Of a stretch of DNA of 32,000 nt, positions 1 through 32,000 are shown one piece after another. The position numbers and the translations under genes were made by a program. The stretch is taken from contig NC_005070.1 in the NCBI RefSeq assembly GCF_000195975.1, positions 1,140,001 to 1,172,000 on the forward strand, written 5' to 3'. The DNA is from Parasynechococcus marenigrum WH 8102 (GTDB lineage: Bacteria; Cyanobacteriota; Cyanobacteriia; PCC-6307; Cyanobiaceae). The notes below the pieces were generated by a model. It did not search any database. It saw only the letters and a list, made by a program, of their open reading frames with translations, and was not told where the DNA came from. Positions within the stretch are counted from its first letter, which is position 1. Each line of letters opens with the position of its first letter.

Positions 1-191
1 TCTGCGGTCAACGACGCCAACAATGAGGTTTCAGACATGAGGAACACCCAAGAGGAACTAGTCGTTAGTTCGCAAAGGCGCTGACGCCCGGGGCCTTGGA
101 TGAACCTCTCACTGCCATAAGACGGCTTGCAAATTCAGTTTAACCCGTTTCTACTGTTCGCGCATGGGTGCTCCTCAGGCTTGTTAGTGGT

Positions 192-1334
192 TTAGAGATT
201 TTCAGCAGCTCTCAGGATGTCTCTCTTCTGCATCGCAGCTGCATAGGTCCGCATGTGGATGCTGATGTCGTGCCCTGCTGCTTTGGCTGCCACTCCATCA
301 CCAAGCTGGCTTTTCAGGATGGAGCGGATGCACCACGAATGTCTCAGGTTGCTGTTTTCGAGTTTCACCGTTCCACACCATCGGCTCTGAAGCCACTTGT
401 TCATGCGATCGACGTGCCCTTTTGTTTTGTTGCTGTCGTAGGCGACAGGGTCAAGAAACTCATTTGGCCTCTCAACTGTGCAGATTTCGAGGGGTTCAAT
501 CCACTCTTTCGGCAACGCCAGGGCTTCTCGTTGCTCTGGTGGTGCGTTTTTTTGCTTGATACCCAGGACTGATGCAGTCGCACCAGTTTCTGATGGCACC
601 AAGCTGAACACCTCTGACACCCGACATCCGTAGACCAGCAGGGCTGCGAAGCACCAGCCATAAATGCTGGAATGACGGTTGTTCAACGCAAACTCAAACA
701 GCTCTTCGTCTAACGGAAGCTTCGGCACCCTGGTTAGATACTTCGTATGGACCTTGTCGAGTTCTTTAGTTGGCAGCTCGGCAAACTTTGCCAATGCCTT
801 GGCTTTCTGGCAGAACTCGTGGCGCGCCTTGCTCGCTGCTGGTAGTGACTTGGCAACCGCAACAAGTGCCTCAATCGTCAGCAGATCAGACGTGTCAGGA
901 TTTTTCTTGAACGATGCCTCGATTCGATCCCACGTTCGCTTCGCTTGAGACTTCTGGGCCGTAGTGCTGACGTCCCGCTTTTCGTACCAGTCGGCTTTGA
1001 ACCTCGCTGTCCATGCACCAATGGTCTGGCTTTCAGATGGCTCCTCTGGCGCTTGGGTCGTTTCGCCCGATTGAAGCCAGCCGTCCCAGCTGAAGGTGCC
1101 GAGCTTTCTGTCAGTCGAAAGCTTGATCGCCAAAGTCTTGGCGCGATTCAGCCCTGCCTTGGTCGCATCACAACCGGTTGGGACGTCGTATTGAACCTCG
1201 TGGTTGCTCCCATCTTTGTGCGGCAAGACGGCTCTGAGGCAAAGCTTGTTGCGCCGTTGCCGGATTGAGACGCCAGCTTTTTCGGCCTTAAGACCTTGGT
1301 TGACGGCTTTGACGAGATCGCCAACTTCAGACAA
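192..1334 (-). CDS. int: tyrosine recombinase / phage-type integrase (380 aa)
   Basis: C-terminal tyrosine-recombinase signature is visible in the translation: YGCRVSEV (Arg), LRHSWCIRS (His-x-x-Arg), GHDISIHMRTY (His plus Tyr nucleophile). The gene lies 172 nt from the 3' end of tRNA-Ser. The only in-frame start after the upstream stop is TTG at 1334. Confidence 0.85.
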   Translation of the reverse strand: MSEVGDLVKAVNQGLKAEKAGVSIRQRRNKLCLRAVLPHKDGSNHEVQYDVPTGCDATKAGLNRAKTLAIKLSTDRKLGTFSWDGWLQSGETTQAPEEPSESQTIGAWTARFKADWYEKRDVSTTAQKSQAKRTWDRIEASFKKNPDTSDLLTIEALVAVAKSLPAASKARHEFCQKAKALAKFAELPTKELDKVHTKYLTRVPKLPLDEELFEFALNNRHSSIYGWCFAALLVYGCRVSEVFSLVPSETGATASVLGIKQKNAPPEQREALALPKEWIEPLEICTVERPNEFLDPVAYDSNKTKGHVDRMNKWLQSRWCGTVKLENSNLRHSWCIRSILKSQLGDGVAAKAAGHDISIHMRTYAAAMQKRDILRAAENL

Positions 1335-1452
1335 CGAAGCGCGCCCGAAAAGCTACCCCGTTTGCACCGTTGCACAAGGTTCTGGCCAGAGCTGCGATAG
1401 CGGCTGTGTCGGCGGTGCTTCATGCGGCACTTCGCGAGATCCCCTGCAGCGC

Positions 1453-1478
1453 AATAAAAAACCCCGTCAACGACGGGG
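1453..1478 (-). terminator. intrinsic terminator downstream of tRNA-Ser
   Basis: Perfect 7-bp GC-rich stem CCCCGTC/GACGGGG (1462-1468 / 1472-1478) with a 3-nt loop. On the minus strand it is followed by TTTTTTATT. Confidence 0.7.
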
Positions 1479-1505
1479 CTTTGAAGCGGTGGTGACTATC
1501 TGAAA

Positions 1506-1592
1506 CGGAGAGGGTGGGATTCGAACCCACGGTGCCCGTGAAGACACGCTGGTTTTCAAGACCAGAGCCATAAACCACTCGACCACCTCTCC
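1506..1592 (-). tRNA. tRNA-Ser (anticodon UGA), class II with long variable arm, CCA not encoded
   Basis: Minus-strand read: GGAGAGG-TG-GTCGAGTGGTTTATGGC-TCTGGT-CTTGAAA-ACCAG-CGTGTCTTCACGGGCAC-CGTGGGTTCGAATCCCAC-CCTCTCC-G. It has acceptor 7 bp, anticodon stem CTGGT/ACCAG, loop CTTGAAA (anticodon TGA) and T-loop GGTTCGAATCC. Confidence 0.93.
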
Positions 1593-1652
1593 AGGGTGTC
1601 AGCGCCTGAGCGATCAGACGCTGTTCAACTTTAAGTCAGCCGGATGCGACGA

Positions 1653-3983
1653 TCAGCTTTCCGGTTTGGCCAAGGGAAGCAGGCACTTGTCGGAATCACA
1701 GCCGGCCGGTCCGGCTTCCTTCAGTTCTCCGCTGTCGTAGCGCTGCAGTGCCTCGAAGAAATCGCTGCTGATGCGGCGTTGGATCACTTCGGATTGCAGC
1801 CGTTCGTAGGTGGCCGCATCGATGGGCTCAAACGGAAGGCGGGGGAAGGTGGCATTGGCATCAAACCGGGCCAGCAGTGCTGCGGAGATGTAGCCCTCGC
1901 CGTTGTCCATTGCCTTGTGCAGCGCTTCCGCCAGGGGCTCGATTTCGTGATCGCGGAATTCGATCGTGGCGGAGGTGTTGTGAGCGGTGTAGTGCGTCTG
2001 CACCTGCATGTAGAAATCGAATTGGGCCATGGCTGAGAAGCCGTTGATTTCCACCGCATCGGCGCCAGGCAGATTGGCCCAGCTCACTTCCGTGGGGATC
2101 TCCACCAACCATTCGGTGCAGCGGGGATCGAATGGATCATCGAGCAGACGCCCCTGCTCGTCCTTGTCGGACTGGGAGGGCACCACGGTGTAGCCGTAGT
2201 CCATGCAGGCCATGGCTACAGGGTCGTTCTTGCGGAAGGTGATGCGGCGAATGAACCGTTGCGCCTTGGGGGGGTGCCAGCCGGGGGCTGCTCCGGTCAG
2301 CAGGCTTTTGGTGCCAGCCGGCTGCACGGTGGTGCAGCGGTTGGGGCGGCGCAGGCCATGGCGGTCGCAGTAATCCCAGACCGTTTCATTCACCACTTGC
2401 TTCCAGCGGCTCAGGTAGTCAGCTTCCTTGGCCTTGAAGGCACGGCCTTCGTCGGTGTCGGGTCGGCCGGCTTCCCACCAACGCAGCCAGTCGCTGCCGA
2501 AGGCATGCACGAAGAAATCGAACAGACCGGTGAAGCTGACGCCCACGATCGGATCCCATTCGCGGCTCTGGCGGTAGCGCTCCACCTCGAAGCGGTGGTT
2601 GAGCAGACATGCCACCGACAGGGCTGCAGCCCGGAAGGCATCGGCCTGTCCCTCCTCGTCGCTGGGATCGATCTGGTTGAGATGGATTTCCGCCAGGTTG
2701 CAGTGGAAATCAGCCCCCAGAATTTCACCGCAGGGGTTGAGGCCATAGCGGCTGAGGCGGTGCTCCAGCTCCGCTGGGGCGATTGGTCCGTGGTTGGTGC
2801 TGAGCCAGCGACCGGCTTCCTCCTTGCCCTGATCGCAGTAGATCTCTATGAACTCGCTGCGCAGTTCGGGGGTGCTGAGCAGATCGGCGTTGGAGCGAGC
2901 GATCGCTTCCGGGGCGAACTGGATGGCTCCTTCGCCAGAGTGGAACTGCTTGGTCACCGCGGCCAGCACCACCTCTTTGCTCGGACGTGAGTGGTAAACG
3001 CGGGTGTGGTTTGCCATGCGCAGGGCATCCCGTTCCGGGTCGATGCGCCAGTTGCCATCCTCATCCTGTTGCCAGAGGTTGTCCTTGGCGGACGATGCCG
3101 CGCTGTCATCAGCAGCGAACTGACGCATGCCAGCACTCCGGCGGATGTTGCCGGCCACGATGGTGACGGCGGCTTCATCGATCAGCAGGCAGCACTCCAC
3201 AGACGTCAGGCGACGTCCGATGGCTTTGTTCAGCAGTCGGGCCACGCGGGCGTAGAGGTCCTTCAGCTTCACGGGGTTGGCCATGCCGCCGAAGCCTTTC
3301 AAAGTCTCGCCGACGGGACGAACGTCGTTGAGGTCCACGTCGATCTCAACGGTTCCGCCGTTGAAGCGGGGATCACTGCTCAGCTCCAGCATCAGTTGGT
3401 AGCTATCCACCCACCCCCGGCGGGTGTCGCCCACCTTGATCTGAACGCGGTTGCCCTCGATGGTGTGGGTGCAGTCGTTCTGCCGTTGTTCGGCTGCCGT
3501 GATGCCGATGTCGGAAACCGACAACACCTTGAGGGTGTTGCGCACCACCGGCAGCCGATCGATCAGGTGCGGCTCGATGATGGCGCCGGTGCCGCAGCCC
3601 ATCATCGCCAGGTCCATCATCAGACCAAAGGCCTGCCAGTCCACCAGGTTGGTGGAAGTGCAGTTGTAAGCACCGGAGAAGTTGACCGACTTCTCAATCC
3701 AACCGGTGCCGCCGATCCAGAGCCAACGTCCGGATGGCAGGGCTTTTTTCTCGCTCTGCATCCGCGCCAGCAGCGCAACTTCCTCATCGTTCAGTCCACC
3801 CAGCTGCCGCAGGCCTCCAAGATTGCGCTCGCCAACCTGGCTCCAGCTTTCACGGCCATCAGCGGTTTTGCGGCTGTAGGTCCGGTAAAAAACAGGGTTA
3901 GCGGCTGGAGCGGTGTCGGGAAAGTCGCTGAAACGGGCGCTGTCGCTCGCAGCGACCTCCACGCGATTCGGGGTCAGGGTCAC
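1653..3983 (-). CDS. nrdJ: class II (adenosylcobalamin-dependent) ribonucleotide reductase
   Basis: 776-aa ORF recognised from recall of picocyanobacterial NrdJ (PVFYRTYSRK..., GRWLWIGGTGW, GAYNCTS, MMGCGTGA). GTG start at 3983. The overlapping antisense ORFs are high-GC shadow frames. Confidence 0.8.
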   Translation of the reverse strand: MTLTPNRVEVAASDSARFSDFPDTAPAANPVFYRTYSRKTADGRESWSQVGERNLGGLRQLGGLNDEEVALLARMQSEKKALPSGRWLWIGGTGWIEKSVNFSGAYNCTSTNLVDWQAFGLMMDLAMMGCGTGAIIEPHLIDRLPVVRNTLKVLSVSDIGITAAEQRQNDCTHTIEGNRVQIKVGDTRRGWVDSYQLMLELSSDPRFNGGTVEIDVDLNDVRPVGETLKGFGGMANPVKLKDLYARVARLLNKAIGRRLTSVECCLLIDEAAVTIVAGNIRRSAGMRQFAADDSAASSAKDNLWQQDEDGNWRIDPERDALRMANHTRVYHSRPSKEVVLAAVTKQFHSGEGAIQFAPEAIARSNADLLSTPELRSEFIEIYCDQGKEEAGRWLSTNHGPIAPAELEHRLSRYGLNPCGEILGADFHCNLAEIHLNQIDPSDEEGQADAFRAAALSVACLLNHRFEVERYRQSREWDPIVGVSFTGLFDFFVHAFGSDWLRWWEAGRPDTDEGRAFKAKEADYLSRWKQVVNETVWDYCDRHGLRRPNRCTTVQPAGTKSLLTGAAPGWHPPKAQRFIRRITFRKNDPVAMACMDYGYTVVPSQSDKDEQGRLLDDPFDPRCTEWLVEIPTEVSWANLPGADAVEINGFSAMAQFDFYMQVQTHYTAHNTSATIEFRDHEIEPLAEALHKAMDNGEGYISAALLARFDANATFPRLPFEPIDAATYERLQSEVIQRRISSDFFEALQRYDSGELKEAGPAGCDSDKCLLPLAKPES

Positions 3984-4041
3984 GTGCGGTAGAGCACAGA
4001 TGTTGTCGAAACCCTAACGCCACAGATGGGGGCAGCAAGGG

Positions 4042-4767
4042 GTGCTCGCCACCATTGGCAGTGTCCCGAGCAGACTGTTGGTTGACGTAAGGCCTCGGAT
4101 GCAGCGTTTGCCGGAACCCGAGCTGATGGTCGACCCGGCGCAGGTGTTGGCCTACGCCGCAGCCGATTTCAGCGGCGGTGATCAACGCACTCTCGATCGG
4201 ATCGAAGCTCTGCTGAGTTCCGCTTCAGGTCGCGCTGCTTCTGATCCTGCCGTGATCCTCGATTTGGGCTGCGGGCCGGGGAACATCAGCCTCCCGCTTG
4301 CCAAACGGTTTCCTGAATCGCAGGTGATCGGTGTGGATGGTTCCCGAGCGATGCTTCAGGTGGCCAGGGACCGGGCGAATCAGCAAGGTCTTTCGATCGA
4401 CCTGCGCTGCAGCACCCTTCAGGATCTGGCGCTGGAGCCCGTCGATCTGATCGTCAGCAACAGCCTTCTCCATCACCTGCATGAGCCAGGGCTGCTCTGG
4501 GGACTCACCCGCGAGCTGGCGGCTCCGGGTTGCCGGGTGCTGCACCGCGACTTGCGCCGTCCGGCCGCGTTGGCGGAGGTGCACCGTTTGCAGCAGCTCC
4601 ATTGCTTTGATGCCCCGGCGGTGTTGATTCAGGATTTCTGTGCCTCCCTGGTGGCTGCCTTCACGCCTGAGGAGGTGCAACAGCAGTTGGCGCTGGCGGA
4701 ATTGGACGGACTCACTGTGGAGATGGAGGACGACCGTTATCTGGTGGTGTCAGGCTTGGTGGATTGA
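4042..4767 (+). CDS. class I SAM-dependent methyltransferase
   Basis: Motif I VILDLGCGPGNISL and downstream VIGVDGS / LIVSNSLLHH. The listed start is GTG at 4042; an alternative ATG is at 4099. Confidence 0.7.
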   Translation: MLATIGSVPSRLLVDVRPRMQRLPEPELMVDPAQVLAYAAADFSGGDQRTLDRIEALLSSASGRAASDPAVILDLGCGPGNISLPLAKRFPESQVIGVDGSRAMLQVARDRANQQGLSIDLRCSTLQDLALEPVDLIVSNSLLHHLHEPGLLWGLTRELAAPGCRVLHRDLRRPAALAEVHRLQQLHCFDAPAVLIQDFCASLVAAFTPEEVQQQLALAELDGLTVEMEDDRYLVVSGLVD

Positions 4768-4776
4768 CAGCGAGCG

Positions 4777-6420
4777 ATGAGCGGCACGACGGCGACTGAA
4801 ACGGACCTTGCCGGATTGGTGGCGCAGGCGGTGGATCGTCGCCGCAACTTCGCGATCATTTCCCATCCGGATGCTGGCAAGACAACCCTGACGGAGAAGC
4901 TGCTGCTCTACGGCGGTGCGATTCAGCAGGCCGGTGCGGTGAAGGCCCGGGGCGAGCAACGCAAGGTGACCTCCGACTGGATGGAGCTGGAGAAACAGCG
5001 GGGCATCTCGATCACCTCGACGGTGCTGCAGTTCGATTACGACACCACCACGATCAACCTGCTCGACACGCCTGGTCACCAGGACTTCTCCGAGGACACT
5101 TATCGCACCCTGGCGGCGGCCGATAACGCCGTGATGCTGGAAGACGCCGCCAAGGGCCTGGAGCCTCAGACGCGGAAGTTGTTCGAGGTGTGTCGGATGC
5201 GCAACATCCCGATCTTCACCTTCATCAACAAGATGGATCGTCCCGGCCGGGAGCCCCTGACGCTTCTGGACGAGATTGAATCGGAACTTGAGCTGACCCC
5301 CTGGGCTGTCAACTGGCCGATCGGCAGCGGTGAGCAGTTCCGCGGGGTGATCGATCGCCGCAGCCGTGAGGTGGTTCTGTTCAGTCGGGCTGAACGGGGC
5401 AAACAGGCCGCGGAACAGAAATTGTCCCTGGATGATCCGGCCCTGCGGGAGCTGGTGGAGGAGGAGTTGTTGGATCTGGCGATCGAGGAGATGGAGTTGC
5501 TCGATGCCGCCGGAGCTGAGCTGGACATCGAAATGGTGCATGCCGGTGAGCTGACACCGGTGTTCTTCGGCTCAGCGATGACGAACTTCGGGGTGAGGCC
5601 GTTTCTGGATGCCTTTCTGGAAATGGCCCAACGTCCGATCGCCCGTTCCAGCAGCGAGGGATTGATCGATCCGCTGCGGGAAGGGTTCAGCGGCTTCGTG
5701 TTCAAGCTTCAGGCCAACATGGATCCCCGTCACCGGGACCGGGTCGCGTTTGTGCGCGTCTGCAGCGGTCGCTTCGAGAAAGACATGACGGTGAAGCACG
5801 CGCGCACCGGCAAGGCGATCCGGTTGTCCAGACCGCAGAAGCTGTTCGGACAGGACCGGGCGGTGGTCGAGGACGCCTACCCCGGCGATGTGATCGGCCT
5901 GAACAATCCGGGAATGTTCTCGATCGGCGACACCCTATACGTGGGCCCGAAAGTGGAATTTGAGGGCATTCCCTGTTTCAGCCCGGAGATCTTCAGTTGG
6001 TTGCGCAATCCAAACCCGTCCGCCTTCAAGAACTTCCGCAAGGGGGTGAATGAATTACGGGAAGAGGGTGCGGTTCAGATCCTTTACGACACCGATGAGA
6101 GCAAACGCGATCCGATCCTCGCGGCGGTCGGTCAGCTGCAGCTGGAGGTGGTTCAGCACCGTCTTGAAAATGAATACGGCGTTGAAACGCGGCTGGAGCC
6201 CCTTGGTTTTCAGGTGGCGCGCTGGGTCGCCGGCGGTTGGTCGGAACTGGAGAAGGTGGGCAGGATTTTCAACTGCAAAACCGTGCGCGATGCCTGGAAC
6301 AGGCCTGTGCTGTTATTCAAGAACGAGTGGAACCTCAATCAACTGAAAGAGGACCATCCCGATTTTGAGCTGAGCAATGTGGCTCCAGTGGTGAGTGGGG
6401 TGGAGCCGATCAGCCTCTGA
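4777..6420 (+). CDS. prfC: peptide chain release factor 3 (translational GTPase)
   Basis: 547 aa. G1 [26 protein letters not shown] and NKMD GTPase motifs, with RF3-typical length and C-terminus. Confidence 0.9.
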
Positions 6421-6427
6421 GGATTCG

Positions 6428-6619
6428 TCAGCTGGAGCTGAACCGCACCGCCTGCTTCGTGCCCCAGAGATTGCGTCGTCGCTGTTCGGCTTCGTGGATG
6501 CAGCGCTGCGCTTCGGCGCGGGAATGGCAGGTTCTGGCCTTTTCCTCCACGGCCATCAGTGCCAGCAGTTCATGCAGGGTGTTCAAAGCATCAAACCCAA
6601 GTGATTCATCATTAACCAT
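6428..6619 (-). CDS. small hypothetical protein (63 aa)
   Basis: ATG-started ORF with helical-looking, non-shadow-like composition, convergent with prfC. No recognisable motif. Confidence 0.35.
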   Translation of the reverse strand: MVNDESLGFDALNTLHELLALMAVEEKARTCHSRAEAQRCIHEAEQRRRNLWGTKQAVRFSSS

Positions 6620-6731
6620 CCCTTAACCAGATGCAAGTTGTTGCCGGTTGACAGCTGGTGCGCAAGCCCTCACCTGCTCGCGGGGGTCGCGTCTGATCGC
6701 CAGACTGCATTAACTGAACCGTGACGATCAC

Positions 6732-6953
6732 TTGGAGAGTCTCTGGCTTGTGCGAGGCACGGCGGACGGCGGCACCGAGTACGTCTGCTTCCGTTCCACC
6801 CGCGAATCTGTGGAGATGCTGGAAGGATTTCACCTTCCCCCGCAGATGCCTCTGATCAAAAAACGGCGTTGGTTGAATCGTTCCGAAGCCTTGAGTTGCC
6901 GCCAGAAACTCGAGCGTTCTGAGGGTTTCCGTCACGGCAGCGCTCTGTTCTGA
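6732..6953 (+). CDS. small hypothetical protein (73 aa; start uncertain, TTG listed)
   Basis: High third-position GC and protein-like composition, unlike the overlapping minus-strand R/P/G-rich ORF 6612-6935. Confidence 0.4.
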   Translation: MESLWLVRGTADGGTEYVCFRSTRESVEMLEGFHLPPQMPLIKKRRWLNRSEALSCRQKLERSEGFRHGSALF

Positions 6954-6995
6954 GCCGGTCTCGATACGCTCTTGTCATGTTGTTGCTGAAAGGAC

Positions 6996-7682
6996 ATGGC
7001 TGCCGTCGGTGAATCCGGTCCTTCGTCCGAATCAGACGATCCCTATGGCCGTCTTGGCCTCAGCCCCGGGGCAAGCTTTGACGAGGTTCAGGCGGCCCGC
7101 AGTCGTTGCCTGGCGCAGACCGAGGATGACCCCCAGGCCAAGGCGCGGGTTGAGGCGGCCTATGACGCTGTTCTGATGGCCCGCCTGAGGGACCGTCAGC
7201 AGGGACAGGTCAGTGCTGCAGCTGCCTCGGCATCCCAGAAGGAAGAATCGGCAGCATCGGGTAACCCATCACTGCCTGGCGTCAGTGTTCTGCAACGACT
7301 GAGGCCCCGCCTGCCCCAGTCACCGCCGTCGTTGTCCGGGATGTCCCCCTCCTGGTCTCTCGCCGAAGGTCAGGGTCTTGTGGTCCGCCTCGTGGCTGGT
7401 GCAGCAGCGCTGCTGCTCTTGCTCTTCTCTCCCGGTGCCGGTCAATTGGTTCTGGCACTGGGTCTGATCGGCTGTTTCCTCAGTCAGATCCGACGGGGCC
7501 GTCGGCCGCTTCCCTCCCTTGGATGGTGCTTGCTGGTGCTTGGCCTTGGATTGGTGGTGGGCAGTGTCCTGACGGCGTCGTTGTCTCCCACCGCCTTCAG
7601 TCAGTTGAACCTGAGTCTTGAACAGGTTCAGGCTGTACCTGCTGCGCTGCTGCTCTGGCTCGCGGCACTGCTGCTGGCTTAG
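6996..7682 (+). CDS. J-domain-like N-terminus fused to a multi-span membrane region
   Basis: N-terminus [25 protein letters not shown] resembles the start of a DnaJ J-domain. The C-terminal half has several hydrophobic segments ([38 protein letters not shown]). Confidence 0.6.
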
Positions 7683-8596
7683 CTCGCTGCAGCTAGCTCT
7701 GCGATAAGCCCTTCCAATTCTGGTCCGCTCACCACATAGTTGTTGCTGCAGAAGTGGCAGTTGAGTTCTGCTCCCCCGTCTTTTTCCAGCATGTCGGCCA
7801 GCTCGGTGCGACCCATGAGCAGCAGTGCCGCGACGCTGCGCTCACGGGTGCAGCGGCAGTGAAAATTCACAGATTGACTGGCGTCAGCGTCTTCGAGGGG
7901 GCGTGGATCCAGATCCGGGAAGACATCAACGAGCAGGTCTTCAAGCTGGTCGCCGCAACGATCCAGTCGTCCGCTGAAGTCTTCAATCTCGCGGCAGCGC
8001 TGATCGAGTAGTTCCACCAGTGCGGGCTCTTCCGCCGCTTTGGGCAGGATCTGCACCAGCAAACCTCCACTGCTGTGCAGTTGCTGGCTGCTGATCCGTT
8101 CACCCACAAACACCGCTGATGGTGTCTGCTCCGAGTGCAGCAGGTAGGAGGCGACGTCATCGCCGATGCCACCGCTGACCAGTTCGACGGTGCTGTTGAA
8201 CGGCTCCCCCTTGCCGTCATCCCGCATGACATGCAGGTAGCCGGTGCCTGCAGCGGCCTTGAAGTTGAAGCTGTGGTTGCCATCGGCGTCGATCACCGGA
8301 TCCAGCTCCAGGGTGTTGTCACCCACGTATCCCCGCACCGTCCCGTCCCTGCCGGCGTCCACCATCAGCCCGCGCAGTGGGCCATCCGAACCGAGTCGGA
8401 GATTCACGCGTCCATGCCGCACTTTCATCGAGCTGGCCAGCATCAGGCCCGCTGCCATGGCCCGGCCCAGCATCACCGTGGACAGGAAGGAGAGGTCGTG
8501 GCGTCGTCTTGCCTCCCGCACGGTTTCGGTGGTGGACACCGCCACCAGTCGGATGCCACCGCCGGCGGCCGTCGCTCTCACCAGGCGGTCGGCCAT
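7679..8596 (-). CDS. hslO: redox-regulated chaperone Hsp33
   Basis: 305 aa. N-terminus [18 protein letters not shown] and the C-terminal zinc centre CRCTRERS ... CHFCSNNY (CxC...CxxC) are typical of Hsp33. Confidence 0.88.
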
Positions 8597-8605
8597 GGTT
8601 GTCCT

Positions 8606-9280
8606 TCAAGCTGCGGGCAATGTAGTCACCGGTTCCAATCGTCCGTTCCGCAGTTGATAGCGCTCGCAGCTCCAGTCGTGGAACAGCTGCGGCTCATGGG
8701 TCACCACGATCAGCACCCGCTGCTTGGAGAGCTGGCTCAGCAGGTTCAGCACGTCAGCGCGCACGGACCAGTCCAAACCAGCCGTTGGTTCGTCCAGCAG
8801 CAGCAGTTCTGCGCCCCGCAGCAGTTGCACCGCCAGGGCCAAGCGACGTTGCTGGCCGCCACTGAGCCGTTCCGGCGCGTCACTCAGTCGAATGTTTGCC
8901 AGCCCAACGGTGTTCAGAGCTGCCTGCTGTTGATCGCCACCCAGTCTTCGGTGCCCTAAGCGGAGCTCCTGGGCGATGGTCAACCCCAGGAAATGGCGTT
9001 CCGGGAACTGGAACACCATGCCACCGAGCCAGCGGCGCTGCCGTTGGCTCAGTTCCTGCCCTTTCCAGCAAATGCTGCCCCGTTGCTGGCCACTGAGGCC
9101 GGCGATGACTTCCAGCAGGCTGGTCTTGCCGCTGCCGCTTGCACCGGCCACCAGCACTGGCCGGCCGATGTCGGCCTTGAGGGCGACATCTTGCAGCAAC
9201 GGCCCTGAAGCGGTGGCTGGTGCGTAGTTGAGGGCCTGAAGTTCCAGCATGGACCTCAGCTTGACCGATGATGACTCCAC
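8606..9280 (-). CDS. ABC transporter ATP-binding protein
   Basis: Walker A GASGSGKTS, signature LSGGQQRRLALA, Walker B LLLLDEPTAGLD, H-loop VVTHE. Start may be the internal Met at 9250. Confidence 0.85.
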   Translation of the reverse strand: MESSSVKLRSMLELQALNYAPATASGPLLQDVALKADIGRPVLVAGASGSGKTSLLEVIAGLSGQQRGSICWKGQELSQRQRRWLGGMVFQFPERHFLGLTIAQELRLGHRRLGGDQQQAALNTVGLANIRLSDAPERLSGGQQRRLALAVQLLRGAELLLLDEPTAGLDWSVRADVLNLLSQLSKQRVLIVVTHEPQLFHDWSCERYQLRNGRLEPVTTLPAA

Positions 9281-9295
9281 ATCACTGGTCCCTCC

Positions 9296-9745
9296 ATGGA
9301 CGTTCGTTTCCGCGAGGTGGATCCGTTCAACTGCTGGATCTGGCTGCGTTTCGCTTCACCGCCGAGTCAGGGGGAGCGCAATTACGTCGATGGCATCTTC
9401 GACAGCTGGTATGTGATCGGTCGTCTCGGCGGCTTCAACGCTGAAAACCTTCAGGTTCATGAGGAGGGGGCCGATCTCAGCTGGATGACCTACGACAACG
9501 ACGAAGCCGATTCGCTGATGCCGGCGTTGATGCACAACATGGGCCAGCTGGAATATCAGGCCGAATGGGGCCGTTGCTGGGTCGATATGGGCACCAGTGA
9601 TGGCGTCGGAATCGATGTGCTGATCAATGCCCTGCGCCAGCTCGATACGGATGTGGTGCAGATCGAAGAGCTGGTGATCGGCGGTGTCAACGAGGATTGG
9701 CCTGTGGAGGATCACCCCGACAGTCTTTTCCCGTCAGGTGGCTGA
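9296..9745 (+). CDS. conserved-looking acidic hypothetical protein (149 aa)
   Basis: Clean ATG ORF with protein-like composition. Family not identifiable by eye. Confidence 0.6.
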   Translation: MDVRFREVDPFNCWIWLRFASPPSQGERNYVDGIFDSWYVIGRLGGFNAENLQVHEEGADLSWMTYDNDEADSLMPALMHNMGQLEYQAEWGRCWVDMGTSDGVGIDVLINALRQLDTDVVQIEELVIGGVNEDWPVEDHPDSLFPSGG

Positions 9746-10466
9746 GCGGCGACGGCTGCTGATTGCACCCCAGCGTCTGGCAGCTGTTGAGACCGGCGAT
9801 CCAACCGTCCCGTTGGAACGCTCCGAACAGCACTACCTGCGACGGGTGCTGCGTTGCCGCGTTGGGGACACAATCGACGTGGTCGATGGCTGCGGATCGC
9901 TCTGGCAGGCGCAGTTGATCAGCGCTGATGCTCTACGGGTCTCGGTGCCAGCCGATCAGATTGAGCCTGTAAGAGTCCCGCGACTGGGTCTTGGCCTGTC
10001 CTTGATCCGTCGCGGCTTTGAAGACGCGCTGCGCATGGCCTGTGAACTCGGCGTGGATGAGATTCAGCCGCTTCGCGCCGACCGCTCCACGCCCCAGGCC
10101 GAGCATCGCCCCGAGCGCTGGGCCACGATCCTGCAGGAGGCGGTGGAGCAGTGCGAACGGCTGTGGTTGCCCACCTTGAAACCAGCCTGCAAGCTTGCTC
10201 AATGGCCCAACAGCAGCGACCCCGTGGCTGTGGGTGTCACCCGCCGGGCTGATACGCCTGCACTTCGTGATTGGCTCAATCAGACCACGAACTGCAACGG
10301 CATGGTCTGGTTGCTGGTGGGTCCTGAGGGGGGGTGGAGCAACGCGGAGGAACAGTTGTCCATCACCAGGGAGTGGCAACCCGTGCATCTGGGCAGCTCA
10401 ATCCTGCGCAGTTCAACGGCTGCCGTGCGCGGCAGCGTTGAACTGGTCCAGTGGCGAGATAGATGA
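9738..10466 (+). CDS. rsmE: 16S rRNA (uracil1498-N3)-methyltransferase
   Basis: RsmE-like features: N-terminal RRLLIAPQ, HYLRRVLRCRVGD, C-terminal LLVGPEGGWSNAEE ... LGSSILRSSTA. A GTG at 9738 overlaps the upstream stop; the ORF track start at 9684 is probably too early. Confidence 0.8.
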   Translation: MAERRRLLIAPQRLAAVETGDPTVPLERSEQHYLRRVLRCRVGDTIDVVDGCGSLWQAQLISADALRVSVPADQIEPVRVPRLGLGLSLIRRGFEDALRMACELGVDEIQPLRADRSTPQAEHRPERWATILQEAVEQCERLWLPTLKPACKLAQWPNSSDPVAVGVTRRADTPALRDWLNQTTNCNGMVWLLVGPEGGWSNAEEQLSITREWQPVHLGSSILRSSTAAVRGSVELVQWRDR

Positions 10467-10478
10467 ACCTGACGCCAA

Positions 10479-10934
10479 TCAGCTTTTGAACAGATCGCCG
10501 GCGATGGTCATGAACCCCTTCATGCCAGCACCCGGGCGACGCTTGCGAGCCCGAAGCCCGGTACCGGCCACCAGATTGGCCGGGGCATAGGTGCTCATCG
10601 TGACGACTGGACGGGCGGCCTGGGTTGCAGCGAGTTCTGTAGCGATGGCCTCAGCGGTGGTCTGCACCGCAGCTACTGCAGCAGCCCCTTCATCAACAGC
10701 CTTGGCCTCGCTGGTTGTGGCCTCGCTGGCGGCGGGGGCTTTCACGGCTGCCACGCCAAGAGATGGCTGCTCAGTCACTGAGGCGTCAGCAGCGGGCTCT
10801 TCAACTGCGGCTGCTTCGGGCAAGTCCAGGCTGACCGGCTCGGCGGTTTCGTCGAGCGTCAGGAAGAAGCCCTTGTTCTGGTTGAACAGCATGCCGAGAG
10901 TTCCACTCACAACAGCGATGATTCTGCGATGCAA
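10479..10934 (-). CDS. hypothetical Ala-rich protein (alternative start 10892)
   Basis: ORF with a low-complexity Ala/Glu/Thr middle and a basic C-terminus. No motif recognised. Confidence 0.45.
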   Translation of the reverse strand: MHRRIIAVVSGTLGMLFNQNKGFFLTLDETAEPVSLDLPEAAAVEEPAADASVTEQPSLGVAAVKAPAASEATTSEAKAVDEGAAAVAAVQTTAEAIATELAATQAARPVVTMSTYAPANLVAGTGLRARKRRPGAGMKGFMTIAGDLFKS

Positions 10935-10979
10935 GGCCCTGTTCAGGACCTTTGCTTACGGCACTGCAACACGGCATCA

Positions 10980-11699
10980 ATGATCTGGATTCAAGCCCTG
11001 CTGCTCAACACCGTCCTGATTGCTGTGGCCCAACGCGCCCCTCTGCTCACCCTTGCCGGCTGGGTTCATGCGGGTGCTCTGGGCACGATTCTCTGGGGTT
11101 GTCTCGGCTGGCGTGGATGGGTGGCTGTGGTGGCCTATCTGGTGCTGGGCAGCCTGGTGACCCGGCTCGGCCTGCGCGAGAAGCAGGAGCGTGGTCTGGC
11201 GGAGGCCCGAGGCGGCCGGCGTGGACCGGAAAATGTCTGGGGATCGGCAGCCACCGGTGCATGTCTCGCCCTCCTGATCGGCGCGGGTGTTGAACCCGGT
11301 CCATTGCTGTTGGTTGGATTCTCGGCAAGTTTTTCCGCCAAGCTGGCCGACACCTTCGGCAGCGAAATCGGCAAGCGCTGGGGCCGGCGGCCGGTGCTGA
11401 TCACAACCCTGCGTTCCGTGCCGCCTGGCACGGAAGGAGCCATCAGCCTGGCGGGAACCCTGGCCAGTGCCGCCGGCAGCGTGCTGATGACCCTGGTGAT
11501 GTGGCAGCTGCAACTGCTGCCATCGATCAGCGTCAGCCTGGTGGTGATGCTGATCGGTCTCCTGGCCACCCTGGCGGAGAGCCTGCTTGGGGCCCTCGCA
11601 CAGGATCGGTTCCGCTGGTTGAGCAATGAACTTGTGAATGCTCTGCAGACCTTGCTGGCCGCCGTTATGGCGATGCTGTGGCTTGGCGGCAGGATCTGA
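10980..11699 (+). CDS. integral membrane protein (multi-span; possibly DUF92/TMEM19-like)
   Basis: Repeated hydrophobic segments throughout. A longer alternative start is at 10929. The family name is from memory only. Confidence 0.6.
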   Translation: MIWIQALLLNTVLIAVAQRAPLLTLAGWVHAGALGTILWGCLGWRGWVAVVAYLVLGSLVTRLGLREKQERGLAEARGGRRGPENVWGSAATGACLALLIGAGVEPGPLLLVGFSASFSAKLADTFGSEIGKRWGRRPVLITTLRSVPPGTEGAISLAGTLASAAGSVLMTLVMWQLQLLPSISVSLVVMLIGLLATLAESLLGALAQDRFRWLSNELVNALQTLLAAVMAMLWLGGRI

Positions 11700-12111
11700 G
11701 CGGCAGCAGACCGTCCTGCTCCGCCCAGTGCTGCAAGAGCTCGATCGCGTTACGGATGGACTTGCGCAGCTGGTGTTGCGGCACGCCGGTGGCTGATGCG
11801 ATGCGTCGCACACTGTCCCCTTCGATGAAGTGCCGCTGCAACAGCTGCCGTTGCTGTGGCTTCAGCAACGCCAGGCCACGGTCCAGCCAGCGGTCCTCAA
11901 GATCGTCGTTCACCGGGTTGGTGGCCTGCTCATGGATGGCGCTGATGGGCACCATGCGTTGCGCTTGCTGACTGCTGCAGGCTTCCTGCCAGCGCTGAAT
12001 CGTGATGTTGAGAGCGTCCGCCAGACGAGCGTCCGACAGGGCCGGCCCACCACGTTGCATTTGCTCCTGCTGCATCGCCTGGCCTTTCACATAGGTGTCC
12101 CGCAGCCGCCT
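11665..12111 (-). pseudogene. sigma-70 family sigma factor, C-terminal half (regions 3-4), detached from its N-terminal half
   Basis: The frame is open from 12111 and reads RRLRDTYVKGQAMQQEQ...PALSDARLADALNIT... then the region-4 HTH LLKPQQRQLLQRHFIEGDSVRRIASATGVPQHQLRKSIRNAIELLQ. An in-frame TGA (12114-12112) sits immediately upstream, where GC content collapses. There is no region 2 and no native start. Confidence 0.85.
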
Positions 12112-12272
12112 TCAGAATGAAGCAGTTCGTGGTGGCTTTGGTGAAGACTGGAAAGCCTACGCTACAAAGAAGTTCCGTGAGGAAGTGACTCAATCATTGG
12201 TTGGTAGTCCAACTATTGGTATTGGTCAGAAAGGGCTAGTTACTGGTCCGTCTAAGCAAGTGGGTTCTAACT

Positions 12273-12596
12273 ATGCCTGCAAGTGAAGACGAGCTGTATT
12301 TGACCTGCAGCGCCTGCGGTTCCATACACACTATCTCAGATGCTGGAGACCTAGAGCTTGTAGAAGATAAGCGACCAGGTGCATCTGGTATTAATGGAAT
12401 CAAGACTACAACAGTAGGTGGTGATACCTGGCAGCAGGATAAATACATCGCTTCGGAACCACAGCAATACCAACCACCTATCACGATGATTGCTGGTGTC
12501 GCTGGTAAACAAAACCAAATCAAAGCAGACCAATCACTGCTAGAAGCATCAAACAAAGATTGGAAATCAAAGAATATCCCTACTGATTTAAAATGA
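12273..12596 (+). CDS. hypothetical protein (107 aa), first gene of coupled trio
   Basis: ATG ORF. Its stop overlaps the next start (ATGA at 12593-12596). It contains a single CSAC motif and has no recognisable family. Confidence 0.55.
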   Translation: MPASEDELYLTCSACGSIHTISDAGDLELVEDKRPGASGINGIKTTTVGGDTWQQDKYIASEPQQYQPPITMIAGVAGKQNQIKADQSLLEASNKDWKSKNIPTDLK

Positions 12597-13048
12597 CTTT
12601 TAACGACAACCACGATGCAGACAATAACGCTACTGCTAATCGAGTTCACTTTGATAGCCAGCTACCCGACATTAATCAACCTAAGAAAAGGAAGTTCACT
12701 GATGTCCTGCCTATCTTGCTGTCCTGTCGTGTTCGTTTGAATGATACACAACGGGAACAGCTGAAGAAGGTATGGCGTGACATTAGGGCTAACGAAGCAC
12801 CACAGCCTATGTCCAATCCAGGCTCCACAGTCCGTAGCTACTCAGCAGCTACTACCACCTCTGCTGAAAAGGCATTGAACACAAGTAGCCTTATCATCTC
12901 TGACTTAATCAGCACTAGAGATACCATTGCATTGACTACCATCATTGAGTTGGAACGAGTGTTTGGTATTGAGTTACTTAGCAAGGAAGCATTTATGGCT
13001 GCAGCCGAGAACTACTATCAATACAACAAAGAAGGTAGGTATGAGTGA
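12593..13048 (+). CDS. hypothetical protein (151 aa); C-terminus weakly HTH-like
   Basis: Translationally coupled on both sides. The C-terminal TIALTTIIELERVFGIELLSKEAF loosely resembles the end of an XRE-type HTH (weak). Confidence 0.55.
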   Translation: MTFNDNHDADNNATANRVHFDSQLPDINQPKKRKFTDVLPILLSCRVRLNDTQREQLKKVWRDIRANEAPQPMSNPGSTVRSYSAATTTSAEKALNTSSLIISDLISTRDTIALTTIIELERVFGIELLSKEAFMAAAENYYQYNKEGRYE

Positions 13049-13343
13049 TAACTACGGGAGTTCTTCTTATAGGCAGTTCAAACCTATCTCATCCACGCTG
13101 AAGGTATCAGCAGGTGAGGCTAAGAACCCTACTGCTAAGCAGCACCTCAATAAGCTGGACTTGCAGCCTCTTACAGAAATAAAGAGAGGAGATAGGTCTA
13201 GCACTCTTTGGAGTAAAAGAAAAGAACTTCAAGCCAAAGGTCAAAGCCTTGGCACCATTGAAACATCATCTATGTATGAACCCGATGCTCTAATTTACGA
13301 ATGTGAGCCAGATGACAACCATATTGATGAAGCAGTGTTCTAA
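13041..13343 (+). CDS. hypothetical protein (100 aa)
   Basis: The ATG at 13041 overlaps the upstream stop by 8 nt (tATGAGTGA). The longer ORF-track start at 12945 lies inside the previous gene. Confidence 0.5.
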   Translation: MSDNYGSSSYRQFKPISSTLKVSAGEAKNPTAKQHLNKLDLQPLTEIKRGDRSSTLWSKRKELQAKGQSLGTIETSSMYEPDALIYECEPDDNHIDEAVF

Positions 13344-13616
13344 CTCTGCTGGAGAGCCTAGCCTCCTCCTTGAATCTTATCTACGGATTCTAAATTGCTC
13401 AAGGCAAACCATTCAGGTTGGTGCATATACACTAACTAGATACTTGAACCTTTAGACTGTACATTCGCAACGTCCGGGATAAGGGTTCTTCAAAGCAGGG
13501 TATAGATACGGACTGAGGAAGGGTGGACCTCACGCTGGTAAGTTTTTTTCTAATTGTCTTGCCATATTTCTTCTAGGTGCAATTCCTAGACTTGCTTTTA
13601 AATACATACACACCAA

Positions 13617-13886
13617 ATGAATACCTACTCATACCTTAAAGCTAATATCGATTCACTATCTCAGCGTTGGCATGATGGACTGAAAGACTTACAAGATATA
13701 ACGCATCCACCATCGAGAGCAGAGCATATCGATTATCTAAATGAAGTTTATATTGAAGCCGCTGAGCTACATGAGTTATGCAGCCAAGAGCTTCACCCTG
13801 TTCTATTAACAAAGCTTGGTCATATTATCTCTAGAGACTTTGATCAACAAATCCAACTATACAAGAAAGTAACTAAAGCCAAATGA
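13617..13886 (+). CDS. hypothetical acidic helical protein (89 aa), first gene of second coupled trio
   Basis: ATG ORF. Its stop overlaps the next ATG (ATGA at 13883-13886). Confidence 0.55.
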   Translation: MNTYSYLKANIDSLSQRWHDGLKDLQDITHPPSRAEHIDYLNEVYIEAAELHELCSQELHPVLLTKLGHIISRDFDQQIQLYKKVTKAK

Positions 13887-14038
13887 ACTATCAACAGCAA
13901 CAGCAACCATTCCCTAAACAATCTAATACCTCTGAAGTTGATGAGATCCTTACCTTTGGTGGCAGTCAATCGTCAGCATTGCTCCAACGTATGCGTCAAC
14001 AAATGCTTGAGAAACTCTCCCAAAAATCAAAGTATTAA
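13883..14038 (+). CDS. unlisted 51-aa Gln-rich ORF (MNYQQQQQPFPKQSNTSEVDEILTFGGSQSSALLQRMRQQMLEKLSQKSKY)
   Basis: Below the ORF-track size cutoff; found by hand translation. It exactly fills the gap between 13886 and 14041, with an ATGA overlap upstream and a 2-nt spacer downstream. Confidence 0.5.
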   Translation: MNYQQQQQPFPKQSNTSEVDEILTFGGSQSSALLQRMRQQMLEKLSQKSKY

Positions 14039-14040
14039 TC

Positions 14041-14361
14041 ATGTATAACCAACCTTCCCGACATACAGGCAAACTCAAGAAAGCTGCTTCTAATCCCTTC
14101 ATTGGATCTGCATCTGGTGGTAGTTCACAAGAGATCAACACTGATGCTAATGGCATGATTTCAGCTTCTAATCCACGTCAAACGCCTTTCAGTCCTGCAT
14201 CAGAGCGTACGTTTGATATGTCTCAGTCAAAGGGTATGAACCAAGCTCAGCAATCCCGTGCAGCAGTTTCAATGCAAACACGTCATCAACAGCAAACGGA
14301 TCGATATATTCCTAAATTATTTCGACACGCTGGCTCTATGCGAATGAAACAGCATTTCTAA
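14041..14361 (+). CDS. hypothetical Ser/Gln-rich, probably disordered protein (106 aa)
   Basis: The ATG lies 2 nt after the preceding stop. Low-complexity polar composition. Confidence 0.5.
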   Translation: MYNQPSRHTGKLKKAASNPFIGSASGGSSQEINTDANGMISASNPRQTPFSPASERTFDMSQSKGMNQAQQSRAAVSMQTRHQQQTDRYIPKLFRHAGSMRMKQHF

Positions 14362-14548
14362 AAAAACAAGTACATCGTTAGATTGTTTCGCCTACAAACT
14401 AATATCGATAAGCGCCTTAAGCAGTCGACCAGGCGAATATAAAGGAATAAGGCTTTGTGGCTAATGAATTACTTTCTAGCATTAAAAATAATCTAAAAAC
14501 GAAGCCTTCACAGATCTACCAGTTTCTCAAGCTCTGCCAAATAAATTC

Positions 14549-14569
14549 AAAAAACAGTTCAAAGAACTG
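14549..14569 (-). terminator. intrinsic terminator after the radical SAM gene
   Basis: Minus-strand CAGTTC-TTT-GAACTG hairpin (14555-14569) followed by TTTTTT (14549-14554). It lies about 40 nt downstream of the stop at 14611. Confidence 0.6.
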
Positions 14570-14610
14570 AAACGCATTTAAAACCTCCAAAATTTCTTTA
14601 AAAATAAAGA

Positions 14611-15651
14611 CTATCTTTTAGGCAGCAGATCTTTGAAAGTAAGAGGTTGATAAAATTCACATTTTTTGCAAGGCGAAAGTTCTCCGCTGCTGAAATCATT
14701 AAGCACACTTTCTCTCCATTTACGCAAGGATGCGCGAAAGTTTTCATTATTTACGTTGCAAATTACCTGACTCAAGGAATAATCATGGCAACATATATTG
14801 ACATTGCCATTACCCAGCACAACTGGTTGGCTGCCAAACTTTTTGACAATACACTTTTTGGCAGGCAACGGAATCTCGAGCAGAATAATAGGCCTAAAAA
14901 ATACATAGATTCGCTTCAGCGATTGTTTTATCAGCGTAGCTACTTGAGACTTAGACTTATATTTCCATAACTTTCTAAAATAGAGTGAATCTACACCAGA
15001 AGACCTAGAGCTAAGTTTTCGATGGCGAGACATACCAGCAAAGAGATGAGACTTGTTGGCGAGTATTTCTTCTATTTGTGGATGAAAAGATGGTCCAAAA
15101 GTTAGAGCTCTTAGCTCTACTCCATTATGGCTAGATCTTTCAAAGTCGTCTAAAAATCTTGCCAAAGTAGTCAAGTAGCTATCATCAACTTGCAGCACGC
15201 CATCTTCCATTAATCCAGCATCATCAGGAAGATGCAAGCCAATACTTTTAAAAAAAGAAGGGTTATTTGCTATGAAATCTATATTATACGGAAATCCTGT
15301 AAGAGTGGTAGAAATTTGCTGCTCGAGCTTAAGATCTGCACAATGTTGAGCCATAGCCGAGAAGTCCTTATTAGCACAGGGTTCTGAATAGCCAGTCCAA
15401 TGGATATTGAGTGTGGGATAATCATGAAAATTTTTCAAGTAGCATTTAAAATTATCTAAAGTGATTGACTTATTGTTTATATTTTTGAACTTAAGGCTGG
15501 ATTTGCGCAATGTCTCCTGAGGACAATATTTACACCTAACACCACAAGCAGGTGTTGTTGTAAACTCAATATGATATTTACTGTCTTCATCTGAATCAAT
15601 AGAATGTTCTAAACTTTTTTGGCGAATGAAAGAAAGAATTTTTTCCTTCAT
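14611..15651 (-). CDS. radical SAM enzyme with Cys-rich C-terminal (SPASM/twitch-like) extension, 346 aa
   Basis: Canonical CxxxCxxC cluster motif ACGVRCKYCPQ near the N-terminus, and WTGYSEP in the position of the GGE SAM-binding motif. The C-terminus GNGNVNICCHDYSLSQVICNV...SPCKKCEFY resembles auxiliary-cluster domains. AAGGA Shine-Dalgarno about 8 nt upstream of the ATG. Confidence 0.8.
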   Translation of the reverse strand: MKEKILSFIRQKSLEHSIDSDEDSKYHIEFTTTPACGVRCKYCPQETLRKSSLKFKNINNKSITLDNFKCYLKNFHDYPTLNIHWTGYSEPCANKDFSAMAQHCADLKLEQQISTTLTGFPYNIDFIANNPSFFKSIGLHLPDDAGLMEDGVLQVDDSYLTTLARFLDDFERSSHNGVELRALTFGPSFHPQIEEILANKSHLFAGMSRHRKLSSRSSGVDSLYFRKLWKYKSKSQVATLIKQSLKRIYVFFRPIILLEIPLPAKKCIVKKFGSQPVVLGNGNVNICCHDYSLSQVICNVNNENFRASLRKWRESVLNDFSSGELSPCKKCEFYQPLTFKDLLPKR

Positions 15652-15889
15652 GACTATCCTTTTTACATATCATACCATTCGTCAATAGTTCTAGACGGGC
15701 AGGATAGACAATTCGGTAACTGTAACCTTGTGCGTAGAGAATACAGCAGGCTCTGGCACCCACCTATGACACCTTCTGGCACCTTAGAGACGGTATAGTA
15801 ATGGCATACGGGAGCAAGCAACAAGCTAAATATCAATAATGCACTGGCACTACTCAACGCAGATACTGCACATCAAATCACTACAAACC

Positions 15890-15905
15890 ATATTGACATA
15901 TTGAC
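15890..15905 (+). repeat. tandem 8-mer ATATTGAC x2, sharing the 11-mer ATTGACATATT with the right arm of the element
   Basis: Read directly. ATTGACATATT is at 15892-15902 and again at 18041-18051. The site lies about 240 nt upstream of the radical SAM start. Confidence 0.6.
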
Positions 15906-16100
15906 CACCAAACACAGCAAGAACTTTCTAGGGCGGCTGGATAATTAGTATAAGTTAGTTGCACGACACGAGCTTAAAAATAACGCCGAATCCTAGGCAT
16001 CATTCAATTCAGCAAGCAGTGCGATTACAGCACTCATAGACAAGCTATGATCAATGCATTCGCTGTCTTGCCTGATGCCTCATATACAACATAAGTGCAT

Positions 16101-16223
16101 ATGGAGTATAGACAAAAGCTAATCAAGCTACTAGCTGAACTACAAGCTAATAACAAATCTCCTGACATTATTGCGTCTGTTCAAAAAGCAATAGCAGAGA
16201 TAGATAAGAGACAGAACGACTGA
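16101..16223 (+). CDS. possible 40-aa helical ORF (MEYRQKLIKLLAELQANNKSPDIIASVQKAIAEIDKRQND)
   Basis: Hand-translated ATG ORF ending 44 nt before a hairpin plus T-run. No Shine-Dalgarno and no family. Confidence 0.3.
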   Translation: MEYRQKLIKLLAELQANNKSPDIIASVQKAIAEIDKRQND

Positions 16224-16266
16224 CACTCCTGGCATTGAGAGTCTTGCTCATCTAAGTCCAGGCATG

Positions 16267-16309
16267 GCAGTGAATGGCTGAAGGTTCGATTCCTTCCACT
16301 GCTGTTTTT
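16267..16309 (+). other. tRNA-derived minihelix (acceptor-like stem plus canonical T-arm) followed by a T-run; not a complete tRNA
   Basis: GCAGTG-AATGGCT-GAAGG-TTCGATT-CCTTC-CACTGC-TG-TTTTT. The T stem-loop GAAGGTTCGATTCCTTC matches the tRNA T-arm consensus. No D arm or anticodon arm could be built upstream. Confidence 0.55.
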
Positions 16310-16542
16310 CAAGACAAGACAACCTAATAACAACGACTATTTACAATAAAGAATACCTCAATGAGCTAATTAATTCTGGTATTGCTCTTAACGATAAAGA
16401 GACTGCAATTATAGAACAATACCTTTTCGACAACTCCGAATACTATTACCCAAAAGGCTACTCCATACCTTCTGATGTATTGAGCGATAAACGGCTCAAA
16501 CCACTGGCATCTGGTGCTGTTAAAAAGGCTAGGAGGCGTTGA
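16282..16542 (+). pseudogene. 86-codon open frame with no start codon, beginning inside the tRNA-like element and ending 1 nt before the HNH gene
   Basis: Hand translation: ...TTIYNKEYLNELINSGIALNDKETAIIEQYLFDNSEYYYPKGYSIPSDVLSDKRLKPLASGAVKKARRR*. It looks protein-like, but there is no ATG or GTG and only a late TTG. Possibly a 5'-truncated gene. Confidence 0.35.
16531..16536 (+). promoter_or_regulatory. Shine-Dalgarno AGGAGG for the HNH-like gene
   Basis: AGGAGG lies 7 nt upstream of the ATG at 16544. This supports 16544 rather than the GTG at 16514 as the start. Confidence 0.7.
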
Positions 16543-16543
16543 A

Positions 16544-17080
16544 ATGAAGAAGGTAATAGATACTGTTACTCATACAGATAAAAAAGGTAAAACAGTTAAA
16601 CAACACATTATTCAGTGTGATTCTTGCGGTAGACATACCAAGGCTCCAACCACTCCAAAAGCTCTAAGGAATAAACTTAATTCTCGTTGTGTTTGTGGTG
16701 TCCTTGGTTCAGCACCTCAATCCATACCTGAATGTCGCGGTCAAGATGGTAGAAGTTATCATCCTCTATATAATACTTACAAGGTCATGATTCAACGTTG
16801 CTATAATGAATCAGCTTTCTGCTATGAAAGATATGGTGGACGTGGTATCACTGTCTGCCAAGAATGGCTTAACGACTTCTGGATGTTTGTTTATCATATG
16901 GGTGAACGACCTGAAGGAAAAACTTTTGATAGAGTTGACAATGACTATATCTATTGTCCTGAAAACTGTCGTTGGGCTACTCCATTAGAGCAGGCTCATA
17001 ACAGGTCAAATCCGCCAATGACTGATGAAGAAGTAGAAGCTGCTATAGCACGTCAACGCCAATCAAAACGTGAATGGTAG
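16544..17080 (+). CDS. phage-type HNH-like nuclease-fold protein with N-terminal zinc ribbon (178 aa)
   Basis: CDSCGRH...CVCG zinc ribbon. YNTYKVMIQRCYNESAFCYERYGGRGITVCQEW followed by FDRVDNDYIYCPENCRWATPLEQAHNRS, a pattern I associate with free-standing phage HNH/AP2-like endonucleases. Confidence 0.65.
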   Translation: MKKVIDTVTHTDKKGKTVKQHIIQCDSCGRHTKAPTTPKALRNKLNSRCVCGVLGSAPQSIPECRGQDGRSYHPLYNTYKVMIQRCYNESAFCYERYGGRGITVCQEWLNDFWMFVYHMGERPEGKTFDRVDNDYIYCPENCRWATPLEQAHNRSNPPMTDEEVEAAIARQRQSKREW

Positions 17081-17569
17081 GAACGTAGCAAACATCTCTA
17101 CGAATGGTGTCCTCATAAAAGAACTTACATCAAGCTGTAGAAGCTCCTGTAAGGCTGTTTAGAGTGGTCTCTAGGGTATTTATCCTGTTGACCACTTTTA
17201 ACGGCTTCTAGGCTTATTTATGCACCAATAACCTAGTAAAAATACCAAAAAAAATAATTTCAAATGAAGTCGATAAGATTTGCCAGAGATGCGTCAGCCC
17301 ATATATCGATGGTATTGGGCGCAATTTCCTCCCCATGCACCCATCTAAGCGCTGGAGATTGGCGACTTGGGTGAAAACACACCTATGTATCGCGCGAGTG
17401 CGCCTGCGATATCTAGGCGCGGCTGAAGAGGTAACTAAATCAAACCTAGCCTTACGGACGGAAGTCACTACTTCTGCAGCTGGTGGTGGCTGCACAGCTG
17501 TAGGATTTTTTTGCACGCCAGACTGACAATCTAGGCGTAACTAGGTAGGCTTCAAGCTATGACTGGTTT

Positions 17570-17603
17570 GATTGATCAGCACATACTCAGTCACTGATCA
17601 ATC
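17570..17603. repeat. perfect 10-bp inverted repeat GATTGATCAG / CTGATCAATC with 14-nt spacer
   Basis: Read directly (17570-17579 and 17594-17603). It abuts the CATACCAACAT motif at 17604-17614. Confidence 0.8.
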
Positions 17604-18031
17604 CATACCAACATGGGTTGAGATAGCAGTGATGCAGTGAGCTGCTGCACTCACTATCGGACTGGTATGAATCAAGGGATGTAGGCACCGTGCTTACTGC
17701 TCATCCATGCTGTAGATGCCAAGCGGAGTTACGCACGGAGTGCAAGTAACGGAGCGGATACAACACTGTTGATATCTATCTAATGATTGTTATTATCTAC
17801 TTATATTGATTGCATCTGGTTTTATTGCTAACTGTTTTGTGCAATATTTATACTAAACCGTGCAATTTACGTGCCTTTTGCCCATATTTTAGTAGTGCAT
17901 CGGTAGCGAAAGAATAGAGAGCTAAATACTTGGCAAAGTATCACTAACTGTTCATTGGAAAACTAAAGAGTATTCATTCAATCCAGATGCACCGATCCTT
18001 GCTGACCTTGTATCGGCTTGGTATAGAGGCT

Positions 18032-18051
18032 CATACCAACATTGACATATT
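18032..18051 (+). repeat. composite 20-mer CATACCAACATTGACATATT whose halves recur elsewhere in the element
   Basis: CATACCAACAT is exact at 17604-17614 and 18032-18042. ATTGACATATT is exact at 15892-15902 and 18041-18051. Related (C)ATACCA / TGGTAT units are at 15671, 17663, 18018, 18064, 18075, 18091, and in opposite orientation at the left end (12197-12207, 12216-12222). Confidence 0.75.
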
Positions 18052-18131
18052 AACAGGGATCGACATACCAAGTCCATACCAGGCAGTGGGTATGGTGCAA
18101 ACGACAGACTGTCACTAGGGAGCTTGAAAAG

Positions 18132-18434
18132 CCAGGGCACCCGAATCGTGACGGCCCGATCGCGCCGGAAGTGAAGCACCTGTCCGTTGGTGGCCGTGCT
18201 CAGGAATGTTGAGAGTTTAAGACCGCGCCGTGGATCAAACCGCTCCCAGCCACGAATCAACCCAACACGGGCCTCCTGCTCGAGATCGTCCCGCTCCTTT
18301 GGTCCCCGTCGGGTCTGGCGCGAGGCAATCATCCCGGCGATGCCGAGGTGATTGAGAACCTTGATGTTGCGTTGGCGAACTGCAGGGGGAAGAGCCCTCC
18401 GCAGCTCACGTCGCTGCCATCCGGATGTGGTCAT
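18132..18434 (-). pseudogene. sigma-70 family sigma factor, N-terminal half (region 2), truncated by the insertion
   Basis: From the ATG at 18434: MTTSGWQRRELRRALPPAVRQRNIKVLNHLGIAGMIASRQ...DDLEQEARVGLIRGWERFDPRRGLKLSTFLSTATNGQVLHFRRDRAVTIRVPW. These are regions 2.1-2.4 (GLIxxxERFDPxxG, RDxxxxIRVP). The frame then runs into AT-rich island sequence for 59 unrelated codons, to the stop at 17952. Confidence 0.85.
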
Positions 18435-18552
18435 GGTGCTGAAGCAACTGTCTTCAGCGTTTGTTGTTTCGGGTTCTGCGACCGCCCACCTGGGTGCCTG
18501 ATTCCGGCACGAAGGTGCCAGATATGGTCGCGGTGTTGAACAGCTCTGACCC

Positions 18553-18717
18553 ATGGATTGGCACCCAGAGGCCTTAGCCGCCTTGAAGAAGGACGTGCCG
18601 TTCTTCGTTCGCCCTGCCGTTCGCCGGCGGGTTGAGTCGATGGCCAGCGAAGCTGGCCGCAGCAGCATCGACCTCAGCTTCTACGCCGAGGCGAAGGCGA
18701 GCATGGCGCCCAGCTGA
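18553..18717 (+). CDS. small PCP_red-like protein (54 aa; protochlorophyllide-reductase C-terminal-domain family)
   Basis: Hand-translated: MDWHPEALAALKKDVPFFVRPAVRRRVESMASEAGRSSIDLSFYAEAKASMAPS. The W..EA...L..vPfFVR...r..vE pattern matches my recollection of that small domain. It is below the ORF-track cutoff. Confidence 0.6.
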   Translation: MDWHPEALAALKKDVPFFVRPAVRRRVESMASEAGRSSIDLSFYAEAKASMAPS

Positions 18718-18720
18718 GGC

Positions 18721-18903
18721 TCAGGGGGTGTCCAGGTCGCAGCGATTCAGCTCCGGCTGGGTCAAGCGATCAATGATGCGGGCCATGTCGATCGAAGTGA
18801 GTTCACCGTTGTCGTCCCACTTGAGGGTGGTCTTCCGCTGAGCAGGAGGCTGCTGTGCAAAGGGCTGTCCTGTTGTTTGCTCGAAGGAACGATCGGCCAC
18901 CAC
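18721..18903 (-). CDS. small hypothetical protein (60 aa)
   Basis: ATG ORF with protein-like composition. No family recognised. Confidence 0.4.
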   Translation of the reverse strand: MVADRSFEQTTGQPFAQQPPAQRKTTLKWDDNGELTSIDMARIIDRLTQPELNRCDLDTP

Positions 18904-18946
18904 ATCCGAATGTCAGGGTTCGGAGATATTAGCGATCCTTGTGGCT

Positions 18947-19621
18947 TCAGTCACCCAAGGACAGGTGTTGTTGTGGTCGGGGCAACAATTCCGCCCAGGT
19001 CTGCAGGGCCGTCCAGCCGCGGATTCGCCGGTGGATGAAGTGGTGCCCCTCGCCATTGAGATGAAGGCCATCGGGTTCCATCCAGGTCAGCCAGTCCGGC
19101 TCCTCCAGCATGGATCGGTGCAGTGGCAGAAAGGGGATGTCGGCGTCGCGACAGGTTTCGGCCAACACGGCTTCATGGGCCGCCACATCCTCATTGCTGC
19201 ACCAGAGACAGTCCGCAAAGGGCATGACGTGCTCATCCACTGGCGTCAGACCGATCACCAGCACCTGCGTCTCCGCTTTCATCTCGTTGAGCAGCTGCCC
19301 CATGCCGAAGCCATAGGCCTCAAGGTTCAGTTGCTAGCGACCATCCGGCCGACCCACCCGTGCGGTGTCGTTGAGTCCGACGGCCAGCAGTACACCCTCC
19401 GGGGTCTGACGCCGCAGCTCGCCGCGACACTGCCACTCGCTACGCCAGCGAGCGGCCACCCGTTCCAATCCATCGCCACGGATGCCCAGGGGGTAAACCA
19501 CCGGAGCCGCCTGCAGCTGCATCCAGTTCCTGCGCAGACGCTCGCACCATCCCCCGGCCTCTCGATCTCCCCAGCCGTACACCCCGCTATCCCCGATCAC
19601 CAGCAGCTGCTTGGGTTTCAT
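18947..19621 (-). pseudogene. SGNH/GDSL-family hydrolase interrupted by one in-frame TAG (19336-19334)
   Basis: The upstream part has block I LLVIGDSGVYGWGD and block III LLAVGLNDTARVG. After the TAG the same frame continues QLNLEAYGFGMGQLLNEM... to block V PDGLHLNGEGH. The two ORF-track ORFs (19334-19741 and 18947-19303) are in the same frame. The ATG at 19621 overlaps the phnE stop. Confidence 0.75.
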
Positions 19622-21126
19622 GCCGCCTCCTGGAGCCGTTCGCAGACCAGCTCGCCGAGCAACGTCAACGCGGCATAAACCATGACCAACCAGGCCACCA
19701 GTGGCCAGTAAAAGGAGGACAGTGCCTCCATCAGCTGCCACCCCAGGCCGGCTCCCCCCACCAGACCGACGACGGCCGTATCCCGGAGGATCACATCACT
19801 GCGGTAAGCGGCGTAAGCGAGATACCTCTGACTCGCTGGCGACAACACACCGAACAACCAGGCGGAGCGGGGCGGAGCGCCCAGGGCAACCATGGCCTGT
19901 TGGTCACGGACATCCACGCGCTCGAGCCCGTCCTCCAGCACCAGCCCCATCACACCGCTGTGGTGCAGGCCCAAGGCCAACGCCGCCACGGCCAGGGTCG
20001 GTTTGCTGGCCAGCATGAGCAACAACGCCGTCAGGGGTGGCGGCAACAATCGCATCAGCGTCCAGCCCGCTTTCAGGATCCAGCCCGCAACAGGCCCTGG
20101 AGCGATCAACCGCAGCAACGGTGGCAGGCCGATGGCAACTCCGGAGGCCAGCAGGGTGATCAGGAGGGTGGCACCAATCAGCTCCAGCCATGGCGTCTCC
20201 ATCCATGCCTGACTCAGACCTTCACTCCACAGTGCGGGCGGAGGCCACGGAGTCCCCTCAACCCAGCTGGGTGCTGAGAGATCGTGGTTCAACCCGCTGC
20301 TCCAGGACGGCGTGACCAGCGGCAGCATCAGTGCCAGCAGCAGCAGGCCATGGCGGGCGGACAGGCGCCGGATCATCAGATTCACCGCCACCAGCAGCAG
20401 CGCCATCAGCCACAAGCCGCTCCAGAGTTCACGAAAGCGCAGGGATTGCAGGCTGAGCATCAGCTCGGTTCCCAATCCCCCAAGGCCGAAGATGCCCAGC
20501 AGCAGGGAGGATCGCAGGGCACAATCCAGCCGATGGCCGATGTGGTCGCGCAACGCTGTGGCCAGGGGGGGCATCAGGCTGGTGCACAGATTGATCACGG
20601 CAGGAACACCGGCGCATTGCAGGGCAATGAGAGCCGGTGGTTCATGGCGATCCAGCTGGTCTGCCAGAACCCTGGCCAGAAGTGCCGAATAGGGAAGAAC
20701 AATGGCCAGCACGGCCACCCAGCCGTTCAGGCCGAACAGCTGAAGCAACAACAACCCCCAGATCAGTTCATGGATTGATCGCAATGGCGCCAGGCCACGC
20801 CGCACCACCAGGGCCGGCCAGCGCCGCCCCATCAGCGTGGACCAGATCGTGGTGGAACAGATCAGCCCAAGGATCAGTCCAATCAGACTGCTCAAGCTCC
20901 AGGCCAGGAGAGCCGTCAGGGCTGTGATCTGCAGCCCCATGAGCTGATGCTTCAGCAGTGACGGCTCCAGGGATGGTTGCAGGGCCGCCAACCAGAAGCG
21001 ACCGATCTGTTCGGCTCCACCGCCATGGAGATCGTGCAACAGCACCATTCCAAGAGGCAGCAAAACCAGCGCTGGAGCCAGAGCCATCAGTGCGGGAGCT
21101 GGCGTCAGTCCTCGCTGTAAAGCCAT
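19618..21126 (-). CDS. phnE: phosphonate ABC transporter permease (fused two-domain)
   Basis: 502-aa polytopic membrane protein immediately downstream of phnC and phnD, with overlapping gene boundaries. Confidence 0.75.
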   Translation of the reverse strand: MALQRGLTPAPALMALAPALVLLPLGMVLLHDLHGGGAEQIGRFWLAALQPSLEPSLLKHQLMGLQITALTALLAWSLSSLIGLILGLICSTTIWSTLMGRRWPALVVRRGLAPLRSIHELIWGLLLLQLFGLNGWVAVLAIVLPYSALLARVLADQLDRHEPPALIALQCAGVPAVINLCTSLMPPLATALRDHIGHRLDCALRSSLLLGIFGLGGLGTELMLSLQSLRFRELWSGLWLMALLLVAVNLMIRRLSARHGLLLLALMLPLVTPSWSSGLNHDLSAPSWVEGTPWPPPALWSEGLSQAWMETPWLELIGATLLITLLASGVAIGLPPLLRLIAPGPVAGWILKAGWTLMRLLPPPLTALLLMLASKPTLAVAALALGLHHSGVMGLVLEDGLERVDVRDQQAMVALGAPPRSAWLFGVLSPASQRYLAYAAYRSDVILRDTAVVGLVGGAGLGWQLMEALSSFYWPLVAWLVMVYAALTLLGELVCERLQEAA

Positions 21127-21806
21127 GCCAGGGTTGCTTCGGTGATGGCTGAGGGGGAGGCGTCCAGCACCAGTTCACCCTGACGCAGTCCCAGCACCCG
21201 TTCGAAACGCTGCATCAGGTCGGGCCGGTGCAGGCTGACCATGCAGGACGGCTGCTCCAGCAGCAGGTTGAGCACATCATTCGCCAGGCGCGGGTCGAGG
21301 GCAGACAACGGTTCATCCGCAAGCACCAGCGTCGGTTGCTGCCGCAACAGCCGTGCCAGCGCAACCCGCTGGCGCTCTCCGCCTGAGAGCCCTGCCACCC
21401 GATGATTACGAAGCGTGTTGCTGAGTCCGACCTGGCGCAGGATGGCGTCTCCAAGCTCGGGTTCCAGTGGCTGCAACAGGTTGCGCAGGCCCCAGAGCAG
21501 TGAATGGCGGCCGAGGGCACCGGTGTTGATGTTCTGGAGAACGGTCAGTTCCTCTACGAGCCTGAGGTCCTGCCAGAGCGTTCCGATCTGCCGGCGCTGG
21601 GCTGGGCGGCAGCGTTGCAGGTCGTGTCCTCGCCAGAGCACACGGCCCTGATCAGGGGACAGGCTGCCGTTGCAGAGTCCGATCAGGCTGGACTTGCCGG
21701 CCCCGCTCCGCCCCAGCAGGACAGTTCTCTCCCCATGATCAATGGTGAGGTCGAGGGGTTGGAGCCGACCGGTCAGCCCAGCCCGGCGCAGCTCCAGCAC
21801 AGCCAT
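21105..21806 (-). CDS. phnC: phosphonate ABC transporter ATP-binding protein
   Basis: Walker A GRSGAGKSS, signature LSGGERQRVALARLL, Walker B LVLADEPLSALD. Sits between phnD and phnE. Confidence 0.8.
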   Translation of the reverse strand: MAVLELRRAGLTGRLQPLDLTIDHGERTVLLGRSGAGKSSLIGLCNGSLSPDQGRVLWRGHDLQRCRPAQRRQIGTLWQDLRLVEELTVLQNINTGALGRHSLLWGLRNLLQPLEPELGDAILRQVGLSNTLRNHRVAGLSGGERQRVALARLLRQQPTLVLADEPLSALDPRLANDVLNLLLEQPSCMVSLHRPDLMQRFERVLGLRQGELVLDASPSAITEATLAWLYSED

Positions 21807-22729
21807 CAGCGGATTTTGCCCAGCTGACGGCCCACCGCTTCGATCTTGGCGTAGGCCTCGTTTTGAGCCGGGATGAACCGCTTGGCACCGAACAACTCAA
21901 GAACCAAGGCACCCCGTTCCGTTGCGGGTGTCAGCGACAGCAGGGAACTCTGCACACGATCGGTGAATCCTTTACCGAAGCGCGCATCCAGATCGGGCCG
22001 GGCCACCCAGTGGTAATCCACGTAGGGCGCAGTCCTCCAGATCACGGCCACCTTGTCGGTATCCACGCGGCCTTCGTCCACATTGCTGCGCCAGACCTGT
22101 TCGTTCAGGGCACCCACCTCATAGGCCCCGCTCTCGACCACAGCAATCGTGGCGTCGTGGCTGCCGCTGAAGCCGGGGGCACCTCCCGCCAGATCGGCCA
22201 TGGTGACGCCGCTCTCCCCGAGGAAGTACTGGGGCATCAGCCGACCGGAGGTGGAGCTTTCGGAACCGAAGGCCAGACGGCGGCCCTTCAGCTGCACCAG
22301 TTGATCGGCACTGGTGATGGGCCGGAGTCCGCTGGCTCCGTTGGCGATGAACACACTGGTGAACTTGGCATCGATGTCTCGCTGGGCGAGCACCATGGCC
22401 CCTGGGGTCTGCAGACGGGCCTGCACACCGGTGAGTCCACCAAACCAGACCAGATCAAGACTGCCGCTGCGGAAGGCGCTGACGGCGGCCGCGTAGTTGC
22501 TGACGGGTACGTACCGCACCGCCACATTGAGGGAATCACTCAGTTCGTCCGAGAGGGAGCCGTAGAGACGGTTCAACTTCTCGGGGTTCTGATCCGGGAT
22601 GGCACCGATCCTGAGAACCTGATCTGCGGAGGGTGGTGCACTGCTGCAGCTACTCATGGTGGCCGCGAGGGCAACACCGGTGATGAGACCGGCGACCTTC
22701 ACGGCCGGTTGTTCTCGTCCAGGCATCAA
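21806..22729 (-). CDS. phnD: phosphonate ABC transporter periplasmic substrate-binding protein
   Basis: Signal/lipoprotein-like N-terminus (AATMSSCSS). IGAIPDQNPEKLNRLY...VPVSNYAAAVSAFRSGSLDLVWFGGLTGVQA is typical of PhnD. Confidence 0.8.
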   Translation of the reverse strand: MMPGREQPAVKVAGLITGVALAATMSSCSSAPPSADQVLRIGAIPDQNPEKLNRLYGSLSDELSDSLNVAVRYVPVSNYAAAVSAFRSGSLDLVWFGGLTGVQARLQTPGAMVLAQRDIDAKFTSVFIANGASGLRPITSADQLVQLKGRRLAFGSESSTSGRLMPQYFLGESGVTMADLAGGAPGFSGSHDATIAVVESGAYEVGALNEQVWRSNVDEGRVDTDKVAVIWRTAPYVDYHWVARPDLDARFGKGFTDRVQSSLLSLTPATERGALVLELFGAKRFIPAQNEAYAKIEAVGRQLGKIR

Positions 22730-22752
22730 GTCAAACGTTGAATCGGAAAAGC

Positions 22753-23931
22753 TCAGGTCTCGTCTAGCAGTTGCGTTAGCCGTGACAGGCCATCCCTGAT
22801 CGTCTCACGGGACACAGCGCAGGACAGACGAATGCAGCGGTCGTTTCCGAAGGCCAGACCGGGGACGACGGCGAGGCCCGCCTGCTCAAGGGCGCGACTG
22901 CAGAAGTCCATCGAACCACCAGCCGATTCCGGCAACTGCGGGAAGGCATAGAAAGCACCCCTTGGTTCAACGAGGGTGATTCCTTCAATCGCTTGCAACC
23001 CCTCCGTGAGCAGCTGCCGGCGGCGGTTGTAGCTCTCCGCCATCGCTGAAACGCAAGCACGCGGGCCCTGAATGGCCGCAAGGGCCCCTCGTTGAGCAAA
23101 GCTGCAGACATTGCTGGTGCTCTGGCTCTGCAGCGCAGCGGCAGCCTTGATCACGTCCTGGTGTCCGGCGAGGTAGCCCAGCCGCCAGCCCGTCATGGCC
23201 CAGCCTTTGGCGAAGCCATTGACGGTGAAACAGCGATCGGCGAGATCCGGGGCGATCGCCGCGAAGCTGTGGTGCTGTTCCCCCTCCGCCAGCAGGAACT
23301 CGTAGATCTCATCACTCATCACCAGCAACTGGGGATGACGGCGCACCAGCTCCGCCACGTCCTCCAGCTCCTGGCGCTTCATCACCCGCCCTGTGGGGTT
23401 GCCGGGGGAGTTCAGCAGCAGAAGGCGACTGCGAGGGCTGATCGCTGCCTCCACAGCTGCGAGATCGAGACGGAATCCCTCCTCGGCCTGGGTGGGAATG
23501 AGCTTGACCTTGGCACCGGCCAGTGCCGCCATCTCCGGGTAGCTCAGCCAGTAAGGAGCGGGCAGCAACACCTCATCGTCAGGATTTAGCAGCACTTGAA
23601 ACAGGTTGTAGATCGCCTGTTTGCCGCCGTTGGTGATCAGGACCTGCTCGGGGGTGATTGCGATTCCATTGCCGCTGGACAACTTCTCCGCCACGGCTGC
23701 CCGGAGCTCGGGGTCACCAGCCGCCGGCCCGTAGCGGGTGATGCCATCACGCAGGGCTTGCCGTGTGGCCTCAACAATGAAGTCAGGCGTGTCGAAATCC
23801 GGCTCACCTGCACTGAGGCTGCAGATGTCTCGCCCGGCTTGCTGCAACGCCTTGGCCTGGGCTCCAATGGCTAGCGTCAGAGACGGCTTCAGGCCCACGG
23901 CCCGTGCGGAGAGTTCTGGAGGGCGTGGCAT
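22753..23931 (-). CDS. class I PLP-dependent (aspartate-type) aminotransferase
   Basis: LSAGEPDFDTP, NPGNPTG, SDEIY and FAKGWAMTGWRLGY (Lys in the SxxK-type position) motifs. The ATG is at 23931; a GTG at 23955 would add 8 aa. Confidence 0.85.
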   Translation of the reverse strand: MPRPPELSARAVGLKPSLTLAIGAQAKALQQAGRDICSLSAGEPDFDTPDFIVEATRQALRDGITRYGPAAGDPELRAAVAEKLSSGNGIAITPEQVLITNGGKQAIYNLFQVLLNPDDEVLLPAPYWLSYPEMAALAGAKVKLIPTQAEEGFRLDLAAVEAAISPRSRLLLLNSPGNPTGRVMKRQELEDVAELVRRHPQLLVMSDEIYEFLLAEGEQHHSFAAIAPDLADRCFTVNGFAKGWAMTGWRLGYLAGHQDVIKAAAALQSQSTSNVCSFAQRGALAAIQGPRACVSAMAESYNRRRQLLTEGLQAIEGITLVEPRGAFYAFPQLPESAGGSMDFCSRALEQAGLAVVPGLAFGNDRCIRLSCAVSRETIRDGLSRLTQLLDET

Positions 23932-24015
23932 CAGCAACGCACCTCCCCGCGGCACGCGTAAAGATCACATCCTGCCTCACGTGGTGTCCCAGACAACCTT
24001 GCTTGTTCTCCTGTC

Positions 24016-24411
24016 ATGAGTTCCCCCAACCTGAGCTGGGTGCTGGCGGCAGAGGATCCGCAGCGATTAGCCGGTTTTTACGCCGCTTTGTTGGAGTGCC
24101 CAAAAGAACAAGGCTTCTCTGGCTCCCACTGGATTGTCGATCTGGCTGGAGGTTGTCGTCTGGAGATTTACAGGCCATCCCGTCAGCGGCCGTTCCCGCA
24201 GCAGGGTCGGGCCCTGGCCCCCTGCCTACGCCTAGCGCCCAGTCAAGCCCCCCTGAAGCATCTGCAGCAGCAGTTGCCCGCCTGGATTGCCCTGGGGGCC
24301 ACACTGATCGAGCCGGCTCGGCTGGAGGCCTTTGGTGCCGAGGTCTGGCTGGCTGATCCCGAGGGCAATCCCGTGCTTGTGGTGCAACCCTTTGCCCATG
24401 CGACCTTCTGA
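24016..24411 (+). CDS. small glyoxalase/VOC-fold-like protein (131 aa)
   Basis: Size and pattern (FYAALLECP..., WLADPEGNPVLVV) resemble VOC-family proteins. Weak call. Confidence 0.5.
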   Translation: MSSPNLSWVLAAEDPQRLAGFYAALLECPKEQGFSGSHWIVDLAGGCRLEIYRPSRQRPFPQQGRALAPCLRLAPSQAPLKHLQQQLPAWIALGATLIEPARLEAFGAEVWLADPEGNPVLVVQPFAHATF

Positions 24412-24974
24412 TGGCGATGTTGGAGCTGCGTGACTGTGAGCAGTGCACCGGCTGTGATCTGGCCCTGACGCGTGAACGGGTGGTGATCAGCCGCGGTGCA
24501 GCGACAGCACCATTGATGTTGATCGGTGAGGCACCGGGTGCCCGCGAAGATGCCCTGGGCCAGCCCTTCGTCGGACGATCCGGACAGCTGCTGGATCGCC
24601 TGCTGCAGGATGTCGGTCTGAATCCAGAGAGCGACCTCTACATCTGCAATGCAGTGAAGTGCCGTCCTCCACAGAACCGCCGACCGAAACGGGCGGAATT
24701 AACCGCTTGCAGACCCTGGCTGGATCATCAGATCGATCAGGTGAATCCCAGGGTGATCGTCCTGCTGGGTGCCACTGCTGTGGAGAGCCTGCTGGGCATC
24801 AAAGGCGGCATGACCCAGCTCAGGGGGCAATGGCTCAGCTGGGATGGCCGGGATGTGATGCCGATCTTTCATCCCTCGTATTTGTTGCGCAATCCCTCCA
24901 AGGCCTCCGATGCACCCACGGCGTTGACCCGGAGTGATCTCAGCACAGTCCAGCAGCGACTGTGCGAACGTTGA
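24411..24974 (+). CDS. family 4 uracil-DNA glycosylase
   Basis: CxxC...C N-terminal cluster ligands, [23 protein letters not shown] motif and C-terminal HPS motif ([11 protein letters not shown]). Confidence 0.85.
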
Positions 24975-24996
24975 CGCGCTCTCGGCCTGGCCCGCC

Positions 24997-26193
24997 ATGA
25001 CCGCCCTGGATCGGCGTTACGACACCCAGATCCATCGCCGCATCACACGCACCGTGATGGTGGGTGATGTCGCGATCGGCAGTGACCACCCCGTGGTGGT
25101 GCAGTCGATGATCAATGAGGACACCCTGGACATCGATGCAGCCGTCGCTGGCATCGTCCGACTGGCGGAAGCCGGCAGTGAAATCGTGCGTGTCACCACG
25201 CCATCGATGGCCCATGCCCGGGCGATGGGTGAGATCCGTGCCGCCGTACGCGCCCGTGGATGCACGGTGCCATTGGTGGCGGACGTTCACCACAACGGCG
25301 TCAAGATCGCCATGGAAGTGGCGCAGCACGTCGACAAGGTGCGCATCAACCCCGGGTTGTTCGTCTTTGACAAGCCGGATCCCAACCGTCAGGAGTTCAG
25401 CGATAAGGAATTCGCGGCCATTGGCGCACGGATCCACGAGACCTTCGAACCTCTGGTCACCCTGCTGAGGGATCAGAACAAGGCCCTCCGCATCGGTGTG
25501 AACCATGGTTCATTAGCGGAGCGGATGCTGTTCACCTACGGGGATACCCCCAAGGGGATGGTGGAGTCGGCGATGGAATTCGTACGCATCTGTGATGAAC
25601 TCGACTTCCACAACATCGTGATTTCGATGAAGGCGTCGAGGGCGCCGGTGATGTTGGCGGCCTATCGCTTGATGGCGGACACGATGGACAAAGAGGGGTT
25701 CAACTATCCCCTCCACCTCGGCGTCACCGAAGCCGGTGATGGTGATTACGGCCGCGTCAAGAGCACGGCGGGGATCGCGACCCTGCTCGCCGATGGCCTT
25801 GGCGACACCATCCGGGTGTCGTTAACCGAGGCTCCGGAACGGGAAATCCCCGTCTGCTACTCGATCCTGCAATCCCTTGGGCTGCGCAAGACCATGGTCG
25901 AGTACGTGGCCTGCCCCAGCTGCGGCCGCACCCTGTTCAATCTCGAGGAGGTGCTGCACAAGGTGCGGGACGCGACGTCCCATCTCACAGGGCTCGATAT
26001 CGCCGTGATGGGGTGCATTGTCAACGGCCCGGGCGAGATGGCGGATGCGGACTATGGCTATGTCGGCAAGACCCCGGGTGTGATTTCGCTGTACCGGGGA
26101 CGGGACGAGATCCGCAAGGTGCCTGAAGAGGAGGGCGTCAATGCTTTGATCCAGTTGATCAAAGAGGACGGGCGCTGGGTGGAGCCGGCCTGA
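24997..26193 (+). CDS. ispG: 4-hydroxy-3-methylbut-2-en-1-yl diphosphate synthase
   Basis: Classic GcpE sequence ([46 protein letters not shown]). ATG at 24997. Confidence 0.9.
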
Positions 26194-26227
26194 TCTCGTT
26201 AGTGTGAAGAATCAGGTTTATTAGGCC

Positions 26228-27565
26228 ATGCCCAGCGCCAAAGGTTTGCGCGGCGTTCTGCGTTCAGGTCCGCTTCTGCTGATGCTGGGGCTCGGGGGCA
26301 TGGCCGTTTCGATGGCGGGTCCAAGCCTTGGTCTGACGGGGGCGAGCGGCGGTGCAATCACCGATAGCCCCAAGGAGGTGATAGATCAGGTTTGGCAGAT
26401 CGTGTTCAGGGATTATCTCGATTCCACCGGCGCCTACAGCGATGCTCGCTGGCGTCAGCTGCGTAAGGATCTGCTTGCTAAGTCCTACGCCGGAGACGAA
26501 GAGTCATACGAAGCGATCCGAGGGATGTTGTCCAGCCTGGATGACCCCTACACGCGCTTTCTTGATCCCAAGGAATTCAAGGAAATGCGGATCGATACTT
26601 CAGGAGAGCTGATGGGGGTCGGTATCCAGCTGAGTTTGGATAAGGACACCAAGGAGCTGATCGTTGTGTCCCCGATTGAGGGGACGCCGGCATCCCGTGC
26701 TGGGGTTCAACCCAAAGACGTGATCGTCAGCATTGACGGTGCCCCCACCAAGGGGATGACCACCGAGGAAGCGGTCAAGTTGATCCGCGGACCGGAAGGA
26801 ACAGAGGTCATTCTGGGACTTCGTCGCAAGGGTGTTGTCCTCAATGTTTCTCTGACCCGTGCGCGGATCGAAATCCATGCCGTCAAAAAAGCCCTGAATA
26901 CTTCAGCTAACGGCAGTAAGATTGGCTATATTCGATTAAAACAATTCAATGCAAATGCATCCCGTGAAATGCGGGCGGCAATTCAGGACCTCGATGAGCA
27001 GGGTGCTCAGGGATATGTCCTTGATCTGCGCAGTAATCCGGGCGGACTTCTTGAGGCCAGCATTGATATTGCTCGTCAGTGGTTGAACGAGGGGACAATC
27101 GTCAGCACAAGAACGCGGGAGGGAATTCGGGATGTGCGACGGGCCACCGGTAGTGCCATCACCGACAAGCCAATGGTTGTGCTGATTGACCAAGGATCAG
27201 CAAGCGCGAGTGAAATTCTTTCTGGTGCATTGCAGGAGAATAAGCGAGCTCAACTCGTCGGTCAAAAAACCTTCGGTAAAGGCCTTGTTCAGGCTGTTCG
27301 GGGATTGTCCGATGGCTCAGGGATGACAGTGACGATTGCCAAGTATCTCACTCCAAATGGCACTGATATCCATAAAAACGGAATCAAACCTGACGTTGAG
27401 GCTGCAATGTCGGAAAAAGAGATGAAAGATTTCAAGATTGAAAATCTTGGAACCTCGAAAGACAGTCAATACCGTGTTGCTGAAACAACCTTAATAAAAG
27501 TACTCAGAATGCAAAAAAACGAGGCTTACAGGCCTGGAAGCGCCAATCTCAAAGCTGCTTTGTAG
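26228..27565 (+). CDS. ctpA: carboxyl-terminal processing protease (S41)
   Basis: Signal peptide, PDZ-like GVGIQL...VVSPIEGTPASRAGVQPKDVI, catalytic region LIDQGSASASEIL and GKGLVQ. Confidence 0.85.
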   Translation: MPSAKGLRGVLRSGPLLLMLGLGGMAVSMAGPSLGLTGASGGAITDSPKEVIDQVWQIVFRDYLDSTGAYSDARWRQLRKDLLAKSYAGDEESYEAIRGMLSSLDDPYTRFLDPKEFKEMRIDTSGELMGVGIQLSLDKDTKELIVVSPIEGTPASRAGVQPKDVIVSIDGAPTKGMTTEEAVKLIRGPEGTEVILGLRRKGVVLNVSLTRARIEIHAVKKALNTSANGSKIGYIRLKQFNANASREMRAAIQDLDEQGAQGYVLDLRSNPGGLLEASIDIARQWLNEGTIVSTRTREGIRDVRRATGSAITDKPMVVLIDQGSASASEILSGALQENKRAQLVGQKTFGKGLVQAVRGLSDGSGMTVTIAKYLTPNGTDIHKNGIKPDVEAAMSEKEMKDFKIENLGTSKDSQYRVAETTLIKVLRMQKNEAYRPGSANLKAAL

Positions 27566-27582
27566 AAGCGAAGTCAAAAAAA

Positions 27583-27747
27583 TCAGGCGACCGGTTGCAT
27601 CAGACCGCCACCACCGCCGCCATTGGAGTCGTCATCATCAGAGGCCGGCTGAAGCAGGGCATACAAGCCAAGAGCAGCAGTGCAGACCAACCCGCTGATG
27701 AGTTGCAGTGGGAAACCACCTGCGTTGAGATCAATGATTTCTCCCAT
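27583..27747 (-). CDS. unlisted 54-aa small membrane protein (MGEIIDLNAGGFPLQLISGLVCTAALGLYALLQPASDDDDSNGGGGGGLMQPVA)
   Basis: Hand-translated ATG ORF with one hydrophobic helix and an acidic/Gly tail. It fills the ctpA-mfd intergenic gap. Confidence 0.45.
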   Translation of the reverse strand: MGEIIDLNAGGFPLQLISGLVCTAALGLYALLQPASDDDDSNGGGGGGLMQPVA

Positions 27748-27824
27748 GCTGCAACCGTCACTTGAGTCAATGTAACGAAGATTTGCGCAGCTGTGGAAAT
27801 TTTCTCAGAAATGCGACTACGCCC

Positions 27825-30800
27825 TCACACCTGTAGCACCGCCTCGTTTCGTTGCCCCTCCGCCTCCAGACGCTGCGCTTCGGTGGTTCCGTCGGCATCG
27901 GGAATCTGCGCCGCCATCAATCGCAGCCACTCCATCAACTGCTCGAGTTGCTTGTCCATCGGCAGCACCCCAAGCCCTCGAGCCATCACCTTGTGTTGAA
28001 GGGCCTTACCGCTCTGGTACACCAACCGACCATGCAGGTGTTGAGGTAAGCCCTGCCGAAGCAGCCGGAACGCTGGTTCCTCCATTGGCGTTTCCAGCAC
28101 GATGTTGGGTTTCTCCGGTTTGATGCGGGCGACACCGCAACGTTTGGCCAGCAGTTTCAACTCCATCAACTGCAGCAGGGATTGCACCGCCGCCGGCAGC
28201 GCCCCATACCGATCGGCCCAACCGGCGGCCAACTCCACCAGGGCCTCGCCGGAGCGACAGTCGGCCGCAGCGCGATAAGCGGCGATTTTTTCATCGGGAT
28301 CCGTGATCCAGTCCGCGGGCACAAACGCTGTAACGGGAAGGTCAACCTGTGTGTCGTCGACACTGGGAATGTCCTGGCCCTGAATCTCTGCCAGGGATTC
28401 CTGCAGCATTTCCATGTAGAGGTCAAAGCCGATGGTTTCCATCTGGCCGCTCTGCTCCACGCCGAGCAGGTTGCCGACTCCACGGATCTCCATGTCGCGC
28501 ATGGCCAGCTGGTAGCCACTGCCCAGTTGTGCGAACTCCTGGATGGCTCGCAGTCGTTGCCTTGCGTTGTCACTGAGCGAACCATTGCCGGGATAGAACA
28601 GCCAGGCATGGGCCTGAATGCCACTGCGCCCCACACGACCCCGCAGTTGGTAGAGCTGGGCCAATCCGAAGCGGTGGGCATCCTCGATCAGAATCGTGTT
28701 CACCCGTGGAATGTCGAGTCCGCTCTCGACAATGGTCGTGCAGAGCATCACATCGGCTTCTCCTGCGTTGAAGGCCACCATGGCGCTCTCCAGTTCACCC
28801 TCCGCCATCTGGCCGTGGGCCACCAGCAGCTTCAGGCCGGGCAGCATCTCCCGCAGTCCGGCGGCCACGTCCTCGATGCCCTCCACCCTGGGCACCACGT
28901 AAAACACCTGTCCCCCGCGATCCAGTTCCTGGCGGATGGCACTGCGCACCGCTTCCGGATCCAGGGCTGCCAGGTGGGTTTTGATCGGACGACGCAGTGG
29001 CGGTGGTGTGGTGATCAAGCTCATCTCCCGCACGCCTGACAGGCTCATGTACAGCGTTCTGGGAATCGGTGTCGCCGACAGGGTGAGAACGTCGACGTCC
29101 TTGCGGAGCACCTTGATCTTTTCCTTCTGGTTGACGCCGAAGCGCTGTTCTTCATCGACCACCAGCAGACCAAGCTGTTGGAACGAGGCCCCTTTGCCCA
29201 AGAGCTGATGGGTGCCGACCACCGCATCGATGGTGCCTCCCTTGAGGCCCTCCAGGATCGTCTTGCGTTCCGATGCTGTGCGAAAGCGGTTCAACAGCGC
29301 CACCTTGATCGGATACGGCGCGAAGCGTTCACTCAGGGTGCGCCAGTGCTGCTGCGCCAGAACGGTGGTGGGGGCCAGCATGGCCACCTGCTTTCCAGCC
29401 GTGATCGCTTTGAAGATGGCGCGGATGGCCACTTCCGTCTTGCCGAAACCAACGTCTCCGCAGACCAGGCGATCCATCGGCTCCGCCTTCTCCATGTCGC
29501 GCTTTACATCGGCGGTGGCCTTCAGCTGATCCGGCGTCGGTTCATAGGGGAACGATTCCTCAAGCTCGTTCTGCCAGGGACCATCACTGGGGAAGGCGAA
29601 GCCATTGGCCTGATGCCGCTCCGCGTAGAGCTTCACAAGGTCCATTGCCACCTTGCGGACCGCTTTCTTGGCTCGCTCCTTGGCCTTGGTCCAGGCAGCA
29701 CCGCCCATCTTGCTGAGCTGTGGCGGCGTTTCACTGGTGGCCCGGTAGCGGCCGAGACTGCCCAGTTGATCCGCTGCAACGCGCAACAGTCCGTCGGCGT
29801 ACTGCACCACGAGGTAGTCGCGCACATCGCCTGAGACGGCCAACTTCTCCATCGCTTTGAACCGTCCGATGCCGTGGTTGCGATGGACGACGAAGTCGCC
29901 TGGCCGCATCTTGTTGGGGTCCACCGTGCGGCTGGCCGCCTTGCGGCGACGTCGCACGTAGCCACTAGAACCCAGGGTCTGTTGGCCGAAGAACTCACGG
30001 TCGGTGACCAGAGCTAGGCGCCAGGCCGGTAGTTGCAACCCCTCCAGCTCCGCCGTGCCGGCGGATTTCAATGCAACGGGCGTGTTCTGTTCAATCAGCC
30101 TTTCAATCGCCGGCGCATCTGCTGGATTGGGAACGAAGCGGCCGATGCAGTCGTGTTCCTCCAGCAAGGCCACCGCCCGGCTGGGTTGAGCAGAAATCAA
30201 CCAGACCGCGGTTTTCTCCTTCTGAAATCCTTTGATGAGCTCGCCGAGTTTGCCGAACTGATTGGGATACGCCGGCATCGGACGACTGGCGAGGTCAAAG
30301 CTGTTGGGATGGCCGTCCTCCTCCAGCAGCTCTGCCATGTCAAAGCCATGGAATGCCTCGGCCAGGCCATAGGCCTTGTCGATCGTGCGCTGCAGAACAG
30401 CTGGCCAGAGCAGATCACGTTCCTCCTCCGATAGGCCCAGTTCGCTGGCCATGTCGCTGTAGTGGTCGATGGCGTGATCCAGCCACTGCTGGCCGTGGGC
30501 GACTCCGTGACGGCGCTCATCGATGACCACCGCAGCGGAGGCCGGCAGATAGTCGAGCAGGCATGCAGGTTGTCCCCAGGCCAGTCCCATCAGGCGTCGT
30601 AACCCCTCCGGCGTGCCTCCCTCCAGCAGTTCTTCTGTGGCTTCGTCCCCCAGCAAGCGATCCAGCCCTTCCGGCATCGACTCCCGCAGCTGATCGGCCA
30701 CCAGGGGGCTAAAGCCCGTGGGGGTGAGCTGCAGGCGATCCACCGGGTCCAGTGAGCGCTGGGTGGCTGGATCAAATTCTCGAAGTTTGTCCAGCTCCTC

Positions 30801-31403
30801 TCCGAAGAACTCCAGCCGCACCGGCAGTTCGCTGCTCACCGGATAGATGTCAACGATGTCGCCGCGTCGGCTCCAGGTTCCTTCCTGGTCGATGGTGGAC
30901 ATCCGTTCGTAACCGAGGCGAGCCAAGGTTTCGGCTAGCTCGTCCAGGTCGAGCTCGTCACCCTTTTTCAGGGTGCGACAGGTGGCCTCGAGTGCCTGTC
31001 GCGGTGGCAGATGGGGTTGAAGACAGCGTTCGGTGGCCACGATGGCTTTCCCCGCTGGATCGTCGGTTCCAATCAGGTCACTCAGCACCTGAAGCTGTCC
31101 CCAGATGATTTCACTGGTGGGATCGAACGGTTCGTAGGGCGATCCCTCGCTGGTTGGGTACAGACTCGCGCTGCTCCACCCCATCAATTCCAGAAGCGCT
31201 GTCCAGCGACCGGCTTCCTCCAGGGTCGGCACCACCAACAGCAATGGCCTTCCTTCTTTTTGTGCCAGGGCGCTCGCCACGAGAGCACGACTGATCCGAC
31301 CGGCCCCCCGCAACAACAGCCGTGCATCACGTTCGGTGCGCTGCAGCAGTTCGCCAGTGAGGGCTGCTGAGCGCAGCTGTGTCACCAGGGAACGCAGGGG
31401 CAT
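27825..31403 (-). CDS. mfd: transcription-repair coupling factor
   Basis: 1192 aa. Helicase motifs GDVGFGKTEVA and VVDEEQRFGV, an RNAP-interaction region, and TRCF-typical length. Confidence 0.92.
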   Translation of the reverse strand: MPLRSLVTQLRSAALTGELLQRTERDARLLLRGAGRISRALVASALAQKEGRPLLLVVPTLEEAGRWTALLELMGWSSASLYPTSEGSPYEPFDPTSEIIWGQLQVLSDLIGTDDPAGKAIVATERCLQPHLPPRQALEATCRTLKKGDELDLDELAETLARLGYERMSTIDQEGTWSRRGDIVDIYPVSSELPVRLEFFGEELDKLREFDPATQRSLDPVDRLQLTPTGFSPLVADQLRESMPEGLDRLLGDEATEELLEGGTPEGLRRLMGLAWGQPACLLDYLPASAAVVIDERRHGVAHGQQWLDHAIDHYSDMASELGLSEEERDLLWPAVLQRTIDKAYGLAEAFHGFDMAELLEEDGHPNSFDLASRPMPAYPNQFGKLGELIKGFQKEKTAVWLISAQPSRAVALLEEHDCIGRFVPNPADAPAIERLIEQNTPVALKSAGTAELEGLQLPAWRLALVTDREFFGQQTLGSSGYVRRRRKAASRTVDPNKMRPGDFVVHRNHGIGRFKAMEKLAVSGDVRDYLVVQYADGLLRVAADQLGSLGRYRATSETPPQLSKMGGAAWTKAKERAKKAVRKVAMDLVKLYAERHQANGFAFPSDGPWQNELEESFPYEPTPDQLKATADVKRDMEKAEPMDRLVCGDVGFGKTEVAIRAIFKAITAGKQVAMLAPTTVLAQQHWRTLSERFAPYPIKVALLNRFRTASERKTILEGLKGGTIDAVVGTHQLLGKGASFQQLGLLVVDEEQRFGVNQKEKIKVLRKDVDVLTLSATPIPRTLYMSLSGVREMSLITTPPPLRRPIKTHLAALDPEAVRSAIRQELDRGGQVFYVVPRVEGIEDVAAGLREMLPGLKLLVAHGQMAEGELESAMVAFNAGEADVMLCTTIVESGLDIPRVNTILIEDAHRFGLAQLYQLRGRVGRSGIQAHAWLFYPGNGSLSDNARQRLRAIQEFAQLGSGYQLAMRDMEIRGVGNLLGVEQSGQMETIGFDLYMEMLQESLAEIQGQDIPSVDDTQVDLPVTAFVPADWITDPDEKIAAYRAAADCRSGEALVELAAGWADRYGALPAAVQSLLQLMELKLLAKRCGVARIKPEKPNIVLETPMEEPAFRLLRQGLPQHLHGRLVYQSGKALQHKVMARGLGVLPMDKQLEQLMEWLRLMAAQIPDADGTTEAQRLEAEGQRNEAVLQV

Positions 31404-31465
31404 GGCGGGACGGAATCGGCAAACGCTGATCTTCGCAATAGGGTGCGACCAATCGCGTCAGCACC

Positions 31466-31702
31466 ATGCCGCGCTACCGCTGTCCATCTTGTTGCTGTGG
31501 GCCGGCCGTGGTGTTGAAGCCACCAAGGGGCGCGCTGCCGGTTTGTTTCCGTTGCGGCGAGCTCATGGAAAAGCAGCCACTCGTCCGTCCTTTCCCGTTG
31601 GTGGTGCTTGTTGCTGTGGGCAGTGTTTTGGTGATGTCGTCCATTCCCTTGATGCAGGGCCCGACTCCACCTCGACCGATCAATCCAGAGCGAAGCGCAT
31701 GA
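31466..31702 (+). CDS. small zinc-ribbon plus transmembrane protein (78 aa)
   Basis: CPSCCC...CFRCG pairs followed by the hydrophobic helix PLVVLVAVGSVLVMSSIPL. Confidence 0.5.
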   Translation: MPRYRCPSCCCGPAVVLKPPRGALPVCFRCGELMEKQPLVRPFPLVVLVAVGSVLVMSSIPLMQGPTPPRPINPERSA

Positions 31703-31722
31703 TTTAAGACGTTCAAATGATT

Positions 31723-31748
31723 AGTGATTGAAAATCACTTTTGTTTTG
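31723..31748 (+). terminator. AT-rich intrinsic terminator
   Basis: AGTGATT-GAA-AATCACT hairpin followed by TTTGTTTTG, about 20 nt after the stop at 31702. Confidence 0.5.
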
Positions 31749-32000
31749 TGTGCTTCGTCGAAATAAACATCTCTAAAACTTTTTCATGTCTAACGTTGAA
31801 GGGCAGTCAGTCCTTGGCATACGGCATGCAGAGGATCGAATATCCATGCAATGCTTTGATGCCGTCAGCAAGCTGTTTGTGGGCAATGTATGTACTAGAA
31901 CCTAACGAAAGTTGTCGTTGCGAAAAATGGAGACTCTTAAGGTCGGACCGTCGCTGGCTATTGGTTCACTTCCAGCTGGAATCAACTCTGTTGCCCATTG

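What the first reader, a model, noticed from the sequence alone, without database searches (positions are those of the whole stretch)
11665..18434. A sigma factor gene is cleanly split by a 6-kb foreign element
- On the minus strand the N-terminal half (18434->18132) ends ...RDRAVTIRVPW, which is the end of sigma region 2.4.
- The frame opening at 12111 continues (R)RLRDTYVKGQAMQQE...PALSDARLADAL... through a region-4 HTH.
- Joined, the halves give a protein of about 250 aa with normal group-3-type sigma architecture.
- Both halves are in the same order and orientation, separated by 6020 bp of AT-rich DNA.
- Gene-interrupting elements in sigma genes (the B. subtilis skin element in sigK) and in cyanobacterial nifD, fdxN and hupL act as developmental or regulatory switches. 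I do not recall an equivalent in a unicellular marine picocyanobacterium sigma gene.
Basis: partly seen in the sequence, partly recalled or inferred. Interest (0 to 1): 0.85.

Follow-up and report, generated by a model that had tools for sequence, protein, structure and literature searches.

The report
Sigma gene broken by phage DNA
In the marine cyanobacterium Synechococcus WH8102, a sigma-factor gene is cut cleanly in two by 6 kb of DNA that comes from an uncultured T7-like phage, but nothing shows that the insert can cut itself back out, so it is most likely an ordinary strain-specific gene knockout, not a genetic switch.

Summary
The window is Synechococcus (Parasynechococcus marenigrum) WH8102. 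SYNW1164 (18434->18132, minus strand) and SYNW1159 (12108->11665) are the two halves of one 248-aa group-3 (SigF/SigB-like) sigma factor. Four other Synechococcus genomes carry the gene uninterrupted in the same neighbourhood, including A18-46.1 (98.3% nucleotide identity in both flanks).

The break falls after Trp101. The insert is 6020 bp (12111-18130, GC about 0.40 against 0.62) and is flanked by only a 3-bp repeat (GGC).

The switch interpretation is not supported:
- A six-frame Pfam scan of the insert finds no integrase, serine recombinase or transposase.
- There are no terminal inverted repeats and no att-like repeats.
- The insert was found only in WH8102.
- Its left 1.2 kb is 88.5% identical to metagenomic contigs that carry a T7-like single-subunit RNA polymerase. 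That homology starts exactly at the junction, inside a phage gene that the junction truncates.
- Phage and host share only about 1 bp of microhomology there.

Best reading: a phage DNA fragment was captured by illegitimate recombination, leaving a static, recent pseudogene. The rest of the insert carries ORFans, a radical-SAM/SPASM gene, an HNH endonuclease and 1 kb of non-coding DNA. Regulated excision is not formally excluded (about 4%).

The parts
18132..18434 (-). N-terminal half of the sigma factor gene (codons 1-101, sigma region 2; part of SYNW1164). The annotated ORF runs on for 59 spurious codons into the insert, to a stop at 17952.
   Evidence: (Sigma70_r2 at residues 37-94).
11665..12108 (-). 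C-terminal half of the sigma factor gene (codons 102-248 plus stop; regions 3-4, HTH; SYNW1159, annotated 'hypothetical').
   Evidence: (r4 at residues 175-229).
18131..18133 (-). Copy 1 of the 3-bp GGC (sense strand) found at both junctions. It is either a target-site duplication or junctional microhomology.
   Evidence: the blast breakpoints overlap by 3 bp in comparisons with three uninterrupted genomes.
12108..12110 (-). Copy 2 of the 3-bp GGC.
12111..18130 (.). 6020-bp foreign insert, GC about 0.40, found only in WH8102.
12111..12286 (+). 3' part of a phage gene. The full gene is 86 aa in contigs L006 and L007; its first 27 codons are missing here, cut off by the junction.
12273..12596 (+). 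SYNW1160, a 107-aa ORFan, 92% identical to the L006 phage-contig gene.
12593..13048 (+). SYNW1161, a 151-aa ORFan, 92% identical to P0061 in the phage contigs.
13041..13343 (+). 100-aa ORFan, 82% identical to the L006 gene.
13617..14361 (+). Three small ORFs (89, 51 and 106 aa). The first and third are weakly similar to L006 genes (about 57-58% aa identity). L006 has a 377-aa gene where the 51-aa ORF lies here.
14611..15651 (-). SYNW1162, a radical SAM/SPASM-like protein (CxxxCxxC motif). It is a very rare family: 3 hits among 5.8 billion proteins, one of them the WH8102 sequence itself. The 78% homolog sits next to a tyrosine integrase in an unrelated contig.
16514..17080 (+). SYNW1163, a phage-type HNH endonuclease.
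   Evidence: (phrog_374, E 4e-40).
17081..18130 (.). About 1 kb right arm with no convincing ORF, no Pfam hit and no Rfam hit. It contains a cluster of TTGGTAT/ATACCAA words at 18018-18071.

Best explanation
A 6-kb piece of DNA from an uncultured, T7-like (single-subunit RNA-polymerase-encoding) cyanophage lineage was joined into the chromosome of the WH8102 lineage inside a group-3 sigma factor gene, by illegitimate (non-site-specific, microhomology-level) recombination. One plausible route is capture at a double-strand break during an aborted infection. The result is a strain-specific low-GC islet and a sigma gene split into two dead ORFs (SYNW1164 and SYNW1159). The event is recent enough that both halves are still free of stops and frameshifts.

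Shown: the split, the empty site in relatives, the phage origin of the left third, the lack of recombinase and att sites, and the truncation of a donor gene at the junction.

Inferred: the joining mechanism, the single phage origin of the whole 6 kb, and that the gene is non-functional and the insert immobile.
For: - Empty site with identical breakpoints in comparisons with three genomes; no host bases are lost and 3 bp are repeated.
- Six-frame Pfam scan of the insert: only a weak radical-SAM match (below cutoff); no integrase, resolvase or transposase.
- No terminal inverted repeats and no long direct repeats.
- L006/L007 5911-7152 matches window 12107-13345 at 88.5% nucleotide identity. L006 carries a T7-like RNA polymerase (PF00940; phrog_414, E 1.5e-106).
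- The homology begins exactly at the junction, inside an 86-aa phage gene that is intact in two metagenome samples. Phage and host share only about 1 bp there (CG-C).
- The phage sequence upstream of the junction is not found at the other end of the insert, so this is not a Campbell-type attP.
- The tetranucleotide signature of the insert matches the non-homologous part of L006 (r = 0.83 for the left part, 0.57 for the right) better than the host (0.3-0.5). The word TTGGTAT is about 10-fold enriched in the insert and also occurs 9 times in L006.
- WH8102-lineage changes in the sigma gene are 7 non-synonymous to 3 synonymous, against 29:71 pooled for 20 neighbouring genes. This is a weak hint of relaxed constraint.
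- A neighbouring GDSL-lipase gene is also broken in WH8102, so gene decay at this locus is tolerated.
Against: - Both halves are perfectly intact and in frame. That is what selection for re-assembly would also produce.
- The relaxation signal is not significant: 7:3 against 3:3 in the sister lineage, and singleton changes at conserved sites are 3 against 3.
- A 3-bp flanking repeat could be a true target-site duplication made by an enzyme.
- Serine-recombinase elements such as fdxN and skin have only very short direct repeats (from memory), so a short repeat alone does not exclude recombinase action in trans.
- The origin of the right two-thirds of the insert and of its right end is not demonstrated. 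No phage contig covers it.
- Only one phage lineage serves as comparator for the left end.
Confidence: 0.7

Rival explanations
1. The insert is the remnant of a site-specifically integrated prophage or integrative island. An integrase, since lost or acting in trans, placed a larger element into a secondary att site in the sigma gene, and internal deletions later reduced it to 6 kb.
For: - The content is phage-derived.
- T7-like cyanophages with integrases are known to integrate without lysogeny (PMC8776855, found).
- WH8102 is reported to have phage integrases next to 10 of 14 atypical-GC regions (PMC3744912).
- The closest homolog of the radical-SAM gene lies beside a tyrosine integrase in contig L002.
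- The insertion is clean, with a 3-bp repeat.
Against: - There is no integrase or integrase fragment in six frames.
- The common core between phage and host is only about 1-3 bp.
- The left junction lies inside a phage ORF, and the phage sequence 5' of it is not at the right end.
- The site is not a tRNA or any other usual att site.
Confidence: 0.13
2. The insert is a non-autonomous transposable or otherwise defined mobile element that makes 3-bp target-site duplications and is moved by an enzyme encoded elsewhere.
For: - A 3-bp repeat flanks an otherwise perfectly conservative insertion.
- The right arm is about 1 kb of non-coding DNA with clustered TTGGTAT/ATACCAA words that could be protein-binding sites.
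Against: - There are no terminal inverted repeats and no transposase.
- No second copy was found in any collection searched.
- The left end is an internal point of a phage gene.
Confidence: 0.07
3. The element is a regulated intervening element, like skin, nifD, fdxN, hupL or phage regulatory switches. It excises under some condition and restores a functional sigma gene.
For: - The split is clean and in frame, both halves are undamaged and in the same orientation, and precise removal of 6023 bp would restore an ORF 96% identical to a functional-looking ortholog.
- Short flanking repeats are compatible with serine-recombinase systems (from memory).
Against: - There is no element-encoded recombinase and no recombination-site architecture.
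- The insert was found only in WH8102; the four related genomes examined have the intact gene.
- The insert looks like a random phage fragment.
- The rejoined allele is absent from the protein collection, which does index the exact WH8102 island protein in 81 blocks of assemblies.
- No paper in the searchable library mentions SYNW1159-1164.
Confidence: 0.04
4. The two halves work as a two-polypeptide sigma factor. A sigma-2-domain protein (SYNW1164) and a sigma-3/4-domain protein (SYNW1159) would be expressed separately and assemble on RNA polymerase.
For: - The split falls exactly between domains, after region 2.4.
- The C-half has possible in-frame GTG/ATG starts a few codons after the junction.
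- Two-subunit sigma factors exist (SigO-RsoA of B. subtilis; from memory).
Against: - The C-half has no evident promoter. Upstream of it lies the antisense strand of phage genes.
- The N-half gains a 59-aa nonsense tail.
- No relative is organised this way.
Confidence: 0.02

Closest known systems
Strain-specific low-GC genomic islands and relic phage DNA in marine Synechococcus/Prochlorococcus (the WH8102 atypical-GC regions of Palenik 2003 as summarised in PMC3744912; relic prophages in RS9917 and WH8016, PMC2784084 and bioRxiv 10.1101/325100)
   Same: Low-GC, strain-specific DNA full of ORFans and phage-like genes (HNH endonuclease), with flanks syntenic to relatives.
   Different: It sits inside a protein-coding regulatory gene rather than next to a tRNA. 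It has no adjacent integrase and is very small (6 kb). Its donor is an undescribed lineage carrying a T7-like RNA polymerase that is only about 22% identical to those of known autographivirids.
Intervening elements excised by dedicated recombinases: B. subtilis skin in sigK (SpoIVCA), and the Anabaena nifD (XisA), hupL (XisC) and fdxN (XisF) elements; also phage regulatory switches such as SPbeta in spsM and phi10403S in comK (from memory)
   Same: A phage-related element interrupts a gene, here also a sigma factor gene, cleanly and in frame, so precise excision would restore it.
   Different: There is no element-encoded recombinase, no recombination sites beyond 3 bp, no conservation of the element among relatives, no differentiation programme in this unicellular organism, and no evidence of excision.
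Integration of T7-like cyanophages (P-SSP7-type, integrase plus attP matching a tRNA gene; 'integration but not lysogeny', PMC8776855)
   Same: DNA of a T7-like cyanophage ends up in a picocyanobacterial chromosome.
   Different: Only a 6-kb internal fragment is present. It is not at a tRNA, there is no integrase, and there is no att core. The junction cuts a phage gene.
Illegitimate (microhomology-mediated) capture of foreign DNA at chromosomal breaks
   Same: Junctions show 1-3 bp of homology, the donor breakpoint is arbitrary and lies inside a gene, and no mobility genes are present.
   Different: The target is perfectly conserved, with no deletion and an apparent 3-bp duplication. That is tidier than many end-joining events.

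Membership tests
Sigma-70 family, group 3 (SigF/SigB-like, 'type III' in cyanobacterial nomenclature) | Sigma region 2 domain | tested here: met
   PF04542 E 6.4e-11, 42.3 bits against cutoff 24, residues 37-94.
Sigma-70 family, group 3 (SigF/SigB-like, 'type III' in cyanobacterial nomenclature) | Region 4 HTH in the same polypeptide, contiguous with region 2 | tested here: met
   r4_2 and r4 hits at residues 175-229, below Pfam cutoffs. TIGR02937 scores 58 bits against cutoff 42.9, spanning residues 36-228. The SigBFG profile aligns at 9-223 of 227 across the junction. Full-length 248-aa orthologs align without a gap at the junction.
Sigma-70 family, group 3 (SigF/SigB-like, 'type III' in cyanobacterial nomenclature) | Specific subfamily assignment (SigF or SigB/F/G equivalog) | tested here: inconclusive
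   The best hits are NF005644 SigF (84 bits, cutoff 261) and TIGR02980 (69 bits, cutoff 234), both far below cutoff. The 'type III' label comes from the A18-46.1 annotation.
Regulated intervening elements (skin; nifD, fdxN and hupL elements; phage regulatory switches) | The element interrupts a gene so that precise excision restores the ORF | tested here: met
Regulated intervening elements (skin; nifD, fdxN and hupL elements; phage regulatory switches) | Element-encoded site-specific recombinase (tyrosine or serine) | tested here: not met
   No Pfam recombinase, integrase or resolvase hit in any ORF or stop-to-stop segment of 38 aa or more in six frames, at E up to 0.1. None in PHROGs.
Regulated intervening elements (skin; nifD, fdxN and hupL elements; phage regulatory switches) | Recombination sites (direct repeats and/or flanking inverted repeats) at both ends | tested here: not met
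   Only a 3-bp GGC is shared, and there are no inverted repeats at the termini. A 3-bp core alone would not exclude a serine recombinase.
Regulated intervening elements (skin; nifD, fdxN and hupL elements; phage regulatory switches) | Observed precise excision or a rejoined allele | not testable with these tools
   There is no read-level access. One weak proxy is available: the exact rejoined 248-aa protein is absent from the 15-billion-protein collection, while the exact island protein SYNW1161 is indexed in 81 blocks of assemblies.
Regulated intervening elements (skin; nifD, fdxN and hupL elements; phage regulatory switches) | The element is conserved at the same site in related strains | tested here: not met
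   A18-46.1, MAG CACKQV01, NHGV01 and AG-670-A05 all have the uninterrupted gene.
Prophage or integrative island (Campbell integration) | Genes homologous to a phage genome | tested here: met
   88.5% nucleotide identity over 1.2 kb to T7-like-RNAP contigs L006/L007. HNH endonuclease of phage type.
Prophage or integrative island (Campbell integration) | Integrase plus attL/attR sharing a core, with the element ends contiguous in the free phage | tested here: not met
   No integrase. About 1 bp of phage-host identity at the left junction, and the phage sequence upstream of the junction is absent from the right end. The right end has no phage comparator.
IS element or transposon | Transposase and terminal inverted repeats | tested here: not met
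IS element or transposon | Target-site duplication | tested here: inconclusive
   The 3-bp GGC at both junctions could be a duplication or microhomology.

The most novel reading that the evidence does not exclude
The insert is a domesticated, non-autonomous intervening element. A recombinase encoded elsewhere in WH8102, or supplied by an infecting phage, would excise it precisely under some condition and so switch on a group-3 sigma factor. That would be the first skin-like switch in a unicellular marine picocyanobacterium.
Probability: 0.04. Interest if true: 0.85.

Novelty: new member of a known kind. Interest (0 to 1): 0.3.

Why it matters
- **For WH8102 as a model strain.** It lacks one intact group-3 sigma factor that its closest relatives have, and probably also a GDSL lipase. 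SYNW1159 and SYNW1164 should be annotated as one pseudogene. This matters for regulatory-network and comparative studies.
- **For phage ecology.** The insert is a molecular fossil that links an uncultured, highly divergent phage lineage with a T7-like RNA polymerase to a clade III Synechococcus host. It also shows that phage DNA can enter picocyanobacterial chromosomes without integrase or att sites.
- **As a switch.** On present evidence it does not provide a new example of a programmed gene-rearrangement switch.

Tried and rejected
- **Recombinase or transposase hunt.** Pfam on the annotated ORFs and on all six-frame segments (two calls, 17 and 18, failed on stop codons), PHROGs, PADLOC and NCBIfam. 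I found only a radical SAM/SPASM-like protein and an HNH endonuclease.
- **Intron or structured RNA.** An Rfam search at E up to 1 over 11500-18700 gave only a chance snoRNA hit. I rejected the intron idea.
- **Terminal repeats.** None are meaningful.
- **Known-phage matches.** blastn of the whole insert and tblastn of two insert proteins against 50,697 phage records gave no match.
- **IMG/VR scans.** Scans with the radical-SAM protein, the 151-aa, 107-aa and 100-aa proteins and the L006 RNA polymerase found nothing.
- **JGI metagenome scans.** The 151-aa protein found nothing. The RNA polymerase found one short relative, L017.
- **A wasted search.** A concatenated query of all small insert ORFs returned nothing, probably because low-complexity words swamped it.
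- **HNH family search.** It returned 105,705 representatives and was uninformative about context.
- **Other interrupted alleles.** Truncated hits P0022-P0031 are contig ends or frameshifts, not insertions.
- **Relaxed-selection tests.** Inconclusive.
- **Integrase near tRNA-Ser.** The 380-aa ORF at 192-1334 has no Pfam hit.
- **Literature.** No paper mentions SYNW1159-1164. Supplements of PMC3744912 are not held, and the Scanlan 2009 review is not held.

Full report
**Identity of the window.** The N-half ORF is 100% identical to WP_083810626.1 / CAE07679.1 (SYNW1164) of Parasynechococcus marenigrum (Synechococcus sp.) WH8102, on a 2,434,428-bp contig. The C-half is CAE07674.1 (SYNW1159, 'hypothetical'). 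The ORFs between them are SYNW1160 to SYNW1163.

**Observation.**
- On the minus strand, 18434->18132 encodes 101 residues ending ...RDRAVTIRVPW. From 12108 the frame continues RLRDTYVKGQAMQQE... to the stop at 11667-11665.
- The joined 248-aa protein is 95-96% identical over its whole length to the 248-aa 'RNA polymerase sigma factor, type III' of Synechococcus A18-46.1. It is 76-87% identical to about 20 further full-length orthologs, with no gap at the junction.
- It carries Sigma70_r2 (E 6e-11) and weak region-4 matches. It passes the TIGR02937 cutoff and aligns to the SigB/F/G profile from position 9 to 223 of 227, straight across the junction.

**Empty site.**
- The A18-46.1 locus (L001) is colinear with window 1666-12110 (98.3% identity) and 18131-28433 (98.2%). 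The two alignments overlap by 3 bp in the intact gene.
- The more distant genomes L012 and L013 (82-85% identity) give exactly the same breakpoints. MAG L016 also has an uninterrupted 248-aa gene in the same gene order.
- In sequence terms, the intact gene reads GTGCCCTGGCGGCTGCGGGAC. WH8102 reads GTGCCCTGGC|TTTTCAAG...(6020 bp)...TCTGAAG|GCGGCTGCGGGAC.
- No host base is lost, and GGC is present at both junctions.
- Three independent re-sequencings of WH8102 are 99.99-100% identical over the parts of the region they cover. L009 spans the whole insert and both junctions. L010 reaches the N-half junction. L011 ends inside the insert. The structure is real.

**What the insert is.**
- Its GC content is 0.36-0.45, against about 0.62 in the flanks.
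- On the plus strand it holds a run of small, translationally coupled ORFs (12273-14361). On the minus strand it holds a radical-SAM/SPASM-like gene (14611-15651). Then comes a phage-type HNH endonuclease (16514-17080; phrog_374, E 4e-40), and then about 1 kb without convincing ORFs.
- A Pfam scan of every stop-to-stop segment of 38 aa or more in all six frames gave no further domain. There is no integrase, resolvase or transposase.
- There are no terminal inverted repeats and no long direct repeats. There is no Rfam family, so an intron is excluded. There is no PADLOC defence-system hit.

**Origin.**
- A variant of SYNW1161 (P0061, 92% identical) lies on metagenomic scaffolds L006 (9 kb), L007 and L008.
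- L006 has GC 0.40. It encodes an 873-aa T7-like single-subunit RNA polymerase (PF00940; phrog_414, E 1.5e-106) followed by small ORFans.
- That polymerase is only about 22% identical to those of known autographivirids. The best E-value is to Synechococcus phage S-CBP2. The lineage is therefore undescribed. A second relative, L017, has a polymerase 79% identical.
- L006 5911-7152 aligns to window 12107-13345 at 88.5% nucleotide identity, with weaker similarity continuing to about 14200.
- Crucially, the homology starts exactly at the left junction. That point lies inside an 86-aa phage gene (L006 5830-6090) that is intact in two samples. WH8102 lacks its first 27 codons.
- At the crossover, phage (...ACACGAC|TTCAG) and host (...GCCGCC|AGGGC) share essentially one base.
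- The phage sequence 5' of the crossover is not present at the other end of the insert. The two ends are therefore not the halves of an attP at that position.
- Composition supports a common origin for the whole insert, though less strongly for the right part. Tetranucleotide usage of the left part correlates at r = 0.83 with the non-homologous 5.9 kb of L006. The right part correlates at 0.57-0.58 with L006 and 0.64-0.68 with the left part. Correlations with host flanks are 0.3-0.5.
- The heptamer TTGGTAT occurs 9 times in the insert, against 0.9 expected from a first-order model. It occurs nowhere else in the window, and it occurs 9 times in L006.
- The radical-SAM gene is a rare, mobile cargo gene with only 3 hits among 5.8 billion proteins, one of which is the WH8102 sequence itself. 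The 78% homolog lies next to a tyrosine integrase in an unrelated contig of GC 0.47, and only the gene itself is shared.

**Mechanism.**
- The anatomy is an arbitrary donor breakpoint inside a gene, 1-3 bp of junctional homology, no mobility genes, no att architecture, and a non-tRNA target.
- This fits illegitimate capture of a phage DNA fragment best, for instance repair of a chromosomal break in a cell that survived infection. That step is inferred, not shown.
- The 3-bp GGC may be a fill-in duplication of a staggered break, or microhomology with the unknown donor right end.
- The consequence is a sigma gene split into an N-terminal ORF, which reads on for 59 nonsense codons, and a promoterless C-terminal ORF.

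**Is the gene being kept for re-assembly?** I polarised substitutions with an outgroup.
- The WH8102 lineage has 7 non-synonymous and 3 synonymous changes in the sigma gene. A18-46.1 has 3 and 3. Twenty neighbouring genes pooled have 29 and 71.
- Three WH8102 changes (E46K, P74L, A82T) hit positions otherwise invariant in 21 orthologs, but A18-46.1 also has three such singletons.
- This is at most a hint of relaxed constraint, and it is compatible with a recent event.
- The exact rejoined protein is not in the collection of about 15 billion proteins. The exact WH8102 island protein SYNW1161 is indexed in 81 blocks of the assembly collection, and the three loci I compared are 99.99-100% identical to WH8102. 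This is weak negative evidence, because assemblies report the majority sequence.

**Comparison with known systems.**
- The finding resembles skin in sigK and the heterocyst nifD, fdxN and hupL elements only in the clean interruption of a gene, here also a sigma gene.
- It fails the defining features I could test: an element-encoded recombinase, recombination sites, and conservation across relatives.
- It belongs with the strain-specific low-GC islands and relic phage DNA already known from marine picocyanobacteria (PMC3744912; PMC2784084; bioRxiv 10.1101/325100).
- Its unusual points are an intragenic location, the absence of an integrase, and a donor from an undescribed T7-like lineage.
- T7-like cyanophages are known to integrate via an integrase at tRNA genes without lysogeny (PMC8776855). 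This case differs in every testable respect.
- I found no paper mentioning SYNW1159-1164.

**Verdict.** The 'switch' interpretation is unsupported but not formally excluded (about 4%). The most likely story is a recent, strain-specific knockout of a group-3 sigma factor by captured phage DNA. Interest is modest. It corrects the annotation of a model strain and gives a host link for an unknown phage lineage, but it is not a new kind of system.

Noticed in passing
window 18947-19621 (minus strand): The GDSL-lipase gene two genes from the sigma gene is also broken in WH8102. It has a CAG->TAG nonsense mutation at codon 96 and a 1-bp deletion near the 3' end. A18-46.1 and MAG L016 have an intact 223-aa gene. 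Re-sequenced WH8102 contigs are identical, so this is not a sequencing error.
   Followed up: partly
L006 1-9011 (ENA ERZ23498629 scaffold_12922); also L007, L008, L017: Contigs of an apparently undescribed phage lineage at GC 0.40. They carry a T7-like single-subunit RNA polymerase only about 22% identical to known autographivirids, followed by ORFans. The lineage is absent from IMG/VR and from the 50,697 GenBank phage records at the sensitivity used. The WH8102 insert suggests a clade III Synechococcus host.
   Followed up: partly
window 12111-18130 and L006: The heptamer TTGGTAT/ATACCAA occurs 9 times in the insert (0.9 expected), never in the 26 kb of host DNA, and 9 times in L006. Three copies cluster at 18018-18071, next to the right junction. 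It may be a phage regulatory or protein-binding word.
   Followed up: partly
L002 1-3129 and L003 (ENA ERZ24794625 / ERZ24794615): The only close homolog (78%) of the radical-SAM/SPASM protein SYNW1162 sits 375 bp downstream of a P4-type tyrosine integrase (Phage_integrase plus Arm-DNA-bind_3) in a contig of GC 0.47. Only the gene itself is shared with WH8102. A 45% homolog lies in a contig of GC 0.25 (L004). The gene seems to travel as cargo between very different elements.
   Followed up: partly
window 17952-18668 (minus strand): The original annotation of SYNW1164 (238 aa, CAE07679.1) starts 78 codons upstream of the start used by all orthologs (ATG at 18434) and ends in insert-derived nonsense codons. 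RefSeq calls a 200-aa version 'sigma factor'. Neither record flags a pseudogene.
   Followed up: yes
window 192-1334 (minus strand), next to tRNA-Ser 1505-1593: A 380-aa ORF in a stretch of lower GC (0.52-0.54) beside a tRNA-Ser gene has no Pfam hit. I did not establish whether this is the edge of another island.
   Followed up: partly

Follow-up and report, generated by a model that had tools for sequence, protein, structure and literature searches.

A 6-kb block splitting a SigF-like sigma factor gene in Parasynechococcus marenigrum WH 8102 is probably a stranded remnant of a larger integrase-bearing island

The window analysed here, a stretch of 32,000 nucleotides from the Parasynechococcus marenigrum WH 8102 genome, contains a low-GC block that splits a SigF-like sigma-70 gene. 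The GC content of this block is ~40%, compared with 62% around it, and the GC profile shows sharp boundaries, falling from 0.62-0.65 to 0.37-0.47 between ~12100 and ~18100. The junctions fall at 12110/12111 and 18130/18131, as mapped by aligning the locus with the intact sigma orthologue (L002:1057-1803:-) of G009, the closest relative. The features of the locus, in window positions, are the following:

11665..12110, minus strand: split SigF-like sigma-70 gene, C-terminal half with region 3/4 (Pfam Sigma70_r4/r4_2)
12108..12110, no strand: GCC, left copy of the 3-bp repeat at the junctions (sequence)
12111..18130, no strand: low-GC insertion of 6,020 bp, devoid of terminal inverted repeats and of long direct repeats
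12111..12286, plus strand: remnant of ~53 codons, lacking a start codon, from the C-terminal part of the conserved 115-aa gene that opens the island operon and is cut here at the left junction
12273..12596, plus strand: o107, small and conserved protein of the islands, CxxC in the N-terminal part (synteny, metagenome homologues)
12593..13048, plus strand: o151, XRE/lambda-repressor-type helix-turn-helix protein (profile and fold matches)
13041..13343, plus strand: o132, third gene of the operon, probable start at ATG 13041 (ORF and homologues)
13617..14361, plus strand: second small operon, o89 (13617-13886), o51 (13883-14038) and o106 (14041-14361) (ORFs)
14611..15651, minus strand: radical SAM cargo protein, with a CxxxCxxC motif and a SPASM/twitch-like C-terminus rich in Cys (profile matches)
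16095..16223: 42-aa ORF (ORF list)
16270..16312, plus strand: tRNA-like T-arm and acceptor minihelix, not a full tRNA (sequence)
16282..16542, plus strand: small ORF without a start codon, homologous to an island ORF of 53 aa (homologue comparison)
16514..17080, plus strand: HNH-like, phage homing-endonuclease-type protein of 188 aa with an N-terminal zinc ribbon (phrog_374, E 4e-40)
17081..18130, no strand: right arm of 1,050 bp without a credible gene, holding only short unsupported frames
18131..18133, no strand: GCC, right copy of the 3-bp repeat (sequence, junction mapping)
18131..18434, minus strand: split SigF-like sigma gene, N-terminal half with region 2 (Pfam Sigma70_r2, E 5.6e-11)

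The C-terminal half of the sigma gene is collinear with residues ~102-248 of the intact G009 orthologue, whose best NCBIfam matches are the SigF models, and the N-terminal half is 81% identical to G009, its frame extending 59 codons into the island up to a stop at 17952-17954. When one GCC copy is removed, the two halves fuse in an uninterrupted frame in which IRVPWRLRD reads over the joint, as in all orthologues; in the coding strand the intact orthologue has two GGC units versus three in the two window halves combined. Target-site duplication, microhomology or chance are all able to give the three bases found on both flanks. That both halves are intact and in frame is not predicted by a random illegitimate insertion, although a recent event would give the same result. 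In three further genomes of the genus the gene has suffered a frameshift or truncation, so it looks dispensable; intact orthologues exist elsewhere.

Comparison of the two block ends revealed no common direct repeat longer than 3 bp, whereas the att repeats of relatives measure 11, 13, 54-55 or 63 bp. There are no terminal inverted repeats either, the best end-to-end inverted match being equalled in 24 of 300 shuffles. A resemblance of the junctions to the 63-bp tRNA-Ser att repeat was considered and rejected, as the common 8-mer is at chance level, arising in 8-9% of random 40-mers. The block is single-copy in the 2,434,428-bp genome. An earlier note on this DNA, made from the sequence alone, had proposed searching for the same element at other loci, and in this search neither the other 400 family genomes nor the phage records covered gave a DNA match. 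The right arm matched no Rfam family and showed no similarity to the distal ends of the related islands.

The block carries small ORFs of 107, 151, 132, 89, 51 and 106 aa, followed by the radical SAM gene, the 42-aa ORF, the startless ORF and the HNH-like gene. This agrees with the gene list of the earlier note, with the short ORF set at 42 aa and the non-coding arm at 1,050 bp. A seventh gene, the remnant at 12111-12286, had been overlooked. It aligns with residues 63-113 of a 115-aa protein (L040:13080-13427; BLASTP E 9e-6) with 29% identity over 52 residues, its homology being drawn from this alignment together with synteny, and both its position and its stop/start overlap with o107 are identical to the G338 arrangement. 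The 115-aa gene is full length in G406, G243, G203 and G368, and G394 has a fifth full-length relative with a partial match only (residues 39-112, E 0.003). The missing N-terminal half was found nowhere else in the genome.

Homologues of o107 lie between the 115-aa gene and o151 in G243 and G338, and form eight metagenome clusters of 57-91% identity; this protein had no family match in Pfam, PHROGs, NCBIfam or PADLOC, and its structural model is poor. In the case of o151, the profile of its family (87 representatives) matches HipB (E 0.016), and its AlphaFold model (pLDDT 84) retrieved 34 chains with Z of at least 5, nearly all of them XRE/cI-type helix-turn-helix proteins. The top Z values of 5-6.6 (rmsd 2.2-3.2 over 54-68 residues) represent a moderate match, below 8, and o151 is predicted to be a probable regulator. 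The structural check suggested in the earlier note yielded a five-helix fold of this type for o151. In G203 and G368 the o151 homologue is immediately followed by one of o132 (tblastn, 36-38% identity), and an o89 homologue occupies the equivalent place in the G338 island (E 1.5e-9). For o89, o51 and o106 there was no family match in the four libraries searched with o107. Altogether, five small ORFs are without a detectable family.

The radical SAM protein showed weak matches to Pfam Radical_SAM/SPASM and a match to NCBIfam spiro-SPASM (E 6.7e-8), and a search of 5.8 billion proteins gave only two clusters of homologues, at 78% and 45% identity. The minihelix at 16270..16312 received no ARAGORN tRNA call, did not match any of the 45 tRNAs of the genome and is not conserved in G203 or G409. 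The startless ORF that overlaps it has lost its ATG by a 5-nt deletion, which appears as a gap over the start in the DNA alignment, while the G409 and G203 homologues keep theirs; this is a further sign of decay. The HNH-like protein has homologues in 1,038 phage records, one of them falling under a group I intron annotation and some others under genes for DNA polymerase, but no Pfam match and no PDB sequence match. Its sequence does not show an evident first histidine of the usual HNH motif, and its nuclease activity is putative.

The earlier note had claimed that the island encodes no recombinase or transposase, and the searches bore this out. The main ORFs matched no tyrosine, serine or DDE enzyme in Pfam, PHROGs, NCBIfam or PADLOC, and neither did the left-over small frames in Pfam alone. 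In six-frame scans of the whole genome, PF00589 and PF00239 had no match within the island and PF00665 and PF01609 none anywhere, further transposase families being covered in the ORFs only. Primase, helicase and excisionase were also absent from the block according to four profile libraries. The genome itself encodes recombinases at ~12 tyrosine loci, together with two large serine recombinases.

This makes it conceivable that the block is non-autonomous yet mobile, a resident recombinase acting in trans on its ends and excision restoring the sigma gene. The candidates would be the tRNA-Ser integrase at 192-1334, a G203-type integrase at 2.139 Mb of the genome and the two large serine recombinases. 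The perfect joined sigma frame is in line with this idea, as are the 2-3 bp common to the junctions, the extent required by large serine recombinases, and one resident integrase shares 44% identity with the integrase of the G203 island. However, the left end is a broken gene and not a conserved terminus, and the ends are unlike the tRNA-Ser att repeat, the 13-bp core of the related resident integrase, the 11-bp core of the G203 island and the junction zones of the two large-serine-recombinase elements. Moreover, there is no second copy in the genome, and no joined form was present in the contigs of four sequencing runs, which possibly come from the source strain and as contigs hide rare variants. 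We consider mobilisation in trans quite unlikely, and its most specific form, a stripped-down element precisely excised by a resident recombinase so that the SigF-like sigma factor is re-activated in a subpopulation, very improbable indeed. If trans-excision were true, it would be a unicellular, trans-acting analogue of the skin/sigK switch.

The origin of the block is better approached through its relatives. The o151-family profile is present in 11 of the 401 family genomes, and metagenome contigs hold close relatives of o107 (91% identity), o151 (77-83%) and the radical SAM protein (78%). The left 2.2 kb of the block consists of a backbone string formed by the 115-aa gene (here a remnant), o107, o151, o132 and o89, in synteny with G338, G243, G203 and G368. 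In 15-17 kb islands of other picocyanobacteria this string lies ~10 kb from a tyrosine integrase, with att repeats of 11-55 bp; the complete islands have the integrase at one end and variable cargo beyond the string. The G338 and G243 islands (15.5-17 kb, with a tyrosine integrase and 54-55 bp direct repeats) are located at the 3' end of the 6S RNA gene (ssrS), and the G203 island (16.8 kb, with an integrase and an 11-bp repeat) splits a comM-like gene. G368 contains a syntenic counterpart of the G203-type island that measures 9 kb and lacks the integrase, and both carry a T7-like RNA polymerase where a primase/helicase would be expected. The complete islands compared are relatives of the block, not its true parent element.

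These relatives bear on another explanation, namely that the block carries its own new kind of integration or excision enzyme, the candidates being the HNH-like protein and the uncharacterised small ones. The five small ORFs without a family and the poor o107 model leave room for it, and the HNH-like protein could cut DNA. In the complete relatives, however, an ordinary tyrosine integrase and ordinary att repeats accompany the conserved small genes, which are therefore not needed to explain integration. In addition, o151 is an XRE-type helix-turn-helix protein, the HNH gene, which is not conserved across the islands, is a member of a very common family of phage homing-endonuclease-like proteins, and nothing indicates that the block ever moved as a unit, given its single copy and the lack of matches in the other genomes of the family. 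A new enzyme is thus highly improbable.

The explanation that we favour, and regard as probable, is that the block is a stranded, immobile remnant of a larger tycheposon-like island bearing an integrase. Judging from the sequences, the shared backbone order marks the block as a presumptive derived fragment, not a working member of the family. Only the integrase-distal 6 kb would have been retained, beginning in the middle of the 115-aa gene (around residue 63) and running through the cargo; a recombinase would be missing because the block is just the far end of such an island, and the block would be unable to excise itself because the integrase and att sites are absent. It would then be a fixed scar inactivating a dispensable SigF-like sigma gene. 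Among the three options left by the earlier note, the dead scar therefore stands, sharpened by the truncated backbone gene and the integrase-distal position of the fragment, while mobilisation in trans and a new mobility factor found no support.

The foreign fragment may have been joined at a short staggered break or via the 3-bp microhomology, or it may have been passenger DNA on an active element that later departed; the clean junctions with only GCC in common fit both routes. A clean 3-bp duplication with zero target loss arises more readily from enzyme-made staggered cuts than from microhomology joining, a point against the explanation favoured here. In the passenger route, the 6 kb would have come attached to an integrase-bearing element that entered the sigma gene and then excised precisely, leaving it behind. 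This would account for the lack of an integrase, the exact host junctions and a left end inside an element gene, and relatives do integrate within protein-coding genes (comM in G203). Nevertheless, neither junction has an att-like scar longer than 3 bp, the junctions are unlike every att core recovered and the sigma site is unused by all other islands seen, making this route unlikely. A model of such a process has been published for tycheposons, proposing it as a mode of island growth in Prochlorococcus, and integrase-less degenerate fragments of such elements described in its islands are a precedent for a stranded remnant (bioRxiv 10.1101/2020.12.28.424599).

With this reading, the absence of a recombinase gets a concrete cause, the block being the far end of a known island type, and an orphan island of a model marine Synechococcus genome is linked to a family of integrative islands. 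This family, which inserts at unusual sites, namely a comM-like gene and the gene for 6S RNA, and has two members with a T7-like RNA polymerase, is probably more interesting than the fragment itself. Furthermore, a clean insertion of a fragment within a gene, with 3 bp in common, provides a case for the entry of flexible genes into streamlined ocean genomes without ordinary transposons.

Several known systems resemble parts of this arrangement. Developmentally excised elements, such as skin in the Bacillus sigK gene and the nifD, fdxN and hupL elements of Anabaena, are likewise multi-kb elements splitting a gene (sigma or other) whose halves would join in frame. They encode their own recombinase (SpoIVCA, XisA, XisF or XisC) and excise in a terminally differentiated cell, whereas the block has no recombinase and a broken left end, its host is unicellular and no excised form was seen in the contigs of the four runs. 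The comM/yifB gene is a known insertion hot spot of integrative islands, and the G203 island conforms to this, splitting its comM-like gene at the Walker-B codons with the 11-bp repeat, so that the island family can target coding sequences; the block differs in lacking an integrase, and its sigma target has nothing in common with the comM core. The match of the 188-aa ORF to phrog_374 recalls phage HNH homing endonucleases, but homing, the copying of a gene from one allele to its homologue, cannot insert 6 kb into a sigma gene de novo. Unlike a group I intron or intein unit, the block contains no Rfam intron at E up to 1 and its host frame is broken by stops. It also has neither the inverted repeats nor the transposase of a DDE transposon or insertion sequence.

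Finally, compared with tycheposons (Hackl et al., bioRxiv 10.1101/2020.12.28.424599), the block is a clean insertion in a protein-coding gene and not part of a tRNA-abutting island, its complete relatives target ssrS and comM rather than tRNAs and two relatives have the T7-like RNA polymerase, the likeness being one of layout. From an autonomous tycheposon-like island the block keeps the backbone order but not the integrase, the att repeats of tens of bases or the hallmark genes. In common with tycheposons, it is low-GC, strain-specific DNA in a marine picocyanobacterium, and its complete relatives combine att repeats and distal cargo with a tyrosine integrase that faces inward from one end. 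Integrase-less tycheposon remnants have been reported as common (bioRxiv 10.1101/2020.12.28.424599).

The host genome is a single contig of 2,434,428 bp, of which the window covers 1,140,001-1,172,000, and its GC profile changes from ~0.62-0.65 outside the block to 0.37-0.47 within window positions ~12100-18100. DNA alignment to the intact gene places the block at 12111-18130 (6,020 bp), between two halves of a sigma-70-family gene:

18131-18434, minus strand, half of the sigma-70-family gene with region 2
11665-12110, minus strand, half of the sigma-70-family gene with region 4

In the closest relative (genome G009) the sigma gene is unbroken (248 aa), its top NCBIfam matches are SigF-type models, and the order DUF92 gene, sigma gene, SGNH hydrolase gene is the same as in the window. 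The SGNH hydrolase gene that neighbours the split gene lies at 18947-19621, and its G009 orthologue is intact (223 aa). GCC flanks the block at each junction; two GGC units are present in the intact gene versus three in the two halves combined, and when one GCC copy is removed the halves form a clean joined frame, reading IRVPWRLRD as in every orthologue. In three other genomes of the same genus (G006, G021 and G019, stretches L003, L004 and L007) the SigF-like orthologue carries a frameshift or a truncation, and the gene seems to be decaying repeatedly in the genus. Because of these lesions it looks dispensable, and therefore a knock-out insertion would be tolerated. A literature search turned up no publication that mentions the split sigma gene.

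The earlier note had described the block as encoding no recombinase or transposase, and this was borne out by four profile libraries run on its ORFs and by six-frame scans, all of them negative inside the block. The ten main ORFs were compared with Pfam, PHROGs, NCBIfam and PADLOC, and ten more small or stop-to-stop frames with Pfam alone; the sole meaningful profile matches were a weak one to radical SAM/SPASM and a strong one to the phage HNH-endonuclease family phrog_374 (E 4e-40). In six-frame searches of the whole genome the tyrosine-integrase and resolvase models hit ~12 and 2 loci, respectively, none within the block, and the rve and DDE_Tnp_1 models had zero matches genome-wide. Furthermore, apart from the shared 3 bp there are no repeats, inverted or direct, at the block ends, and Rfam detected no intron or other RNA family in the block.

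What the block may have come from is suggested by its relatives. A profile of the family of o151 (the small ORFs of the block are named by their length in amino acids) was positive in 11 of 401 genomes of the family, and complete islands were delimited in the relatives G243, G338 and G203, the last one belonging to the same genus:

L039:2452-18080, G243 island, low GC, tyrosine integrase at one end, 54-55 bp direct repeats
L040:1800-18802, G338 island, low GC, tyrosine integrase at one end, 54-55 bp direct repeats
L038:1681-18496, G203 island, 16.8 kb, low GC, 11-bp direct repeat TTCTCGACGAG

The repeats that bracket the G243 and G338 islands (15.5-17 kb) correspond to the 3' end of ssrS, the 6S RNA gene (Rfam RF00013, 94-98 bits), which in picocyanobacteria appears to be used as an attachment site. 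The G203 island interrupts a comM/yifB-like Mg-chelatase gene, with the break at its Walker-B codons. Besides a tyrosine integrase, this island encodes an 885-aa single-subunit RNA polymerase that is T7-like (PF00940), and it contains four 83-nt repeats in tandem; its syntenic counterpart in G368 (stretch L032) is without integrase. About 10 kb from the integrase, the related islands share a fixed string of genes composed of a 115-aa gene, an o107 homologue, an o151 homologue and an o132-like gene, which in G338 continues with an o89 homologue.

This conserved string starts at the left junction of the block, where its first gene, the 115-aa one, is cut. The remnant at 12111-12286 aligns with the 115-aa protein over residues 63-113 only (BLASTP E 9e-6), whereas G338, G406, G243, G203 and G368 all have the gene at full length. 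The remnant is without its own start, the listed ORF beginning at a GTG within host DNA, and the missing half was not found elsewhere in the genome. The stop/start overlap between the remnant and o107 is identical to that in G338; the identity is modest, and the assignment of the remnant as a probable piece of the 115-aa gene leans on synteny. The cut in this gene argues that the block is the portion of a larger island that lies far from the integrase, rather than an entire element having a functional terminus on each side. Homologues of the small ORF at 16282-16542 in G409 and G203 keep their ATG, and here the start has been removed by a 5-nt deletion, a further decay of the block. Among the three readings offered before, the dead scar is thus the favoured one, refined to a fragment of a larger island in which the first gene of the string has been cut and a small ORF has lost its start. 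Separately, a T-arm of textbook form, together with an acceptor-like stem of 6 bp, lies at 16270-16312. It had no match among the 45 tRNAs of the genome and is not conserved in front of the homologues of the small ORF elsewhere; it may be what is left of a foreign tRNA, or an old att site. An apparent likeness of the right-end small ORF to G294 vanished on DNA comparison.

The genes of the block are mostly orphans, yet they are not unique. In metagenomes o151 has homologues with 77-83% identity, the closest relative of o107 is 91% identical, and close homologue proteins of the block lie on contigs of 9 kb (P0011), 16.4 kb (P0008) and 62.8 kb (P0021), P0002 being another one. Among 5.8 billion proteins, the homologues of the radical SAM/SPASM-like protein (14611-15651) form just two clusters, with 78% and 45% identity. 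No relatives were found in JGI metagenome contigs queried with alignments of the radical SAM protein and of o151, in IMG/VR viral contigs, or in a pattern scan of GTDB species representatives. The o151 family had 87 members in a profile search against 1.84 billion representatives, and the AlphaFold model of o151 rose from pLDDT 37 with 5 sequences to pLDDT 84 with the deeper family alignment (the Atlas structure model of o107 was too low in quality for use). Because its profile matches HipB (E 0.016) and the top fold matches of its model are nearly all XRE/lambda-repressor-type HTH domains (Z 5-6.6), o151 is a probable regulator. The proposal that one of these proteins is a new mobility or excision factor found no support, o151 being a predicted XRE-type HTH protein and the HNH protein belonging to a common phage family.

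It had also been proposed that the block is mobilised in trans, with the tyrosine integrase at 192-1334 as the candidate. This divergent 380-aa ORF, missed by Pfam and NCBIfam integrase models, has box II and RTY motifs, and PF00589 does match a paralogue of it. Its island is 14.3 kb long and has at both ends a 63-bp repeat corresponding to the 3' part of tRNA-Ser(TGA) (window 192-1593 and genome 1,127,218-1,127,280). The likeness of the whole block to tRNA-Ser was not significant, as the alignment was equalled by 14 of 200 shuffles, and an 8-mer shared with tRNA-Ser at the right junction is at chance level (found in 8-9% of random 40-mers). Another resident tyrosine integrase, which shares 44% identity with the one in the G203 island, faces inward in its own 5.95-kb low-GC island at 2.139 Mb (genome 2,138,899-2,144,873). 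This island lies at the 3' end of a radA-like gene and is bracketed by a perfect 13-bp repeat ACGTCTACTTCTG; neither this 13-bp core nor the G203 core occurs above chance at the block junctions. There are also two large serine recombinases, one per low-GC element (L017, genome 1,087,001-1,106,000; L018, 1,331,001-1,350,000). One element, next to typA, looks like a phage satellite because it contains Prim-Pol/VapE and an HK97-type capsid gene, and the other has DUF3987, CoiA-like and T5orf172 genes; the block ends do not resemble the junction zones of either. They also show no likeness to the distal ends of the related islands, a comparison that is uninformative because even these islands differ from one another there. 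Moreover, the block is present as a single copy, and DNA searches for it in the other 400 family genomes and in phage records returned no match beyond a small-ORF piece in the former. Contigs of four sequencing runs contained the integrated form and no excised one, a weak test because contigs lose rare variants and the runs are probably of the source strain. Mobilisation in trans is therefore unsupported, the ends being unlike the sites of every candidate examined.

How the block entered the sigma gene we infer from the clean insertion, with no target bases lost and 3 bp in common, and two routes fit these features. A piece of foreign DNA could have been joined at a short staggered break or via microhomology; alternatively, it could have been brought in as extra DNA on an active element that later excised precisely, which is a published model (Hackl et al., bioRxiv 10.1101/2020.12.28.424599). 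The clean junctions are compatible with both.

The block resembles elements of the skin/sigK type only superficially: these encode a recombinase themselves and operate in cells that are terminally differentiated. Tycheposon-type islands are closer: the block appears to work like and derive from these, but is without integrase, att repeats and hallmark genes. Degenerated tycheposon fragments have already been described in tRNA-adjacent islands (Hackl et al., bioRxiv 10.1101/2020.12.28.424599), whereas the block lies inside a gene. The best classification for it is that of a degenerated tycheposon-type island fragment.

What the first reader, a model, noticed from the sequence alone, without database searches (positions are those of the whole stretch)
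14611..15651. Orphan radical SAM enzyme with Cys-rich C-terminus as island cargo
- The protein has CGVRCKYC (CxxxCxxC), a GGE-like YSEP, and the C-terminal segment ICCHDYSLSQVIC...CKKC. These resemble SPASM/twitch auxiliary-cluster domains used by peptide-modifying and other maturases.
- It stands alone on the minus strand, convergent with a trio of small unknown ORFs, and has its own Shine-Dalgarno and terminator.
- No obvious partner is adjacent: no precursor with a canonical start, no transporter, no protease. The substrate is therefore open. Candidates are a RiPP-like peptide among the small ORFs, a nucleotide, or an anti-phage function.
Basis: partly seen in the sequence, partly recalled or inferred. 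Interest (0 to 1): 0.65.

Follow-up and report, generated by a model that had tools for sequence, protein, structure and literature searches.

The report
Lone sugar-type radical SAM island gene
A real, selectively maintained radical SAM enzyme with one extra iron-sulfur cluster (BtrN-like "Twitch" type) rides alone on a 6-kb foreign island that split a sigma-factor gene in a marine Synechococcus. Its relatives sit in cell-surface sugar gene clusters of SAR11 and Prochlorococcus, so it most likely modifies a surface carbohydrate, not a peptide or nucleotide.

Summary
Window 14611-15651(-) encodes a 346-aa radical SAM protein with CX3CX2C, a GGE-like GYSEP motif and a Cys-rich C-terminus. dN/dS is 0.14 against a 78% homolog.

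Across 32 relatives (down to 23% identity) exactly four C-terminal Cys are invariant, plus G282: C267-x14-G282-x4-C287 and C328-x2-C331. That fits one auxiliary [4Fe-4S] cluster, a Twitch domain, and not a full two-cluster SPASM. The best solved relative is BtrN (profile E 1e-11), and its four Twitch-segment Cys align with these four.

No curated family, phage family or defence family claims the protein. Close homologs are very rare (3 in 5.8 billion), but a deep search finds 972 cluster representatives.

In 51 marine loci, 38 have sugar-pathway genes within four genes. These include NAD-epimerases, CMP-sugar cytidylyltransferases, SDR, Gfo/Idh/MocA, NeuB, DegT, Rml genes, glycosyltransferases and sulfotransferases. 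Packing is operon-like, and four loci add an MTA-nucleosidase-like gene. RiPP, anSME and viperin-like readings fail their tests.

In the window the gene is solitary cargo of a 6,020-bp low-GC insert (12111-18130). The insert splits a type III sigma-factor gene that is intact in Synechococcus sp. A18-46.1.

Best reading: a carbohydrate-modifying Twitch radical SAM enzyme (dehydrogenase or epimerase type). It is a new member of a known kind and of moderate interest.

The parts
14611..15651 (-). Radical SAM / Twitch-domain protein gene, 346 aa
   Evidence: ORF. Homologs at 78% and 45% identity. dN/dS 0.14. Family of 972 representatives. AF2 pLDDT 89.9. BtrN is the best PDB relative.
15523..15546 (-). 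CX3CX2C motif (C36, C40, C43) for the SAM-binding [4Fe-4S] cluster
   Evidence: Invariant in 32 of 32 sequences. Aligns with BtrN C16/C20/C23 (PMC9012708).
15379..15393 (-). GYSEP motif (residues 87-91), the GGE-motif equivalent
   Evidence: E90 is invariant and G87 nearly so. Aligns with BtrN 'FYGEP'.
14659..14853 (-). Twitch (truncated SPASM) domain core: C267-x14-G282-x4-C287 ... C328-x2-C331
   Evidence: The four Cys and G282 are invariant in 32 of 32 sequences. They align with the only four Cys of BtrN segment 163-239. PF13186 is above its cutoff in relatives L005 and L006 and hits 18 of 32 members at E<=1e-3.
15657..15661 (-). Shine-Dalgarno-like AAGGA, 5 nt upstream of the ATG
   Evidence: Read from the sequence. 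A consensus match only.
14545..14569 (-). Weak terminator-like hairpin (CAGTTC-TTT-GAACTG) plus T-run, starting about 40 nt after the stop
   Evidence: Pattern scan. A consensus match only.
12111..18130 (.). 6,020-bp low-GC insert (genomic island) carrying the gene. A 3-bp GGC is present at both ends. No integrase, transposase or terminal inverted repeats.
   Evidence: blastn against the uninterrupted locus of Synechococcus sp. A18-46.1. GC profile. Repeats.
18131..18434 (-). 5' fragment of the split type III sigma-factor gene (region 2). In this strain it reads on into island DNA as far as 17952.
   Evidence: Pfam Sigma70_r2. The rejoined protein is 95% identical over 100% of its length to the intact 248-aa protein P0158. 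Junction mapped.
11665..12110 (-). 3' fragment of the split type III sigma-factor gene (regions 3 and 4)
   Evidence: Pfam Sigma70_r4 and r4_2, both below gathering cutoffs..
16514..17080 (+). Phage-type HNH endonuclease gene inside the island (188 aa)
   Evidence: PHROG phrog_374, E 4e-40, and related HNH families. No Pfam hit.
13617..14361 (+). Three small ORFs (89, 51 and 106 aa) convergent with the rSAM. Unknown, and not linked to the rSAM family.
   Evidence: No Pfam or PHROG hit. No homolog in any related locus.

Best explanation
The gene encodes a Twitch-domain radical SAM enzyme of an uncharacterised marine family. Its most likely substrate is a carbohydrate: a nucleotide-sugar, a nonulosonic-acid intermediate or a surface glycan.

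Proposed mechanism:
1. Shown from sequence: C36/C40/C43 and the GYSEP motif are the standard elements that hold the [4Fe-4S] cluster and SAM.
2. Inferred from the superfamily: reductive cleavage of SAM gives a 5'-deoxyadenosyl radical. That radical abstracts a hydrogen from a sugar C-H.
3. Inferred from BtrN: the substrate radical passes an electron to an auxiliary [4Fe-4S] cluster fully ligated by C267, C287, C328 and C331. This yields a keto-sugar, which is a two-electron dehydrogenation.
4. Alternative to step 3: the radical is re-quenched from the opposite face, which gives epimerisation. C288 is a candidate H-donor.

In SAR11 and Prochlorococcus the gene works inside operon-like sugar clusters. 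There a keto-sugar could be aminated, reduced or transferred by the neighbouring enzymes. In several loci an MTA-nucleosidase-like enzyme, sometimes with Apt, is on hand to recycle the inhibitory 5'-deoxyadenosine.

In this Synechococcus the gene arrived alone on a 6-kb low-GC island. It would act on a sugar the host already makes. A changed cell surface is the plausible benefit.
For: Fold and cofactor sites:
- Seven Cys and G282 are invariant in 32 sequences down to 23% identity.
- C267-x14-G282-x4-C287 fits the SPASM/Twitch signature, and there is no second-cluster motif.
- The family profile hits BtrN at E 1.1e-11 over both domains. BtrN's RS Cys and its four Twitch-segment Cys align column for column.
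- BtrN is a Twitch enzyme with a four-Cys auxiliary cluster. It performs a two-electron oxidation of an aminocyclitol (PMC9012708).
- Foldseek on the pLDDT-90 model returns BtrN (TMt 0.61-0.65) together with the sugar enzymes BlsE, DesII and AbmM, among generic SPASM/Twitch hits.

Genomic context:
- 38 of 51 marine loci (35 of 47 with at least three neighbours) have sugar-pathway genes within four genes.
- Counts by family: NAD-epimerase/dehydratase 20 loci, CMP-sugar cytidylyltransferase 13, SDR 12, Gfo/Idh/MocA 12+4, ABC exporter 8, NeuB 6, DegT 5, CBS-NTP-transferase 5, UDP-GlcNAc 2-epimerase 4.
- 70 of 86 adjacent genes are co-directional. The median gap is about 10 nt and 18 pairs overlap.
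- The window's own sub-clade is also glycan-embedded. Its neighbours include Capsule_synth, GT4, RmlB/C/D, GT1/GT4, TPR-sulfotransferase and Gfo/Idh/MocA.
- A distant cyanophage relative is fused to an FkbM methyltransferase and sits next to a mannosyltransferase.
- PNP_UDP_1 (MTA-nucleosidase-like) neighbours occur in 4 loci, two of them with Apt.

Selection: dN/dS is 0.14.
Against: - No biochemical evidence exists. The substrate is inferred from context and from a relative that shares only about 13% identity in the structural alignment.
- The window copy and its closest homolog (L001/L002, next to an integrase) have no sugar genes nearby.
- The richest nonulosonic-acid contexts belong to clades only about 30% identical to the window protein.
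- More distant relatives (23-27%) on rhizobial megaplasmids sit beside hydrogenase and nif genes. The wider group is therefore not uniformly glycan-linked.
- Foldseek's top hit is a RiPP enzyme (SuiB), and TM-scores are only 0.45-0.65.
- The neighbourhood statistics have no formal genome-background control. They rest on my own ORF calling and on one Pfam-scanned representative per cluster.
- Expression in this host is unknown.
Confidence: 0.55

Rival explanations
1. It is a RiPP maturase (a SPASM/Twitch peptide-modifying enzyme) acting on a small peptide encoded nearby, for example one of the convergent small ORFs.
For: SuiB, CteB and SkfB are among the Foldseek hits. Weak NCBIfam hits reach RiPP maturase models. 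Small unknown ORFs lie next to the gene.
Against: - Only 25 residues precede the first barrel strand, which leaves no room for an RRE domain.
- There is a single four-Cys auxiliary site.
- None of the window's small ORFs has a homolog in any of the 69 loci held at that point.
- The closest homolog shares only the rSAM ORF itself with the window.
- No protease or precursor pattern appears in 51 neighbourhoods.
- All RiPP models score far below their cutoffs.
Confidence: 0.05
2. It is an anti-phage or nucleotide-modifying radical SAM enzyme (viperin-like or similar), carried as a defence cargo gene.
For: It sits on a strain-specific island together with a phage-type HNH endonuclease. Viperins appear low in the Foldseek list. 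Islands in marine cyanobacteria often carry defence genes (general knowledge).
Against: - No PADLOC model matches.
- The viperin model NF038283 scores 11.8 bits against a cutoff of 180.
- As far as I know, viperins have no auxiliary cluster, while this family has an invariant one.
- The relatives' neighbours are sugar-pathway genes, not defence genes.
Confidence: 0.07
3. It is a protein or cofactor maturase: an anSME-like formylglycine generator for a sulfatase, or a metallocofactor accessory factor.
For: - PF00884 'Sulfatase' genes lie within two genes of the rSAM (positions -1 or +2) in 4 loci.
- anSMEcpe is among the Foldseek hits.
- Rhizobial relatives lie beside hup/hyp and nifB/nifZ genes.
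- There are weak hits to the tungsten-cofactor maturase and MoaA models.
Against: - The sulfatase-family neighbours have no C/S-x-P/A-x-R motif. They carry an 'SVTHNT' site, which from memory looks like the Thr-type site of LtaS/EptA.
- anSMEs bind two auxiliary clusters, and this family has one (PMC9012708).
- MoaA's auxiliary cluster has three Cys with an open Fe site. Here four Cys are invariant.
- All the model scores are 10 to 20 times below their cutoffs.
- No sulfatase or metalloenzyme gene lies in the island.
Confidence: 0.1
4. In this host the gene is a functionless hitch-hiker. It is an intact cassette that was selected elsewhere but has no substrate, or is not expressed, in this Synechococcus.
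For: - It is solitary, while relatives are operon-embedded.
- The island is strain-specific and recent. The flanks are 98-99% identical to a genome that lacks it.
- The gene's GC is 37% against a host at 62%.
- The island disrupted a host gene.
Against: - The ORF is intact.
- It has SD-like and terminator-like signals.
- The 78% homolog is also solitary in another high-GC host, next to an integrase, with dS of about 1 and dN/dS of 0.14. The single-gene cassette has therefore persisted under purifying selection across at least two such contexts.
Confidence: 0.2

Closest known systems
BtrN (2-deoxy-scyllo-inosamine dehydrogenase, butirosin pathway; PDB 4M7T/4M7S)
   Same: Both have a CX3CX2C radical SAM core and a GGE-type motif. 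Both have a C-terminal Twitch domain with a single auxiliary [4Fe-4S] site of four Cys, and all four Cys align. Both are compact single-chain enzymes without an RRE. BtrN has a carbohydrate-type substrate, which matches the context inferred here. It is the best sequence-profile hit in the PDB (E 1e-11) and has the best target-normalised TM-score (0.61-0.65).
   Different: Identity is only about 13% in the structural alignment. This protein is roughly 80-100 residues longer (BtrN chains are 214-270 residues), and its own clade carries an extra 25-40-residue insertion before C267. The genomic setting is marine surface-glycan clusters or an island, not an aminoglycoside pathway. The reaction is untested.
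Other carbohydrate-modifying radical SAM enzymes: DesII (PDB 8HZV), BlsE (7VOB), AbmM (8WM2). From memory, also the Twitch epimerases NeoN and HygY and the dehydratase AprD4.
   Same: All use radical H-abstraction on sugars or nucleoside sugars. DesII, BlsE and AbmM appear among the top Foldseek hits. The sugar-cluster context is shared.
   Different: None is detected at sequence level. Similarity to NeoN, HygY and AprD4 was not tested here because I had no sequences for them. Their mention is a lead from memory.
SPASM-domain RiPP maturases and anSMEs (SuiB, CteB, PqqE, anSMEcpe)
   Same: They share the radical SAM core plus the first half of the SPASM fold. They are the top Foldseek hits by E-value. 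Pfam PF13186 matches family members.
   Different: Those enzymes bind two auxiliary clusters using 7-8 Cys, and most have an N-terminal RRE or a peptide-binding surface. This family has one four-Cys site, no RRE, and no precursor or FGly-type sulfatase partner.
NCBIfam TIGR04321 spiro-SPASM, and the TIGR04317 tungsten-cofactor maturase
   Same: These are the best curated-model hits, covering the N-terminal radical SAM core. 30 and 23 of the 32 family members hit them weakly.
   Different: The scores are 31.6 against a cutoff of 250, and 18.9 against 380. Only the core region aligns. The protein is not a member of either.
Strain-specific genomic islands of marine picocyanobacteria
   Same: It is a low-GC, strain-specific insert that carries unknown ORFs, a phage-type HNH endonuclease and one probable surface-glycan enzyme gene. 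The closest homolog lies next to a tyrosine integrase.
   Different: It is not at a tRNA gene. It has no integrase, and it inserted inside a coding gene (a type III sigma factor) with only a 3-bp duplication.

Membership tests
Radical SAM superfamily | CX3CX2C motif for the SAM-binding [4Fe-4S] cluster | tested here: met
   C36-x3-C40-x2-C43 is invariant in 32 of 32 sequences and aligns with BtrN C16/C20/C23.
Radical SAM superfamily | GGE-type SAM-binding motif and a partial TIM-barrel fold | tested here: met
   GYSEP, with invariant E90, aligns with BtrN FYGEP. The AF2 model (pLDDT 89.9) matches radical SAM structures with Foldseek probability 1.0.
Radical SAM superfamily | Pfam PF04055 at or above its gathering score | tested here: inconclusive
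   The window protein scores 21.5 bits against a cutoff of 29.5. Relative L005 scores 30.3, which passes. 20 of 32 members hit at E<=1e-3.
SPASM/Twitch auxiliary-cluster domain | CX9-15GX4C motif followed by C-terminal Cys that complete a [4Fe-4S] site | tested here: met
   C267-x14-G282-x4-C287 and C328-x2-C331 are all invariant. PF13186 passes its cutoff in L005 (28.0 bits) and L006 (27.2 bits) against 21.5. The window protein itself scores only 13.4. The motif definition is from my own knowledge of the SPASM literature.
Full SPASM domain (two auxiliary clusters) | A second cluster motif (CX2CX5CX3C) giving 7-8 conserved Cys | tested here: not met
   Only four C-terminal Cys are invariant. 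C288 is found in 26 of 32 sequences and C298 in 3 of 32. It is therefore Twitch-type (definition in PMC9012708).
BtrN-type Twitch dehydrogenase | Auxiliary cluster fully ligated by four Cys at positions equivalent to BtrN's | tested here: met
   The four Cys in BtrN segment 163-239 align with C267, C287, C328 and C331. BtrN's auxiliary cluster is ligated by four Cys.
BtrN-type Twitch dehydrogenase | Two-electron oxidation of a secondary alcohol on a sugar or cyclitol | not testable with these tools
   This needs an anaerobic enzyme assay.
RiPP radical SAM maturase | RRE or peptide-binding domain, plus an adjacent conserved precursor peptide | tested here: not met
   The first barrel strand starts at residue 26. 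The small ORFs are not conserved with the family. No precursor pattern appears in 51 loci.
Anaerobic sulfatase-maturating enzyme (anSME) | Two auxiliary clusters, plus a partner sulfatase with a C/S-x-P/A-x-R motif | tested here: not met
   There is one auxiliary site. The four neighbouring PF00884 proteins lack the motif.
Prokaryotic viperin / known defence systems | Match to the viperin equivalog model or to any PADLOC model | tested here: not met
   NF038283 scores 11.8 bits against a cutoff of 180. PADLOC gives no hit.
MoaA (GTP 3',8-cyclase) | TIGR02666 equivalog score; an auxiliary cluster with three Cys and an open Fe site | tested here: not met
   The score is 20.8 bits against a cutoff of 284. 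Four Cys are invariant here, while MoaA has three.
Phage-encoded auxiliary gene (cyanophage cargo) | Presence of the gene or island in phage genomes or viral contigs | tested here: not met
   No relative was found in IMG/VR. The island has no DNA match in 50,697 phage records. No PHROG family matches. There is one 25.6% tblastn match, in Synechococcus phage DSL-LC02.

The most novel reading that the evidence does not exclude
This is the mobile, single-gene form of an undescribed family of Twitch radical SAM enzymes. On this reading the family carries out a new radical modification (oxidation, epimerisation or deoxygenation) of nonulosonic acids or other surface sugars in the ocean's most abundant bacteria: SAR11, Prochlorococcus and Synechococcus. 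As a stand-alone cassette it would redecorate an existing surface glycan. That would change susceptibility to phages or grazers, here at the price of knocking out a type III sigma factor.
Probability: 0.3. Interest if true: 0.65.

Novelty: new member of a known kind. Interest (0 to 1): 0.42.

Why it matters
If the assignment is right, it points to an unstudied radical enzyme family inside the hypervariable cell-surface glycan regions of SAR11 and marine picocyanobacteria. Those regions are thought to govern phage and grazer interactions in the ocean. Radical SAM chemistry on nonulosonic acids or related surface sugars has, as far as I could find, not been described.

The family is compact, at about 300-350 aa with one auxiliary cluster. 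Several of its loci add a 5'-deoxyadenosine salvage module, so it looks tractable for biochemistry.

The window also gives a clean natural experiment. Two Synechococcus genomes are 98-99% identical across this locus. They differ by a 6-kb island that both adds this enzyme and disrupts a sigma-factor gene.

Tried and rejected
- **Direct family assignment.** Pfam, NCBIfam, PHROGs and PADLOC gave only sub-threshold radical SAM and SPASM hits, and no specific family. A single-sequence PDB search found nothing.
- **First AlphaFold run.** With three sequences the model was unusable, at pLDDT 50. Only the 32-sequence alignment worked.
- **Word-indexed homolog search.** It found 3 proteins for the single query and 11 for the profile. 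The exhaustive HMM search was needed to see the family.
- **Viral origin.** The IMG/VR scan was negative. Island DNA against phages was negative.
- **RiPP reading.** Rejected for lack of an RRE, a second cluster or conserved small ORFs.
- **anSME reading.** Rejected because the neighbouring PF00884 proteins lack the FGly motif.
- **tRNA-like fragment.** A T-arm-like fragment (GGTTCGATTCC, about 16280-16300) looked like an att remnant. ARAGORN and Rfam do not call it a tRNA.
- **Island ends.** No flanking direct repeats longer than 3 bp and no terminal inverted repeats were found.
- **The ~320-aa immediate neighbour (14 loci).** It has an invariant DxD but no Pfam or PDB match. Its similarity to L003's DxD protein is not significant (hhalign probability 2%). 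'Glycosyltransferase-like' stays a guess.
- **Rhizobial plasmid relatives.** I checked these as an independent annotated test. They did not show sugar contexts.
- **Literature.** Searches found no description of the family.
Full report
**1. The observation**

Window 14611-15651 (minus strand) is an intact 346-aa ORF.
- CGVRCKYC at residues 36-43.
- YSEP at residues 88-91, inside HWTGYSEP.
- ICCHDYSLSQVIC at residues 286-298.
- CKKC at residues 328-331.

It lies in a low-GC stretch, about 40% against about 62% in the flanks. It is convergent with three small + strand ORFs. It is preceded by an AAGGA and followed by a weak hairpin plus T-run.

It is a real gene:
- A 78% homolog and a 45% homolog exist in marine metagenomes.
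- Nei-Gojobori dN/dS against the 78% homolog is 0.14, with dS of about 1.
- An exhaustive profile search of 1.84 billion cluster representatives finds 972 at E<=1e-3 and 32 at E<=1e-30.

**2. What the protein is**

The window protein's own Pfam scores are below the gathering cutoffs: Radical_SAM 21.5 against 29.5 bits, and SPASM 13.4 against 21.5 bits. No NCBIfam model comes near its cutoff. The best is spiro-SPASM at 31.6 bits against 250.

Relatives at 30-34% identity do pass the Pfam cutoffs for both domains.

In a 32-sequence alignment reaching 23% identity, the invariant Cys are C36, C40 and C43, plus C267, C287, C328 and C331, with G282 also invariant. That gives C267-x14-G282-x4-C287 ... 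C328-x2-C331.

C288 is found in 26 of 32 sequences, C92 in 12 of 32, and C298 in 3 of 32.

Four invariant Cys fit one auxiliary [4Fe-4S] cluster. That makes it a Twitch domain, not a two-cluster SPASM domain (definitions in PMC9012708).

The family profile hits BtrN in the PDB at E 1.1e-11 over both domains. BtrN's C16/C20/C23 and the only four Cys in its segment 163-239 fall on the family's invariant Cys columns. BtrN's auxiliary cluster is ligated by four Cys. [quoted passage not shown]

With the 32-sequence alignment, AlphaFold2 gives pLDDT 89.9 and pTM 0.87. Foldseek then returns SPASM/Twitch enzymes. They are SuiB, BtrN (TMt 0.61-0.65), BlsE, DesII, CteB, anSMEcpe, EpeE, AbmM, viperin and MoaA. 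TM-scores are moderate, so the protein has no close structural relative.

The barrel starts at residue 26, which leaves no room for an RRE domain.

**3. Context of relatives**

Close relatives are very rare, with 3 hits in 5.8 billion proteins.

The 78% homolog (L001/L002) shares only the ORF itself with the window. The flanks are unrelated. It lies next to a tyrosine integrase in high-GC DNA.

The 45% homolog (L003) lies between Apt, a PNP_UDP_1 MTA-nucleosidase-like gene and a DxD protein.

Genome and metagenome scans gave further loci from Pelagibacteraceae and Prochlorococcus single-cell genomes, plus 54 marine contigs. I called ORFs within four genes of the rSAM in 51 loci, clustered them, and scanned one representative per cluster against Pfam.

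| Neighbour family | Loci (of 51) |
|---|---|
| NAD-epimerase/dehydratase | 20 |
| Unknown ~320-aa DxD protein, usually immediately adjacent | 14 |
| CMP-sugar cytidylyltransferase | 13 |
| SDR | 12 |
| Gfo/Idh/MocA (two clusters) | 12 + 4 |
| ABC exporter | 8 |
| NeuB | 6 |
| DegT aminotransferase | 5 |
| CBS-NTP-transferase | 5 |
| UDP-GlcNAc 2-epimerase | 4 |
| Hexapeptide acetyltransferase | 4 |
| UDP-glucose dehydrogenase | 4 |
| LtaS-like 'sulfatase' | 4 |
| PNP_UDP_1 (MTA-nucleosidase-like) | 4 |
| TPR-sulfotransferase | 3 |

In total, 38 of 51 loci have at least one sugar-pathway neighbour. Among adjacent genes, 70 of 86 are co-directional, with a median gap of about 10 nt and 18 overlaps.

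From my own knowledge, this gene set resembles legionaminic- or pseudaminic-type nonulosonic-acid clusters.

A crude NJ tree puts the window protein in a sub-clade with L001, L003 and L014, next to L016, L006, L056 and L008. That sub-clade is also glycan-embedded. Its neighbours include Capsule_synth, a SAM methyltransferase, GT4, RmlB/C/D, GT1/GT4, TPR-sulfotransferases and Gfo/Idh/MocA.

A 25.6% relative in Synechococcus phage DSL-LC02 is fused to an FkbM methyltransferase. It sits beside a mannosyltransferase, between tail-fibre genes.

There is counter-evidence. Relatives at 23-27% identity on rhizobial megaplasmids lie beside hydrogenase and nif genes. The carbohydrate association should therefore be claimed for the marine clades only.

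**4. The island**

The two high-GC ORFs bracketing the low-GC stretch carry sigma-70 region 2 (passing Pfam's cutoff) and region 4 (below it).

I rejoined them in silico. The result is 95% identical over 100% of its length to an intact 248-aa 'RNA polymerase sigma factor, type III' of Synechococcus sp. A18-46.1.

blastn of that uninterrupted locus against the window gives two collinear blocks, at 98.9% and 98.0% identity. They end at window 18131 and 12110 and overlap by 3 bp, GGC.

The insert is therefore window 12111-18130, 6,020 bp. It splits the sigma gene between 'IRVPW' and 'RRLRDTYV'.

The island has no integrase, no transposase and no terminal inverted repeats. Its contents are:
- the rSAM;
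- a phage-type HNH endonuclease;
- small ORFs with no homolog in any library or related locus.

It has no DNA match in phage records.

**5. Mechanism**

Shown:
- The cluster-binding and SAM-binding motifs.
- The single four-Cys auxiliary site that aligns with BtrN's.
- Purifying selection.
- The glycan-cluster context of the marine relatives.

Inferred:
- SAM cleavage produces a 5'-deoxyadenosyl radical.
- That radical abstracts an H atom from a sugar carbon.
- The auxiliary cluster then oxidises the substrate radical, giving a BtrN-type dehydrogenation to a keto-sugar. The neighbouring aminotransferases, reductases and transferases could process that product.
- Alternatively, a Cys re-donates the H atom, giving epimerisation. 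C288 is the candidate donor.
- The MTA-nucleosidase-like neighbours, sometimes with Apt, fit removal of the inhibitory 5'-deoxyadenosine. That role is established for Pfs-type nucleosidases, from my own knowledge.

In this Synechococcus the solitary gene would have to act on a host-made sugar. I put 0.55 on 'carbohydrate-modifying Twitch radical SAM'. I put much less on any specific reaction.

**6. Rivals**

- **RiPP maturase (0.05).** Fails on RRE, second cluster and precursor.
- **Defence or nucleotide enzyme (0.07).** No PADLOC or viperin support.
- **anSME or cofactor maturase (0.10).** One cluster only, and the neighbouring PF00884 proteins lack the formylglycine motif. The rhizobial contexts keep a maturase role alive for distant relatives.
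- **Functionless hitch-hiker in this host (0.20).** This can't be excluded, and it doesn't conflict with the enzymology.

**7. Verdict**

The proposed substrates are not supported.

The protein is a new member of the known Twitch radical SAM kind. It belongs to an undescribed marine family linked to surface-sugar clusters. No paper in the searchable library describes the family.

Interest is moderate, at 0.42. The chemistry class is known. The family, its setting in the flexible glycan regions of the ocean's dominant bacteria, and the single-gene mobile form are worth an experiment.

Noticed in passing
window 11665-12110 and 18131-18434 (minus strand); insert 12111-18130: The low-GC island is inserted inside a type III sigma-factor gene. 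The rejoined halves are 95% identical, over full length, to the intact 248-aa protein of Synechococcus sp. A18-46.1. That genome is 98-99% identical on both flanks and lacks the island. A 3-bp GGC is duplicated at the junctions, and the island carries no recombinase.
   Followed up: yes
window 16514-17080 (+): A 188-aa phage-type HNH endonuclease (phrog_374, E 4e-40) with no Pfam hit. It is the only other recognisable gene in the island. Whether it played a part in the island's mobility is unknown.
   Followed up: partly
window about 16262-16300 (+): A tRNA T-arm-like fragment (GAAGGTTCGATTCCTTCCACTGCTG) sits inside the island. Neither ARAGORN nor Rfam calls it a tRNA. It could be a decayed att or tRNA remnant, or chance.
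   Followed up: partly
L003 355-1143, L014 3296-4123, L016 6398-7180, L064 2599-3363 (with Apt at L003 2-304 and L016 7307-7822): PNP_UDP_1 (MTA/SAH-nucleosidase-like) genes lie within two genes of the rSAM in four loci, three of them in or next to the window's sub-clade. Two of these also have adenine phosphoribosyltransferase. This looks like a dedicated 5'-deoxyadenosine salvage module for the radical SAM enzyme.
   Followed up: partly
L005 7486-8427, L007 10874-11830 and 12 other loci (alignment A4): An unknown ~320-aa protein family with an invariant DxD is the most frequent immediate neighbour of the rSAM (14 loci). It has no Pfam or PDB match. It may be a novel glycosyltransferase and a functional partner.
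   Followed up: partly
L069 (Synechococcus phage DSL-LC02, record 48456-50609): A 717-aa cyanophage protein annotated 'FkbM family methyltransferase' carries a distant relative of this rSAM/Twitch module at its C-terminus. It sits next to a beta-mannosyltransferase, between tail-fibre and collagen-like genes. This hints at phage-encoded glycan or tail-fibre modification.
   Followed up: no
L070 (S. terangae pCB3126_2) and L071 (Bradyrhizobium sp. 187 p187_1): Relatives at 23-27% identity on rhizobial symbiosis megaplasmids lie directly downstream of hup/hyp hydrogenase genes and of nifB-fdx-nifZ genes. A different, uncharacterised role may exist in that branch.
   Followed up: no
window 17952-18130 (minus strand): The truncated sigma-factor 5' fragment reads on into island DNA for a further 59 codons before a stop. 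If expressed, a region-2-only sigma fragment with a novel tail would be made.
   Followed up: no
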